Source: Klebsormidium nitens
Taxonomy: Eukaryota > Plantae > Klebsormidiophyceae
Assembly: GCA_000708835.1 (NCBI GenBank)
Contig: DF237316.1
Span: forward strand, 1 to 64,000
DNA length: 64,000 bases
Direction: 5' to 3'
The position numbers and the translations under genes were made by a program. Shown here one piece after another: positions 1 to 64,000 of the stretch. Numbering within the stretch: position 1 is the first letter of the stretch; every line of letters begins with the position of its first letter. The notes beneath the pieces were generated by a model. That model ran no database searches. It had not been told where the DNA came from and was given only the letters and a program-made list of their open reading frames with translations.

Positions 1-675
1 TGTTCAGCGCCGCTTCAGTAATTTCCGATGGTCTTATGCCAGCGTCAGCATTTGCCAGTGCTGTTGATGGGGTGAGCTTCCTGAGCGGGAACCAAGAAGC
101 CTTTGGATTGTACGAGTCCACAATCAACACACTTGGTCTGAACGCTTGTGAAGGGCATGAAGATCTTCAAGTTCACCGCTTTTCCTTGGTCAAAACGATG
201 GTTTATAAGGAATGTTCTGGTATGCTGTACCGTGAGTACGCCAAAAGACTCCAGCTTGTTGGTGGGGAACCGCTCATCTTAGACAGAAGAGCAGGCACAT
301 GGCCTAGAGCAAGGAAACGGGTCCAGTATCAGTATTCATGCTCAGAGTGGAGCAAGGGAGTCATGTGTTGGTACCGCTTCTTGCCCTTACCTAGCGGAGC
401 TCGTTCAGAGAAGTCGAAACGCAGCGTAGATCTATGGGAACTAGGCAGGTCGATACCATGGCCGTTTGATTAGACTGAGTGCGTTGTTGCACTGCTTCAA
501 CCTGTTAGATTGTATCAATGCATCTGGTAGACACTCACATGTTGCAAACAACACAATGGCACGAGCGTCTCTCAAAGGCGCCTTCTTCCTTCCTTCATGC
601 TTTCCTGATTATGATATCGATCATGTTCCTCCTGCTCAAGTCTATAGTCTCACTTCACTCTACAGACTGAGCCTA

Positions 676-733
676 GTCAGCTTTCCTTGCACAGTCAGCT
701 TTCCTAGCACAGTCAGCTTTCCTTGCACAGTCA
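676..733 (+). repeat. 18-bp minisatellite (AGTCAGCTTTCCTTGCAC)x3
   Basis: Read directly, with one mismatch in the second unit. Confidence 0.8.
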
Positions 734-1670
734 ACTTATCCTGATCAAATCTTAGCCGTTCCCTCAAGTGCATCGTGACCGTCGATTCACTAACCATAGA
801 GTAATTCGATTGACCGAATTCCTAACCGAATTCTAACACAACCGTGGTCGACGACTACCAGTGAGGACTCCAAATGCGACGTCGGGCTATCTAGGACAAT
901 CATCATACTGATACAATCACATCCAACATGTCCGGATCTGCAGCTCAGTAGCGCTATTCAAGTCAGTGTGTCTATATTTTCCTGTTAAGATCAACCCTTT
1001 CTGCGAGGCGAATGCAATATAGACACCACTGTGAAGACACCACGTGACTCATATATGGGCAGCTTTGGTCACCTTTTCAATGGGTACGTGGCAAATCTGA
1101 TCGTATATAATTGGCCGCAGGCTGCATTCTGGCATTGCATAGATGACGGTGCCATGAGAATGCCGACCATGTTGTGATTCTCTTGCACGCGGGCCCATGC
1201 TAGTGCGGCCGGCCGCTCTAGGCACGACCCCGTACTCGTGATTACCCCTTGTCCGCGAGCCGCGCAAATGTTCTTTATACAAGTCTGACTTTATCTTCTT
1301 GACACCAGATGATTTTGCCTTTCGAATCTGGGCGGCCCTGTAAGCTTGCAACCATAATTCGGCGGCGGGCTCCGATCGACCATGCATGCAAGATTGGCCC
1401 GGAATTCCATCATTTGCTCCACACTGCTCATTGAAGGTGGTTGCTGATTGTCACGCAGATTGCGAACTCAATCGACACTGCATGCGGTGGTCCTTGCCAG
1501 ACATGGAAGACGAACTGGCCAACTCTCCTGAACCCATTTGCACCACACTGAGTTGGTATCCTTCTCAATTCAGGATCGATAAGGATTGCCTAATTGGTTG
1601 CATGCCAATATGAATCAAACTGCACACACGTGTCCTTGATTCCTGCGCTTTGCACTCTGCCTAAGCTAGC

Positions 1671-4600
1671 CTAGCTACCAATGAAAGGCAGCGTTGCTAA
1701 TTTCATTGCCTGCACGTGGCCCCATGCCAATAACACTGCAACGGCAACAGCTACCAGCACGATGGCGACGGGGTTCGCTTGCCCGGCCACGGCTTCGCCT
1801 TTTTTTCTATCGCTAACACTCGGTTCCGATGCCTCGTCGCTTTGCGCTCTACTACTGCTACTCTCGAAAACCCTGTTCTCTCTATCTGTATTCAACTCAG
1901 TCCGTTCGAGCACCGCTGTGCGGCCCGATCCAAATTCTTCCCGCCCCCGGTCTGAACGGGCCCTTCCATCATTCGTCCTTCCTCGCAACCCCGCTTTCCC
2001 GTTACTGTGATTTTCACCGGACGTCGACCCCACGCCCCACCCCCCTCGATGCTCCGCGTGGTGGCCGTTCCCTGTATCGAAGAACTTGACGAACTTCCCG
2101 TTTTCCAGAACCCCTACTTTCCCTCGCCCGCTGACGCTCGCTCCGTTTCCGTTTTCGTTTCCGTTTTCACTTTCCCGCCCCCACCGCTCCAAGAAGTCGC
2201 GTGTGCCCTTCCACCGCGTCTCCTGCTTCTTCGCGCGGATCGCCGCCGCACCGTTTTCGTACCCCCCCTTTTCGACAAACTCGCGCACCTCCGCGCTCCA
2301 CCTCGTTGGCCGTCCCTTCTCGTCCACCGTCTCCCCCGCGCCGTTCTCGAAAAACTCGTCGAACCGCTCCCTGACGTCACTCCCCGTCGGGATGACGTCG
2401 GTCGTCCCGTCCTCCTTCACGGTCCCAATCCCGCCACCCAACACCTTCGGACGCCCGTTCCCGTCCGAACCGCTCTCGCCTTCCCCCCGGTGTTTTTCGC
2501 CCCAAAATTGAACCCCCAGTCCGATACCGCCCATGATCTTTTCGGACACTTCCGTCCAGATGGCGCCGTCCGAATCTTCGCCGTCCGCTTTCTCCCCCAG
2601 CGCTCTAACCACCACCTTCTTCTTCCGGTGCCCTTTAGCGGAGCCCTCTTCGTCCCGGTCCGCCAGCTCCCTAACCTTGGACACAACCTCGTTAACCAAA
2701 AACGCCCACCCCTTCTCGCCGGAAGCAGCCCAACCGCCCCCATCTGCCCCACTTTCAGAACCCGGCTCCTCGCCAGCCTCTGACAAGTCACCAGCCGCGT
2801 GCCGGTTCTTGAAATTTGGATCCGTCGCGCCGTTCTCCACGTGAGACCGCTTTTTGGCCTTGCTGGGCGGTGGACCCGAAGACGATGCCTCCTCGGTTTG
2901 GAACCGGGTTACCTCAGCGACCGCGCGGCCGTTTTCGAGTCCCGTTTCGTCGCTGGTCGCCACCTCGGCGAACCCGGCGCTCTTCCCCTGCTTCAGCTGC
3001 GAGGAGAAAAACATGCAAAGCGTCAGGACTGATGACGAGCAGCTCAGAATTTCAATCTCATTTCGTCAATGACAATCCGACACGTGTTGAGCCGCTTGAA
3101 TGCGTACACCCAAAAGCTGATTTTGCACAGCAGAACCCATATGAGATACCACCAGAAATACCGAAGAAGTACTAAAAGCGAAAGGGGTTTTCCTTTCCTT
3201 GTAGTCTGGCTCCGGCAGTGAACCCGCTGATCAAGATTGCCTTGACCCCGAGACAGAAGTCAAAAGGTTTACCCGCAATCAGTTTGGGAATGCACCATTT
3301 CAAACACGGGTAAGCAGCTTCAGTCCATTCCAGCAATTTTCACAACACCCAAATGCCTGCCATGTGGATGCAGAAAGGTAACCAGGAAGGAAGTTGGGCG
3401 CACATTTGGCTTGGGAACACTCGTTCACAGGCTGCAGAGCCGCGAGACGCCGGAGAACGAAGGGGCGATTTGACCATGAGCTGGAAATCTGCCTGAAACA
3501 GTTGGCTTTGCCCACCACTAAACCCCACTTTACACATCTCCAGCCAGAATCCGGCGCCAGGGTCATAATTACTGGCTGGCTGGTGCTGATGTAAGGGTGC
3601 GCGTCGACCGAAAACCTACTTGGCCTCCAGTCTTGCCTTTGTAGTACCGCCAAGGAGGAGGTCCGTACTTCTCAGGCCGAACTGTTGATTCGGTATGTAC
3701 CTTTCTAACCACGTGGATCTGTTGGACTGTTTAATTGGCTTAAGAATCTGGAAAGCTTTTTGCAGCTTTCCGGTCGATGCGAACCCTAATGTCAAACTGA
3801 AGCTTGCAACACTAGTCGGTTTGAGTGCAAGCATGACTGGCGGTTCTTTAGAAAGAGCACGAATTAGTCCGACTAGACCCGAGGAAGTGATTGACTACCG
3901 ACCCCTCACCTGGCTCTCGGCATCGTCTGCCGCCGCGGCTGCCGCTCCCATCGCGGCATCCTCCGTCTCGCCCTCCGAGTAAATCTTGATCGTTTGATGA
4001 GAGCCGTCCGATGGGTCGGTCCCGAACTCCGAGTCGTCATCCACGAACGACTTGTACGTCAGCAAAAGGCGCACCGAACCGGCCACGCGCCGCACGCCAA
4101 AGGGCCCCTCGCGCTTCAGGGGGACCCAGACGTCGGTGGGCACGCAGTCTTTCAGCTTCCAGATGGGCACCTGCATGAGAATGACGATACACATATGAGT
4201 ATGTTACTGTGACATATGGAATTGGTACGTTACTGTGTCATGAGAAAATGGTGGCACGGTCATATTGCTCGCCAAAGAATTTATCCATGGGGGACATAGA
4301 CACAAAATGCTGCACAGTCGTTTTGATTTCCAGTGGGCATCTGATCCACCAGCGTTGCGGAAAATTAAGCTTCGTTGTCTCCCTACTTTTGGGGCTTTGA
4401 ATTTTGCACGTGACAAAAACTGTTCATCTTCAGGGGAGTTCCCACGCAAGAAATGGCCCTCAGCCATTCCCGCCAGTGGGCACGCATGCCTTGAGCTAGG
4501 TACATGAACAACGTGGAGGACGAAACATTCCAAGCCTTTTGCATGTTTCCTCCTTTCGGGCTTCGAAATACCCATCTATGGTCCAAATTCCAACAATCTG

Positions 4601-7600
4601 CAAGACCAGAATCTTCCAGAAGCACTAGTAACTAGGATGAAAGGATGTCAAGCTGCGTGAAGGAGGCTACACGCGGGCTACTAAGTACTACAAGTAGCAG
4701 AGCTGTACAACAGAAACCTAGTGGGATCGATCTCGCCCTTGAAAGCAAAAAAGTTCTGACAGAGTATCTAATCGCCAGTCTCACCTCGCAGACGCCAATG
4801 TTGGGGCTGAACGTGAGGTGGCTGTCCCGCACATACACCTTCACGTGCTGCCGACTGGGGTTCGAGACCAGGAACTGGAAGTCCTGCGAGAGGAAGATAG
4901 GAAGGTTTGAATCTTGAACGTGACTCTACCTTACTCTATACATCAAGAAATCCGTTGCCGACTCAGATCCGTTGCCAACTACTGATTAGGCACTAGGGGC
5001 TGATCACAACGGCCTCGGGAGAGCGGACATGTTCAAACCCCGAAAAGCCAAAGGTCCAATCCTACATACACGTTTCGTAAGTCGTTTCAGAGAAGGAATC
5101 AAGGATCAACAACCTTGCTTCCAAAACCGGGTGCTCGTACACCAGTAAGATGCAAAGACTCGCTTTTGTCGACGTCGGGATCCCTCAGATTCCTAACTTG
5201 CCCACTAACCTGGTTCCAAACCGGGTTCTTGTGGCCAGACGGGTGCGACGTCTCGCTGTTCTTCTTGCTCTCCACCCATTGCTCCCCAATCGCGAGCGTG
5301 CAATACGGGTTGCTCCAACCGATCAGCCCCCCGATCGGCAAATTCTGCGCCTCGCAGAGGGTTACCGTTAACTCGCCCTTAAACCCTTCGGTTGTCGCGA
5401 TCTTTGGCGGGGAAGCAGTGGTACCGGGGCCGATCCGGACGGCCTCTACGATGTGAGAGGCGAAGCTATGCTCCTGGGGGATGATGTCGAAGTTTATACG
5501 CCGGGGGAGGACGTATAGGTTGGGGAGGTCGATGGTCAGCAGCTTGGTCAGGAATCTGCAGCGAAACGGTGGTGACTGTTGGTGTGAGGTTCCACAGCAC
5601 CACTGCAAAATCCGAAGCTTTAAGCGACAAGGGGCGAATGACGAGTGCAAAGGAGGATGGTCCGATAGGTTGACTATAAGAGTCGTGACAGTGTAACTTG
5701 TCAAGTAACGCGTACTTTAAGATTGGCGGGAGCGGCGGGCAGCTTCGAAAGCCACAACTACTGCACTCGTATTGCCAGGTTGGCAAATTCATTAAGCGGG
5801 AGAGTTCAAAATCTGAGCGGATATGTGATTGAATAACCAGCCGAGCCAGCACTCTAAACGCAACCAAAATTAACAGCGAGCGACCGATCAGTTGAGAGGG
5901 TTGATCCGCCACCAGTTGAAGATTACTCCAGACATTCAAGCGCATGACCATCGGTAGTGACCCAGAAGGCACTTGCGTCACGACCCTTTCGACCAGGCGT
6001 TAAATTCAGAGTTCGAACGAAGCCCAGGGGATAAGCCCGTAACCGTCGTACCTAACCAGAGCAAAAGGGAATCGCAAATAGATTGACGTGGCAAAACAAT
6101 TAAAGCTGCGCTAAGCAAAGCACAGAGGTCAAGCGGAAAACCATGGCCACTAACCTGGATAGGAACGGGATTGCGAACAGATTGACCAGTCGGAACGGCG
6201 CCAGCACCAGCTTGATCGTCGGGAGGCGCACAAACGCGAGCGACACCGTCCCAACGTACGGCGCAATCGGCGCTAACCGGATCTTAACCCACAGTTCCGC
6301 GTCCACGTCGAGGTCGTAGACTCCCACCGGAATGTTGGTTCCGAACGCGCTGGCTTTGAGGTGGAGGTTAAGGAGGCAGCGTGCGTCGCCCGTGTAACGG
6401 AGACCAATATGGTACCTGGGGAAAGGTTAGATCTGGGGTTATTTCTGAGGTTCAGAGCCTGGTTAGAGTGCGGCTTTAGAAAGCGCTGGCTTTGAGGTGG
6501 AGGTTAAGGAGGCAGCTCGCGTGTAGCGCAGACCAATATGGTACCTGGGGGAAGGTTAGTTTTGGGGTTATGTTCGAAATTTAGAGCGTGGTCAGAGTGT
6601 GGCTTCGAAAGTCCTGAGTAGTTGAGGTGGATAAGAAGACAGCGGGCATCGCCAGTGTAACGGAGACCAATATGGTACCTGGGAATCAGAAATCACAGTA
6701 AAGTGGAGGTTAGCGGGGTTTACGTAACCTTTGAACATCAACGTGCAACAATCTGAGTATGCTTAGTCCATGTCGCAAATGCGATTGGTCAATATTGGGA
6801 GCCGAGCGAAAAAGAGACCGCGAGACTCACTGCAGATCGTTTGCGCGCCTCGACGTGATGCGTTGGACGTTGCGAAAGGCCAGCGGTTCGTAGTCGAGGT
6901 TGAGTTCTGCCACCTCGATCCGGTCAATCAGATCTGGCTTTGCCAGCTTGTCAATCGCCGGTTGCAGGATGTCCACAATCCACTTCTCAACACTCCGCCG
7001 GTAGATCTTCCACATCTGCAAGACGACAAGATACATGGTTCAAAGTTCCTTCAACTATACACAGTGAAGAAGAACCTATTGTCTGGCCTCATCCTCCACC
7101 TCCCTCATCTTCGCAGCCCTGCATACCTTTACAGTTGGTCTTTCCCTTCTTCATCCTTCCAAGATTTCCGAAGCCATTTGACGAGATGATACTGAAGAAG
7201 TTTTTGCCAAGTAATAGAGGCGCTCCTGGTACCTCTCCTTATTCAAGTTACGTTCGCACCTATATTTCAACTCACTTCTGGCTTGCCCGAACACTTCACG
7301 CTGGATACGCTCATCATGGGAAATCTGCTGATTTGCATGTGCAGAGAAGCATGTTCTGCTTTTTCCAAGGAGAATGGTGTGACAAGGAGGCCCCTGATAA
7401 GGAAGCTAATGGGAGAGGCTGTGATAAACCATGCATGACGATCAAGAAGAAAGCAGGTGACAGCTCTAGAACAGGCGTATTTTTTAGTCCCCAAGACGGA
7501 TCTCAATTGAGCTTTCGGCAGCAGACAGCACTGTTCGACAACCCGTCACGAAATACGCGACACATTCCTGCACTAGACGAAATGCTAGTAAATAACAGGC

Positions 7601-8779
7601 GTAACGCCTTATCCTCGACAACTGATATTGTCGGTACGAGCAATAATGCCAACAAACGCCTTGAAGTCCGAGAGCGACCAGCGCCGATACCCCTGACGGC
7701 TTTGAGTCGTATATAGAGAAAATTTGGCGGTAGACTACTAGCGGCATGCAGAGTACGCAATTGCTTCCAAAACTCCTTACAAAGAGAAAACAGATTTACT
7801 CTTTCCATAAACGATGAGTCAAGATGGAAAATCCGTCAAATCAAGATTGCTAGAATGTGGCCGTACGTATGAAGTGACTGCCTAGGCACACCAAGCAGGG
7901 CTAGAAAGGCATACCAAAGTAGACGCTAAGCCCCCCAGGACTAATCTCTATTCATGAAGTGATTGGCCATTGCACAAGACTCGCTGACGAGCAGCGTACA
8001 CAAGCAGTCTCATCCAAACTGCGCTAGGGATAGATCCTAAGAATCTTTGGAGGGACGAAGAGAGGCAGAAAGAGAGGAAAGGGACCGAAGTGACGAGAGA
8101 CAGAAAGGATCGAAAAGGACCCAAAGAAAGAAAAAGCAGGAAACGAACCAACCTTGCCAACCACCATGTTGACCCACTCTACGCTCTCCTTCTGCCCCGT
8201 CGGCCCCGGCTCCGGGATCGTGTTGACCTTGTCCGACGCCCGATAGTTGAACATCGCCAGGTTCTGACTTGTCCACCACTGACCAATAAAGATCGCTACC
8301 AGCAAAGCAAACCCCGCGCCGATCGACGCAAATGTGAGGTCTCGGTACACGCCCTGTCCCGGGACGCTTGGAATCCACGAGGGAGCCTGTACGCTGGCTA
8401 TCAACCTTGGCGCCGGGTTTGACCCGCGCGAAGCGGCGGGGGCGGCAGCGGCGGCGGCCCAGCATGGCGCCCCTTTTCGCCTGCCTTTGCGGACTAACCA
8501 GTGGGGTTTGCTGTAGCCCGATTTGCTTAACGGAGGGCCACTCAGCTCAGGTTTGCATTCTACGGGGCTGCCACGCAGAGGGTCACTCAAACAAGATTTG
8601 CTCGAATAAGGTCTGCTGACGCCAACCCCAAACAAGTAGCTAGCTCTAGGATAGGAGACGCTTCCTTGCGCAAATCCGGGAAGAGTACAAGGAGCTGCTG
8701 GCGGATTTAGAAGAGAGGCGCCTCCGCAGGGCTTATTCAGACCAGCAGGTCCGCAAGGACCAATCACTAATAGCGACAT
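1671..8779 (-). CDS. SMP + C2 domain membrane-contact-site protein, NTMC2T5/tricalbin-3-like; 7 exons: 8779-8153, 7015-6831, 6415-6155, 5555-5210, 4883-4785, 4170-3910, 2996-1671
   Basis: All six introns are GT-AG and the frame is continuous across them. Transit-peptide-like N-terminus, TM segment (GAGFALLVAIFIGQWW), SMP start (ESVEWVNMVVGK/MWKIYR), C2 domain (FKGELTVTLCEAQNL...SNPYC...NPVWNQDFQFLV), long Gly/Glu-rich tail and C-terminal hydrophobic helix. Confidence 0.88.
6340..6690 (-). repeat. Three tandem ~130-nt copies of the splice acceptor plus 5' part of exon 3 of the SMP/C2 gene
   Basis: accaatatggtacctggg occurs three times; the exon-start positions on the minus strand are 6415, 6544 and 6678. 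Only the 6415 copy continues in frame. Confidence 0.85.
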
Positions 8780-9135
8780 TATTTCCCACCACCCCTAGTT
8801 GGTGGCTGTGGAAAGCTTACATGCAGGCTCCAAACGAAACAACTTTGTCAGTCTTAGGGCTTGCACGCTGCATCTCTTATCCATATTGAACTTCATGACC
8901 GCCATTTAAGGCCCAATACGAAGTGGTGGCCAAACAAGAAAGGCAGGCTGTCAAGCTCACACGGCGCTGGCTGGCTACGCTGCATTCCTGCTAGAGCTAT
9001 TGCCAATTGCTAACCATCTACAAGAAGCCCTCCTTTAGCTGCCTGGTTCTTTCACCATCCATTTTTGCGGTTTGGAAAAGAAGCAGCATGTGGAGCCATG
9101 CTGAGGAAGACGCGTTGTCCAGCGCCCATCTTGAG

Positions 9136-9673
9136 ATAACCATGAATCCTACTCCGGATTTTGCCAACTCCGGATTTTCTACTAGCAATCATCGATGAGG
9201 ACTCCAATTGCCCGGTCCTTCACCACGGTCTGAGTGGGCCTTACCCGGGCTACATTCCAAGCACACATGAAGCCCGGCAAGTTGAAAGGTGGCCGGAGCA
9301 GTGGGCCGGTCGAAATCTGGGCCGGGGCTTGGTCTTTGGAATTGGGTTAATATTGGGTACTACACAAAACACTGAGCCAGATTTGAGTGGTTAGCGGCCG
9401 GTGTAATGGGGCGGGGGTGTCTTGAGACTTGGAGGGGGGTCCGGCCCTTGGGAAAGAGTTGCTTCCGGGAGCTCGGGGATCCCGAATTGTCTCCTGAGAC
9501 CCATTTCTGGGCCAGTGACCTAACCCATAAGAGATTAGGTTACGCCGGCCAAGAAGTGCCCGAGTCGTCCGCCGGCGCCAGCCCCGGTAGAAGCAACTTT
9601 TCGCGCGTCCTCATATGGTAAGCTGATGCAAAAATCCGGAGTTGGCAAAATCCGGAGTTGAATTCATGGTTAT
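9136..9673. mobile_element. Non-autonomous DNA transposon (MITE), 538 bp, ~45-bp TIRs, 8-bp TSD ATCTTGAG
   Basis: Left end ataaccatgaatcctactccggattttgccaactccggatttt is the near reverse complement of right end aaaatccggagttggcaaaatccggagttgaattcatggttat. atcttgag sits at 9128-9135 and 9674-9681. Confidence 0.85.
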
Positions 9674-10371
9674 ATCTTGAGACGCGAGGGATCTGCGTTC
9701 GAAGTCGTTGCCAGCTGGATGGTGGCACTGGCAGTTGCTGCATCTGTTGCGCCTGTGCACACTGCACATCAGTTTCGTGCGTGAAAATGCTCTATTAATT
9801 GAATATCTATTGATATCTTTAATTTACCGAGGACTTGGAGGAAGCTCTTGTCGAAACGAAGGAATCTTGGTAAGTGGAACTTGAAACCCACCAAGAATTT
9901 GTAACGTAGGTACCTATCTAGTGCAAAATTGGTCAAGCAAAAGCCTGTTCAAATCGATCAATCCGACGGTTCGATTATCGAACTGCCTGGTGGCTTCAAC
10001 GTCCTCGAGATTCATAAAAGCTGGAGCAGAACAAATGGGGGGAGCGTTGTGACCCTGAACGAACCCCCACCTTCCTGAACTCGATGAGTCAGCAGTTTCG
10101 TTTTGCCACGCGGCGTCGTTTAGGCACATCGCAAACCAGAATGGAATCCATTCAACGGTCGCGATACGCTCAAGTTTGCAACTCTGCAAGGGCGCGCACC
10201 CCAGTTTTGCTCTAGCTTGGGGCCCTGCTTGGCGTCGTGGCTGGTTTCAAATTCCTGGATCGATTTGGGAGTCCTGAGCTTTCCAAGCACAAGCAAGCGC
10301 AATTGAGGACAGGGGCGCCCGCTCAGATCCAATTTGATTTGGCAAGGGGGCGTGAGGTTTTGGGTTCGAGG

Positions 10372-13300
10372 ATGGAGGCGGTATCGGTTGCCAGCCGGTT
10401 GCCTCTGGCGGGGGCAGCCTTGCGAAGTGCCTCCACGCTCCAGCACCCAAGGAGCAGATCTAGCGCTATCGCCCCGGTGCCTATCCATGCACGCATCAAG
10501 AAAGAACATGCTCCCCTTGCTGGGGCTATGCATAGATCACAACCTCTGCACAGGAGCTGCAATTCCCCTAGCTTGGGGGCGTTCTCGGCCTCCAGCGCGC
10601 CGGTCAGGCGGTTCAGGCGCGATGCTCCGGTTCGCGCATCTGCTGCTGCAGCAGCAGCGGGAGATGAGAACGAGCCAGAGGTGCTTGCTGTTCCATTCAC
10701 AGCGGCCGCCCCGGCAGCACCTGTTAAGAAGTTTTTGGGGACGGAGGTCACGACCCTCAAGAAAGTCATCCCCCTGGGGCTGATGTTTTTCTGCATCCTT
10801 TTCAACTATACAATTCTGAGAGACACAAAGGATGTGCTGGTGGTTACGGCACCAGGTAGCGGAGCCGAGATCATTCCCTTCCTCAAGACCTGGGTCAACC
10901 TCCCCGCAGCCATTGGGTTTGCCATCCTGTATGCAGACCTTGCCAACAAGCTGACCAAGGAGACCCTGTTCTACACTTGCATCATCCCCTTCATCGCCTT
11001 TTTCGGGGCGTTTGCATTCATCATGTATCCGTTGAGGGATGTACTTCACCCGACTGCCTTCGTTGACGGCATCCTGGCGTCGGTCGGTCCCGTTTGGGCG
11101 CCGCGTCTGTCTGCACCCCTCTCAATCCTGAGGAATTGGACGTTCTGCGTCTTCTATGTTGCGGCGGAGTTGTGGGGGAGCGTGGTTGTATCAGTGCTCT
11201 TCTGGGGCTTTGCAAACCAGGTAAGGGTGGTGGCATATCAATCCTTCTCGACCACCTTCTTGAATCCTTACCGTTGTCGCAATCTTCAAAGACCAAGCTG
11301 GTATCGATCCAAATTTGTATCATGTCCTTTGCTGATCAAACGTCTGTTGCTTAGTTTGTTGTCCATCAATCGGCGATTCGGCAAAGCATTGATAAAACCT
11401 GTTGTGACAATTGCCTTTCTTGCTTCGGTCATGTAGAGTTGATTGATCATTTCAACTTAGGCAGTCATTGCCAGTGGTCTTAGGTTGATCATTTGTGATT
11501 TTCTCTAAACCATATTTTCTTGTTTGTTGCTGCTTCTATGGTCTAGAGGCAGCCTGTCTTATGTTGTTTCGTCCCTGTGCAAGAATGACTCCCTTTGCAA
11601 CCAAATAGTTTTGCACATCAACAATTTTCCAGTTGCTCCAACAGTCATTCATTTGTTTTGATTGAGCAATATCACTCTTCTTTTAGGAAAGGATGAAACT
11701 ATTTACCTTTTGACCTTGAAGACATCCTGCGCCTGTCTTTAGCTTGCCAACCACATGGGAGCAACATCTTGTTTTCTTCTACTACAACAAAAGTATTCAG
11801 AAGATGTGTGTCGCCTGATTGAGAAGTGGTAATGCTCTGTGTATGATATTGGATTGGATGTAATTGCCTGTTTGCAAACTTATATTTTAACAAAAGCACA
11901 ACAGAGCATGTTTTGGCCACCAGGGATTAGTCTGCTGTATCCCTGAGAAGGTGGTGTCTCAGTCCAAATCTGAACGGGACTCTTGTTGCTGCCCGGCCTG
12001 TGATGCACTGCGCCTACTCTTTGACATACATGCAAATCGTACCATGAAATACAAATCAATTATGTTTCTACAACTTGGTCAAATGCGTCGTTCGTGCTGC
12101 TTATTGACAGTCCTTTGTACTTCTTCAAGATCTGCACCAATCTCTTCACACCACCCCTGTGTCTGTTGCGTGAAGACTTGAGAAGCCATCCTTTGGCACC
12201 AAACTGCTTCAGAAGCAAAGTTGTTTAGGTTGCCGCCGCGGCAAAATTGCCTGGCCCGTTTCGTACTTTGTTTCACCAGTTCTGATGCAACTCAAGCAGT
12301 CGTCCACCACTTTGCAGATACATATTCCGTCTATGCATCATATAATGAGAATTGTTGACCACCACTTTTTACTCGTGCAGATCATGGTTGTTGATGAGGC
12401 CAGCCAGTGGTACCCGCTTTTCGGCCTGGGGGCGAACGTTGCGCTCGTTGTCTCTGGCCGTGTGGTCAAGTACTTCTCCAATGTGCGGGCCACCTTGAAA
12501 CCTGGTGTCGATGGCTGGGCGCTGTCGCTTAGGTAAGCAGACCAAGAACTAGCATGTTTAGGTTCACTAATCTGCACAATGTGGATGGCTTCGCAAATGT
12601 TTACTGGTGGGGATTTGGAAAGCTGGCAATTGTCAGATCTGCTGCATCATTGTTTCTTGCTGACTAGCTGGCTCGTGCCATTCTCTCAGCGATGGGTAGA
12701 ACTATCTGCTCGATGAATTTGACCAGCTCCCACTGCGATCTTGTTGGGTTGATTGCATTTCTACTTCCATCTTAACAAGTTTAGTCTGAAACGTGGTAGA
12801 ATTCTGTTTTGGCGCTTACTGGTTAAGAAGACTCTGAAGTGTTTTCTCATTGTTTCACGAGTCGCAAAGTTCTGTCATGTGACAAGCGGTATGGAAATGC
12901 ATCGCAGTAGCTCCTTTGGCATTTAGGCAGCACCATGTTCAGTGATGATCCGCTGCATGTTTCAAGCCATTGACAATTGCCTGGAAAAGTGCACCAGCCT
13001 AAGAGATCAGATTCATTCGCATCTTTCTGTTTTTTCTTTACTGTCGTGTCTTGGATTCCACCATTTTTCCTGTCAAAAATTGGTAATTAGATTTGATAAC
13101 TTCGTTGATAATTTCGCAGCCTGGGTTGGAGTTGTACTCTTTGGACTAACATTATGTTTCCATAGCTGCTTGGAATTTTGCCTTAAGCTCCAGAATAACT
13201 GTCGTTCTTTAGACCCGCATACAGAGATAAGTAGAGCGACAGCTGATGTTCTCCATGGGGCTGTTGCATTTTCGCGATCATTGTCGCAAGTCCTTTTGTG

Positions 13301-16300
13301 CTCGAGTATGGGTAATTTTTTTTGCTCGAGTACGCGTGAGTTTTTCAAAAAAAGGGGCGCAACCGTTCAGTAGCACTTTTGGATCATTGAGGGATTGTGT
13401 GTGCAGATCTTGGAAAAAGGTTACAATTGTTCGGTAGCAATTGTGGACTATCAAAGTATCACAGGGCAGCCGAATGAGAGCATTCAAAGGCTTGATGTGG
13501 ACTATCAAAGAAGTATAGGGCAGCGAAATAAGAGCAGGTTGAAGAGTTGCTGAGCTGATGAACAGATTGTGACGCTAGCGCTTCCCCTGCCGCAGGTACA
13601 TGATGGGCCTCGTTGTTATCATGGGCCTGGTCATCACTGGCATCTATGCTTTCACCAACAAGGTGTTGCTGAAGGACCCCAACGTCAAGCTGCCTACTGG
13701 AAGCAAGAAGAAGGTACGGCGCAGTTGACCTTCTTGTTCCTCCAGATCTATTGGTTTGCTGGAATTTCTATACTTACCACTCTGCAGACGCTTTTTAGCT
13801 TACTGTTGAGCTACAGCGAACAGTAGCGTTCTACTGGAAGAGCCTGGTGGTGTAAGAAGGTTTGGTCCTTGTGCGGAGACCAGATTGGTGTGCTTGCTGG
13901 GGAACAAGTCTTCTGGTTTTCAGGCTGCAACTTCTGTCAGGTCTTGTGGACACCGGTGTCTTTGTTAGAGAGGATTGTGGCCTCTCAAGAAGCAGTTGAA
14001 AGAGTGATGCGAAGAGAGGCCTGCGTGACGCAGGTGTTGTTTAAAAATTCCCCTATGCCTACTCGGAGTGACTGCATCTTTGCACTTGGACTTTGCTAGT
14101 GTATCTGTCTCAAAGAAGATGTTTGTCTGAGAACTGGCGAAGCACAATCTTCGGATGCTCTACTTATCTGGCACTCAGCAAGTCCGAGTGCAATTGAGCT
14201 CAAGTCAAAGTGTCGTTTCTGCAAATTGGCACTTCCATTGCAGCCAGCCAGAGAACACCCTATGGAGCACATGCAGTGTCAGGCTCGGGTTCTGCCTGCA
14301 GGCTAGACAGTCGGACTACTTCCCAGGCTATGGTTCATGTAGATTCCTATCGTGAGCCAGCCACTGATTTCAGTAAAGTTTACATCTTAGACTTGTCAGC
14401 TAGTTCTGAGTCACACAACAGCATTTGGAAAGCTTTTTGAAGTTTCTGTGGCTGAGTTCGCGCCGGCTAGCTCTCGCTCACACGGACTACTTCAGGTTCT
14501 TTGTGGCTGAGCTGAATCTGTAGCTGATTGGGAAACCCGCATTCACTGCAGAAGGAGAAGACGAAGCTGGGCTTTGGCGAGAGCGTGAAGTTCCTGCTCG
14601 ACTCGAGGTACATCCGCGACCTGGCGTGCCTGGTGGTGGCATACGGCATCAGCATTAACTTGGTGGAGGTTACATGGAAGAGCAAGATCAAGGCACAGGT
14701 GGGCTTATAACACCCTTCTCGTCGATTTACACACGAGATTTTATGTTGGGGTTTGATCTTTACTTTCATTAGTATGTCGTTCATTTTGCGGAGGTAAACA
14801 GAATGGAAGGGTTCGAAAATGGTTTTGAAACCTGGGATTAAGACTGATGAATGAGCTGACAGAAGGGGCGGTATTGGCAAGCAAATTCAATGCGCAGTGT
14901 GATGTCACGGTAGCAGCATTCGTTTTGCTTGTGATATGCCGTCGGATGGGTGGCTTGGATTGGTAGAGGGCAAGGCACAAAGTAATTGATGACCGTGAGT
15001 TGTGGAGCAGCTTTGGTCTTTCGTGAGGACTGATGTATTTGGATAGGGGAGTGCAGAAGCATGGTCAGTGAGTACGATCAAGGCGGCTTTGGGTGTCACT
15101 CTGGTGCACGGGCTTGCTTTCAGTGTAATTTGTCGAAGCAGTGTAGATTGTCGAAGCAGTGTGTCAGAATCAGTTGATAATGCTCAGGGTAGACCGATAT
15201 TACTGTCAGCACGACCAAGCTTTGAGGGGTCGTGCGGGGTCTAAGACTGGTCATTCCTGGTGTGCATTAACATCCAGCGCAAAGCAGCAGATGACAGGCA
15301 GAATGCGCACGCCAGTAACACAGTTGTTTTTCATGTACCAACATATCTATCGGCTCCGTTGCAGCAAGTCTCGCCACATCAAACGACTTTCCCCACTGTC
15401 AATTTCTGGGAAAGTGCCTCTTTGAGGATTACATTCCCCTGCCGTCTCGAGCTCCTGATGGCACCGATTAACCACTCTACTTCTCCCCTCACCACAAGCT
15501 TTTCATGGCATGTCAGCGATCAAGGATGACTGGGAAAGCCCGGAGTGTGGGTCCCGTTGGAATTTCTTCAAGCAGCATTACGTGACCCACACTTTCCTCC
15601 TTTCCTTCGTTTCCGAACCCGACCGACCACATCGCTTCATGGGCGACTTTGAAATCGCAATTCCTGACCCACATTCGGCCCCCCCTCCTCTACTCCTCAA
15701 TCCCAACGACAAACACTACCTGACTCACATTTCTCCCCTCCTCTAGTTCCCCAACCCCAACGACTACTCCGCCTTCATGGGCGACTTCTCGTCCGCGACC
15801 GGCGCCGTCACCTTCGGCATGATGCTCCTCTCGCGCGTCATCTTCCGCAAGTTCGGCTGGGGCGTCGCCGCCCAGATCACGCCCGTCGTGCTTCTCATCA
15901 CAGGTGTCGCCTTCTTCGGGCTGCTGCTCTTCGGCGGGCCGATCGCGCCGTGGCTCGCGTCGGTCGGGATGACCCCCCTGCTCGCTGCGGTGTACGTCGG
16001 CGCGCTACAGAACATCTTCTCCAAGTCCGCCAAGTACTCGCTGTTCGACCCGTGCAAGGAGATGGCCTATATCCCGCTGGACGACGAGACCAAGGTGCGC
16101 ATGCTGACTGTCGTGCCTTCATACTTTCCATTCTTCTCGATGCTGCCCTGTTCTTGGGAACTTACGTGCGCCTTTCCTTGGATACCAGAGTTGGCGAGGC
16201 AGAGGCGGGCTCGTTCAGTCTGGAAAATCCCATTATACACGGTCATTCCGGATGCTCGCGCAGCGAGCAAGGGAGTAAATTAGGAACGGCGTGGACAATT

Positions 16301-17624
16301 GATGGAACCGATTGACGAAGACTTCGAAATTTGGTCAGCGAGACCGCAGTTGGTCATGCATTTATTGAAGCTGCCTGTACGGGCGAATGGGACACAGACC
16401 TTGTCAAAGCGGGTTTCGTTTTGCGGTACTCCTGAAGGTTTTGGCGTCCATTGAGGGAGCATTACTTTCATCTACCGGAAGTGACGCACATTGGACGTCG
16501 CTCATCTTGTGCGGCGTTTACCTTCTGCCGAGCGAGGCAAAGTTACACACAAACAAAAGAGAAAGATGGCTTTTGCCAGAAGCTACACACTCAAGCTTTA
16601 CACCAACGAAAATTACCCTCCTTACACTCAAACCCGTTCCTGATCTGCGCCCCTACCTCCGATTTCCAGGTCAAGGGCAAGGCCGCCATTGACGTCGTGT
16701 GCAACCCCATGGGCAAGTCCGGCGGTGCCGCGATCCAGCAGGTGCTGATCATCGTCTTCGGGTCCCTCGCCAACTCCACCCCCTACCTAGGCGTCATTCT
16801 GCTGGGCATCGTGTGTCTCTGGATCGTTGCGGCCCGCTCGCTCGACAGCCAGTTCAAGCCCATGGTCCACAAGGGCATCAAGACGCAGATCTCGGAGGGC
16901 AAGCTGGAGGCGCTCTCAGCGCGTCTTTTGGGGCAGAGCCGGGGCCGGCAGGTTAGTGCCACGTGTCTTTTGCGATATGGCCTTTCTGTTTTTGCACTCG
17001 CACTTGTTCAGTGCCCTCGGAGGAGCTGACTGCGTCTTCTCAATCCTTCTGACTTCTTGTCTCCGGATCATTGGTGTAAATACTTTTTACGTTGGATACG
17101 ACGGCTTTGATTTGCCAGCTTATGCTGGGGAAGTCGGCTCGTCTGTTCAAGTATCATACGAGAGCCATTTTGACAGCGCACATTCATTGGTTTCTTGGAC
17201 GCTTCAATCATTTGCTGACCGTTTGCACTAGGTTTCCAAGGATTACGAACATGATGACGATCTTTGTCTTGTCTTACTCGACGACACTGCTTATTGACTT
17301 ACGACAATCCGGTCAATTCGACGACAACAATGATGGAGTATCCTCAGAATCATATATAGTATCTTTTTATGCGTTTTGCTTGATCTTTTGAAGCCCCAAA
17401 TCTGACCTCTTGTTTCTCTGGCTTTGCAGCAGAGGAGCCACCGCTTCGTCAGCGTGCTCAACGAGCAAGGGTACATCGAGGGCAGGTACGTTCCCATTGA
17501 TGACGACAGCAGGGCCACCAGCAAGACCGTTCCGGCCCCCGTCTCCCCTCAGAACGGCAATGGGCCGGTTTCTCCAACGGACGTGGTCGGAGCGACTCCG
17601 ACTACTCCTGTAGGGTCAACGTAG
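10372..17624 (+). CDS. NTT1: Plastidic ATP/ADP antiporter (TLC/NTT family); exons 10372-11220, 12381-12532, 13596-13713, 14552-14698, 15747-16094, 16670-16951, 17430-17624
   Basis: Family motifs LKKVIPLGLMFFCILFNYTILRDTKDVLVVTA, AELWGSVVVSVLFWGFANQ, YGISINLVEVTWKSK, KSAKYSLFDPCKEMAYIPLD and KGKAAIDVVCNPMGKSGGA. Transit-peptide-like N-terminus; GT-AG junctions in frame. The last exon is less certain. Confidence 0.93.
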
Positions 17625-19179
17625 GCGCTAGAGCAAAGCCCATACGGTGATTGAGGAACGGAGAGTGGTTTTTCTCCGGGGAGGTTGTACGGGATGTTGG
17701 AGGTGAGGGAAATTGCGGGGCGCTGAGGAAAGATTTGGGGCGTGGTAGTCTTGGACGAGGTAGTATCGGCTGAGATGGAACGGGTGGATATAGATTTGGG
17801 GTGTTGCGGAAGTAGACGAATTAGAGCTGAGGAAGGTCCAAGAGCTTGACGTTTTACAGGGCAGTTGGCCTTGACTGGTTTACAATCAGTGTGATCAAGT
17901 TTCTTGTGTCGTTTATTATTGGATTTCAATCCAGCACTTACTAGGACGTGGGCTAGCAAAGATGGCTTGCATTAGAGAGGTGTTACAGGGCATGTTGAAA
18001 TACGACCACTGGTGCCGCTAATAAACGTTCTGCTGACATCGTTTGCTTATTTAGGATTTGCAAACCGTTGCTCTCATCAGTTTTTCAAACATATCATTGT
18101 GAACCGGAACCCAGCTATGTAGCATGCTTCGAAAAGCAGGACATCGCCATACTGGACTCATCCACGTGAAAGAAGCTCTGTAAATGTCGATATACGAATT
18201 CAGTCGGCCTATTCAATGCGGAGTCGCACAAAGAGGACAAGTGGTCATGCAACTGATTGCAAGGTCCATATGCTTGATGGAAACAGGATGTACGTGATGT
18301 GTATACAAATTTTGAACAGCTCCGACACCATCACTTCGAAGTCAACCAATCCTGGGCGGCTGGTGCCCTGGTAGGGCTAGGTGGCGTTACCATGAACGTG
18401 TGTATATATGTAGTCACGCAGCTGTCTCGTTGCATATTTATAACACGCGAAGATAATAAGGATGACCTCGCGCCCTAATCAACCATTTTTTGTTCGCACG
18501 CTTGTATGCATGTGGCTCCAACTTAAGAATGAGCACCATTAAGTATGTCCTGCGCAGTGCATCAGAGGCACGCGCGCCCCTTTCTTACATATGAAATTAG
18601 GCCAATACGGCTGCACAGTCGCAGGCAAATGATTCCAACTGAACAGCTTTTGTATCCTCGAATTTTCGCAGCTCAAGCTTAATTTTAAACAGTGGGCCTT
18701 GCCAGCAATCGATCCTGAGCGATTACGATCAAGCATGAGAAGGTCGGAGCTCCACGTCTGCAGATATTAAATGACTATGGTGTCGACCATTTCGCTTTCC
18801 TCTAGACTTGATTGAACGTCACTGTATTGAATCAAGTAATCGAGCAACCATGCACATGTAAGGTGTACCAAAGCCTGGGCCAGTCAAAACTATGCCCGAC
18901 GATGCTGTCCGCCAAACATAACGATGATGCAATCAAGAAGATTGTACTCCAGAAAATCTGCAGGGCGACTGATGCATGACTCCGCAGCAACTCGATCACC
19001 ATCCAGATAGAAACTCGGAATGCTTTCCGTTGTTGTATAGTTACTTGGAATTACTCTCCAGGCTCGACGGGATCCTGTGTGAACCTGCCCTGTGCGGAAC
19101 CATCGCTTGGCGTGCAATAAGTTCTTTAACGATACTTGACATACGATAACTTCAAACGTCGTCGTCACCGATGGGCTTA

Positions 19180-22100
19180 TCAGTCCTCTACTTTTCCAAT
19201 TCGGAGCAGCAGTGGCCACGTCACCTTTCTTTCCGTTTGTGGATCTCCCCATGCGGCTTTCAATTCGTCCTCCACCGGTGCAAGCAGGTCAATCCCCTTC
19301 TCTTTCGCGGTGTTGTAAGGGCTCCAAGTCTTGTAATACCTTCAAATTGCATCCAAAGAAACAACTCGAATCGGTCAGCAAGTCGGGTCGATCAAATTCT
19401 TCTACCTTCAAAACTTTGATGAACGGTTTTACTTAGAATTACAGGACGAGGCTTCCATCTTCACTGGAAGTCTACTTGTGGAACAGATATGTGGCGTGCT
19501 CATAATGTGCGTCACCAAAAGTAGCCCTATTCCCTTGGACGCCTCTGATTTGCTGACGAGTATGTGATCCTTTCACGCTGGCGACTAAAGACAATCTCAT
19601 GCTGCCGTCTGCGAGCGTTTACCGTGCTGATGACTACGGACATCTTCATGCTAACGAGTTTAGACAACACAAGATGCTCACGATTACAGACATCTCTATG
19701 CAACCGGGTACGAACAATATGCAGAAAATCAAAAGGTATGGAGACAAGCAAAGCGCACAGCGTCTTCCGCAGGTTTGCAAGAAGAGTGCCGTACCCAATG
19801 AGGTCCTCGTACTTCCAGTGCTTGCTCGTCTCGAATGGGAATGGACCCGTACTGTCGCGGCCGTCGACCGGAACGAACGGAAACGGAATCGTTGCATAAC
19901 CCTCCTCTATGTACCTGGAAACCAGCGGACTTCATTCGTCAGCGAAACGGGCGTCAAGAAGCGCCACATCAACAGAAGCGAAGTGCATCACAGAATCCGT
20001 AGGGATTGAGAGGGAACCTGCAAGAAAACGGGGGAAAGTGAGCTTTGGGTTGTGAGAAACCCACTCAGGTTTCCGCGAATCACGCAGCGGAATGATGACA
20101 CCCTCCCCGTCGACTTCTATTCTTCAGCCAAACTGAATGCGCATAACTAAAACTTCTGGGTTTCAGAGTTCTACGGCTTAGGCAAACTTCAAGCTGGCCG
20201 AGACAGCCCAACTTGTACAGAAACAGAGCAAGCGGCAAGGCTCGTCTCAGGGCACAGCGCCTTCAGACCGCAGGAAAAGGCTCTCGACATTCTTTGAAGC
20301 GTAGTAAAGACACACGCATTTCTTGGTTAGTAGGATACTGGTAACGTTGGGGTATGTCAGATTGGAATTGCAACAGATTGGCCGAAATTTTCAAGCGCAC
20401 CGCTCGCAATTACTACTGGGTACGTTTTATCAGCGCTTCCCAACATCTTGCTGCATTGAGAGGACTATCAAACCACTTGTACTCAACCTAGCAACACAGA
20501 TAATCGACATCATGCGGCCTAGGTATACAGCCTACGATCTTGTCGTCAATGTAATGGCGACATGGAGACGTCCCCTGCTACAATGCGACTCGATCCGCAA
20601 AGTAACCAAGAATATGAATTGCAATCAATCATTATTATATGCCTAATCTCGCCACTCACTTCACCCGGGGGTTCCAAAACGGCCCGGTGGTCTGATAGTA
20701 TCTGTCCGAGACGGCATCAATGTCCGGCGTGATCCTGGCGTGTGAATACGACCAGGCTGCGAAGGTGCCCCCGGGTCTCCGCAACGCCTGGTGACGAAGA
20801 ACGAGATCGCAGAGAATTTTCAGAAAGCGAGAATCAGTAAGAGACGGGTCTAAACGACATGATTGAAGATCAAGAGACTCACTTCCGAGCAGTCTCCCAA
20901 TAGGGCCCCGTGATTTTGTAGAAGGCGGCCGAGACGGCATCAACCTCCGGGGTGACCTGCTCCGGGGGGGTGTACGTCCAGGCGGCAAACACCCCCCCAG
21001 GCCGGAGAGCCTGGCAAGTACGAACGCAGGCTATGGCTCGTCCAACTCCTTTCTGAGGACATTTCACTTTCTGGCCGTGTCCTTCCTGATTCATTTCAGC
21101 TCGCTGAACCGGTGCGATTCGAAGGATGCATGCTCGTGAGAGCCTGACAACAAGAGTGCGAAGGTGGCTCTAAACCTCAACGCCAGCTCGTGCAAACTTC
21201 TAGAGGGAAGAGCTCGTGTGATATGTCGACTGACCGATTCCTGGATGATCGGCTCCTGCTCTTGAATGGAACACATTATCGATCGACAAAGTGAGAAGCT
21301 CACGAATTTCTTCGCGAGGCTGTGGAAAAGCGTCACACGATCATAATCAAGCAAAAGTCCATGCAAGTCCAGTGTAAGAACCGTCTGTTGGAAAACGAAG
21401 AGCCCCTCCATGACTTCGAGCTGGGACGACATGTTTCGTTTTCTTTGCTTTTCTCTGGGGTTTTCAATAACTCCTAGTCTCCCCTTTTTCCACTTCGCTC
21501 GATCCAAAGCAACTTGTACAAGCCGAAAAGCTCAAAGGTTTTGGTCTCACCTTCTTAGCGAGCGCAAAAAACTCGTCAAAGTCGAACCAGTGCAGTGCTT
21601 GGGCCACGGTTATCAGGTCAACCGAACCCGCTGGGCCAACCGTTCGTTCAACGTCCTCCCAAGTCATGTTCGGTTCGGTTACCTGAGAGGCGCACAGGTA
21701 GTATTTACTGTCAACCAACCGTTCTTAGTGTCTTGGTCCAAATTTTGAATTCGGAGATTCGACTCAAGCGCTCCTGACACCATTTAGAAATGGATAAAGT
21801 ACTTTTGCAACCGTGTAGCGCTAACTCCTATGAAAGCACAGCACCCTTGGAAGACTGCCATCAAACTGCCGAGGAAAGTTTTGGCAAGAACGGGGATGCG
21901 ATGGATCCACTGGTCACGCGACAAGTATCTGATTTAGATGAACCACTGGCAGAAGCTTGACGTCAATCTTCTCATGCTCAGTTCTTGAAAAATATTCCAT
22001 TTTGTGATCGACGGCGTCCATAACATAGCTCAATCACGTTTCAACCCTCGTTTTGAAAAGACTGAAATTCTACGAAATAGAATGTATTTCATTTTCATAC

Positions 22101-23636
22101 CTATCTTTGAGGACGCCACCCTGCCTGCCTTCAGAGAGTTCAGGGGTTCGTAAAATGGAAATGCAACAGCACGATTCCCCAACCTTGTAAGTGATGTTGT
22201 CCCTTTGCTGTGCATGCTCAATCTGGGTTGCGCTGCGGTCGGTTGCAACCACGCGGTCAAAGTATTTTGCAAGGCTCGCTGCAGCCTGACCGTTTCCTGT
22301 AAGCACGTAAGTCAAGAGCCAAAGTCGGTCTGTGTGTCGATTGAGAGGAGCCTGCGAGACACAATGTTCGTTGCGGAGTCACATCTTCCAAAGGCAATCT
22401 CGTCAGCGCGCTGACATGCCAGAACAACTACCGTAATCCAAGGTGATAATTCCAAACAATGAGGATAAACTGCGGTCAGAGAGTTAGGATTTCCAATACC
22501 CCGTTTGGAAAATGATGCTTTGGAGAGTCAAATGTAATCTAAAATGGTTTCCAGAAGGCTCAAAACGGCCAAGATTTGCAGAGAATTCCCTTGTAAGTGA
22601 CAACGCATGGCATTTGGAGTGTGATTCAGCGCCGGTAATTCCCCTTCCCTATTAGGACCGTGAGAAACTTATTCCAGATAGAGTCGTCCAGGCTTACAAC
22701 TTTTGAGTACCGTGATTGGCACTTGTAGACTTCCGTTTGCCTTTCCAGACCTCAGCTTTAGCTATCAACCCCACAATCAACATTTGTATATTCCATCAAG
22801 GGTTATCCTGGTTCGTCGATTTTGGGGTGGTAGCTGAGGTGGAGTTCCAAAAAGCGGACTAGAGACCCCAATCAGGGGTTCTAACAGACCTTCAGGCACC
22901 TATATGGATGTCACAACTTCAGAAAGGATATAACACCAGTGGCTTTGTTCAGATGTTCAAGGCTCAGACTTCAGAACTTTTTCGAATTCTCTTCTGATAG
23001 TAATCAGAAGTGCAGATTAGCTGTTCAAGTTTCATGTAAGGAAGATGGGAAGAGGGAGGTTGTGCTTGCAGCAATTCCATTGACTGGGAACTGAAAAAGG
23101 GGCAGAAAGATCTGAGGAGGGGACACAGTACACACTGTACAAAGAGAGCTCAAACCTTATCAAAGCGCGGCACCACCTTCAGAGATTATGCAAACCCCTG
23201 ACACTCAATGTAGCAGCTTAATTCCCACCACCGCTACTCTAAAGAAGGCCTTTTTAGTCTAGGACAAAGATTGTCAAGATACTAAATTGATAGATCAAAG
23301 CAAGGAAGATTGAAGATTGAATGATTTAGTCCGTACTAAAACATGCGTGTTTCCAGAGTGTCAAGCACCAAGCACAGAACAAGTCCAGTCAGCTTTATTG
23401 CACTGCACCTGATAATTTGTAATAATTTGCATACATACCAATGCCCAGGACACATGGCTTTATTGAGTTAATCAACATATAATCATCTCACCTGTCCCAA
23501 CATCCCAAGCTAAAGTCCTGCCAGGGGCAGCTGACACAATCCTCTGAATGAATTCATCGGGGTAGTCCGGCCGGTACTTGGCGTACACATCTGCCTGCTT
23601 GGAGAAGAGGTCCCGCCCATCTGTGGCAGGCGGCAT
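19180..23636 (-). CDS. Class I SAM-dependent methyltransferase (plant Methyltransf_11 type); exons 23636-23492, 22296-22184, 21682-21551, [21010-20883 OR 20787-20660], 19914-19795, 19339-19180
   Basis: Motifs LFSKQADVYAKYRPDYP, AWDVGTGNGQAA, DLITVAQALHWFDFDEF, LRPGGVFAAW, TIPFPF and WSPYNTAKEKGIDLL; GT-AG junctions in frame. An in-frame upstream ATG at 23741 could add 35 aa. Confidence 0.9.
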
Positions 23637-24428
23637 TGTGCTGGTTTTCTTGCTCGTGCCGCTGACCTGTCTTTTGATGCAACATGCAGCTGTGAGTCTG
23701 CCTAGTTGACTGGGGTTTCTAAAGAAGGTTCCAAAACGCATCCGTTTGCAGAGAAATGAGAGAATTGTAGTTTAAAGGGGCAAAATGATCAGAGAGCTAA
23801 GCATCGATCTGGTTTAGTGATGGAATGCTGAGAACAGCTCCTGATTGGTACACTAGGCATCTGAAGTGACGTCTAAGTTTATCTTCAACTTCAAGCTTCA
23901 AGTTCAAGAATCAAGACCGCTTCTGGAGAAGCCCTGTGCTCGTTTCAGACAAGCGAGGAAACTGCGTCTCTAAGCGTTCGTAGTCTTACGGTACTAAGAA
24001 CTTAGAAGCTTGTGCGCGGCATATGCGGGCCTACCAAATGAAGTTCACCATAAAAACGACGGCGCGATGGGCGCCCGCGCGATCATCGTGCGATCCGACG
24101 GTCCAGAAGCTCGGAAAGCTCCAGTGACGGCCACTGACTGATAACGGTATCGCAGAGGATTCTGCCAGCTGTCCCCCCGCCGCGAAGTCGGGCGATACGA
24201 TAATTACGAACATCGAATCGAAACGGTACTTAGGGACAAGGCACCGGTCAGAATAATCAAGAAACCCGACCGAGTTGCCACCCACTGCGCAGTGCATAGG
24301 CTTACGGACAGGCAACCCACGGAATAAGTACGAACAGGGCCAAAAGGTCGACCGCCGAATTTGTGGAGGCAACCCCTTAGCGGGTAATGAGGTTGGTGAA
24401 AAGGGCTTGGTAAACCCCGAATTTTAAG

Positions 24429-27400
24429 ATGGTACTTGCCATTGAGTCCAGCAGTTCGAGTCGTATTGCAAGCGGGCAAAACTATGTAGATTTTGCAAGC
24501 TGCCATGACAGGGTGGCATCACTCTGCTACACTTGCAAGCAGCAAATCTGGACTAAGGAGCCTAGCAGCGGTGCACTGAGGCTCAGCTTTCGGAAGCATA
24601 GCACATTCAAGGGCTACCTGGTCAGTGCCAGCGTGCCTAAGAGCAAGCAGGTAAAACAGCTTCTGTGCCTCAGCTGTGTTGCCCGGCATTTAGGCTCAGT
24701 CGGAGACAGCGCAGATGGCCTTTCACTGCTGCTCACAGACAGAGGCCCAGGCTTGCAAGATGCAGTGCTTTTTCACTACATTGTCCGGCCGGTTGTCAAA
24801 AAGCGCACTACGATTTGCCCGGGGCCCGCAAGATACGGGGCTGTTCATCCAGCGGGGCCACGTCAAATGTACGGAATTGAACTGGCCAATGAAACAGGGG
24901 TGGTACATATACCACGTGGGTTGGTATAGGACCGCCGGTCCCGTCAGGCTGTGAGTCCCCGGTCACTAATTCAGCGTAACATCGCCTGCAGACACAGCCA
25001 ATTCAGCTGCCCGGTGACTTTTATGGTACTACTAGCCTAGGTAGCACCTACTACGAGCCTAGGTANNNNNNNNNNNNNNNNNNNNTTAAAGTGCGCTTTT
25101 TGACAACGGGATGGTCAATGTAGTGTTTCAGCGGGAGAGGTCAGGCGCATGGCTCCAGAGGTTGCAGCTCACGGACCAGCTGCTGGAAGAGGCCGCGGCG
25201 GCCAATGAGGGCGGTAGAAAAAGGAAGAACCCTAAAAAATCCGCAGCTGAGAGCTCTGGCCGGGGCATGCAGGCAGGCAAGAGACCGCGGGCAGCGCCGG
25301 TGAGCTGGTGATTATTTTCTTCTTAGATCCTATGAATATTTGCAATGCATCAGATCTCTTCCAACAGTTGCGTCAGGCCGGCCAGATTCTGCTGGACTCA
25401 TTGCCTTGCGTGCGCCCATTCAAAGAAAGGAAACACGCGTTCTGATTACATGCTCTTCATGGAATTCATTATTGCTCGCCACCCAAAAGGCTCTTTGTTG
25501 GACAAGATTCTACAGGCAGTCTTGACCTGCTCGTTCCGCTCAGATTTTGAGCATGGTGTGATGCTGATATCTGAGGCTGGTCAGGAGGTGTATCTGAAGG
25601 ACTTGGTCGGCGCTTGCAGGCACTCGAAGGCGGGGCCCCCGGCATTGCCGGCCAAGCCACTCTCTTCATCAGTGGTGTACTAGATGGCGCGTGCCGCGTG
25701 CTGCTGCCGGCGGGGCAAGACCCTGAGGGCCCGCTCCTCGGCAGGCTCTACCTGACGGCGTGGGATCACAACCGCGCAAAGCCGAAGCCGCTTGGAAAGC
25801 CTTGCAAAGAGAAGGCACTGCTGCAGGAATGCTGGTGGGATTCGCAGGGGCGGCTCAATTGCACATGCCACCGCGGCAGGCTGGCTCTGGATGCGCCATG
25901 CGTACACAAGCTGGTCTTGGCGTCCCCCTGCACGGACTTCATCGCCAGCAGCGGCTTGCCGACCGCGAAGGACCTGAGTAGTGGGGCTCACGTGGTCGAG
26001 CAATTGGGGGAGGACCCAAGCGGGGCCTTCTACGCCGTCAGGAACAGCCCGAAGGGAGTGAGCCCGGAGCACAGAATGCTCCACCGGACCACGGCTGGAG
26101 CCTGGTACTGTGAGGGCAAACTCAGCGGCTGTCCTGCGCAAGAATGCTCTCACATCACGGCGGCCAAGGCTGCCCTAGCTGCGGGAAGGGTGCAGCACTC
26201 TGAGGGCATCCTTCTCGGGCCGGACGCCCTAAGTACGGCAGCTCACTGGATAGAGGACTGGGAGGGTGAGTTGCCGTTGCTGGGCGAGCCGGGCGAGCAA
26301 AGGGTGCGAGGGGCAGGGTGCGCAATCGAGCGAGGGGCAACGGGTGAGGAGGCGGGACTGCTGGGACTGATTGCCGGGCAGAAGCAGGGGGCGGCAGAGT
26401 GCCTGGGCATCAATTGCTTTTGTCTGGAACACCTGGTTCTTTTCGGAGAGGCGCGACCGGCATCGGAGGCTGGTGATTTAGATGGGGCCCTGGAAACGTC
26501 GAGCACCAGCGTCGAGCCTTGGAAGCGGGCGCCGAGGGGTTCGAAGTACTGGGCGGAACACCGGGGCGAGCTGCGAAGCGCCGCGCCCCGCAGTGCTGCA
26601 GGAGAGCCGGCGGAGGACGCGCGGGGCGAGGATGCGATCCAAGGCTGGGTGCCAGCTTGCCACAGCTGCAAGCTGAGCGAGACGCGGCAAGGGGGGTGCA
26701 GGCATGCGGAGGCGGGGCGCGTGCAAGTGCCAGTCATGCTGCTGGGGACGGAGGCCCTCCAGATCACGAAGCCGAAGCTGGGCAAGCTCGCCGATGCCCT
26801 CGTTCACCACGATCCATGGATCAGCTCCCTTAAAGGGGGCCTCGTCCGCGTCAGCAAGCTGCGAGACTGCCACTTTCGAGAGCTCAGCCAGATGGGGATG
26901 CTCAGGGCCGCGTGCCCGATTCAGCCTCCCCCCTGCGGCGGCAAGTGGGTGGAGCACGTGAAGGCGGCCGTTATACACGCCTCCACCTGGTCAGAGCGGG
27001 TGCTAACGACAATCTACTGCTGCCAGTGCACCAGCAAAGCGCACACGGTGCACTTCTGTGGGGAGCACCTCGGCCTCTACTGCTGGACGGCGGGGACCAT
27101 CCTGGTCCAGGAGAGCCTGCAGCTCATCCTCAAGGGGATGCAGCGCTCCGGGTCGGCCTTCTCCGCCGAGCTGGCGAGGGACCAGGAGGCGTTCGCCCGC
27201 TCCCCCGAGTCGGTCGTTTTATCGGACGAGAGCTGGCGCAGGGCGAGCTTGGACTTCTTCAAGCTAGTGGGCAGGCAGATCCTCGAGTGCTGTTCTATCT
27301 GCGGCGTGCATCCGGAGGTGAGCACTTCTTGCAGCGTGGTCTCACCTCTCGTACGGTCGCCGTTCTTTGAGGAATGAGCGATCCGCCGACGAACGCCCGT

Positions 27401-30400
27401 AGCGAATCGATATCCATATTCAAATCACCTTCGTTGAATTCGTCGGCCAACGTAAGTCGGGTCACGCGCTGCCTTGCCGCATCCATGCTGTGGTGCATTC
27501 TTCAAGGATTTAAACGCTCCAATATTTCCGCACTGCTTTTTAGGCGTCGGCAAACCCGTCATCAGAATCAGGCTACAGATTTATTGAATGTTGATTTTGT
27601 ACAAGATGAAGTTTGAACACGGGGTTTACAGGGTGGTTTTCGAAATCATACGTTCGGTATTGTAGAAGAGGGCTCAGCCCTCTCCTTCATTCAATTTCCC
27701 CAAACTTTCAAGGTGCTTTTGAAAGCTGGTGACTTTTCGGTTTTGAACTCATGCAGGTGCTCCTGGCGGACGGAATAGTCGGCGTGGCGAATAGCGACGG
27801 AGGCAAACGCCCCGGAGGCCTTGGCAACACGTCCTTGGACTGCAGGCGGACGTTCGTCCACCCCAGCCAGCACTCGAGCGGCGAGGCGCTGGAGAAGCAG
27901 TCGATCAGCGGGCGCGACTACTGCGCCGCGAGCCTCGAAGGCGGCGGAATGAAGCGAAGGCTCGTTCTGCAGCCGGAGCTCCGCGACCTGCTTGCGCGTC
28001 TCTCGCAGCACAGGCCGACCTCCGAAAGGCTTGGGCAACGGCTCAGCGAGGCGGAGTACCCGCTTCTCAAGGCAGCGCTCGCTCGGGAGGACGTGAAGGA
28101 GGTGGTGCGTTTCAGCCAGGTCGAGGGTGAACCGGGCAGGCTGCCGATCTTGGCCAGGCGGCGGCTGCTGGACGAGCAGGTTCAGATGGTTCGGGAGAAG
28201 AATCTCGCCGTGCTGCGGCTGCTTTGGGGCATCGAGGCGGACCTAGAGGCGCGAGGGGGCAGCCCCCGCATCTGGGAGCACTCGCCGGGCGAATGGGGCG
28301 AACTGCTCTACGATCTGGGCGCGCACGATGCGGACTGCGGGATCATCGGGACATCAGGCGGCCTCTCGGTCGTCCGCAGGCTGCTGCTGGGGTACGCGGC
28401 CACGGTGGAGGACTGCAGGCTGCTCGGGGCCGGCTCGCCGATCCTGCGGTNNNNNNNNNNNNNNNNNNNNGACTGCAGGCTGCGTCGGGGCCGGCCGTCC
28501 GCCGGACTCCTCGCGGTGGTGCTGGACGCCTACGGCGGCGGCTGCTTCCCGGCCTTCTCGCGCCGGCCCTCCACCATCTGTACATTCTGACCGCGCTGGC
28601 TCGGGGCTGCACCGGCTTCGGGGACGAGCATCGAGACGGCTGGGTGATAGCCGCGCTCAGGCCGCTCAATCACGCCGTCGAGCTCTTGCGGATCCAGGCG
28701 GAGCGGGGCGCGCTGGACGGGCAGGAGACGCGACTTTTGGCGGACGCTCGCGGCCTCGCGGACCGGTTGCTGCCCGGGGTGGAGGCGCTGAGGCCGAGCC
28801 CGGCTCAATGGGCGGCGATGAGCGGGGTTGAGCGAGAGCTCTTATGGGAACGGCTCGGACGTGATGAGGAGGGCCACCAGATGCACCCGCTCCCGCCGGG
28901 GCACGGCTTCCGGGCGGAGCTTGATGCGCTTGGGCATTACGCGTTGCCGGGGTGGGAGCAGAAGCGCGGTCTGCCGCATTACGTCACATTCGAGCACGCC
29001 AACGGGAAGAGTCGGACGGGGGAGGAATTCAAGTGCAATTCGGGGCAGACGGAGACCGAATGGGACGCCGCAAACGTGCCCGGGCTGACGCGGGGAGGCG
29101 GAAAGGGGAAGAAGGCGAAGCGGCCGCACAAGAGCAGAGGCGCCATGGTGGTCTGCTGCCCCCATCGGGTCATCTACGGCTTCCACGTGATGCTGAGAGG
29201 CGAAAGTCCAAGGGACGTCTTCACCGTGCTTTTCACGCGGCTGAACCGGGAGCACCTCCCCAAATTCGTCGTCTACGACAACGCCTGCGCCCTGCGCAAC
29301 TACTGCATGAGGCGCGAGCCCGCGTTTTTCGCCGAGATCACATTCGTCGTGGACAGGTGAGCGTCGAACCGANNNNNNNNNNNNNNNNNNNNNNNNNNNN
29401 NNNNNNNNNNNNNNNNNNNNNNNNNNNNNNNNNNNNNNNNNNNNNNNNNNNNNNNNNNNNNNNNNNNNNNNNNNNNNNNNNNNNNNNNNNNNNNNNNNNN
29501 NNNNNNNNNNNNNNNNNNNNNNNNNNNNNNNNNNNNNNNNNNNNNNNNNNNNNNNNNNNNNNNNNNNNNNNNNNNNNNNNNNNNNNNNNNNNNNNNNNNN
29601 NNNNNNNNNNNNNNNNNNNNNNNNNNNNNNNNNNNNNNNNNNNNNNNNNNNNNNNNNNNNNNNNNNNNNNNNNNNNNNNNNNNNNNNNNNNNNNNNNNNN
29701 NNNNNNNNNNNNNNNNNNNNNNNNNNNNNNNNNNNNNNNNNNNNNNNNNNNNNNNNNNNNNNNNNNNNNNNNNNNNNNNNNNNNNNNNNNNNNNNNNNNN
29801 NNNNNNNNNNNNNNNNNNNNNNNNNNNNNNNNNNNNNNNNNNNNNNNNNNNNNNNNNNNNNNNNNNNNNNNNNNNNNNNNNNNNNNNNNNNNNNNNNNNN
29901 NNNNNNNNNNNNNNNNNNNNNNNNNNNNNNNNNNNNNNNNNNNNNNNNNNNNNNNNNNNNNNNNNNNNNNNNNNNNNNNNNNNNNNNNNNNNNNNNNNNN
30001 NNNNNNNNNNNNNNNNNNNNNNNNNNNNNNNNAACCGATAGGAAACGTTTCCCTTTCGTCATCATCGTCGATGGCGTCTCGCAACTTTGACACCGTTGTA
30101 CGAAATGGTCAACAGTCAAAACCTGCATCCTATTAGATATATATAAGTCGTTATAGATTGCAAGAATTGACTGTTCTCCAAGGGCATGCCGAGGGCGCAA
30201 TGGCCCCCTTGCTGCCTCCGCGTTATCTCAATCGCGAACTTGCAAGCGCCTTCTGGCCCGTTAATATGTGCATTCACTGTGCAACACGGCTTGAAGGTGC
30301 GAGGACGTAGCAAAAGTCGCTGCGATGTTGGTGCAGGTTTCACTACGCCAAGGCGGGTGCGGAGGTTCACAAGTGCGGGCCCTCCAACGCCACCGACTTC

Positions 30401-30634
30401 TACGATCTGCTTCGGTGGGTCAACACCTCGGCGGTGGAGTCCGTGAACAGCTTCTTGAAGAGGTTTAGGACGCTGGGCTGGTACTCGGGGCTGGAGAGCT
30501 TCATGATCTTCCTGTCCATCCTCCTCAGCGGCTATAACGTCGATCTCAGGCGGGTAGACGATGCGAAGCTGAGGGTGACGGTGCCGGCAGGGCAATGGAG
30601 TGAGATAGTCAGGAGGCTGCTGTTAGGAGGGTGA
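24429..30634 (+). CDS. KDZ (Kyakuja-Dileera-Zisupton) transposase with Zn fingers; exons 24429-25299 (interrupted at 24774-25125), 25620-27317, 27757-29356, 30337-30634
   Basis: SWIM-like CTC...CVH and C...CSH motifs, a Cys cluster, and CSICGVHPEVLLADG (first catalytic D). Also VVCCPHRVIYGFHVMLRGESPRD, VYDNACAL (second D), VDR|FH across a phase-2 intron, and NTSAVESVNSFL (catalytic E). Sequence gaps at 28450-28470 and 29373-30032. Confidence 0.85.
24774..25125. mobile_element. CACTA (En/Spm)-type non-autonomous insertion with 3-bp TSD TTT
   Basis: Begins CACTACATTG...ggttgtcaaaaagcgcact and ends agtgcgctttttgacaacgg...CAATGTAGTG. ttt at 24771-24773 and 25126-25128. It contains a 20-N gap, so its true length is uncertain. 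Confidence 0.85.
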
Positions 30635-30673
30635 TCGGTTCGCTACCTTTGGAATGCAAAACGGTCCTGAAAC

Positions 30674-30716
30674 ACGATTGTATCAGATTGTATCAGATTG
30701 TATCAGATTGTATCAC
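30674..30716 (+). repeat. 10-bp tandem repeat (GATTGTATCA)x4
   Basis: Read directly. The TGTATCA/TGATAC core recurs near 30845, 30865, 30945-30965 and 31155. Confidence 0.85.
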
Positions 30717-31175
30717 GTTCCAAACGGTGCGGAATGTGGATTGAATGAATGCCATTTTCTCACTCGCATGCATTGCAATTGGGGGGGGATGGACAAAAAT
30801 GGAGAGGCCAGGCTCGTCGCGTCACAAACGGGTGGAAAATGATCCTGATACATTGATGCGCTTGATACAGTCTTCACAAGTTCTCTATATATATACAAAA
30901 AAACACCCTCTCTTTTTTCAAAATATATATTATACTTTACCCTTGTATCTTGTATCATTTGTATCAGCTTCGTGATGGCCTTTCTTCCTCTAATTCCACC
31001 TCTTTCCCCCATTTGCTTTTGTGTCCTCTAAAGAAATTCCTAGTATCATTCTAAATATTGCTATCATCGCGGCCGTTCTCGGGTGACGAGAGACGTTTGG
31101 GGAACCGCTCACTACCTGATACAGCTTTTATGGCAGGGCCAAAAACGCGTATCAGTTGTATCACCTCCCAGCGAG

Positions 31176-34100
31176 TTACCTGGATTCTCGAGGACCCCAA
31201 CAATCTTCTAATGAAGGCTGGATTCGACACGATTCGGCCACCGGCGGTTCCGAGTTGCCGTCTTCGTCCTCCCGAAGTTCGTCATCGGTCTTGAGCCGGA
31301 TTCCGAAGAAGCCAGCTGATCTGCGTCGCGAACCATCGACCATCGGGATCATTCGATTTACGCCTGTGAATGGGTGTTGATAGATGTTCTTCGCTTTCAT
31401 TGCCTGTGTTAGGATTCCGTCGTTGGCCATCGCTCTATCGTGTCCTAAACTCATCAAGAATGCGGCGTAGGCCGCCGTGATTTCGACTTTGGTGATCTTG
31501 TACTCCCTCCCCAGCTTGCAGAAACCGGAAACTCACGCACCCAACTGATCGTTCTCGGTCGTATATTTGGTGATAGCTGCGCTGAAAATCTGCGGGATTG
31601 GTTTCAGAGCCGGTGCGCTCGGATTTGCCGCCTTACGTGCGTAGTACATCATTGCTCCTTCCACGCAGAAATCTAGGGTGTCGGCAGCGCCCTCGTCCGA
31701 CTCCATGTAGTTCTTCAGGTTGGTGTCGATAAGCCTGTGCAGTGGATTATTCGCGTCGATCTGGTCCTCGCTTCTGAAAAGCTTGTTGAACATCATCAGG
31801 AGGAGGCGCCGAATCATGCCCTCATCGTTGGCGGGGAACAATGGCCGGTAATTCGTCAGCATGCATAGCTTGAAACGCGGCACATAGTTCTCCGTCTTGC
31901 AGAACAACTGGCGAGCATTGATCCCGCCTCCACCGGTTAATTCCTTCAAAGAGCCGCAGTTGAGATGCTCTTCTTGTTCGCTCTCGTCCATGATCACGAG
32001 GCGAGCTGCCTTTATGTGCATCAGGTGGGACGACGCGGCCGATGCGCTCTGGCTAAAGGCTGGTTTGATGAATATGGCCTTTGCACCGGTGGTGCAATAC
32101 GTGCCGAATGCCTTTTGCAGTGCGATTTTCAGCTGCGTTTTTCCGTTTCCTCCGCAGCCATTCAAGATTGAAAGGAGCTCTTCACAGGTCTCGCCCGTGA
32201 GGCAATACCCAAAGAACATTTGGACCCACTCGATGATGCTTTCGTCCAGGACCGAGATCATGAAACCCCGGAATTTCGCTGTGGGGGCTCTGCTTGCCCC
32301 TCGCACGTACGTGAAGGTTTGGTTGTTGCACAGATCCTTCGGATGGTGCTTCGAAAGCTGCCCGGTCTTCAGATCGATCAACCCGTTTGGTGCATTGGCC
32401 ACGCAAGGATCCTAATCGAACTTATCCGTGAGTTGGGCCACGAACAGTTCAGTGATCGTCGAATGCAGACACTTAGCCACTTGGACCGGATCTTGGACGT
32501 TGATTTTGAAGGGGGGCATATCCCTCTCGCTTTGATCCATGCAAGATTTCGTGGCAGACTTTATCATGGGTTTCCGCTTCTCGGGAACCGAATCCAAGTC
32601 CACTTCGCGCGTCTCTTGGTTCCAAAAGGGTGCTAAAACAGGGTGCTCCGATAGCAGCTTCCTCTCATGGTCGTCTCGCTTCATCTCGTACCAAGTCATC
32701 AAAATCCCCATCTGCGATGTGAACACGTTTGAGACGAGATTGTAAGTGTCTTGGATCCAAGAGGAGCCGTTCCATACGTAGAAAACCGCCGCTCCTTTCT
32801 GTGACTTTTCTGCTTCGTGCACGGTGGTAAGGATTCGGCCTTCAATCATGTATAAATATGCAAAGAGCTTGCCCAAGTTGGCAAAAGCTCCAGGTACGGC
32901 ATTGGCAAGTACGATCTGAAGCAGCAAATTCCGGGTCTCTTGAGACCCCTTGATGTGCCTCATAATTACCTGCATGTCGTCGTATTGATCGACCGGATCG
33001 CTGGTGGCATCCTCAAGAGCTGCTTCTAGGCTCAATTGGCCGAGCTTCCTCACCGGCTCGTGGGAACATTGGTCACCGTGGCAGCGGTAGTAGACATTCC
33101 GCCCGCGCTTCAGCAGGTTGAAATTATTGCTGCCTTGATGTTCGCGGCCGAAGAAGCACGTCCTAGGCCCGGTCGTCCGGAAGCAGTAATACGTACCGTA
33201 TAGACCGTGCTGGAGCGAGCTCGCATACGTGCTTGACGAATCCTTCGCCTTCTCCTTCAGCATCTTCTGAAGCTCTCGCACGAGCAGACCATCCTGCGCC
33301 AATGGCACATGTGTCGCACCCCCTGTGACCGGCTCGACCGGTCTGGCCGGCTGGACCGGCTCATCTTCTGAGGCTGGATTCTGGTCAACTTCGCCACCGC
33401 TGTCGACAGCGCGGGGCAGTGGGGCACATTCCGAGGCGGCGATCGAAGGCCCCGCACCAGCTGAGCCTCGATTGATAGTATCGACAAGCCAGCTTGGCAT
33501 TGCCTGTGGGATTCCGTCGCCCTCAGGTGCCCAGGAGTAGCCTCGAGATTCGCCGTGCTGCCCCAGATATCGAGCAGGTGGGGCAAAGCAGAGACCTCCG
33601 ATGCCTCTGCCATCGATACCGTAGTCCTTGCCTTCGACGACCAGCCCTGCAAAGTTGTTAGTTCTATTCAGGCCGACCGTTGCGGTGATGTCGAAGTAAT
33701 AGTGGTAACCCCCACTGCCGGTGACGACCTTCAATGTTGCAGGCTCACCGTGCTGGCTTGTTAGCTTGTTCCAAATTTCAATACCGGAGCGTTTTATCTT
33801 ACCGTCCGACTTGATACTGCTTGCAACGTCGACGTCGACGCAAAACAGCTTACTTGGCTCTGTCATTACAGCAAGGCCGTTACACTTCTTGGACGACCTG
33901 AGGACGCTCCCGATTTTGGCTTTCCACTTGTCCACCGTTGCCAGCTGACCCCAGGGAAGTGAGAATTTCGGATCTTTTTTACCGCTCGCTTTCAAGGTGA
34001 TGGTCACTGGTACACAATAGATTTCGTGCGTGCTCAGGCGCATGATCTCCGAGCTGACGTCCTTGGGGTCTAGGGCCGACGGCCTCACGTCGGATCGAGC

Positions 34101-34268
34101 GCCCGGGGTCAAACCGTCGGGGTATTGTTGAGGAGCCTGGAGGCCTGACGCTGACAAGGTGGCGGCAGTCTCAGAGGAGTTGCTGGTGTTCATGGCGCTG
34201 AGCATGTTATACTCTAAGGTTCTGTTAGGAAAAAAATAAGCGTCAGAAAAACGCACGTACGCGGACAA
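31176..34268 (-). pseudogene. Intronless virus-like prim-pol + D5-like SF3 helicase, ~1030 codons, with two in-frame stops (TAG 32412-32414, TGA 31533-31535)
   Basis: Prim-pol motifs GLAVMT...FCVDVD...TGSGGYHYYF...IDGRGIGG; Zn region YRCHGDQC; D5_N (FD*DPCVANAPNGLIDLKTG); Walker A GCGGNGKT; Walker B LVIMDE; TNYRP. ORFs 32412-34268, 31533-32402 and 31176-31457 share one frame. Confidence 0.85.
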
Positions 34269-34304
34269 CCCTCGAATATTTTCTCAAGTGAGACTACGAC
34301 TGAA

Positions 34305-34637
34305 ATGTCAGACACACTTAACAACCTACCCAAGAAAGGCACTTACGCCGACGAGGTGTTTACCTGTGAGTGCCGCCATTGCTTGACGGCACGAAAATAC
34401 AAACTGCGGAATCCGGATGCTCAAAACCGTTCTATGGCCGAATACTATCAGCGAAACAAAGATACCCTCCTCATTGATCAAGCATGGCTGCGATACAAGC
34501 GAGGGGTGAATCTTCACTTCAAGACCCTTACGAAACTCAAACAAGCTGGCTTCCCCGTAGAAATGACCGCTGGTGCGCCAGCCTCTCAGCCTACAGAGAA
34601 TGATCTGATGCATTTCGTTGCAGTCGAAGCCGCTTAG
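34305..34637 (+). CDS. Small basic protein (110 aa) with a CxCxxC motif, virus-like hypothetical
   Basis: Intronless ATG ORF packed between the primase and recombinase genes. Its stop overlaps the restored recombinase stop at 34634-34637. Confidence 0.55.
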   Translation: MSDTLNNLPKKGTYADEVFTCECRHCLTARKYKLRNPDAQNRSMAEYYQRNKDTLLIDQAWLRYKRGVNLHFKTLTKLKQAGFPVEMTAGAPASQPTENDLMHFVAVEAA

Positions 34638-35690
34638 CCCTTTGGTTTCCTTTCGTACGATCGCATCTGTGTGGTGACTGAATGGAGCATCCTAGACGCC
34701 ACATATTGCCTATCCGCTAGCGAGGCGTCGTTCTGGTACCGGTCTGTCAGGAAAATTGTGCCGCAAGTGGTTGATTGTCAGATGTCGCCCATCAGTGAAT
34801 GGAATCTCGCGAATGAATTGGGTTAGGTACTCGTCGTTCATAGGGTCGCCAAGGTTGCTCAGCAACGTCAGGAAAAACGCTCGAGGTACGAGCTCGATCG
34901 AGCGCTTGATGTAACACGAGAGTCGCTTCGGCATCTCGAACCGCTGCTCCCCGTACTGCTTTGCTGTTTTGAACGACTTTAGCACGAGTACGTAAGTCTC
35001 GGTGTCTCTAGACTCCTTCAAAACGTTTCCGTACTCATCGAACATGTCCTTTGCGGCCTGATTGTGAAAGCTGCCGTCCGCTTTCTGCAACGGGAGGTCG
35101 GACCAATCGCGCCGCTTAGGCGGTTCGAGAACGTTGGCAGCCAGAAGTAGGTGTTGGAAGACCACCTTCACCTCCTCTCGATTCAGGCGCCGCCCGCTCC
35201 CTCGAAACTCTGGCAGGATCTGACGCCTTATGCGCCGTCCCAACTCTTCCATTTTGTCCTTGATCTCCTGCATCGTGATCCAATTGTCCAACTCTTTTTT
35301 GGTGGCCTTTTGGGAGCCCGCGTTTCTCATCTGTTCAGCCTTTGCCAGCAAAAAGCACACGTAGTACTTCCTGTGAGTCTCCTGCCACCCGTTCTGGCGA
35401 GAGAGGGCCATAAGAGGGGTCAGCTTGTTGCACAGTGACCCTTTGCTTGGGTAGTGCTTTTGGATGACCTCGATAACCCGATCTACGCTGTCTTTGATCC
35501 ACTCTAGGTCATCCGGCAGGGAATCGCCCGAACCCAGAAGGCGATGGACCGCATTTAAAGACTTGACATACTGAGCACAGGTGCTCTCAGCCCTGCCCTC
35601 TCCCTCCAGCAATTTTGCATGGCACATGGCCGAGCCGCAGCGCACGATCCTTACGTCATCATCCACGGCTGCTTCCTGCGAGGATGTCAT
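34634..35690 (-). pseudogene. Tyrosine recombinase/integrase of virophage/Polinton-like-virus type, with a 1-nt frameshift near 34751-34755
   Basis: PPKRRD (R), SFKTAKQYG (K) and INHLRH (HxxR). The shifted frame reads LTDRYQNDASLADRQYVASRMLHSVTTQMRSYERKPKG*, which supplies the H and the catalytic Y. Confidence 0.78.
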
Positions 35691-36708
35691 TTAGATATAC
35701 TGAGGAAGTATTCCCAGAATACCACGAGTTCAAAACGACGTCCCCCTGACCATCATAACCCCTTCGAAAGCAATTCCAAGGGAGTCGGGTCGTGTTTTTA
35801 GGAGGGGCACGGACACCAACATCCACTGATTCGGAGAAAAGTGCACTAGGTCGGGATTTAAAAACGCGGTATTTTCTGAAAATACCGATCCAGGGATTCT
35901 AGCTGATAAGGGGGCATGTTCGCATTTAATACTGCTTTCGGCCTGACGATTGGTCGGGAACTGGGCATGATTCTAAGAGGTTCGAGACATTTACTTGGAG
36001 TGCGTCCGGGGGGAGGTCATTTTCTTTGAGCCCTGCTGCATTTTTTTTCATTGCATTTGACAACGATATGGAAGAGCAACCTCTTGACGAAGGTAAAGAC
36101 CGGCGTTCGTTTCGGGTTCTCAAAGCTCTTGACATGAAGTGCACTGATCAAAGCAATAGGCTGGATGGAGCTCGGCTGGAGATCGACGCCGAGAAGGGCA
36201 GAGTAGTCCAAGCGGGCTCAAGAGCAGGATCTTCTCTTTTTCGACTGCTCAAGGCAGATTCCCGTAAGTCCGCAACCCTTCCCTACGCATGCAGCATTCT
36301 CCTACAGGAAACGACGAGAAGCAGCAAGCATAAGCAGTTCGCATACTCTGTCTCTCTTTGCGCATTACCTGAAATAGAAGGCCTGAGGGAATGCAGTTTC
36401 AGGGAAGTTACCGAACAACGGCAACGAAGCTGACGTTGGAGGCATTTGATGCCTTGCTGCAGAAATCAACGGGGAGTTTGAAAAAACAAAGCGTGACAGC
36501 GGCGGCCCTCATGGGTAAAAACCCAAGGCGTTCCAAACCTACGAAGAAGACTCAAACATTGGGGTCTACTCCTTAAGCTCCGATGACCAGTAATTTTACT
36601 TAGGGAAATATTCACGAACTGTCGAATCAACCCGTAAGGCTTGACACAGCAACGGCGCACGCTTCGATGCGTGAAAAAACGGACTACTTTCCTTAAACTT
36701 CTTAAAAG

Positions 36709-37185
36709 CTAGCCTCTCGCGCTGGCTGCGAGCCGGTTGTTGGCCTTACACTTGGCGGGGTTCGCCAGGAGGTCGAGCATGAGGTCATCGGCCGTGAGGT
36801 ATCTCAGTTCGGCGATTTGTGCTTCCATCGAAATCTCATGCTGCGTGCGCACTTTGTCGCATGCTTTCCTGCTCTTGCTATGTTGCTCCGAACGTTTTAG
36901 AACAGACCCCCAGTCTACCAACAGATTGTAGGGGTTTTTGCACCGGTGCACGACTATCTCCGCCTTTTGAAGACCACGGCAAACTGCATTGACCATGTCA
37001 CACATCGAGAATGGTGGGAGGGTCCCTCGAATTCCCGAAATCTCCCCCAACGGCAGTACCATGCCGTGCGTGTGCTCCGTTTCGAAAGTCCGTTTAATGC
37101 GGCTGATAGATTTATCAAGACACTCCTGGTAAAACTGTCGGATCTGATTCTTCGTTTTGTTGTGGGCTGCCAATATATCCTGCAT
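36709..37185 (-). CDS. Hypothetical protein (158 aa), possibly related to small conserved giant-virus (NCLDV) proteins
   Basis: Intronless ATG ORF. The pattern FYQECLDKSISRIK...LPPFSM...VCRGLQ...VV...LLVDW recalls an NCLDV hypothetical family; this is from memory and not verified. Confidence 0.45.
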   Translation of the reverse strand: MQDILAAHNKTKNQIRQFYQECLDKSISRIKRTFETEHTHGMVLPLGEISGIRGTLPPFSMCDMVNAVCRGLQKAEIVVHRCKNPYNLLVDWGSVLKRSEQHSKSRKACDKVRTQHEISMEAQIAELRYLTADDLMLDLLANPAKCKANNRLAASARG

Positions 37186-37771
37186 GTTACTCGTCTTAGA
37201 TAGATGTATGAAAATTACAACTCGCTAAACCGTAATCACCTTCAGCACGTTTAGGTTGTTCAGACATTTGCGCAAAATATTTCCACGTAGCAAAGAGTCA
37301 AATCTGCCACAAAGCAAGGGGGGTATGAGCCATGAAAACGTTTGACAGTGGAGAGTCAAAACTTGCAAATCTTACTTTAGTATATAAGCTATTATCGAGT
37401 GCAAATTTTGACTGATCCGTTCGGCACCATGTAAATCTAAACGGCTCTACTCCAAGCACGGCAGGAGCTTCGTTCAGGCAAGACGGCAACCTCCTTTTAA
37501 AATTTGGGCAAAGGCAGCAGCCTTCTTTAGGACGTTCAGGTTCGTGCGCAAACCATTTTCACGTGGCGAGGGGTCTACGAAAAGACGGCGCCGGTCTCGA
37601 ACGTTTGGCGGCAGCGGCAACTTGCTCTATCAGAATGTTCAGGTTTGTGCGCAGACTATTACCACGTGGCGGAAAAAAAGGGGCCAGTTCAAAACGCATG
37701 CGACATACGTCCATGTTGCGGAAACCTTGAATATTTCCCTTGAATATTTCTGTTGACGAAGGTGCCTTGCC

Positions 37772-37978
37772 ATGAAATCTGTCACCAAGGCAAAGCAGAC
37801 AAAAACCCTTGCACCACTGGCGAAACGCGAGAAGAGTGCGCTGGTCGAAGAGGCTTCGAGGCGATATCAAGAAATGCTCGAATCCGGAGAAGATGAGGAA
37901 TTCAACGTTCTTGTGAAGGAGCATGAAGCGCAGAAAGCCCTTGGCCGGAGAGTCGAGAGTGCCAGGGGGCCGGTCTAG
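37772..37978 (+). CDS. Small charged helical hypothetical protein (68 aa)
   Basis: ATG ORF with protein-like Lys/Glu-rich composition; no recognisable motif. Confidence 0.25.
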   Translation: MKSVTKAKQTKTLAPLAKREKSALVEEASRRYQEMLESGEDEEFNVLVKEHEAQKALGRRVESARGPV

Positions 37979-38350
37979 AACGGCGATAGCCATCTTTGGG
38001 CAAGACGGTCGCCTCGTTCAGATGACGTTCAGATTTGTGCGCAAACAGTTGGCAAGAGAGTCGAGAGCGGGCGGCAGGCTCGTTCAGGATGTTCATGATT
38101 GTGCGCAAATATTTCAACGTGGCGGAACAAAGATGTGCACATAGAAGATCGTGTTCAGGATGTTTAGATATTTGGACAAACATTTTTCAGATGCGATGGA
38201 ACGTTGCAAATTCATGTCGATAGTGAATGACGTGCAAAACAGTAGATGGATATTTACAAGTCGATTTTTGTTGTCGGAAGTTGGACACCTGTCTCCAATC
38301 TATATACAAAGCTGCATCCTCTTAACACTACCTAAAGATCAACTAACGGT

Positions 38351-41300
38351 CTAACTACGTGCATAGACGCTCTTGACCCCCGGATAATACAGCTCCCTCT
38401 TTCCGAAAACGTTGACGGCCTTCCCGCTTCGCTTCAACCCCTTCCCCTCCATGCGCTTCTTCAACGCCTCGGGTTTGATTTCCTCATGCGAGAATTTGTT
38501 GTAGTCGTCGACGAAGTCATGCTCGAGAGTCTCCAGGCCGGTTCCCCGCAGGCAGTGCTTTAGAAAACGCTGCAGCATGTCGCAGTCTTCGAAATAGGCC
38601 CGCGTCGCCTCGACGACCTCCGGCGGAGTCTCGCCGAGGCCCTCATTGTAATACGCAACGGACTCGCGGGCGAGGAGGGAGAGCAACTGCTCTAGGACGT
38701 CGGGGGCTAGCATGCTTTCCTTCAGGCCGGTGTTTGCAAGCCGGTGGTCGGGATTCGATGGGTCGAATCTGTCGGCCGTCACGTAGCTGTTCGGGAATCT
38801 AAAGACTTCGATACGCCTGCGGAAGTTGTCGGCTTTTGGATTGGTCCCCGGGGGCAGCAGGGGGGGGTTGTTGGTCTGGATGAAGGGCATGTGGGTCAGC
38901 GGGAACTCCACGTTTTTGCCGTAGAGGTCTCGGGCGACGATGTCGCCCCCTCCGCACGTCGATAGAACGAGGGCCGCATCCACACACTGAGCTTCGTCCG
39001 TCTCGTCAGATATGACCATGCGCTTGTCCTTCAAGGCGAAGAGGTAGTGGGTTGGCGAGCCCTTCGAGGCAGGCCGCTGTCCAGGGGTTTTGACGACCGC
39101 GTCCGTGGACATGGTGCCGTAGTAGGGGCCAAAGGCGGCCTTGATCATCTCCTTCCACACCCCCTTCCCATCCCTGCAACGCATTACGAATCTTTGACTA
39201 CCTTCTTTTTCGATTAAATCTGATTTTGTAAAGAAGAAGGACATTGAACATCCATATTGCATAGGAAGTGAAGGCCACTAACAGAACTGCACAACGGTCC
39301 TCTCCTTGTCTCCTGTAAATACTCTGCGCATAAGTCCAAACATCCTGAAGGGCCATTGACAGGACTCCACAACGGTTATTTTTCTCGGCTCCTGGAAATA
39401 CTTTGCACACAAGCTCAAACATCCTGAACAACCTCAGGCTGGCTCACCTCCGAGCCCGATGAGAAAGAAGATCTTCTCCTCGCGCGTCATGCCATTTGCT
39501 GCGTAAGCAAACACGCGCAGATACCGCTGGATGAGCGGCTTGTTGGCGTTGAAGATGTCCTCCAAGAACTCCACGGGGGCCGGCGAGGCATGCTCCAGTC
39601 CCTGCCAAAACGGTGGTAAAAACTTAGAAAGTCGACACCCACTTGAATGATCGTGGAACGTTTGCAATGAAGGGGGGGGGGGGAGGTTGAGTTAATGGGA
39701 AGAGAAGCGAGGAGCTCACCATGTAGCGCAGATCGATCATGCGAGTGCACATGTGCTGCGGCCGGTGGGCGTCCAGAGCGCCCGTCTCCAGCTGCCAGAT
39801 GCCGTTGCGGCAGTTGATGATGTGGACGTCCTTATCCAGGAGCGCAAAGAGGTCAAGCGCATACATCTCGCCCTGCATGACCTCCATCGTGCTCTTGATA
39901 GCCGACGAGTTGTTGTAAATCTTGACGCCTTTGATGATTTCTTCCAGTCTCTGAGCCTTCTTCTTGTCCGTCTCGTCTTTCGCCTCCTTCTGCAACCGTT
40001 CGCGTACTCGATCGTACACCCTGCTGAGCTAGTGCATCATGACGAACCGGACGTATGCGCCGGTGGGATCCTCCTCGTAGCACGTCCGTTCCAGAAGTAC
40101 CACTTCTTGTAGAAGAACAGTCTGCGTAGTAGAAAAGAGAGACTATATATGCCCGCCGGTGTATCAGAAAGTTTGGCCAAAAAAAATGAACGTAATAAAC
40201 ATGCCTTTCAAAAATATACAGCCGTTTGGATGTTGGCATCAGTTTGCAGCCCAGATTCGACGGCAACCAGCGTCTCAGATACTCTACGCAGAAGCTTTAA
40301 CAACATAAACATGTCGGACCTGCGCACGTACCTGCCGCAGGATGAGTACATCTGGCTGGCAATATGGCTTCCGCCCATGTCCCCCTGGAACGCCCAATGA
40401 TCCACGAAGCGCTTATCCAGGGTCTTATAGACGCTCTCGTCGTCGGCGGAAACGGGGGCCACCTCCCCGCCGAGCATTGCCTCGTACCGGGTAAGCATCC
40501 CGATCTGCTTGAGGGGGCGGATTTCGCAGCACTCGCTGCTGCTGCAGCAGTACAGCAGCGCCCGGCCGCGGACGAGGACGGAGAAGTTGTTCGAGCTGTG
40601 TTGCTGCCCGTACGGGCATTTGCGCTCTCCGTGTGCCCTGTAGACGTACATGTCGCCGGCTGGGTACTTCTTCAGCCTGTCGAAGGTGGATCTGGTATCC
40701 CCTGCTTTTGCGAGGCACACTCGAATCCGCTCCAGAACGGCCGGTTCGGCGTTGCCATCCCTCTCGGTCGGGTCCGGTTCGGCCGTCGGACCCCAGAAGG
40801 GCTCGTGTTTGACGGAGTCCCTGAAATACACACGAGCGTTGAACGGTCGGCGGCAGCTTGAACTATCATGAACGGTTGCACACCTCATACGTCTCTGCGT
40901 TCAAGTGTTCAAGAAATGGCACAAAATATTCTCAACCTCTACAGAAGTGGTACAACGGATGCATCTACTGGGAGGATTCGAAGAGCGCCATGGCATCCCA
41001 GAACAAGCCTCACCTGGCGGCAGCCCCCTCGCCGTTGATGACCGCGATCAGCCAATCGGGCATTGCCTTCAGGTTGGACCGGTCCTTCAGGATCTCTTGG
41101 ATCCACTCATACCGCCGCTCCTCGCCGTCTAGGGCTCTGTAGCAGCTCGGATCGCAGTATATGAGCCCTCCGTCTCCCCGGGTGTCGATTCCCACCTGTT
41201 TTTCTCCACGTGAGACCTTGCCGATTGCCGCCGCTGATCAGACCCGCTTGCGTCGAGGCCGCAAGGGAGAAAAACAGGTGCAGGCCACCCCTTCCCGTTC

Positions 41301-44220
41301 GCTCGCAAGGGGTGTCGTCGGGCAAACTGTCGTTCTCTTCCACCATCTGTCCGAAGGCGACATCTCCGCCACCGGACAAATCGATGTCGACCACGTAGCG
41401 ATCCGATTCCGACCCGGTCATGATTGCTAATGATTTGCGCCCCTGTTTCACGTGCTTCTGCAAGCAGTTGTCCAGACGACACTCCTTCCAGCCGTCGGTG
41501 AAATTTCGCGGCTTTTTGACGCCGTCCTTGTTGACGAAGAGGTCCAAAGTGCACGCAGGGATTGCGAGGCTGTGAAAGTGGCGTGCTGCAGCGACGCATT
41601 TGTCTACGGCTGGCTCCGTTGCCTCTGCTGTCGCCTCCTGCAAAAGCCGGAGACCGATATTACTTTGCCCGAATTCTTGAACATCCTAAACATGCATACG
41701 GCGAAGGCTACCAGACTGGGCACGCATCCAGGTGTTTAAGTTTTCGCCGAAACTATTATGGGATCCTAGCTCAGAGGGCCTACCTCCGACCCGTCGTCAG
41801 TGGCTTCCTCAGTTGCCTCCGGCCGTGGCTCAAGTAGTCCGATCTCCATGCCAGCGTGAGCTGCTGCCCCTGCCGCCACCTGGAAAAGCTGGAGACCAAT
41901 AAAAGTTTGGGCGAATCCATATACATTTTGAACATACGTACGGTGAAGGCCAAGGCTACCAGACTTGGCACGCCTCCAGATGTTTTTGATGTTCATGCTT
42001 TTGCCCAAATTATTATGAGATCCAAGGTCAGTAGGTAGGCTGCCTCTGCTACCGCCACCTGGAAAAGCCGGGGACTGAGATTACTTTGCGCAAATTCCTG
42101 AACACTCTGAAAAAGGACAAGGAAGGCTACTCGGCAACGCATCCGGATGTTTGTGATGTTCATGCTTTTGCCCAAACCGAGGTCAGCCGACCTACCTCCG
42201 ACCTGTCGGGAGTGGCTACCTCAGTTGCCTCCGGCCGTGGCTCTTGATCGATCTCCATACCAGCCTGTGCTGCTTCCCCTGCAGCCGCCACCTGGAAAAG
42301 CCGGAGTCCGGGTTTACTTTGTGCGAATTCCTGAATACTCTAAACGGGACGAGGAAGGCGACTTCGAACGCATCTGGATGTTTACGATGTTTATGCTTTT
42401 GCCCGAAGTATTATGGGATCCTAGATTAGTAGACGTACCTGCGACCTGTCGCGAGTGGCTTCCTCAATTGGCTCCGGCCGTGGGTTTGCTTCGATCTCCA
42501 TACCAGCCTGTACTGCCGCCTCTGCTGCCGCCTCCTAAAAGATGCCGGAGGCCGAGAAAGGCTTGCGCAAATCCATAAACACTAAGATGCTATTAGACTC
42601 GGCAACGCATCGGAATGTTTATGATGTTTATGCTTTTGCCCAAAACTATCACCAGATCCAAGCTCAGTCGACATACCTCTGGATCGTCGCAAGTGGCTTC
42701 CTCGGCTGGCTCCATCCGTGGTTATTGTTTGACACCTTCGCACCATTTGGCAACAGTGGATGCGGTCTTCCACGTGTTCAAGATGTTTGGACTTTTGGAC
42801 AAACTATTTTCATGTGAGCGAAGGAGAAGGGGCAGGCTTTTGATGGAATCTGTCACGGGGGTGCCCCCTCTGGATATTTGATGTCCTTCTTTTCTATATG
42901 ATCATCTTTTTTATTAATAGGAAAAGAAAGACATTAAACATCCATAGTGTTATTGGATCGGAAGGCCATTGACAGAACTCTGGTTCTCTCCTTGGCTCTT
43001 TGAAAGAGTTTGTCCAAAAGCTTAAACACCTTGAACATGAAATCGAGAGGTTTTCTCTCGCCTAAAGTCTTTATGGGTTCCAGAGTGAAAGACCTACCCC
43101 CGAGTTGCAAATGGCTTCCACAGTCGCCGGCTCTTGCGGCATGGTGCCCACTGCCGCTGCCTCCTGGATCAGCCAGAGACCGAGATTAGTTTGCGCAAAT
43201 TCAAACATCCTAAACATAAAGCCTCGGCGGCTGCCGCTGATGTTCATGCTTGTGCGCAAACTGTATATGGGATATTGAATCATATACCAACCTCTGGATC
43301 GTCGCAAGAGGCTTCCTTGGCTGGCTCCGGCCGTGGCTCTTGTTGGATCTCTATACCGGCATGTACTGCTGCCGCCACCTGAAAGAGCCAGAGACTGAGA
43401 GAAGTTTGCGCAATTCCATAAACGTCCTGAACAAGACAAGGCATGCTACCAGGCTGGGCACGCATCTCGATGTTTATGCCGTTTATGCTTTTGCCCAAAA
43501 CTATCACGGGATCCAAGCTCAGTCGACATACCTCTGGATCGTCGCAAGTGGCTTCCTCGGCTGGCTCCGGCCGTGGCTCTTGATCGATCTCCATACTAGC
43601 ATGTACTGCTGCCTCTGCTGTTGCCTCCTGCAAAGTCGAAGACCGAGAGAAGTTTGCGCGAATTCCTGAACACGCTGAACAGGACGAAAAAGGCAACTCG
43701 GCACGCATTCGGATGTCTATGATTTTTTACTTTTGCCCAAAACTATCACGGGATCGAAGTCTGTAAACCTACCTCTCGATCGTTGCAAGTTGCTTTCACA
43801 AGTGACCCCCGGCCTTGCTCATCTTCCATCTCTGCCGGCGGTTGGTGAAAGTTGTCCACCCTCGTGTCCAGCTCCATATCAGTTGCCACTGTCGCTGCCA
43901 CCTGGAAAGTTTTCCAAGAATAGTTTGCGCTAGTTCCTGAACATCTGAACACTGGATGGAAGATTTCTACTGATGTGCATGCATCTTGTGGTGTTCAAGC
44001 TTTTGTCGAAACCTTGTCACAGTGCTAGTGAACTCACCACTTTGCAGGCGGGTTTTGGCCGCTTGCCTTTTTTTGGCATCCTCGTCTTCGTGCGCTTTGT
44101 GCTTTCGTTACTGAGCATGACAGCCTCCAAACTAGTGCTCATGCTACTTACGTATTCCGGAGAAGTTGGCGAGTACAGTGTCTCAGCTCCTGGAGCCATT
44201 TCTGGACTGTGGTTTTCCAT
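38351..44220 (-). pseudogene. Second prim-pol/D5 helicase gene, intron-containing, with an N-terminal array of acidic repeat exons (copy A)
   Basis: First exon 44220-44038, then repeat exons, then prim-pol (LAIMTG...YVVDID...TGRGGLHLFF...IDTRGDGG). Further motifs: CPYGQQHSSNNF, D5_N (LDKDVHIINCRNGIWQLETG), and helicase (DGKGVW, MVISDE, QTNNPP). GT-AG introns lie at about 41000-40832, 40330-40120, 39720-39605 and 39447-39177. There is a frameshift near 41210 and a TAG near 40030; the frame at the last junction is unresolved. Confidence 0.78.
41620..43960 (-). repeat. Tandem array of ~9-10 degenerate exon+intron units (~200-250 bp each), block A
   Basis: On the minus strand each unit reads ttttccag/tgcag | VAAEAAVHAGMEIDQEPRPEATEEATCxxxE | gtaggt/gtatgt/gtacgt. 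Confidence 0.85.
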
Positions 44221-45025
44221 CTCAAAAGGCGGGGTTTCAATGCTAAGAATCGATGTACAACCGTGCTGTATGTTGGAGGGAGCAATGCCGACTACCTTGC
44301 ATCCGCTTGTGCTTTCGCCACTGTTTGGAAGCGCTTGCTAAGCTTTTACAGTCGTGTATCTTGTGCCGATCACTCATAAGCCCTCTTTGAACCTTGCAGC
44401 TTTTAGCAAGACTTTGAACACGAATTGAAACCTTTGCACGAACGTTTGCGCACGGTGGCCATCGACGGCCGTCGCTGCACGATCGGGAAAAGTTTGGTCC
44501 AGACCTTGAACAGTCTGAACATGCTCGATGAAGCCCCAAGATAGCCTAGCCTAGTTCCCTCCGGCGCTACAAATTTGGGTGATGCGGCGGGCGTCGCCGA
44601 TCGGTTGAGCCTAACGTTCGACTTCATATGGTTTGGCCGCATATTCGGGAGGTGGGCGAGTCCTTGGGCCCTGGGGCGCCTATCGAGGGTTTGAAAATAA
44701 GGTCGGTCAACGTGGCAAGGCATTATCGCATACTGTTAGGTCTATGACATTGGCGGGCTGTCAAGCCCAGCAGGAGACGTGTCATCTGTAGTACTTTGAT
44801 CCGGAAAGCAGTACTGATGGGCGTGGCTATGAAGGCTGGTCAAAATACTCATAATGATCAGCCTTCGTTGAAGGGCAAACCATATGCAACCACGTAAAGA
44901 AAAGCAATGAAAATCCACGTACTATCTTCTAGTAGGGGCCATCAGAGTTCAGAACTTCAGCATTCAAACTAAACACAGCAACAAACGTTTGGCTTGCTCT
45001 CAAACGCCACGAATTTCCTTCAAGA

Positions 45026-48000
45026 ATGGCGGAGGTTACCGAAAACCATCTGAGAGTAAAGCTGCATGCTCTGCAGATTCTGTCCGGACAGGAAGGTGCA
45101 AGCCTACTGCTTACGGAACTGGGGGTAGCCATAAAAACACAGATGGGACATACAGTGAAGGGAAAATTGAAAAAGATTCTAGCACTGTTCCCTGCTGATT
45201 TCTGGATTGATGCTCAAGACAAAGTAGTCCTGCTCAACAACCAGAGATCCTCAGGAAGGCCTATAGTGCCCCTCGAACAGGACGTTCTCCGTGCAAACCC
45301 CTCAAGATGCCCCTCTAACTTCCTTCCCACTGTCACAGTCCAAAAGAAGGAAGGAAAGGCTTCACAAGCAGGGGCAGTATTGCCTGCCTGGGTGGGCATC
45401 AAGCTGAATCGTGTGGCCTCCCAAAGCGGTGCATCTAACAGCAGCGCATCTGCAAGCACAAGCCAAAACTGGCTCATCAAACCAAAGGCGCCAACTCCGG
45501 TGACTGCAAACAAAGTGCCAACTCCGATGCCTGCAAATCAAACTTCAGAGACCAAGAGACTGGGAAAGCTTCCTGTGACTACGAGGCAAGCACCAATTCA
45601 TTTGACTGGACCTCAAGCACCATTTCAAGTAAACGAGACTCGAGCACCAGTTTCATCAACTAGGAATGACGAGGCACCAGTTCCAGCAACCAAGGACCAA
45701 GCATCGGTTTCAAATACAGCCGTCTGGGTACCCCAGCCACTGGTCGCTCCAGAGAGTCCCAGCCAGGTGCTTGTCATCACCGACAAGGAAGCTCTGGGTG
45801 CCGCTGTTCAAAGCATTGCACAGCATTCCACCATTGCAATCGACTGCGAAGGTTGCAACCTGAGCCGGACAGGAAGGCTGTGCCTCGTCCAAGTGGCGCT
45901 CCCCCCTCCCAAGCACTGCGTATATCTCTTTGACCTTGTCTCTATGGACTCTGACACATTAGAAGCACTGAAGCAAAGCCTCGGGACTATACTTGAGGAC
46001 AGGAGCGTCACAAAGGTGATCCATGACTGCAGGCAGGACAGCGACGCCCTCTTTCACCAGCTTGGCATCCGGCTGGATGGAGTGTTTGACACTCAGGCTA
46101 GCTACGTGGCGCTGGTTAAAGTGCTGAAGGCGCAGGCTTGCAGCACGAGCAGGTTTGTCCCCCTGCCAGGCCTAAACCAGCTGCTGAAGGAGTATACCGG
46201 GAAGGAGAACTCGGCGAAGCAAGATGGAAAGGTGCTCATGGAGAGGGTAAGTTATGCACTGCTGGCTGTTGAAAGAAGTACTCTTCAGCAACGGGGTTTG
46301 TGTTCGTGTTTGTGTTATTTGTGGCTTCCATTGGTTCTGAGCCTCAGAATGGCTGTCAACGTGTCTAGTAAGTGATAGGCAGATCAAAAGCGTTCTGTTG
46401 GGCTGACCAATGAGGAGGCATACGAACTCGAGCAGGGCTTGAAAGCGAACGTGTACCAAGCATTCTTTTTGAGCTGTAAGAACTCACCTTTCATTTGAAA
46501 AGGCAATCAGTGGAGAAGGTTCTGCCATTTGCCTTGAAAGATTGATCAAATTTCTGCAGCTCTATATCGTGAAGATCTCACCTAAGCGATCATTAGACTC
46601 CATCAGACGAGGACTTCTTGAGCTTTAAAACCTCCCTCGAATTGACCGCTGAGGTTGGAGATGGGAGCTTCCCTGCTCCCATCTTTGACCTGGAAGCTTA
46701 CAGGCAAGTCACTTCGAGATGCATTGTGAAGCCATCTAACGATAAGAACTGCTGAGGTATCACCAATAAAACCCAGAGTCGGTCCGTCCTCCTTGCAGGA
46801 CCCCTCCATCTGGGAAAAGCGCCCCCTCAGCTTCGTCCTCCTACAGTATGCGGCTCAGGACGTCATGGGTCTCTTTGCCGTCCAAGACGGTATCCTCCGA
46901 GACTCTTCGAAACTCGCCCTGGCTCAGCTGTCGCTCGCTAGTGCACAGTACGTCGGCGCGTTTCGCAACAACGGGGCGTCGGGAGCCCCTCCCAGCGGGA
47001 AGCAGAGGATGGCTTTCAATAAAACGGGCCGTCTGGTGCCCGTATCCGAGTTGACTTCTGAAGACACAGCCCCTGAGGAGAGCAACAGCACGGAAGAAGA
47101 CTTAGCGGAGCTGCTGGCTCTTCTTCCGATAGACTTCACCGCAGAGCTCGCGAGCGGGGGCCATCGACTTATGGAGATTGTGCTCGACTTTGGCAGGCGG
47201 CCTGTTGCGCGCTTCCTCGATGGTAGCCGCGCGTTTCTCGCCCCTGAGGTGGTCTCGAGAGCAGCCCTGAACTCCGCAGTTCAGCGACTGGGTGCTTTTG
47301 GGAGCGACAATCGGGCGGGCGTCCCTGGCACTCTGCATCGCATCAGCGCGCTGCGAGAGAGGGACTCAGGGGAGGTTCTTGGGCTGACCTACCGGGTGGG
47401 CCGAGCGGTTCTTGGGAGTGCCAGCATGGCGCGTGATATGCTGAAGACGGGGGGAAATATTTTGCTCCTGGGCCCTCCGATGACGGGCAAGACAACAATA
47501 ATACGAGATCTGGCGCGGCTTCTGTCGGACGACAGTTGGGTGGTGATTGTGGACACCTCGAATGAGATTGCGGGAGCAGGGCCTGTGGCGCATGCTTCGG
47601 TGGGGAACGCTCGACGGATGCAGGTGAGATGTGAATCCGACTTTCAAAAGGGAAGCATGCTTTTCAACCCGACGTTGCCGCCGCAGATTGTCGAGAATCA
47701 GGTCCAGGGAAGTATAGAGGAGTTTTGAGGGAAGTATGGGAAATTCATTTTGCTTGGATTTCTGTCTGCCTTTGTTGCTCGAGCTTGTGAAGAGATGGTA
47801 TGGGAAGCTGACAGCCCTGAACAGCCAATCCACTTTGCGTTGTCTTCACGAAGCAATTGAGGAGGTAAAGATGATTCATTTCGAACCGTTTTGACTCCCG
47901 CTTGTACCCCGTCAAGCAGTGCATTTGCCCGCTACGTTTTCCTTTTGAATTACATTCATCTTTTGTATCATTCTTTGTTTTTGGCTATTGGCGTCCTTAC

Positions 48001-48615
48001 ATATGCCCCCTACCTATTAGAAACGATCAACACGCTTAGCATACGAGTCATGGGCTTTGCAGCATTTTGCATCATGAAGTGTTGCCTCTCGCTTCTTTGT
48101 AGCCGAGCATGGCATTCTAACAAGATATGAATTGTTTGTAGGTGAAAAACTTGGAGAGCCAGTCCGCAACCATGATCGAGTGCGTTCAGAACCACGCCCC
48201 AGAGGTGATCGTTATAGACGAGATTGGACGCAAGAAGGAAGCAGAGGCTGCGCGCACAATCGCCCAGCGTGGCGTGCGCCTCATCGCGAGTGCGCATGGA
48301 AGCCTCGCCAGCCTCGTCTCCAACCCGTTCCTTTCAGAGCTGCTGGGAGGAGTGGACCTCGTGACAGTCGGCGACTCTGCTGCAAATAAGTTATACAACG
48401 GCAGAAAGAACGTCCAACAGCGGAAGCGCGAGTCCATCTTTCAGACGATCATCGAGCTCGCCCCAGAAAGGTTAAGCGAGTGGGCGATCTTCGATGACGT
48501 TGAGACGAAAGTCGATAAGATTCTTAAGGGAGAGCCCTTCGAAGCAGAGATTAGAGTTTTAGACACTCAGACGGGGACGATCATGGTAGGACGAGAGATA
48601 CGTGTTCACCAATGA
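45026..48615 (+). CDS. Fusion protein: winged-helix (LOTUS/OST-HTH-like) N-terminus, DEDDy 3'-5' exonuclease (EXD1/Egalitarian-like) and ycf45/SpoIIIAA-like AAA ATPase; exons 45026-46246, 46799-47623, 48142-48615
   Basis: ExoI IAIDCEG, ExoII IHDCRQDSDAL, FDTQ, ExoIII YAAQD; DNRAG...LHRISA...GLTYRVGRA; Walker A GPPMTGKTT; VDTSNEIAG; QNHAPEVIVIDEIG; ASAHG. Both introns are phase 0 and GT-AG, and no disablements were seen. Confidence 0.85.
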
Positions 48616-48639
48616 TTTGACCCCCGCAATTGTCTAGAT

Positions 48640-60108: not shown

Positions 60109-61618
60109 ATGGTTCGCAATGGGGTTGCGGGCATCTCCCAACTGAGTGGCGTGCTTTTTGGGGTTTTGATTGGTGCACCTGCAGTGTTCCTTTACACGCA
60201 CATTCATCTAGCGGTCACAGGCCAATCTTTGGCCGTTGTTGGAGCTAATGGGATGGTATTATCTCACTGGAGGGGGGCTTGGAGGAGGGCTTTGAACAGG
60301 TCATCTCTATGTCCTGAAGGTGAGTGACATTCTCAAAGTAGGACGCTTGCATTAGCAGACTCAAGAATGTCCCCACTTCCAGTATAGTTAGGATCTTGAA
60401 GGGGATGCTGCTCCGGTTTGTAGTCGTGCTTGACTGCTTGCTGTAGTGTGCTCAGTTGGGCTTGCCTTGGGAGGAATCCAATTCGGTGTTCTTAAAGAGG
60501 GCGTCAGATTTCGAAGCGCACTAGTAACATCTGAGTCCTTAGGGGACTCCCTCATCGGACGGACTAAATTGCATCTTGGAATTTGTCCCGAGCAACCAAT
60601 ATGCCTGGTTCCGCGGCACATGGTCGCCGAGGCGTGACGGGTCACGGGACGCCCCCTTTAAAATTTCCTACTCATCAAAGATTTTGAATGTCAAGTTCAC
60701 GTCTTTTCATTGTCTAACATTGCAGAAGCTGGCAAGCGTGCAAGTGATACACTCGAGGCTGTTGCTTTGAGGTACCACTTGGCCATTATAGGGACTCCAC
60801 ATCGCAAGCACCTTTCCCGCTTTCTTCTTGAGACGATCCTCTCTGTCCACGCAAAAGAAGCACGGCCCACAACACTTTCGCTTGCTTGGGATGCGCATAA
60901 TGGGAGCAAGCTTCCTAGCTATATAAAGAACCTGAGCCCGCAAGTCCATGTTCATAGCCTAGAAGCTGAAATCCCGGACCCTCCTTCTAACAGACCCGGA
61001 ATTTCAAATGTTTACTCTGCGCTCCTCATCCCTGAGGAGGTTGGTATGCCAACATTGCCTTCGCTAATGATAGAGGGGGATATTATGCTCGTGGACGACT
61101 TCCACCTGTACCTTTCAAAAGTAGTGCAACTTGTCGAGTCAAAAATGGGTGGATTGGCCCACAGGAAGTACATGGTGACCTTGTATACTCCCATTGATTG
61201 GAGACGCATTGGACCCCTTCAACAAGTCTTGCAGGTTCGTCAAGGTCTTCGAATTAATGAATCAAGTTCGGCAAACATGTCAACCGTTGAGGGTCTTTCA
61301 GTAAACGATTGTTTCCCAGATAACTGGGATTATGGGACGCAAGGCGTCTTGGTTTCAGCTCAGGTTCGGAGTCCATTACGCGAGTTTTTAAAACCATACG
61401 CTTTGGGTGAACAAAAAACAGACTTGGGTATTGACCTGCTTTTCCATGAGTTTCTTCACAAGAACAACGATAGTGTCCTTTGTTTTAGTACGTCACCGTC
61501 CCTTGTAGAGCATATGGGCGTGTTGTCTGCCCTATTTGGAGAAAACCAACGTTTTCACATGAGCAAAGATTTCCCAAGAGAAGTGTCTCTACAGACCGAT
61601 GAAGCTGGGGATGTCTAG
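60109..61618 (+). CDS. Type II membrane protein, putative glycosyltransferase-like; exons 60109-60319, 60726-61618
   Basis: N-terminal TM segment (VLFGVLIGAPAVFLY); phase-1 GT-AG intron keeps the frame; LMIEGDIMLVDDF, WDYGTQGVL, IDLL and SPSLVEHMG resemble GT-A fold motifs. Confidence 0.6.
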
Positions 61619-64000
61619 AGATCCAATAGACGTAGAGCAGACTCTTCTTCAATCAAGCAGAATTCGCCTCGGAGTCGGTTTTCTCATTATTAGTCTTTCA
61701 TGGTGAGCGTGATCGAGGGCTTCTTTGAGCATGTTGCCGCTCCCATGATTGCATAATTCACCCTCGTCATTCAGTCAAGGTGCCAATATGGTCACTATTT
61801 TAATCTTGGTCCAAGTTACAGATGCCTTTATGTCTTGCTACCTAGTAGCAGATGACTATGTTGCCGAGCAGCGCTTACAATTTAAGCATATGGCTGCTGA
61901 GAAAGCTCCGCTCACCATCTTACGAGCTACCGCGTTCCGACGTAATTGTCGTGACCGTCATGTTTGATGAGGGTACTCGAGCCGGTTTTAAGACTCGGAA
62001 GTACCATCAGACAATTTGTCTCATGGGCCACCACGACTGATCGATGCAATGCAATGCACTGGCACCAACGATGTGTATGCGGCGTTTTAAAAGAAATCTG
62101 CTGCTTGACATATATATAATCAATTAACATAGCTAATTAACACGTATACTGTCCGACACAGTAAGGATCCATCTCTACTTCCACTCGGCAGGCTGCTCGC
62201 AAATCTGAAGAGTTGTATTACGTCAGCAATCCAGCTTTCCGTTCACCTCAGTTGTTCACCCCCTTCCACGAAGACCGAGCACAATCAACACATTATAATT
62301 CGTTGATAAAGCAGACTAAAATCAATTTTGACAAGTGATCGAGTTGCAATCCTTCACGTACATAATCGATACTTTCGGAACGAGGGGCATGATAACAGAC
62401 TCTATATGGACTCGCGCACCGTTGATGAACATGTATAAGATCGGACCGCGTCGTTGCAGCATGTGCATTTGTTGTACTCGCCGCCAGGCGGCACCAGTGA
62501 TCAGTGCTCTTAACGATTTGTGCACCCTGAAGCCCGCTTTGGCGTCACACTGGCCGGTGTTGAACTTTAGGTTCATTCTTGTACAACTGTCACTATTGCG
62601 CGGCCTTATGCAAGCAATTGTGTGGCCCTTGACGTGTCATTATTACGAGAAGGTCGATACCGCTACGATGTGAAAATCGCATTCACCTGCTGGGTGTAAA
62701 GTCAAGTCTTGCCGTGCATCAGCGGTATCGACGTGCCTTGACAAGAAACATCAGACCTGCAGTTAGTAAGGACGACCCTCTCAAAATGCATGATCTTTAC
62801 ATAAGCTCCTCCGTTCCTATGTGACAGAAAAAGAGGCGATCACCTGTTTAGCGTGCGGACTGTAGAGGATAGACTGTCTTATTGCTTCCGACCTGAGACC
62901 TCTCTGAGACAACGAACTTTTTGACCAAGTTGTTCTAGACGTTGCTCGAACCCTTTCTACGAAGAATGATCTAGACGGTGCTCGAATCGTCACCGAGTCT
63001 TACAGTAGGTCTCAACCGTCCGATGAAAGGTCGTCTTCCGAATGCTCCGACGCTGTCGCCCAAGCCGGCCTCGCTTTTGGCAAAGACGGCCGGGTGCCCA
63101 ACCGGGGCCCATGCTTGGCCTGCGCCTTGAACATCTGCAGCCGCTTCTCGGGGTCTGCAACCAAACGGAAAGAAGCGCTCCACAAGTTAAAAATCCGTCA
63201 CATGCAATGAAAGAAAGGCCACGAAGGAAAAAACGAGGGGGCTCAAGAGAGCGCCAGCCCCCTCGTAAAGGTAGAAAGGTTTGGGGCTAAAAGCTGGCTT
63301 CTCGAATCTGCAAAGAGTCCATCCCGAAGAAGAACTGGACTTCTAACGAATTCTAAGTCGCCAATTGCGGACGAGAGCCGTCGGATAGGACTTCAAAATG
63401 CATCGTAGCGGAGTTTTGAGTGGAGCCGTCAGATAGTTGATTCCGAGAAGGGACTGGCTCATATTGTTTGATAAGCAAGTACTCGGAGTAGCAAAATCGG
63501 CCAAGCATAAGCAAACCTGCATATCGCCTCAACTCTCAACGACTCAACACATGTCGGGGCAAAGAAGCCCGCTAAGACTTTGTAAAGCAGGGGTTCTCGC
63601 AAGAGTAGCTGCTTGGCTTTCTTGGACAAGCGGAAAGAACTGGGGTGAAGCCTCCAGATTGCAAGTGCTCTTTTCGGGAATCTCGCGCTTAGGAGTCGAG
63701 ATGGAGTCAAGATTACGTTTCCTTACCTTGCAAAGTCTTCTGGCGGCGTTCCAACTGACCGTTCCGCAGAAGACGGTCACGTGACCTCAGCGCGGCAGCC
63801 GCGGTGCCCTCGTCTTTGAAACCCCTGCACATACACGGACTTTGACGTCGGTTCAGTGGTAAGAGCGAGAGATCAACGATCTGTGAGTACGCCGAGGACG
63901 GTGTGAAGGCAGCAAATGACCGATGAATCTTCGTGTCGGGCGTGACATGACTTCAGACGAGAGGTAAGAATGATTCTGTCAGGAAGCGCGGATGCAAACG

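Follow-up and report, generated by a model that had tools for sequence, protein, structure and literature searches.

Conserved, abundantly used mutually exclusive exons in an orphan methyltransferase gene of a likely streptophyte alga

Background

How does one gene come to carry two versions of the same internal exon, how are these versions kept out of a common message, and in what do the resulting enzymes differ? These questions are raised by a predicted methyltransferase gene in the 64,000-nucleotide stretch of DNA analysed here (in the following referred to as the window), in which two homologous exons of equal length lie in tandem. Homologous mutually exclusive exons (MXEs) have been studied extensively in animals, but few are documented in the green lineage, where in the literature covered one verified case from Volvox stands beside unverified predictions from Arabidopsis. 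The gene described here is a clean case from a likely algal relative of the land plants, both of its forms being abundant, and it suggests that the animal type of control, whether steric or based on decay, also works in the green lineage. Moreover, the gene belongs to an orphan enzyme family present in bacteria, fungi, animals and plants, and its two forms, which differ only within a segment of 42 residues next to the likely acceptor pocket, provide a natural paired experiment. In this paper, we confirm a real, conserved and abundantly used mutually exclusive exon pair in this orphan methyltransferase, and discuss how its members may be kept apart and what they may do.

Results and Discussion

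Gene structure

The predicted methyltransferase is encoded on the minus strand by a gene of seven exons, which runs from 23636 to 19180. The coding part of exon 1 (23492..23636) begins with the ATG at 23636 and contains the YRPxYP motif and the start of SAM-binding motif I; in the contigs of all eight transcript runs described below it is joined to exon 2 (113 nt, 22184..22296; motif I-II region of Methyltransf_11/25) at 22295/23491, and the 5' UTR of the transcript contigs reaches to about 23840. Exon 3 (132 nt, 21551..21682) encodes strand 4 and the AQALHW motif, and its donor joins either exon A (128 nt, 20883..21010) or exon B (128 nt, 20660..20787), the two being separated by an intron of 95 nt (20788..20882). 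Both routes continue at the common acceptor of exon 5 (120 nt, 19795..19914), and the coding part of exon 6 (19180..19339) ends with the stop TGA at 19182-19180, beyond which contigs extend the 3' UTR to about 18910.

Exons A and B are alike in length, in their CAG acceptors and GAA/GTGAGT donors, and in their phases (0/2). Either exon alone gives a message of 798 nt with an open frame of 265 aa, and the frame is broken both by inclusion of the two (A+B, 926 nt) and by skipping of the two (670 nt). An earlier note on this DNA, made from the letters alone, had described two homologous 128-nt exons with their peptides, splice sites, phases and 95-nt intron, together with a frameshift on joint inclusion, and all of these particulars were reproduced exactly. 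The two peptides are identical at 22 of 41 aligned positions, the other 19 residues being changed, plus an indel pair; their global BLOSUM62 score is 114, with a maximum of 34 among shuffles (n=2000). Within the window the exons find each other by tblastn (E ~5e-11 and 3e-11), and the same search found no third copy there. Outside the splice sites, the intron sequence flanking A and that flanking B show no homology (p 0.46 and 0.06 by shuffling).

Both exons are spliced in all transcript runs examined

The stretch is contained in 20 of 24 listed public runs, all of them assembled contigs whose RNA status is guessed and not on record; one of the runs may be the window's own source. Eight runs were examined, one per study code, and two of the runs (X14 and X15) appear to be a single data set submitted under two entries. 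In the contigs of all eight, exon 3 is joined to A (21010/21551) and to B (20787/21551), and both A (19914/20883) and B (19914/20660) are joined to exon 5. All four joints are GT-AG and lie at the coordinates that the earlier note had predicted for them, and the three constitutive joints of the gene are likewise present in 8/8 runs. The shorter side of the four A/B joints measured 24-29 letters, and the bar for bridging was 31 letters. The clean GT-AG joints at all six edges, of the other introns and of the MXEs, indicate spliced RNA, and the presence of the four A/B joints is well shown by its repetition across runs.

By contig depth, a rough measure, B accounts for about 30-58% of A plus B in the eight runs, and the summed depth of A and B is of the same order as that of the flanks (for example, 2950 versus 2275 and 3108, or 109 versus 82 and 106). 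Both forms are present in every run, without an all-or-none switch. Neither an A-B joint nor a joint of exon 3 to exon 5 that skips both was listed in any of the eight runs; since assembled contigs drop rare forms, the missing A-B joint is no proof of strict exclusion. The four joints support the proposal of the earlier note, and we regard mutually exclusive splicing of A and B as nearly certain.

In run X1 the A-B intron is covered by no contig (by bin arithmetic), which is uninformative on this intron either way. In the same run the intron before A (21011-21550) and the last intron (19340-19794) are deeper than the others (246 and 227 versus 7-84), which may mean slow splicing or retention, contig depth being a poor measure.

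Run X21 represents a strain that is diverged by a few percent; its 3' UTR is much changed, and each coding exon piece differs at 2-10 places. This strain splices both A and B, gap-free, with 6 other letters in A and 9 in B. Six of these 15 exon differences were shown, four of them residue changes (conservative or semi-conservative) and two silent; in each exon two of the three that were shown change a residue.

Conservation and age of the exon pair

In a tree of 38 proteins, the A form and a relative recovered by profile search (P0019) group with 12 plant-type proteins (SH-aLRT 96), outside the group of Closterium and named land plants (84). This position suggests that the host is likely a streptophyte alga and not a land plant. 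GC content, intron style and tree position would fit Klebsormidium, which we name only tentatively. P0019 is a 252-aa protein on a 923-nt contig, identical to the A form at 201 of 248 positions and with an A-type exon. A second relative, P0139, was the one outstanding match (E 3.8e-18) of 105 when an A/B profile was compared with 1.84 billion representatives; single-exon queries in word-indexed protein searches gave no match. P0139 is a 51-aa open reading frame on a 2419-nt contig, in which a B-type exon is preceded by eight residues, the last of them Gln, and followed by a single Lys. Its edges, read off the protein and not the DNA, would fit read-through of a CAG acceptor and an AA/GT donor. 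P0019 and P0139 are separate records, and both exons are found in one locus only in the window and, as transcripts, in X21. In the following we will refer to their exons as A' and B'.

Like resembles like: A and A' agree at 33/41 positions and B and B' at 31/42, while cross-type pairs agree at 20-24 of 41-42. Similarly, an exon tree places A with A' and B with B' (83/78 and 67/0), and a second exon tree gave the same pairing (99/99 and 98/91) from an alignment in which the ends of both B-type rows are misplaced and a part of exon 3 is taken in. With this second, faulty alignment, a clade of the window's own A and B is unrejected by the AU test (p 0.10), so that the age of the duplication rests on the identities and on weak trees. 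Together, these suggest that the duplication is likely older than the split from the lineages of P0019 and P0139, and the pair would go back to an old tandem exon duplication in a streptophyte algal lineage. As to which land-plant subfamily the exons match, AU tests gave p 0.34 for an algal A+B clade and 0.29 for B with flowering plants, from an alignment faulty at the B-type ends.

Between A and B of the window, pS is 0.64 and pN 0.28, with dN/dS of about 0.25 over 41 codons; this value and the occurrence of A-type and B-type exons in relatives support the selection on both exons that the earlier note had suggested from their divergence and open frames. Neither is only one exon spliced nor is the other unconserved, for both are present in strain X21, the A type in P0019 and the B type in P0139. 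Among the 80 loci returned by a metagenome scan none showed two exon copies (79 had one place and one had two low-score binned places). Nearly all of these loci are intronless bacterial genes. Two others, L010 (35-862) and L011 (49-846), are conifer-like transcripts of the methyltransferase family with 82% mutual identity, and members of their clusters are named Picea sitchensis.

How A and B may be kept apart

In a sequence scan, the best branch-like match of the A-B intron is TACTGAT, with the A at +49 from A's donor, and a second, weaker branch-like site (CTGA) lies at +63; its AG-free zone measures 60 nt, compared with 13-31 nt in the other five introns. A steric limit of about 50 nt from donor to branch point has been proposed (PMC5740500, PMC7969005), and the second site lies beyond it. 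The likely branch point would then stand at the spliceosome's steric limit and the joining of A to B would be blocked, and we propose that A and B are kept apart in this way, by steric hindrance as in MXEs of the tropomyosin/OGDH type. Whether such a block contributes to exclusion is, in our view, evenly balanced.

Any A+B message would in addition be exposed to nonsense-mediated decay, backing up the steric block: translation would stop where B ends, 121 nt before the last joint is reached, which makes the message a likely decay target. In the skipped form, the stop falls inside the last exon. This arrangement resembles that of vertebrate OGDH exons 4a/4b, likewise tandem homologous exons of an enzyme gene, separated by a short intron with a long AG-free zone and producing a frameshift on double inclusion (PMC7969005); if the candidate at +49 is the branch point used, its spacing of less than about 50 nt from the donor would be a further likeness. 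In OGDH, however, the branch points have been mapped (25-41 nt) and the isoforms differ in calcium sensitivity (PMC7969005), whereas here both the branch point and the isoform difference are predicted.

Alternatively, there may be no splicing block, A, B and A+B messages all being made and nonsense-mediated decay alone removing those with a shifted frame. The exon length, not a multiple of three, and the early stop of the A+B message would suit such a system, and the branch-like site at +63 would permit A-B joining. In human, exon length is no multiple of three in 60% of MXE clusters, and for 22% of these joining reads were found (PMC5740500). However, the skipped form, with its stop in the last exon, is also unlisted in the runs, and among the six introns it is the A-B intron whose AG-free zone is longest and whose best branch-like match lies at +49. 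As contigs drop rare forms, a splicing block and decay are not separable by the missing A-B joint. We favour the steric block backed by decay; decay alone, its main rival, is a serious possibility but the less probable one.

Other ways of exclusion were considered and rejected. Incompatible U2 and U12 splice sites are contradicted by the donors, all of which are GT and of U2-type sequence. Folding of six stretches gave z-scores between +1.0 and -1.0, so that a docking-site/selector RNA structure of the Dscam type is unsupported, and the best inverted repeat matched over 12/13 nt. Finally, a helix was predicted between the donor of A and the pyrimidine tract in the A-B intron, but shuffled sequences fold equally well.

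Protein family and the segment encoded by the exon

Exon pieces of the gene match the Pfam families PF08241/PF13649 weakly (the 36-aa piece of exon 2 with E 0.004-0.01, below the cut-off), and P0019, 81% identical, carries both families. Full-length relatives are assigned to Methyltransf_11/25 and are automatically named 'putative methyltransferase DDB_G0268948'. Matches to NCBIfam models all stay below the cut-offs. The gene has the characters of a class I SAM-dependent methyltransferase, namely a Rossmann-type fold, motif I, the AQAxHW motif and Methyltransf_11, the last weakly in its pieces and by way of P0019. It shares the motifs YRPxYP, WDxGxG, AQAxHW and PGG-x-x-A-x-W-x-Y with Tmt1, Crg1, 4HG2 and DDB_G0268948-like proteins. 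Three flowering-plant gene models (P0005, P0014 and P0022) hold two methyltransferase copies in one chain (416-471 aa) and are either real fusions or merged tandem genes.

An AlphaFold2 model of the A-type P0019 (117 sequences, pLDDT 95.7) was used to stand in for the window protein. It matches the folds of 4HG2 from Anaeromyxobacter (TM 0.83), yeast Tmt1 (3G5T, TM 0.79) and HvrF (9E72, TM 0.69), and GtmA (TM up to 0.59) is a distant structural relative. The predicted fold of the gene is that of Tmt1 and 4HG2 (TM 0.79-0.83), although sequence identity to Tmt1 (3G5T), a trans-aconitate 3-methyltransferase whose reaction is the methyl esterification of trans-aconitate or 3-isopropylmalate, is only about 20%. 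The exon corresponds to residues 115-156 of P0019, which in the model form a strand (122-128), a short loop, a helix (135-151) and Trp152; Y128 and W152, both invariant in the family, are kept in A and in B. By this model, the exon encodes Rossmann strand 5, followed by the first helix of the cap, in a small-molecule methyltransferase like Tmt1 and 4HG2. The earlier note had placed the segment after the SAM-binding core, but with strand 5 the segment lies partly inside the SAM-binding fold.

In class I enzymes that act on small molecules, the acceptor pocket is shaped by insertions following strand 5. For GtmA, a small domain hinged on strands 5-7 has been proposed as a substrate carrier (PMC5356443), and the closely homologous Tmt1 and Crg1 act on different small molecules (PMC3197675). 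The present enzyme likely methylates small molecules to methyl esters or similar products, as Tmt1 and Crg1 do. In the literature searched we found no substrate for plant 'DDB_G0268948-like' members and no papers on the HvrF or 4HG2 structures.

What may distinguish the two enzymes

The A and B segments were compared with 107 family segments, mostly bacterial and chosen by likeness (125 pattern matches among 246 stored proteins gave 111 distinct segments, from which four algal ones were removed). Four places after the invariant Trp, 86 of the 107 have Arg, as do A, A', 4HG2 and Tmt1 (the last by profile alignment). B and B' have Val at this place and Arg one place earlier, a pattern found in 7/107 segments, including full-length bacterial and flowering-plant proteins; the 21 of 107 relatives without the Trp+4 Arg indicate that this residue is not essential in the family. 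Type-specific residues are T-Y-T-P-P and W-x-x-A-R in A and A', and Y-x-H-A after strand 5 and W-N-x-R-V in B and B'; the His of the B-type His-Ala is found at its column in 2/107 segments.

The two forms thus likely differ in the loop and the cap helix adjoining the methyl-acceptor pocket, and the changed residues may touch the substrate. With the family Arg replaced by Val and the loop after strand 5 altered in B, we propose that substrate preference or rate likely differs between the forms. A measurable enzymatic difference between them is somewhat probable, clearly different substrates rather improbable. Equally tentative is the wider reading of the exon as a substrate-specificity cassette kept across early-diverging streptophyte algae, through which one gene would provide two enzymes with different acceptors. 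In land plants, the same segment varies between genes (W-x-x-A-R in ferns and gymnosperms, W-x-P-R-I in some flowering plants), whereas here it varies by splicing; if the cassette reading is true, splicing does what land plants do with separate genes.

The forms might also be nearly equivalent, both copies being kept since each supplies a large share of the message and damage to either lowers the enzyme dose. Both are used to a similar extent in the eight runs (B about 30-58%), both keep all invariant residues of the family, a dN/dS below 1 follows from use alone, and amino-acid changes are found in both exons of strain X21 (two of three shown differences in each). On the other hand, one copy could be lost at little cost if the two were equal, and the type-specific residues are kept across relatives (A with A', B with B'), among them the His of the B type, present in only 2/107 other segments; on this evidence near-equivalence is unlikely, if still to be reckoned with. 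Still less probable is that B is a damped or inactive form which has lost an Arg that grips the substrate, and which serves to set how much active enzyme is made. Such a form would explain Val in place of an Arg that most relatives keep, yet B has an Arg one position earlier, as do 7/107 relatives, and a B-type exon is conserved in P0139 at 31/42 positions. Finally, that A and B stem from two alleles or paralogues set in tandem by the assembly is extremely improbable: no listed contig spans the A-B intron and the runs examined include no DNA run, but the shared exons are without other letters in 7/7 same-strain runs, unspliced contigs link A to its upstream intron (20989-21571) and B to its downstream intron (19885-20677) as in the window, the diverged strain X21 uses the same two routes, and the 95-nt spacer is equipped with a donor, a pyrimidine tract and an acceptor of its own.

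The best explanation overall, which we consider probable, is a duplicated exon, a steric block backed by decay, and forms that likely differ.

Comparison with known mutually exclusive exons

Homologous mutually exclusive exons are already known, and the methyltransferase pair is a well-supported further case. The nearest parallel comes from another green alga: as in the present gene, exons 4 and 5 of Volvox carteri cyn23 are internal homologues that share one length, there 106 nt, which is no multiple of three. The two cyn23 forms have been verified, and their differences have been proposed to alter ligand binding (PMC4378016). By contrast, cyn23 encodes a chlorophyte cyclophilin with 13 changed residues and very low expression (PMC4378016), while the present pair occurs in a methyltransferase of a likely streptophyte alga, has 19/41 changed residues plus an indel pair, and both of its types are found in relatives. 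In Arabidopsis, FLM/MAF1 has mutually exclusive internal exons of unequal size (19 and 15 aa), one of them described as a recent cryptic exon (PMC3266260), and Kassiopeia holds 99 predicted internal MXE candidates, none of which was annotated at the time (PMC3923563). Unlike these, the pair described here is homologous and both of its routes are present in transcript contigs. Two reviews (PMC11464654, PMC9276941) were uninformative on MXE frequency. A search for a published report of this exon pair found none in the freely accessible literature covered; long-read annotation tables could hold the isoforms without comment.

Other genes in the window

A minus-strand gene at 1671-8794 contains a piece of a C2 domain (E 5.7e-6), and we take it to be synaptotagmin-like. 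A plastid-type ATP/ADP transporter gene (10216-17029; PF03219, E 1.4e-63) fits a green-lineage host. Large open reading frames at 25575-29360, situated by assembly gaps, have weak matches to CxC4 (E 0.026) and to KDZ transposase (E 1.4e-4, below the cut-off) and likely represent an element of the Kyakuja-Dileera-Zisupton type. At 31533-34283, a Prim-Pol domain (E 1.7e-13) adjoins a D5-like helicase (DUF5906, D5_N) in long, intron-poor open reading frames; a second Prim-Pol (E 1.4e-8) lies at 41107-41685, and a helicase-like frame at 38351-39277 is without a Pfam match, as is the frame at 34710-35690. The region 31533-41685 looks like two virus-derived or mobile modules. Finally, at 44936-48615, a 3'-5' exonuclease frame (PF01612, E 2.6e-17) is followed by frames for a SpoIIIAA-like ATPase, possibly as one fused gene.

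Follow-up and report, generated by a model that had tools for sequence, protein, structure and literature searches.

The window, as we call the whole 64,000-nucleotide stretch of Klebsormidium nitens DNA analysed here, contains a chromosomal module of at most ~6.6 kb (about 30635-37240) in which a primase-helicase gene and a tyrosine recombinase gene, both broken members of a multi-copy family, lie beside a repeat tract laid out like a SaPI origin. We read the module, with confidence that is evenly balanced, as the defunct copy of an integrating replicon that lacked a capsid, equivalent to the 'end module' of Polinton-like viruses (PLVs) standing alone, a reading taken from one decayed copy. 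More tentatively, we propose that Klebsormidium-type algae may host capsid-less integrating replicons of ~6.6 kb with a virophage-type recombinase and an iteron origin recognised by their primase-helicase, a eukaryotic counterpart of bacterial SaPIs and integrative plasmids, which giant viruses or PLVs might help to spread. The features of the module and its surroundings are collected in Table 1.

Table 1. Features of the module and of the enclosing sequence (positions in the window)
Feature	Position	Strand	Remarks
Probable enclosing transposon, 34.7 kb	24019..58705		Inverted repeats, 6-bp flanking duplication, KDZ-like transposase
KDZ-like transposase	~25575-30634	+	KDZ E 1.2e-4, CxC4 E 0.07, both below cut-off
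Candidate replication origin	30676..31163		13 GTATC/GATAC motifs, AT-rich tract; putative function
Prim-pol / Cys-His cluster / D5_N / SF3 helicase gene	31176..34205	-	1,009 codons; stops at codons 598 and 891
Spacer between divergent starts	34206..34304		99 bp; presumed shared promoter
110-aa ORF with CxCxxC motif	34305..34637	+	
Tyrosine recombinase, virophage/PLV type	34634..35690	-	Frameshift at ~34753-34756
Spacer with short unclassified ORFs, e.g. 36068-36433 (+)	35691..36708		Possibly decayed genes
158-aa ORF, intact	36709..37185	-	Weak DUF5759 similarity; co-occurs with helicase and recombinase
Second, distant prim-pol/D5 helicase gene	38351..41700	-	GT-AG introns

The layout claimed in an earlier note on this DNA was borne out by the analysis: four ORFs are present, the divergent starts lie less than 100 bp apart, and the convergent stops overlap (TAA at 34634-36 on the minus strand vs TAG at 34635-37 on the plus strand) when the tail of the recombinase is translated in the frame to which it belongs. 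The ORF finder ends the recombinase at 34710, which leaves an apparent 72-bp gap to the small ORF. The genes are intronless, as had also been claimed, and for the helicase a tblastn match to intact relatives stays in a single frame between 34205 and 31218. The tight packing described for the module holds at the divergent gap and at the convergent overlap, but not in the 35691-36708 spacer, where gene packing is loose and no Pfam, PHROG or NCBIfam match was found. Neither CpG, GC nor GC3 separated the module from host genes (GC content of 0.518 in the module vs 0.516 for positions 1-18000).

The copy in the window is a pseudogene cluster and not a working replicon. Two in-frame stops interrupt the helicase gene: a TAG at codon 598, a position occupied by Gln in 9 of 13 aligned relatives, and a TGA at codon 891, where Phe is present in 8 of 9. 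In the recombinase gene, a two-frame tblastn match with intact relatives located the frame change just after the HLRH motif, and the out-of-frame tail of 40 aa, which is 76-92% identical to intact relatives, contains the last His and the catalytic Tyr. With the helicase ending ahead of its motor domain and the recombinase deprived of its catalytic Tyr, this copy cannot act alone, unless the breaks are assembly errors. We rejected codon reassignment as an explanation of the two helicase stops, because the stop codons differ, relatives mostly carry Gln or Phe at those positions, and a separate frameshift is also present. The public gene model KFL_003670050, 100% identical to the window helicase, bridges the breaks and fuses the recombinase and the helicase; this fused model is probably wrong, an annotation artefact. 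The claim of a viral replicon made in the earlier note, which had missed these lesions, stands as regards the PLV/virophage-type recombinase but has to be amended for a broken copy.

Regarding the helicase, Pfam matches to Prim-Pol (3.9e-13) and D5_N (1.6e-8) were obtained, along with a match to DUF5906 (1.5e-4) below cut-off, and the VDVD, GGYH, GxGGNGKT, VIMDE and LTN motifs are present. The module thus carries a primase-SF3 helicase as its replication gene, with the same domain order as L025. Its Cys-His cluster (residues 350-380) resembles the PrimPol/UL52 zinc finger, a likeness that Pfam and PDB searches did not bear out. The predicted structure of the protein (pLDDT 34) was too poor for a structure search. 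In a homologue search restricted to proteins of 554-1766 aa, 17 of 24 matches showed 40-100% identity, eight of them K. nitens models (the window's own included) and nine environmental, whereas the remaining seven showed 23-28% identity over at most 42% of the query; the intact relative P0020 is 85% identical. K. nitens has seven further helicase paralogs besides the window copy, about as many as the PLV capsid genes (at least seven) reported from this alga (PMC10120064). These paralogs are KFL_008160020, KFL_010060020, KFL_008280020, KFL_008790040, KFL_002280180, KFL_014030030 and KFL_012860020.

In a tree of 22 rows, containing no NCLDV D5 and one PLV-like row, omitting L002 and L003 for their weak scores, and in which long branches meet, the helicase family formed a separate clade (support 86/65) and grouped with the second helicase of the window (97/94), apart from phages. 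A profile of the family scored nearer to phage helicases of the P4 type (1e-44 to 1e-47 for four of them, 1e-10 for the best PLV-like one) in a comparison that included few PLV helicases, and the protein passed TIGR01613 (P4-family primase) with 136.6 bits vs a cut-off of 108.7. Since the helicase domain leans to P4-type relatives in this sample, the unit looks mosaic, combining such a helicase with a recombinase of the virophage/PLV type.

The assignment of the recombinase, which Pfam, PHROG and NCBIfam left unnamed, to the virophage/PLV type is made by sequence and structure comparison. Its nearest Atlas clusters belong to Preplasmiviricota (0.98), a profile built from 28 viral recombinases matched the window at 8e-25, hhalign gave 97% against L025, and the predicted structure of the intact relative P0003 (pLDDT 88) matched Cre as well as recombinase-like proteins of giant viruses and one virophage; the PLV/virophage affinity suggested earlier is supported for this gene. 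The family has the Cre-like fold and the residues of a tyrosine recombinase, with conserved R, K, R, H and Y columns and Asn replacing the His of HxxR, the last His and the Tyr being out of frame in the window copy. All 18 matches of the recombinase showed 48-82% identity, and a profile search matched 2,042 proteins; no phage match was found. In a quick tree without bootstrap and with an unresolved backbone, the near family formed a separate, long-branched clade (100 SH-aLRT). One recombinase cluster has 20 members; lengths among the 15 listed vary between 111 and 350 aa, a spread that would fit a large number of copies in decay.

The 110-aa product encoded between these genes, described in the earlier note as a small Cys ORF, has just three Cys, all in one CxCxxC motif. 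No credible Pfam or PHROG match was obtained for it; its nearest Atlas clusters (0.90-0.91, Preplasmiviricota in two of the three best) agree with the proposed PLV/virophage affinity, more weakly than those of the recombinase. Our best guess for its role is a small DNA-binding regulator. The 158-aa ORF had a single match, P0228 (72% identical over the full length, in a cluster of three), and a hit to DUF5759, a family linked to giant viruses, with E 0.008, below cut-off. Linkage of these genes was read from the sizes of the contigs that encode their relatives. A 12,284-bp environmental contig size is common to helicase P0020, recombinase piece P0045 and P0228, an 18,624-bp size to P0029, P0202 and P0230, and a 75,568-bp size to P0002 and P0229; in a divergent subfamily, helicases P0031/P0224 pair with recombinases P0061/P0199 at 12,208 and 48,212 bp. 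This exact pairing of sizes, a circumstantial indication taken from equal-sized contigs and not from their sequence, suggests that the helicase, the recombinase and the 158-aa gene travel together.

A new element in this analysis is the GTATC repeat/AT-rich tract directly downstream of the helicase, whose layout is like that of SaPI origins. The 13 GTATC/GATAC motifs lie within 490 bp below the helicase stop. An AT-rich tract (~30886-30951; 79% AT, the third highest in the window) is bordered by two minus-strand copies at 30847 and 30864 and by three plus-strand copies at 30945, 30952 and 30961, and four further copies form a (GATTGTATCA)x4 array. There are thus at least two repeats per side, in opposite orientation, around an AT-rich tract. 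In SaPI origins, 6-12 iterons of five or six nucleotides lie just downstream of rep and run in opposite directions on the two sides of an AT-rich region (PMC9371898). Of the 19 matches to the heptamer TGTATCA in the window, 10 fall in the candidate origin, with 4.2 expected window-wide. The choice of motif was made post hoc, and 4 of the 13 repeats are a single tandem array; as a control for this choice, hexamer clusters were compared among 241 tiles, and the densest one was found here (9 copies vs at most 6 elsewhere). By analogy with the SaPI arrangement, the tract is likely a replication origin. The iteron pair was absent from all 34 fetched loci, all of them distant. Alternatively, the tract could form part of the 3′ end of the adjacent KDZ gene.

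The absence of recognisable virion genes noted earlier was confirmed: neither Pfam nor profiles from viral loci revealed a capsid, penton, A32-type ATPase or PolB gene in the window. The double jelly-roll major capsid gave no Pfam match in 22+7+30 queries, and profiles of 33 ORF clusters from 28 viral loci matched only the recombinase and the prim-pol in the window; the capsid profiles derive from distant viruses, and a divergent or decayed capsid could be missed by them. No terminal inverted repeats pairing the module ends were found in 30500-38400, and the module is below the 15-30 kb expected of PLVs and virophages. The att-like ends anticipated in the earlier note were not found, no repeat longer than 9 bp being common to both end zones, so that insertion of the module by its own recombinase is at most a possibility. 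Near-family queries retrieved no relative from viral contigs, metagenome contigs or prokaryote genomes: all four IMG/VR scans were empty, as were the metagenome contigs and a pattern scan of 185,579 prokaryote genomes. The empty IMG/VR scans are weak evidence for a capsid-less element, since the two metagenome scans were also empty. P0037 as query retrieved no loci, and the second helicase of the window retrieved one weak, unrelated-looking locus. No paper describing the element was found in the literature searched, most subscription journals and Repbase lying outside the search.

Host genes, among them one for a plastid ATP/ADP transporter, occupy the sequence to the left of the module, as does the KDZ-like transposase. 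The nesting in a larger element proposed in the earlier note is consistent with a probable 34.7-kb transposon around the module, with a 63-bp terminal inverted repeat (84%; 24014-24075 and 58648-58710) and a partly palindromic TGCGCG (6 bp) on both flanks, a coincidence seen in 0.8% of random position pairs. Fungal KDZ elements generate target duplications of 7-8 bp (PMC12730594) vs 6 bp in the window, and the transposon call is therefore tentative. The second helicase in this region is 26-44% identical to relatives of the first.

The module could alternatively be the surviving replication-integration end of a full PLV of 15-25 kb, having lost its capsid arm through deletion or through overwriting by the second helicase element at ~37.2 kb; this is the main rival explanation, less likely than the first but a real possibility. 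It would account for the order of repeat, helicase and recombinase, which is that of the PLV end module (PMC11296320), and for the presence of distant recombinase relatives in capsid-coding contigs: among 28 IMG/VR loci fetched using these more distant relatives as query, 16 have a capsid-cluster ORF (Sputnik-type by Pfam in the seven tested). Furthermore, K. nitens has PLV capsid genes elsewhere, on at least seven contigs of 12,919-60,623 bp (PMC10120064, Table S5), and the right end of the module is undefined, with the repeats of the second element beginning ~60 bp past the 158-aa ORF. On the other hand, no capsid remnant was detected in the window, the 24,109-bp contig that holds the module between N gaps matches in size none of the seven capsid contigs listed in that table, and the recombinase clade stands on a long branch outside the sampled capsid-linked clade.

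Descent from an endogenous giant virus (Nucleocytoviricota), of which the module would be a fragment with an accessory primase-helicase and recombinase, appears unlikely. The top Foldseek matches of the P0003 model include Hokovirus, Tetraselmis virus 1, and Aureococcus, Pyramimonas and Heterosigma viruses, the sole PDB profile match of the helicase is C962R (E 2e-10), a primase of the giant-virus phylum, and the weak DUF5759 similarity of the 158-aa ORF points in the same direction. NCLDV core genes have been reported in K. nitens (PMC5294986); the table of that paper gives them for K. flaccidum, and its D5 entry is blank or has lost its symbol. However, no NCLDV core gene (PolB, MCP, A32, VLTF3) was found elsewhere in the window, which covers 64 kb of a 92.6-kb scaffold, the Atlas neighbours of the recombinase and the small ORF are Preplasmiviricota, and the flanks consist of a transposase and intron-bearing genes. 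As for bacterial phage or plasmid DNA, either transferred or mis-assembled, the TIGR01613 match and the phage-leaning helicase scores are the data in its favour, and we regard it as highly improbable and largely refuted. The similarity to phages and plasmids is confined to the helicase half, no match extending over more than 48% of the protein and identities being 23-29%, the prokaryote genomes yielded nothing, the recombinase lacks a phage match, the alga has seven helicase paralogs, and the module is joined directly to intron-bearing sequence of eukaryotic type. No close bacterial source was found for the module.

Returning to the capsid-less integrating replicon, the SaPI and PLV precedents suggest how an intact copy might work. 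The C-terminal domain of its helicase would bind the GTATC repeats, and the helicase would then melt the AT-rich tract and prime synthesis; a borrowed polymerase, either host nuclear or from a giant virus, may carry out the bulk of copying, and the unit would be cut out as a circle and integrated anew by the recombinase. Circle excision and integration are described for PLV recombinases (PMC12220804, where Cryptons are also mentioned). Such a unit would live free of a capsid. PLV surveys locate elements through capsid genes (PMC10120064), and a free-standing replication-integration unit would therefore be missed by them. Modules of this kind have been proposed to move between PLVs, with the adjacent repeats proposed as origin (PMC11296320), and this proposal becomes directly testable in a family that offers intact relatives (P0020, P0003) and a defined candidate for the iterons. 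Should the module be a PLV stump only, it would add one more decayed endogenous virus to a genome already known to carry such elements.

Among known systems, transpovirons and Crypton transposons are small capsid-less eukaryotic DNA elements like the proposed unit. Transpovirons have an SF1 helicase and are not known to carry a recombinase, and Cryptons use a tyrosine recombinase and are not known to carry a primase-helicase. SaPI and phage-satellite replicons (pri-rep-ori; PMC9371898) share with the module a fused primase-helicase, downstream repeats of 5-6 bp in opposite orientation around an AT tract, and an integrase; unlike them, the module resides in a eukaryotic chromosome and its recombinase is of virophage type, and the likeness is an analogy of design. 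The end modules of PLVs and virophages (AHEV_PLV2, CBEV_PLV1, Gezel-14T; PMC11296320) have the same helicase-recombinase pair, in the same order, beside a repeat tract proposed as origin, and their recombinase is of the same broad family. In comparison with these viruses, the module has no detected capsid, penton, ATPase or terminal inverted repeat, its repeats are short iterons vs a long repeat in PLVs, its recombinase and helicase form clades of their own, and its host is a streptophyte alga. Judged by capsid genes and terminal repeats, the copy is not a PLV, though it acts like the replication-integration arm of one, and the nearest published concept for the module, in the sources available, is the PLV end module.

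The second prim-pol/D5 helicase gene of the window was compared with the relatives of the first helicase, the prim-pol/D5-type gene broken by two in-frame stops. Identity was only 26-44%, and in the tree the second helicase clustered with the first helicase family, which comprises K. nitens paralogs and environmental proteins. With its GT-AG introns, the second helicase is a replication gene of virus type that has since gained spliceosomal introns. Furthermore, among the helicase relatives retrieved by the protein search, P0029 resembles the window's first helicase in its N-terminal part and the divergent P0031/P0033 subfamily in its C-terminal part, and it is possibly a recombinant between helicase subfamilies.

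Both helicase elements are probably cargo of a 34.7-kb KDZ-type transposon spanning positions 24019-58705. Family searches with the 68-aa ORF lying between them gave no credible match. Two pairs of small inverted repeats were also detected, of which the 36-bp pair is perhaps a small inserted element and the 61-bp pair perhaps a MITE.

Features identified in the window and their coordinates
Feature	Position	Strand	Remarks
61-bp inverted repeat (84%)	9118-9178 and 9631-9691		between two host genes
36-bp inverted repeat (89%)	24774-24809 and 25090-25125		arms separated by 280 bp, with N gap between
68-aa ORF	37772-37978	+	rich in Ala/Glu/Lys; between the two helicase elements
Second prim-pol/D5 helicase gene	38351-41700	-	GT-AG introns; apparent frameshift near 41200
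Dispersed ~240-bp repeats	41600-58100		core in 17-31 copies
3'-5' exonuclease gene	44936-46375		Pfam 2.6e-17; within probable transposon
SpoIIIAA-like ATPase gene	46730-48615		within probable transposon
Decayed second copy, 3' part of intron-bearing helicase gene	49331-49971		68-76% DNA identity to 38076-39502

Analysis of the ~240-bp repeats revealed that many copies can be read on the minus strand as a 96-nt exon for an acidic peptide, preceded by an acceptor and with a GTAGG/GTATG donor exactly at the exon end. From these predicted signals, the repeats are read as an exon-intron unit amplified upstream of the second helicase. Their intron part carries an inverted motif that was also found in the introns of the second helicase and at 37243-38200, and that may be either introner-like or a set of candidate protein-binding sites.

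Follow-up and report, generated by a model that had tools for sequence, protein, structure and literature searches.

An intron-rich primase-helicase gene in Klebsormidium nitens

The window, a 64,000-nt stretch of Klebsormidium nitens DNA from contig DF237316.1, contains a minus-strand primase-helicase gene with the domain order Prim-Pol / Zn / D5_N / SF3 (copy 1), two deletion derivatives of this gene (copies 2 and 3) and an intronless primase-helicase of a separate family (Table 1). The segment 38351..41643, taken in the preliminary description for a virus-type primase-helicase with at least four introns, is the 3' half of broken copy 1 of a multi-copy gene. The domain order is indeed shared with the intronless neighbour, with Prim-Pol and D5_N detected by Pfam and SF3 by profile matches. 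In copy 1, the Prim-Pol exon retains the DxD, TxxGGxH and D motifs in the alignment. D5_N is followed by an SF3 helicase with Walker A, Walker B and sensor Asn, which gives profile matches to the solved C962R and D5 helicases and whose Walker A ends in GKG, as in every close relative. The putative zinc-binding exon matched no family in a Pfam search; it is 42–59% identical to P0037, P0190 and P0191.

Table 1. Features of the primase-helicase locus (positions in the window)
Feature	Position	Strand	Remarks
Intronless primase-helicase, separate family	31179..34196	-	part of model KFL_003670050
Tyrosine-recombinase-like ORF, Preplasmiviricota type	34630..35690	-	frameshifted near end
3' flank	37248..38182	+	six motif sites, all directed into unit
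SF3 helicase exon, through stop codon	38351..39173	-	phrog_1156 E 4.5e-28; TIGR01613 E 6e-13
Core intron 4	39174..39447 (274 nt)	-	two motif sites; position same in copy 2
Exon, 3' end within Walker A motif	39448..39601	-	alignment
Core intron 3	39602..39719 (118 nt)	-	phase 0, motif absent
D5_N exon	39720..40121	-	PF08706 E 4.8e-12
In-frame TAG	40029-40031	-	D5_N exon
Frameshift 2	~40080-40091	-	D5_N exon
Core intron 2	40122..40331 (210 nt)	-	phase 2, motif present
Putative zinc-binding exon	40332..40820	-	C-P-Y-G...H-S-S-N-N-F...Y-C-C...C segment
Core intron 1	40821..41013 (193 nt)	-	phase 2, one motif site
Prim-Pol exon	41014..41637	-	PF09250 E 1.4e-8, above cut-off
Frameshift 1	~41195-41211	-	Prim-Pol exon; frame change vs all homologues
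Tandem exon+intron units	41638..44037	-	GT-AG introns of 128-153 nt
263-bp insert	42775..43037	.	inverted ends built of the ~30-bp motif
Likely first coding exon, copy 1	44038..44220	-	61 codons from ATG, basic KR-rich end
5' flank common to copies	44221..44600	-	one motif site (44491) directed into unit
Copy 2	49330..53200	-	both flanks, repeat exons, intron 4 retained; most catalytic exons deleted
Copy 3	55410..58560	-	5' half; stops ~25 codons into Prim-Pol exon

All five splice signals quoted earlier for the four or more GT-AG introns are present at their positions. Each core intron holds a stop codon in the entering frame, and three of the four lengths are not multiples of 3; GC content is 0.44–0.51 in the core introns of copy 1 versus 0.55–0.63 in its exons. 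The exons are collinear with the intronless protein P0037 (30–48% identity). The homologue alignment, in which the intron segments might have turned out to be coding or random insertions, places introns 2, 3 and 4 where all seven aligned intronless relatives run contiguous; core intron 1 falls in a variable linker. We infer from homology that the four core introns are spliced. An Rfam scan of positions 36000–60000 gave no match.

The gene starts 2.6 kb upstream of the segment first described, via eight tandem acidic exons that the first reading overlooked; the gene has at least 12 GT-AG introns. The likely first exon is open and in phase 0, and copies 2 and 3 conserve it together with its ATG and donor. 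The array comprises seven clean phase-0 acidic exons of 129, 96, 87, 66, 96, 96 and 96 nt and, additionally, two damaged units. The 263-bp insert resembles a part of core intron 4 (~71% similarity).

Transcript evidence comes from the 5' exons of a paralogue. In one of four RNA-type runs (X15), paralogue contigs of depth 4–5 connect the end of one 5' repeat exon to the start of another (43100 to 43629; 43540 to 42536) and also shorten the span of the first two introns; these joins stem from one low-depth run, presumed to be RNA, and from another copy's 5' exons. The junctions proposed as a check on splicing are found for these paralogue 5' exons; no contig in the four runs crosses any of the four core introns. 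Because contigs show presence and not absence, the missing core junctions are not evidence of silence. A 137-nt contig piece from X15 is identical to the Prim-Pol exon and bridges no intron; matches of 35–42 nt in the RNA runs were disregarded, their flanks being unrelated. The host gene at 44.6–48.7 kb is spliced in all four RNA-type runs, and no RNA data set is listed for 38300–44300. Differences in run X5, which covers the repeats and not the host gene, are mostly C>T and G>A, a pattern that a bisulfite-type library of methylated repeats might give; the library type is not on record.

Copy 1 is a pseudogene

Copy 1 is a pseudogene, unable to make the enzyme, because it carries two frameshifts, an in-frame TAG and one out-of-phase junction, that of intron 4, which is off by one base. 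These four lesions were overlooked in the first reading, and with them the self-synthesising ability suggested for the gene falls away for copy 1. The TAG and frameshift 2 recur in an independent, identical 488-nt contig of DNA run X1, which rules out an assembly error behind either. An alternative code reading TAG as a residue is insufficient, since the frameshifts stay, and micro-introns at the frameshifts would be GT-AG spans of merely 6–10 nt, too short.

Copies and paralogues

The three copies are 72–80% identical across the longest blocks, non-coding flanks and introns included, and one of the two deletion derivatives retains both ends; the 3' flank is common to copies 1 and 2 down to ~38076/49331. 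Adjacent and on the same strand, the copies could be local segmental duplicates. Copy 2 contains a telomere-like run.

Four annotated K. nitens paralogues (KFL_002130220, KFL_008160040, GAQ92546 and KFL_016840010) form one clade with copy 1 and JGI/Logan ORFs (SH-aLRT 98–99), whose sister is the intronless pair P0037/P0189 (SH-aLRT 89–96; all support values from a quick tree). Family members are down to 41–50% identity within one genome, and intron positions appear, on indirect evidence, to be common to paralogues at 45–55% identity. Paralogue models P0190–P0193 may be broken too, because they are partial or skip conserved segments. Of the 33 differences between copy 1 and a paralogous DNA contig, 24 fall at third codon positions (p 4e-6); against copy 2, the count at the start of the helicase exon is 11 of 17. 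This bias indicates that the helicase frame was under selection between copies. GC3 is 0.71–0.83. The earlier view of a eukaryotised replication gene holds for the family, through its intron positions, third-codon bias and X15 joins.

Elsewhere, scans for the locus gave at most two weak 24-residue matches in viral contigs, no match in metagenome contigs and four matches in prokaryote genomes, confined to Prim-Pol at 27–34% identity.

A ~30-bp motif marks the non-coding DNA of the unit

A ~30-bp motif occurs at 74 sites in the window, distributed 29/26/19 across the three copies, although most of these sites stem from one duplicated unit on which the counting matrix was trained. With a matrix trained without the core introns, introns 1, 2 and 4 each outscored all 300 shuffles. 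No site lies in the remaining 46 kb of host and other DNA of the window, RNA-confirmed host introns included, and none of the 29 sites of copy 1 lies within its exons. The terminal sites are directed into the unit: those at the 5' end in copies 1 and 3, those at the 3' end in copies 1 and 2. The motif reaches its limit at 37248 and never enters the intronless neighbour; it is confined to the non-coding DNA of the unit.

The intronless neighbour belongs to a separate family

The intronless neighbour is broken too, by an in-frame TAG (32412–32414) and TGA (31533–31535), two stops that the first reading overlooked. It shares 27% identity with the intron-bearing helicase, and the two fall into separate clades, which rules out the intron gene as a recent duplicate of its neighbour. 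The tree of both helicases, proposed earlier as a check, does not bear out recent paralogy; an exclusive clade of the two gave an AU p of 5e-10 (0.035, post hoc, with P0069 included). The recombinase-like ORF has an Atlas feature score of 0.98 to unnamed clusters whose records are mostly viral and of 0.94 to a cluster in which 16% of members carry Phage_integrase. Its position is beyond the limits that the motif sets for the unit, and neither copy 2 nor copy 3 has it. The neighbouring family and its recombinase fit the Polinton-like virus kind. Assignment of the intron gene to the same element as the intronless primase, as first proposed, is at odds with the two further copies in the window, which lack that element, and with the separate clades of the two proteins.

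Discussion

The intron–exon anatomy, the lesions, the three copies in the window, the paralogues elsewhere, selection on the helicase frame and the restriction of the motif to non-coding DNA of the unit are observed. We lean with modest confidence towards the intron gene being the sole gene of a capsid-less mobile element derived from a Polinton-like-virus or phage-type replicon. An intronless ancestor would have entered the nucleus, come under host Pol II control and gained introns early, and the acidic N-terminal arm would have grown through duplication of one exon+intron unit. In intact copies, the spliced protein would bind the repeated ~30-bp motif via its C-terminal domain, a putative binding activity; the SF3 helicase would unwind, and Prim-Pol would prime and extend to yield extra copies. 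These would insert by host repair or by a recombinase in trans, for which the tyrosine recombinase of the neighbouring family is a candidate. Copy 1 itself would need all functions in trans; self-copying is inferred for the intron family.

Counting against a mobile unit, the shared ends carry no terminal inverted repeats or target duplications, only short inward-directed motif sites. Pfam searches of 89 ORF references detected no transposase, integrase, HUH or capsid family, and neither these nor 13 references searched with PHROGs gave a capsid or packaging ATPase, the libraries being weak for such capsids.

Absence of terminal repeats, target duplications and an integrase would also suit a domesticated host gene family, in which a viral gene, captured once, has become an ordinary gene of Klebsormidium, rich in introns, and segmental duplication within repeat-rich or subtelomeric DNA drives its expansion and decay, with copy 1 as a pseudogene. 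Host-like splice sites, the high GC3, frame selection, the spliced 5' transcript and the telomere-like run of copy 2 agree with this account. We nevertheless consider it unlikely: all copies seen are broken or partial, homology ends discretely and a deletion derivative retains both ends, members are only 41–50% identical within one genome, and the motif saturates the introns, points inward from both ends and is absent from the 46 kb around.

Less likely still, the gene is one of several in a larger virus, latent and of Polinton-like or giant type, to which the intronless primase-helicase and the tyrosine recombinase belonged as well; the introns would then mark latency or a nuclear gene, as in punuivirus. 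Both families adjoin here and on a 32,100-bp scaffold (KFL_008160020, KFL_008160040), and a 75,568-bp contig, possibly the same one, is recorded for one member of each. Such co-occurrence (2 of 10) is rare under random placement (p 0.0002–0.015, for an assumed genome size), but that null is void for repeats, which cluster in any case, and our searches found no match to the intron family on the other 8 of the 10 annotated scaffolds that carry the intronless one. An intact endogenous giant virus is reported to have latency genes rich in introns. The neighbour, however, is missing from copies 2 and 3, the motif extends no further than 37248, and Pfam, weak on such capsids, detects neither a capsid nor a packaging family there. 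Nor is there a long, gene-dense giant-element block that holds NCLDV core genes: intron-bearing host genes lie within 0.1–5 kb, and a single weak match to DUF5759 was found (E 0.0036).

Improbable is a dead viral insertion later invaded by an introner-like MITE with motif ends, which would make the introns uninformative on helicase expression: the motif is common to introns 1, 2 and 4 and the repeat introns, intron 4 resembles the 263-bp insert with its inverted motif ends, and introners are reported, in the portions of the literature available, from polinton-like and giant-virus insertions, mostly gained after integration, but the motif is missing from the 46 kb of other DNA in the window, RNA-confirmed host introns included, the core introns align over the short motif only and are unlike over full length, the positions of introns 2, 3 and 4 appear common to 45–55% paralogues, and the frame remained under selection between intron-bearing copies.

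Returning to the capsid-less element, we raise the tentative, rather doubtful possibility that Klebsormidium harbors a new kind of DNA transposon whose sole gene is a fully eukaryotised, intron-rich Prim-Pol/SF3 helicase, with an iteron-like motif and a borrowed recombinase. If so, it would replicate from this motif, kept in its own introns and ends, dispense with capsid and transposase, and take its recombinase from the adjoining Polinton-like family. It would then match Helitrons, but with a primase-helicase, and represent a stage between virus and transposon. Endogenous viral genes with introns are already known; we found no description of this intron-rich family in the literature. Were the family self-copying, a viral replicon would have become a one-gene nuclear transposon dependent on the spliceosome, and its introns would store cis-acting sites. 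Gene calling that ignores introns, the usual practice in surveys of endogenous viruses according to the available text of PMC10120064, would then miss or fragment such elements; the JGI ORFs of the family are single exons. Even a merely decaying family would offer, in one genome, intronless and intron-rich lineages of the same enzyme for dating intron gain.

Comparison with known systems

Polinton-like viruses resemble the unit in a primase fused to an SF3 helicase and in many integrated algal copies, as the accessible parts of PMC4642659, PMC10120064 and PMC12220804 describe them. They differ in that no capsid, ATPase, integrase or TIR was found in the unit, which has at least 12 spliceosomal introns, whereas such endogenous viruses are stated to contain none in the text available from PMC10120064. 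Putative mobile D5-like helicases in entomopoxvirus terminal repeats are likewise stand-alone, multi-copy and repeat-flanked, and are proposed to move without a known transposase; in the extract available (PMC11296320), they sit in cytoplasmic viral genomes beside T5orf172 nucleases, whereas the Klebsormidium unit is nuclear and intron-rich, bears an acidic arm of repeats and has no visible nuclease partner.

Canonical GT-AG introns occur in virus-type genes of giant endogenous viral elements and mirusviruses, where the available portions of these reports take them as signs of nuclear, host-style expression (PMC9693826, bioRxiv 10.64898/2026.10.09.758095, PMC12768974). With spliceosomal introns described from mirusviruses as well as from endogenous giant viruses and polinton-like insertions, the premise that viral D5 primase-helicases normally lack them is less strong. 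In those reports, as far as their available text goes, the intron-bearing genes lie inside large viral genomes (punuivirus averages 2.5 introns per gene); the Klebsormidium unit is instead dispersed, with one gene in ~7 kb and its own non-coding motif.

Helitrons, too, have intron-rich Rep-helicase genes and lack TIRs and TSDs. They combine an HUH nuclease with a Pif1 helicase, whereas the Klebsormidium unit combines Prim-Pol with SF3, and Pfam scans found no HUH Rep fused to Pif1 in it. In the accessible part of PMC11296320, Helitrons are presented as mobile elements of eukaryotes founded on a single replication protein that came from a plasmid or viral replicon.

P4-family phage and plasmid primase-helicases (TIGR01613; PHROG 1156) share D5_N and SF3, although the closest intronless relative is only 27–31% identical to its best named phage matches across ~60% of its length. 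P4-family enzymes recognize their origin at short repeated sites, which by analogy offers a model for the proposed binding of the ~30-bp motif.

Intron anatomy and expression of the primase-helicase gene

The preliminary description had claimed at least four GT-AG introns in a virus-type primase-helicase gene with the domain order of its intronless relative, and both claims hold. Profile searches found Prim-Pol and D5_N (Pfam) and an SF3 helicase, in this order, in the exons of copy 1; the Cys/His segment matched no Pfam family. The four core introns have a lower GC content than the exons, and all carry stops in the entering frame. P0037, the closest intronless full-length protein, is collinear with the exons at 30–48% identity, and the sites of introns 2, 3, and 4 are contiguous in all seven intronless relatives in the alignment. 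Thus, anatomy (GT-AG ends, GC, stops) and contiguity in intronless homologues argue at the sequence level that the four segments are introns.

The gene begins at an ATG at 44220 and contains at least twelve introns. Eight phase-0 exons precede the Prim-Pol exon; seven are variants of a single acidic unit, and two further units are damaged. In one of four presumed RNA runs (X15), paralogue contigs of depth 4–5 fuse the end of a repeat exon to the start of the next in two places, retain one intron at the chain end, and span first exon to repeat exon in at most 294 letters vs 520 in the genome. These contigs give weak but direct support for transcription and splicing at the 5' end of the family.

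Features of the primase-helicase region
Feature	Position	Strand	Remarks
Core intron 1	41013-40821	minus	GT-AG; variable linker
Core intron 2	40331-40122	minus	GT-AG
Core intron 3	39719-39602	minus	GT-AG
Core intron 4	39447-39174	minus	GT-AG; splits Walker A
Frameshift	about 41195-41211	minus	Prim-Pol exon, copy 1
Frameshift	about 40080-40091	minus	D5_N exon, copy 1
In-frame TAG	40029-40031	minus	D5_N exon, copy 1
Copy 2	about 49330-53200	minus	both flanks, repeat exons, intron 4 retained; most catalytic exons lost
Copy 3	about 55410-58560	minus	5' half
Polinton-like remnant	30700-37240		tyrosine-recombinase-like ORF, intronless primase-helicase, weak DUF5759 ORF, small plus-strand ORF
Weak DUF5759 ORF	36712-37224		part of Polinton-like remnant
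Small ORF	34218-34637	plus	part of Polinton-like remnant
KDZ (Kyakuja-Dileera-Zisupton) transposase-like remnant	25575-30200		GC 0.66-0.69; contains Cys-rich ORFs; broken by runs of N
Expressed host gene	44600-48700		separates copies 1 and 2; encodes a 3'-5' exonuclease domain joined to a SpoIIIAA-like AAA ATPase

Decay, multiplicity, and selection

Copy 1 is broken and dead: in addition to two frameshifts and a stop, its intron-4 junction is one base out of phase. DNA run X1, possibly from the same strain, contains a 488-nt contig identical to copy 1 over a stretch that includes both the TAG and the second frameshift, and therefore these two lesions are not window errors. Contigs of other copies in runs X1 and X3 show a one-base length difference at the intron-4 junction; thus, the family as a whole does not share the phase break.

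The longest aligned blocks among the window copies are 72–80% identical. Four annotated K. nitens proteins, each with its own acidic N-terminal arm, share 35–68% identity per exon with copy 1. In model P0190, homology resumes precisely where exons 4 and 5 begin, and in P0192 where exon 3 begins; in P0193 it ends directly after the intron-3 donor; seven ab initio ORFs start just past the intron-4 site or bear unrelated leaders that stop at it. These boundaries, read from protein models and ORFs, indirectly suggest common intron positions. Third codon positions account for 24 of 33 differences between copy 1 and a paralogous contig (p 4e-6) and for 11 of 17 between copies 1 and 2, a concentration which argues that the helicase frame was selected until recently, while intron-bearing.

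Five telomere-like CCCTAAAA-type units, of very high depth in DNA runs and possibly marking a healed break, are inserted within a repeat exon of copy 2 (51144-51184). A lone fragment of the repeat exon+intron unit lies just past the 3' end of this copy (48700-49060).

A ~30-bp motif confined to the copies

Two GTTCA-like words, nine bases apart, followed by a near-palindrome (e.g. 37269-37278) form a ~30-bp motif. A matrix scan placed all 74 sites inside the three copies and none in copy 1 exons; the matrix was trained on those same sites, the majority from one duplicated unit. In an independent test, with the core introns excluded from training and 300 shuffles each, introns 1, 2, and 4 scored 12.2, 22.8, and 30.8 bits, each above 300/300 shuffles; intron 3 did not exceed its shuffles, and no site in the 46 kb that surround the copies scored above 7.8. 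Repeat introns contain motif pairs back to back, and sites at unit ends face inward. A search of the shared ends of the copies revealed no TIR and no target duplication.

Relation to the intronless neighbour

Paralogy with the intronless primase-helicase nearby had been raised earlier; the trees speak against a recent duplication. The helicase parts share 27% identity. In trees of 55, 34, and 22 rows, based on quick searches with SH-aLRT support only (the largest took 11 of 32 neighbour-search matches and 34 hand-picked long matches), the intron clade (SH-aLRT 98–99) is sister to intronless P0037/P0189 (89–96), and the neighbour clusters apart with P0069 (support 100). The AU test rejects a clade made up of the two families alone (p-AU 5e-10); when P0069 joins them, the rejection is only marginal, and post hoc (p 0.035). 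Identity, separate clades, and the AU result thus argue that the intron gene is not a recent duplicate of the neighbour and that the families are probably separate entries. The sister proteins originate from Logan and ENA contigs; their look-alikes are mostly viral records, and named phages match at 27–31% only.

The neighbour carries two in-frame stops, and its recombinase-like ORF one frameshift. This ORF resembles Preplasmiviricota proteins, in keeping with a Polinton-like remnant; no capsid was seen, and K. nitens has ten or more annotated relatives. The neighbour's first ORF is 100% identical over 69% to K. nitens model KFL_003670050, an identity that assigns the window to this alga; the model joins recombinase to primase via unlikely introns bypassing stops. 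The two families recur side by side on an annotated scaffold and, perhaps, on a JGI contig. Close to the remnant's downstream end (30676-30715) lie four perfect 10-bp tandem repeats.

The KDZ-transposase-like remnant lies on one side of the studied region and the expressed host gene on the other; 4/4 presumed RNA runs show both introns of this gene spliced. Long plus-strand ORFs, one between copies 2 and 3 (53451-54815) and one past copy 3 (60662-61618), matched no Pfam or PHROG family. Ordinary host genes for a plastid ATP/ADP transporter (TLC) and a C2-domain protein occupy 10216-17029 and 1671-8794.

Proposed origin and comparison with known systems

The introns are real, copy 1 is dead, and the family is of interest. 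Beside its observed anatomy, decay, multiplicity, selection, and motif confinement, we propose that an intronless replicon entered the nucleus, came under Pol II transcription, and would have gained introns early and duplicated exons. Most speculatively, the protein might bind the ~30-bp motif, much as primase-helicases of phages and plasmids bind repeats at their origins, and copy the unit, which might insert via host repair or through a recombinase acting in trans. That the family is a new one-gene replicative transposon is conceivable and, on balance, doubtful. Rival readings are domestication accompanied by segmental duplication, descent as one gene among those of a larger latent virus, and an introner invasion at a later date.

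Two reports describe CHG and CHH methylation of silent K. nitens transposons (PMC5890265) and methylation enrichment of its virus-derived genes (PMC12344493), which would suit silent, decaying copies. The literature searched, thin for subscription journals and repeat databases, contained no description of this family; in an NCLDV survey that gives Klebsormidium markers, the D5 column is apparently empty (PMC5294986). A primase-SF3 fusion with a tyrosine recombinase is usual in Polinton-like viruses (PMC4642659, PMC11296320, PMC12220804, PMC3671162), D5-like helicases of entomopoxviruses are flanked by repeats and possibly mobile (PMC11296320), and spliceosomal introns are present in polinton-like insertions, in endogenous giant viruses (PMC9693826, bioRxiv 10.64898/2026.10.09.758095), and in mirusviruses (PMC12768974).

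Follow-up and report, generated by a model that had tools for sequence, protein, structure and literature searches.

A probable stack of phase-0 exon cassettes on a broken primase-helicase gene of Klebsormidium nitens

The repeat array described here lies in a 64,000-nucleotide stretch of Klebsormidium nitens contig DF237316.1 (the window), and is in our judgement probably a stack of spliceosomal phase-0 cassettes, likely created by tandem duplication, on a likely virus-derived and broken primase-helicase gene of the Prim-Pol/D5 type. The gene is present in three copies (A, B and C). In copy C the exon stack is real, because spliced joints lie at the predicted sites; in copy A it is read by homology. 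The case is of interest as a viral-type replication gene with a eukaryotic structure: its introns are spliceosomal, purifying selection acts on its first exon, and its tail was apparently made by duplication of a symmetric exon and seems to have grown under a constraint on the frame only. Literature searches, with most subscription journals outside their scope, found no description of such an element or array.

Structure and state of the three copies

On the plus strand the array resembles a noncoding satellite. The initial annotation had parsed it on the minus strand into exons bounded by AG and GT, the last acceptor running in frame into a prim-pol domain, and both claims were borne out. The minus strand of copy A contains an ATG exon and seven repeat exons of 66-129 nt, followed by an acceptor at 41637 that opens the Prim-Pol exon (PF09250, E 1.4e-8). 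Eight of eight predicted introns in this chain are GT..AG, the length of every exon is divisible by three, and there is no stop codon upstream of the primase, a stretch of about 293 codons; the gene has 12 predicted introns in all. The seven full repeat exons are all of phase 0-0, and with the splicing of C this supports the symmetry claimed for the cassettes. The exon ends given earlier were correct or off by 1-2 nt. The parts of copy A are the following:

44038-44220, minus strand: first coding exon, beginning with ATG, 183 nt, 61 codons, phase-0 donor (the homologous exon of C is spliced)
43773-43901, minus strand: repeat exon A1, 129 nt, phase 0-0 (parsed from splice sites and frame)
43532-43627, minus strand: repeat exon A2, 96 nt (parsed from splice sites and frame)
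43292-43378, minus strand: repeat exon A3, 87 nt, with a GTTGGT donor (parsed from splice sites and frame)
43098-43163, minus strand: repeat exon A4, 66 nt, missing from the earlier list (its counterpart C3 is spliced on both sides)
42677-42720, minus strand: degenerate unit, a half exon that has a donor but lacks an acceptor in register
42439-42534, minus strand: repeat exon A5, 96 nt (parsed from splice sites and frame)
42196-42291, minus strand: repeat exon A6, 96 nt (parsed from splice sites and frame)
42030-42058, minus strand: degenerate acceptor-only unit, the 3' part of the exon and the donor being deleted
41784-41879, minus strand: repeat exon A8, 96 nt (parsed from splice sites and frame)
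41014-41637, minus strand: repeat-like start and Prim-Pol domain exon (PF09250)
38351-40820, minus strand: four predicted exons for the Cys/His middle domain, D5_N and the SF3 helicase

Exons C3 and A4 are 94% alike. The Prim-Pol, D5_N and SF3 domains are all present, with matches to PF09250 and PF08706 and to PHROG primases at E values down to 3e-28.

The repeat-encoded tail of A has 58 D/E against 13 K/R in 232 amino acids, and is predicted to be disordered (FoldIndex -0.15), its longest D/E run being 3. The acidic disordered N-terminus proposed earlier thus holds as a prediction, in frame with the primase. The peptide quoted for the single exons does not hold in the same way: it is a consensus and not the product of any one exon. 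In the first exon (44038-44220) a single YSPTSP-like heptad is encoded that is similar to the CTD repeat of RNA polymerase II (Pfam E 0.89); the heptad is present in A and C and absent in 172 relatives, and a basic NLS-like cluster comes after it.

As assembled, the Prim-Pol/D5 gene of copy A lacks a continuous reading frame. It has three frame changes (between 41229 and 41195, between 40108 and 40076, and at the predicted junction 39448/39173) and a TAG at 40031; the first in-frame stop, at 41109, would give a product of 459 residues ending inside the primase region. Some of the breaks, one of which lies at a run of five A, could be sequencing errors, and A could be less dead than it appears. 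The junction at the helicase Walker A is off by one base both in A (39448/39173) and in B (near 49915/49730), which may be a shared old lesion, a missed micro-exon or a wrong junction. The other two copies are:

49331-53163, minus strand: paralog B, comprising a first exon, repeat units both complete and truncated, and helicase remnants
55232-58554, minus strand: paralog C, spliced transcript

Neither B nor C gave a Prim-Pol match. In C the frame shifts downstream of the first ATG, exon 2 contains a TGA, either 5' ATG frame ends early, and in the chain supported by RNA the longest ORF starting with ATG has 143 codons. A telomere-like CCCTAAAA run at 51144-51184 lies in repeat exon B6 and breaks its frame. 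The three local copies thus all have the look of pseudogenes, although some of the breaks could be sequencing errors, and this limits their functional interest.

Splicing and constraint of the repeat exons

Contigs of runs X1 and X3, which belong to one study and were classed as RNA by guess, cross six splice joints in copy C with 0 mismatches, all at sites predicted from the register of the family. All six are CT..AC on the plus strand, that is GT-AG on the minus strand:

58102/57966, minus strand: joint of C, in X1 and X3
57826/57684, minus strand: joint of C, in X1 and X3
57556/57369, minus strand: joint of C, in X1 only
57304/56704, minus strand: joint of C, in X1 and X3
56609/56121, minus strand: joint of C, in X3 only
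55647/55492, minus strand: joint of C, in X1 and X3

The check for splicing between units that had been proposed with the parse has its answer in paralog C; the splicing of A we infer by homology with C. Two contigs of X3 retain intron sequence of C in unspliced form, and runs X6 and X8 had no match on C. Across 24 RNA runs the covered share of 38000-44500 was 0.00 in 23 and 0.02 in one, and the only mismatch-free match on A, among the matches listed, was at 41320-41456 (X3); none of these results bears on expression.

Other RNA matches concern relatives of these copies. A joint from run X2 at 52456-52595 fits the first intron of B (138 nt, CT..AC), its placement being ambiguous; it may come from B, from another paralog or from an alternative acceptor. 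Contig matches of about 41 nt at 41302-41342 and 40644-40685, with 7-8 differences and a depth of up to 8567 (X4) that does not measure expression, hint at a distant Prim-Pol relative in the RNA runs. Additional paralogs are indicated by contigs that are 85-90% alike at 39731-39924 and 38545-38778.

The exons are constrained in length. Over A, B and C 17 of the 19 repeat exons have a length divisible by three, as against 8 of 19 introns, and so do 7 of 9 distinct exon length classes (p=0.008). Among exon indels 15 of 25 are multiples of three, among intron indels 11 of 69 (p=6e-5); for indels of 1-2 nt the counts are 4 of 25 and 41 of 69, respectively (p=2e-4). The absence of stops from the repeat exons of A has, taken alone, no significance (P 0.11-0.35). 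Acceptors in register have A at -2 in 28 of 28 cases and G at -1 in 25 of 28, the three misses being in B and C (A: 9/9). The donor rows were placed at the exon end, so their counts are partly circular: GT occurs in 24 of 25 rows (the exception, C9, is a misplaced row), +5G in 23, +3A in 19 and +4G in 16.

The dN/dS of the repeat exons was 0.97-1.27 in four pair sets, which overlap and are not independent, and purifying selection on the repeat residues was rejected on this ground. As the exonic indels tend to keep the frame while dN/dS is about 1, frame and composition, and not the residues, appear to have been kept. For the first exon pS was about 0.30 and pN 0.11-0.15, giving a pN/pS of about 0.4 (A against B and C; A vs. 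B, Fisher p=0.018). It had been expected that splice sites and frame would be better conserved than intron interiors. This was true of the AG and of the frame; it failed for a 38-nt motif in the introns, which is equally conserved. Mean identity between units, along spanning trees of A, B and C, was 0.84 for exons and 0.82 for introns.

In a tree of 18 units the grouping is by position across A, B and C and not by copy (B1/C1 and B6/C7 are well supported), thus much of the array is likely older than the three copies. The identity of units B5 and C5 at 365 of 368 bases hints at conversion or assembly collapse. An integron-like shuffled order of cassettes was rejected, since the units pair by position and their order is collinear by eye.

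These data bear on two other explanations. That the array is a non-coding satellite with AG and GT by chance agrees with the dN/dS values and with the lack of significance of the stop-free exons of A, but the six exact joints in C, the frame-preserving indels and the open frame from ATG to Prim-Pol leave it almost no credibility. The joints in C reject it, unless the contigs are artefacts.

The second, suggested by the initial annotation, is that the symmetric exons are skipped in many combinations, tuning the length of an acidic, DNA-mimicking tail on an active primase. We consider this unlikely. Every intact exon of A is of phase 0-0, the transcripts of C bypass a 71-nt unit and two further units, and the 5' and 3' arms of the introns can pair across units (-8 to -28 kcal/mol); moreover, exon skipping in K. 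nitens is associated with short exons and short introns (PMC6142364), which makes skipping plausible here. However, the units jumped by two of the joints in C are degenerate (71 nt, not a multiple of three; donor deleted; or AG and +5G lost), and none of the six joints of C has a donor joined to two acceptors, in contigs that drop rare forms. Combinatorial skipping of intact cassettes is therefore no more than plausible. As to the tail, acidic disordered regions of other DNA-binding proteins cause autoinhibition and speed up target search (PMC10250230), but the dN/dS of about 1 and the short D/E runs weaken the DNA-mimic proposal, and the enzyme part of A is broken.

The 38-nt motif of the introns

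The motif consists of two TGTTCA-like hexamers nine bases apart, followed by a TTTGCGCAAA-like palindrome. With a matrix built from 20 of the matched sites it has 69 matches, all within 37247-58554, where about 0 were expected; the shuffled-sequence control gave 0.15 matches above score 8 per strand, and the exact pattern matched 8 times vs. 0 in shuffles. No match was found in 1-37246, after 58554 or in the host gene at 44.6-48.7 kb. Most repeat introns contain the motif as an inverted pair, sub-threshold arms being visible in the alignments. Elsewhere it occurs singly, namely at the ends of a fold-back, at three places in introns of the catalytic part (39315, 39394, 40896), in the 3' flanks and upstream. 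Around and within copy A these include:

44485-44522, minus strand: upstream copy of the motif
42774-43038, no strand assigned: 265-nt MITE-like fold-back inside intron 4, with the 38-nt motif at its ends (folding z -9.6)
37247-38188, plus strand: 3' flank of A, containing five motif copies

The fold-back has copies in C and, in partial form, in B. The core columns of the motif agree in 26-27 of 27 cases, as well conserved as the splice AG. Compared with shuffles the introns fold with z values from +2.5 to -3.3, and 2 of 16 are below -2. A strong RNA hairpin in each intron was rejected, because the introns mostly fold no better than shuffled sequences, and for the same reason the motif is probably a DNA site. 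Its pairing in the introns makes it possible to test whether DNA sites of mobile elements are connected with the birth of exons.

The conservation of the motif is left unexplained by tandem duplication. In an alternative explanation the amplified unit would be a DNA element, the motif binding a protein encoded by the element, inverted sites driving the copying of cassettes and splicing making the result tolerable. Candidate binders would be a recombinase, a transposase or the primase-helicase itself. The confinement of the 69 sites, the occurrence of single sites outside the repeat introns as described above, the near-invariant columns and the weak folding of the introns, more easily reconciled with DNA sites than with RNA stems, are all in its favour; so is the predicted start of a relative's protein, P0155, which reads like the motif translated (1 of 172 proteins). 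On the other hand, the collinear unit order and the tree fit inheritance by position, and no target-site duplications were noted around the units. The idea is compatible with the anatomy described above; we give it a rather small chance of being correct. About equally doubtful is a bolder proposal, that these belong to a hitherto undescribed class of nuclear, intron-bearing mobile elements with Prim-Pol/SF3-helicase genes in algae of the Klebsormidium type, whose own machinery amplifies spliceable phase-0 cassettes bracketed by the 38-nt motif and so gives the replicase an acidic tail of variable length; in this proposal cognate 38-nt sites would mark the element ends and bracket every cassette.

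Repeated insertion of introners (mobile introns) into a repetitive coding region would be another source of the introns, which form one sequence family with inverted arms and carry the motif also in the non-repetitive catalytic part. But introners are alike introns between unrelated exon flanks, whereas here the flanking exons are homologous and the likeness extends through them, which the definition in PMC12768974 excludes; moreover, the host-gene regions of the window have no motif. This origin seems very improbable to us.

The reading that we prefer, tandem duplication of symmetric exons, has precedents in the collagen, Dscam and mucin-type arrays, where phase-symmetric units likewise stand head to tail and keep the frame. 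As is characteristic of such duplications, the units have AG/GT bounds of the same phase, they are alike in exon and intron, and in C they are used by the spliceosome. Unlike those arrays, the present one sits in a mobile-element replication gene.

Gene family, possible history and neighbourhood

A search with the neighbouring primase returned 582 proteins at E<=0.001 (representative set). The nearest named relatives of the primases are labelled Klebsormidium nitens and K. subtile. With P0042, the relative having the strongest summed matches to A, nine proteins were found at E<=1e-20, the query included, all with a Klebsormidium label. The Klebsormidium family (GAQ84945, GAQ83556, GAQ92546, GAQ79182, GAQ92370 and others) has the same domain order as A, i.e. 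Prim-Pol, Cys/His middle domain, D5_N and SF3 helicase, with 27-68% identity over matched pieces and about 40-60% in the main domains. A streptophyte alga thus seems to harbour a primase-helicase family of many copies. Its members have long acidic N-tails too, and two of the annotated ends appear, by eye, to enter introns at the same positions. The tails are non-repetitive by eye. In 9 of 11 examined proteins, those with a measurable landmark, they are 101-536 amino acids long with 14-28% D/E, and compared as proteins none of them matches the repeats of A; of 153 proteins compared with A none matched above 41640. Since the relatives too have acidic tails, though unrelated in sequence, an acidic tail is a family trait, and the exon stack the way in which this lineage makes one. 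Searches for longer proteins with the primase piece and the helicase piece of A found none at E<=0.001, metagenome scans with an alignment and with the motif pattern found none, and of the viral-contig scans two yielded short, weak matches (1 and 2) and the others none.

The following history is consistent with these results. The starting point would be a Prim-Pol-SF3 helicase gene, Polinton-like or giant-virus in type, that entered an algal nucleus, acquired introns and spread into a multi-copy family with acidic N-tails. In this lineage one symmetric exon with its intron would then have been duplicated in tandem, phase 0-0 permitting units to be gained and lost without a frame break, so that selection could keep frame and acidity and not residues. 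The arrayed gene would have been copied three times (A, B, C) and would then have decayed. In the once-active protein the tail, preceded by a putative nuclear-targeting first exon, may have been a flexible polyanionic spacer or an autoinhibitory arm; the latter reading is suggested by analogy with the acidic regions of the DNA-binding proteins mentioned above.

The likeness to Polinton-like viruses and endogenous elements (PMC10120064, PMC12220804) consists in a primase-helicase beside a YR-like ORF, a trait which is present here with the YR assigned from Atlas features. The nearest Atlas clusters of this ORF are mostly viral, 2 of 3 Preplasmiviricota (0.98), and it has no Pfam or PHROG integrase match. 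PMC10120064 treats such elements as intronless, in contrast to copy A with its many predicted introns and broken frames. In the scanned ORFs (overlapping sets of 25, 9, 6 and 25 of 161, in a window with N gaps) there was no capsid protein or packaging ATPase family. Since no capsid gene was identified, membership in the Polinton-like viruses is not established. NCLDV core genes have been described in Klebsormidium (PMC5294986), and decaying endogenous giant-virus genes of green algae likewise combine viral-type replication genes with spliceosomal introns among the genes of the host (PMC12768974). Unlike those, the introns here would have arisen through tandem exon duplication and belong to a single motif family, and one paralog has a spliced transcript.

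Genes for a plastid-type ATP/ADP transporter, a C2-domain protein and an exonuclease/Spore_III_AA protein show the window to come from an intron-rich green plant or alga. The last corresponds to a host-like transcript at 44565-48703, in which, according to RNA contigs, a Spore_III_AA-like ORF is spliced to a 3'-5' exonuclease ORF; it lies between A and B, head to head with copy A. The 24-59 kb span holds a KDZ-type transposase gene, a second, intronless Prim-Pol/D5 gene near copy A, the YR-like ORF, a DUF5759-like ORF (score <0.9, a lead only) and the three copies. The intronless gene, in 31176-35690, is interrupted by internal stops at about 32412 and 31533, and the C-terminal motif of the YR-like ORF in the same region appears, by eye, to run on in another frame. 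An Rfam scan of 37000-53500 returned 0 matches.

The terminal inverted repeats of Polinton-like viruses measure hundreds of bp; the only candidate in the window sequence is a 63-bp inverted pair (24014-24075 and 58648-58710, 34.6 kb apart), which looks more like a shared 5' motif because it recurs upstream of A. In the region preceding the KDZ-type gene, at 24014-24431, a 30-nt motif is common with C (26/30) and A (22/30), and a 20-nt ATG context is 17/20 like those of A, B and C; the matching regions are 44218-44645, 52781-52800 and 58281-58710. This common sequence may be a shared promoter or an element end. Within the KDZ-type gene, at 24774-25125, there is a mini-element with CACTA-ended inverted repeats and an N gap. 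In the region of the C2-domain gene, at 6343-6683, a 129-bp tandem repeat of 2.6 copies with a GT-like donor sequence may be another exon duplication.
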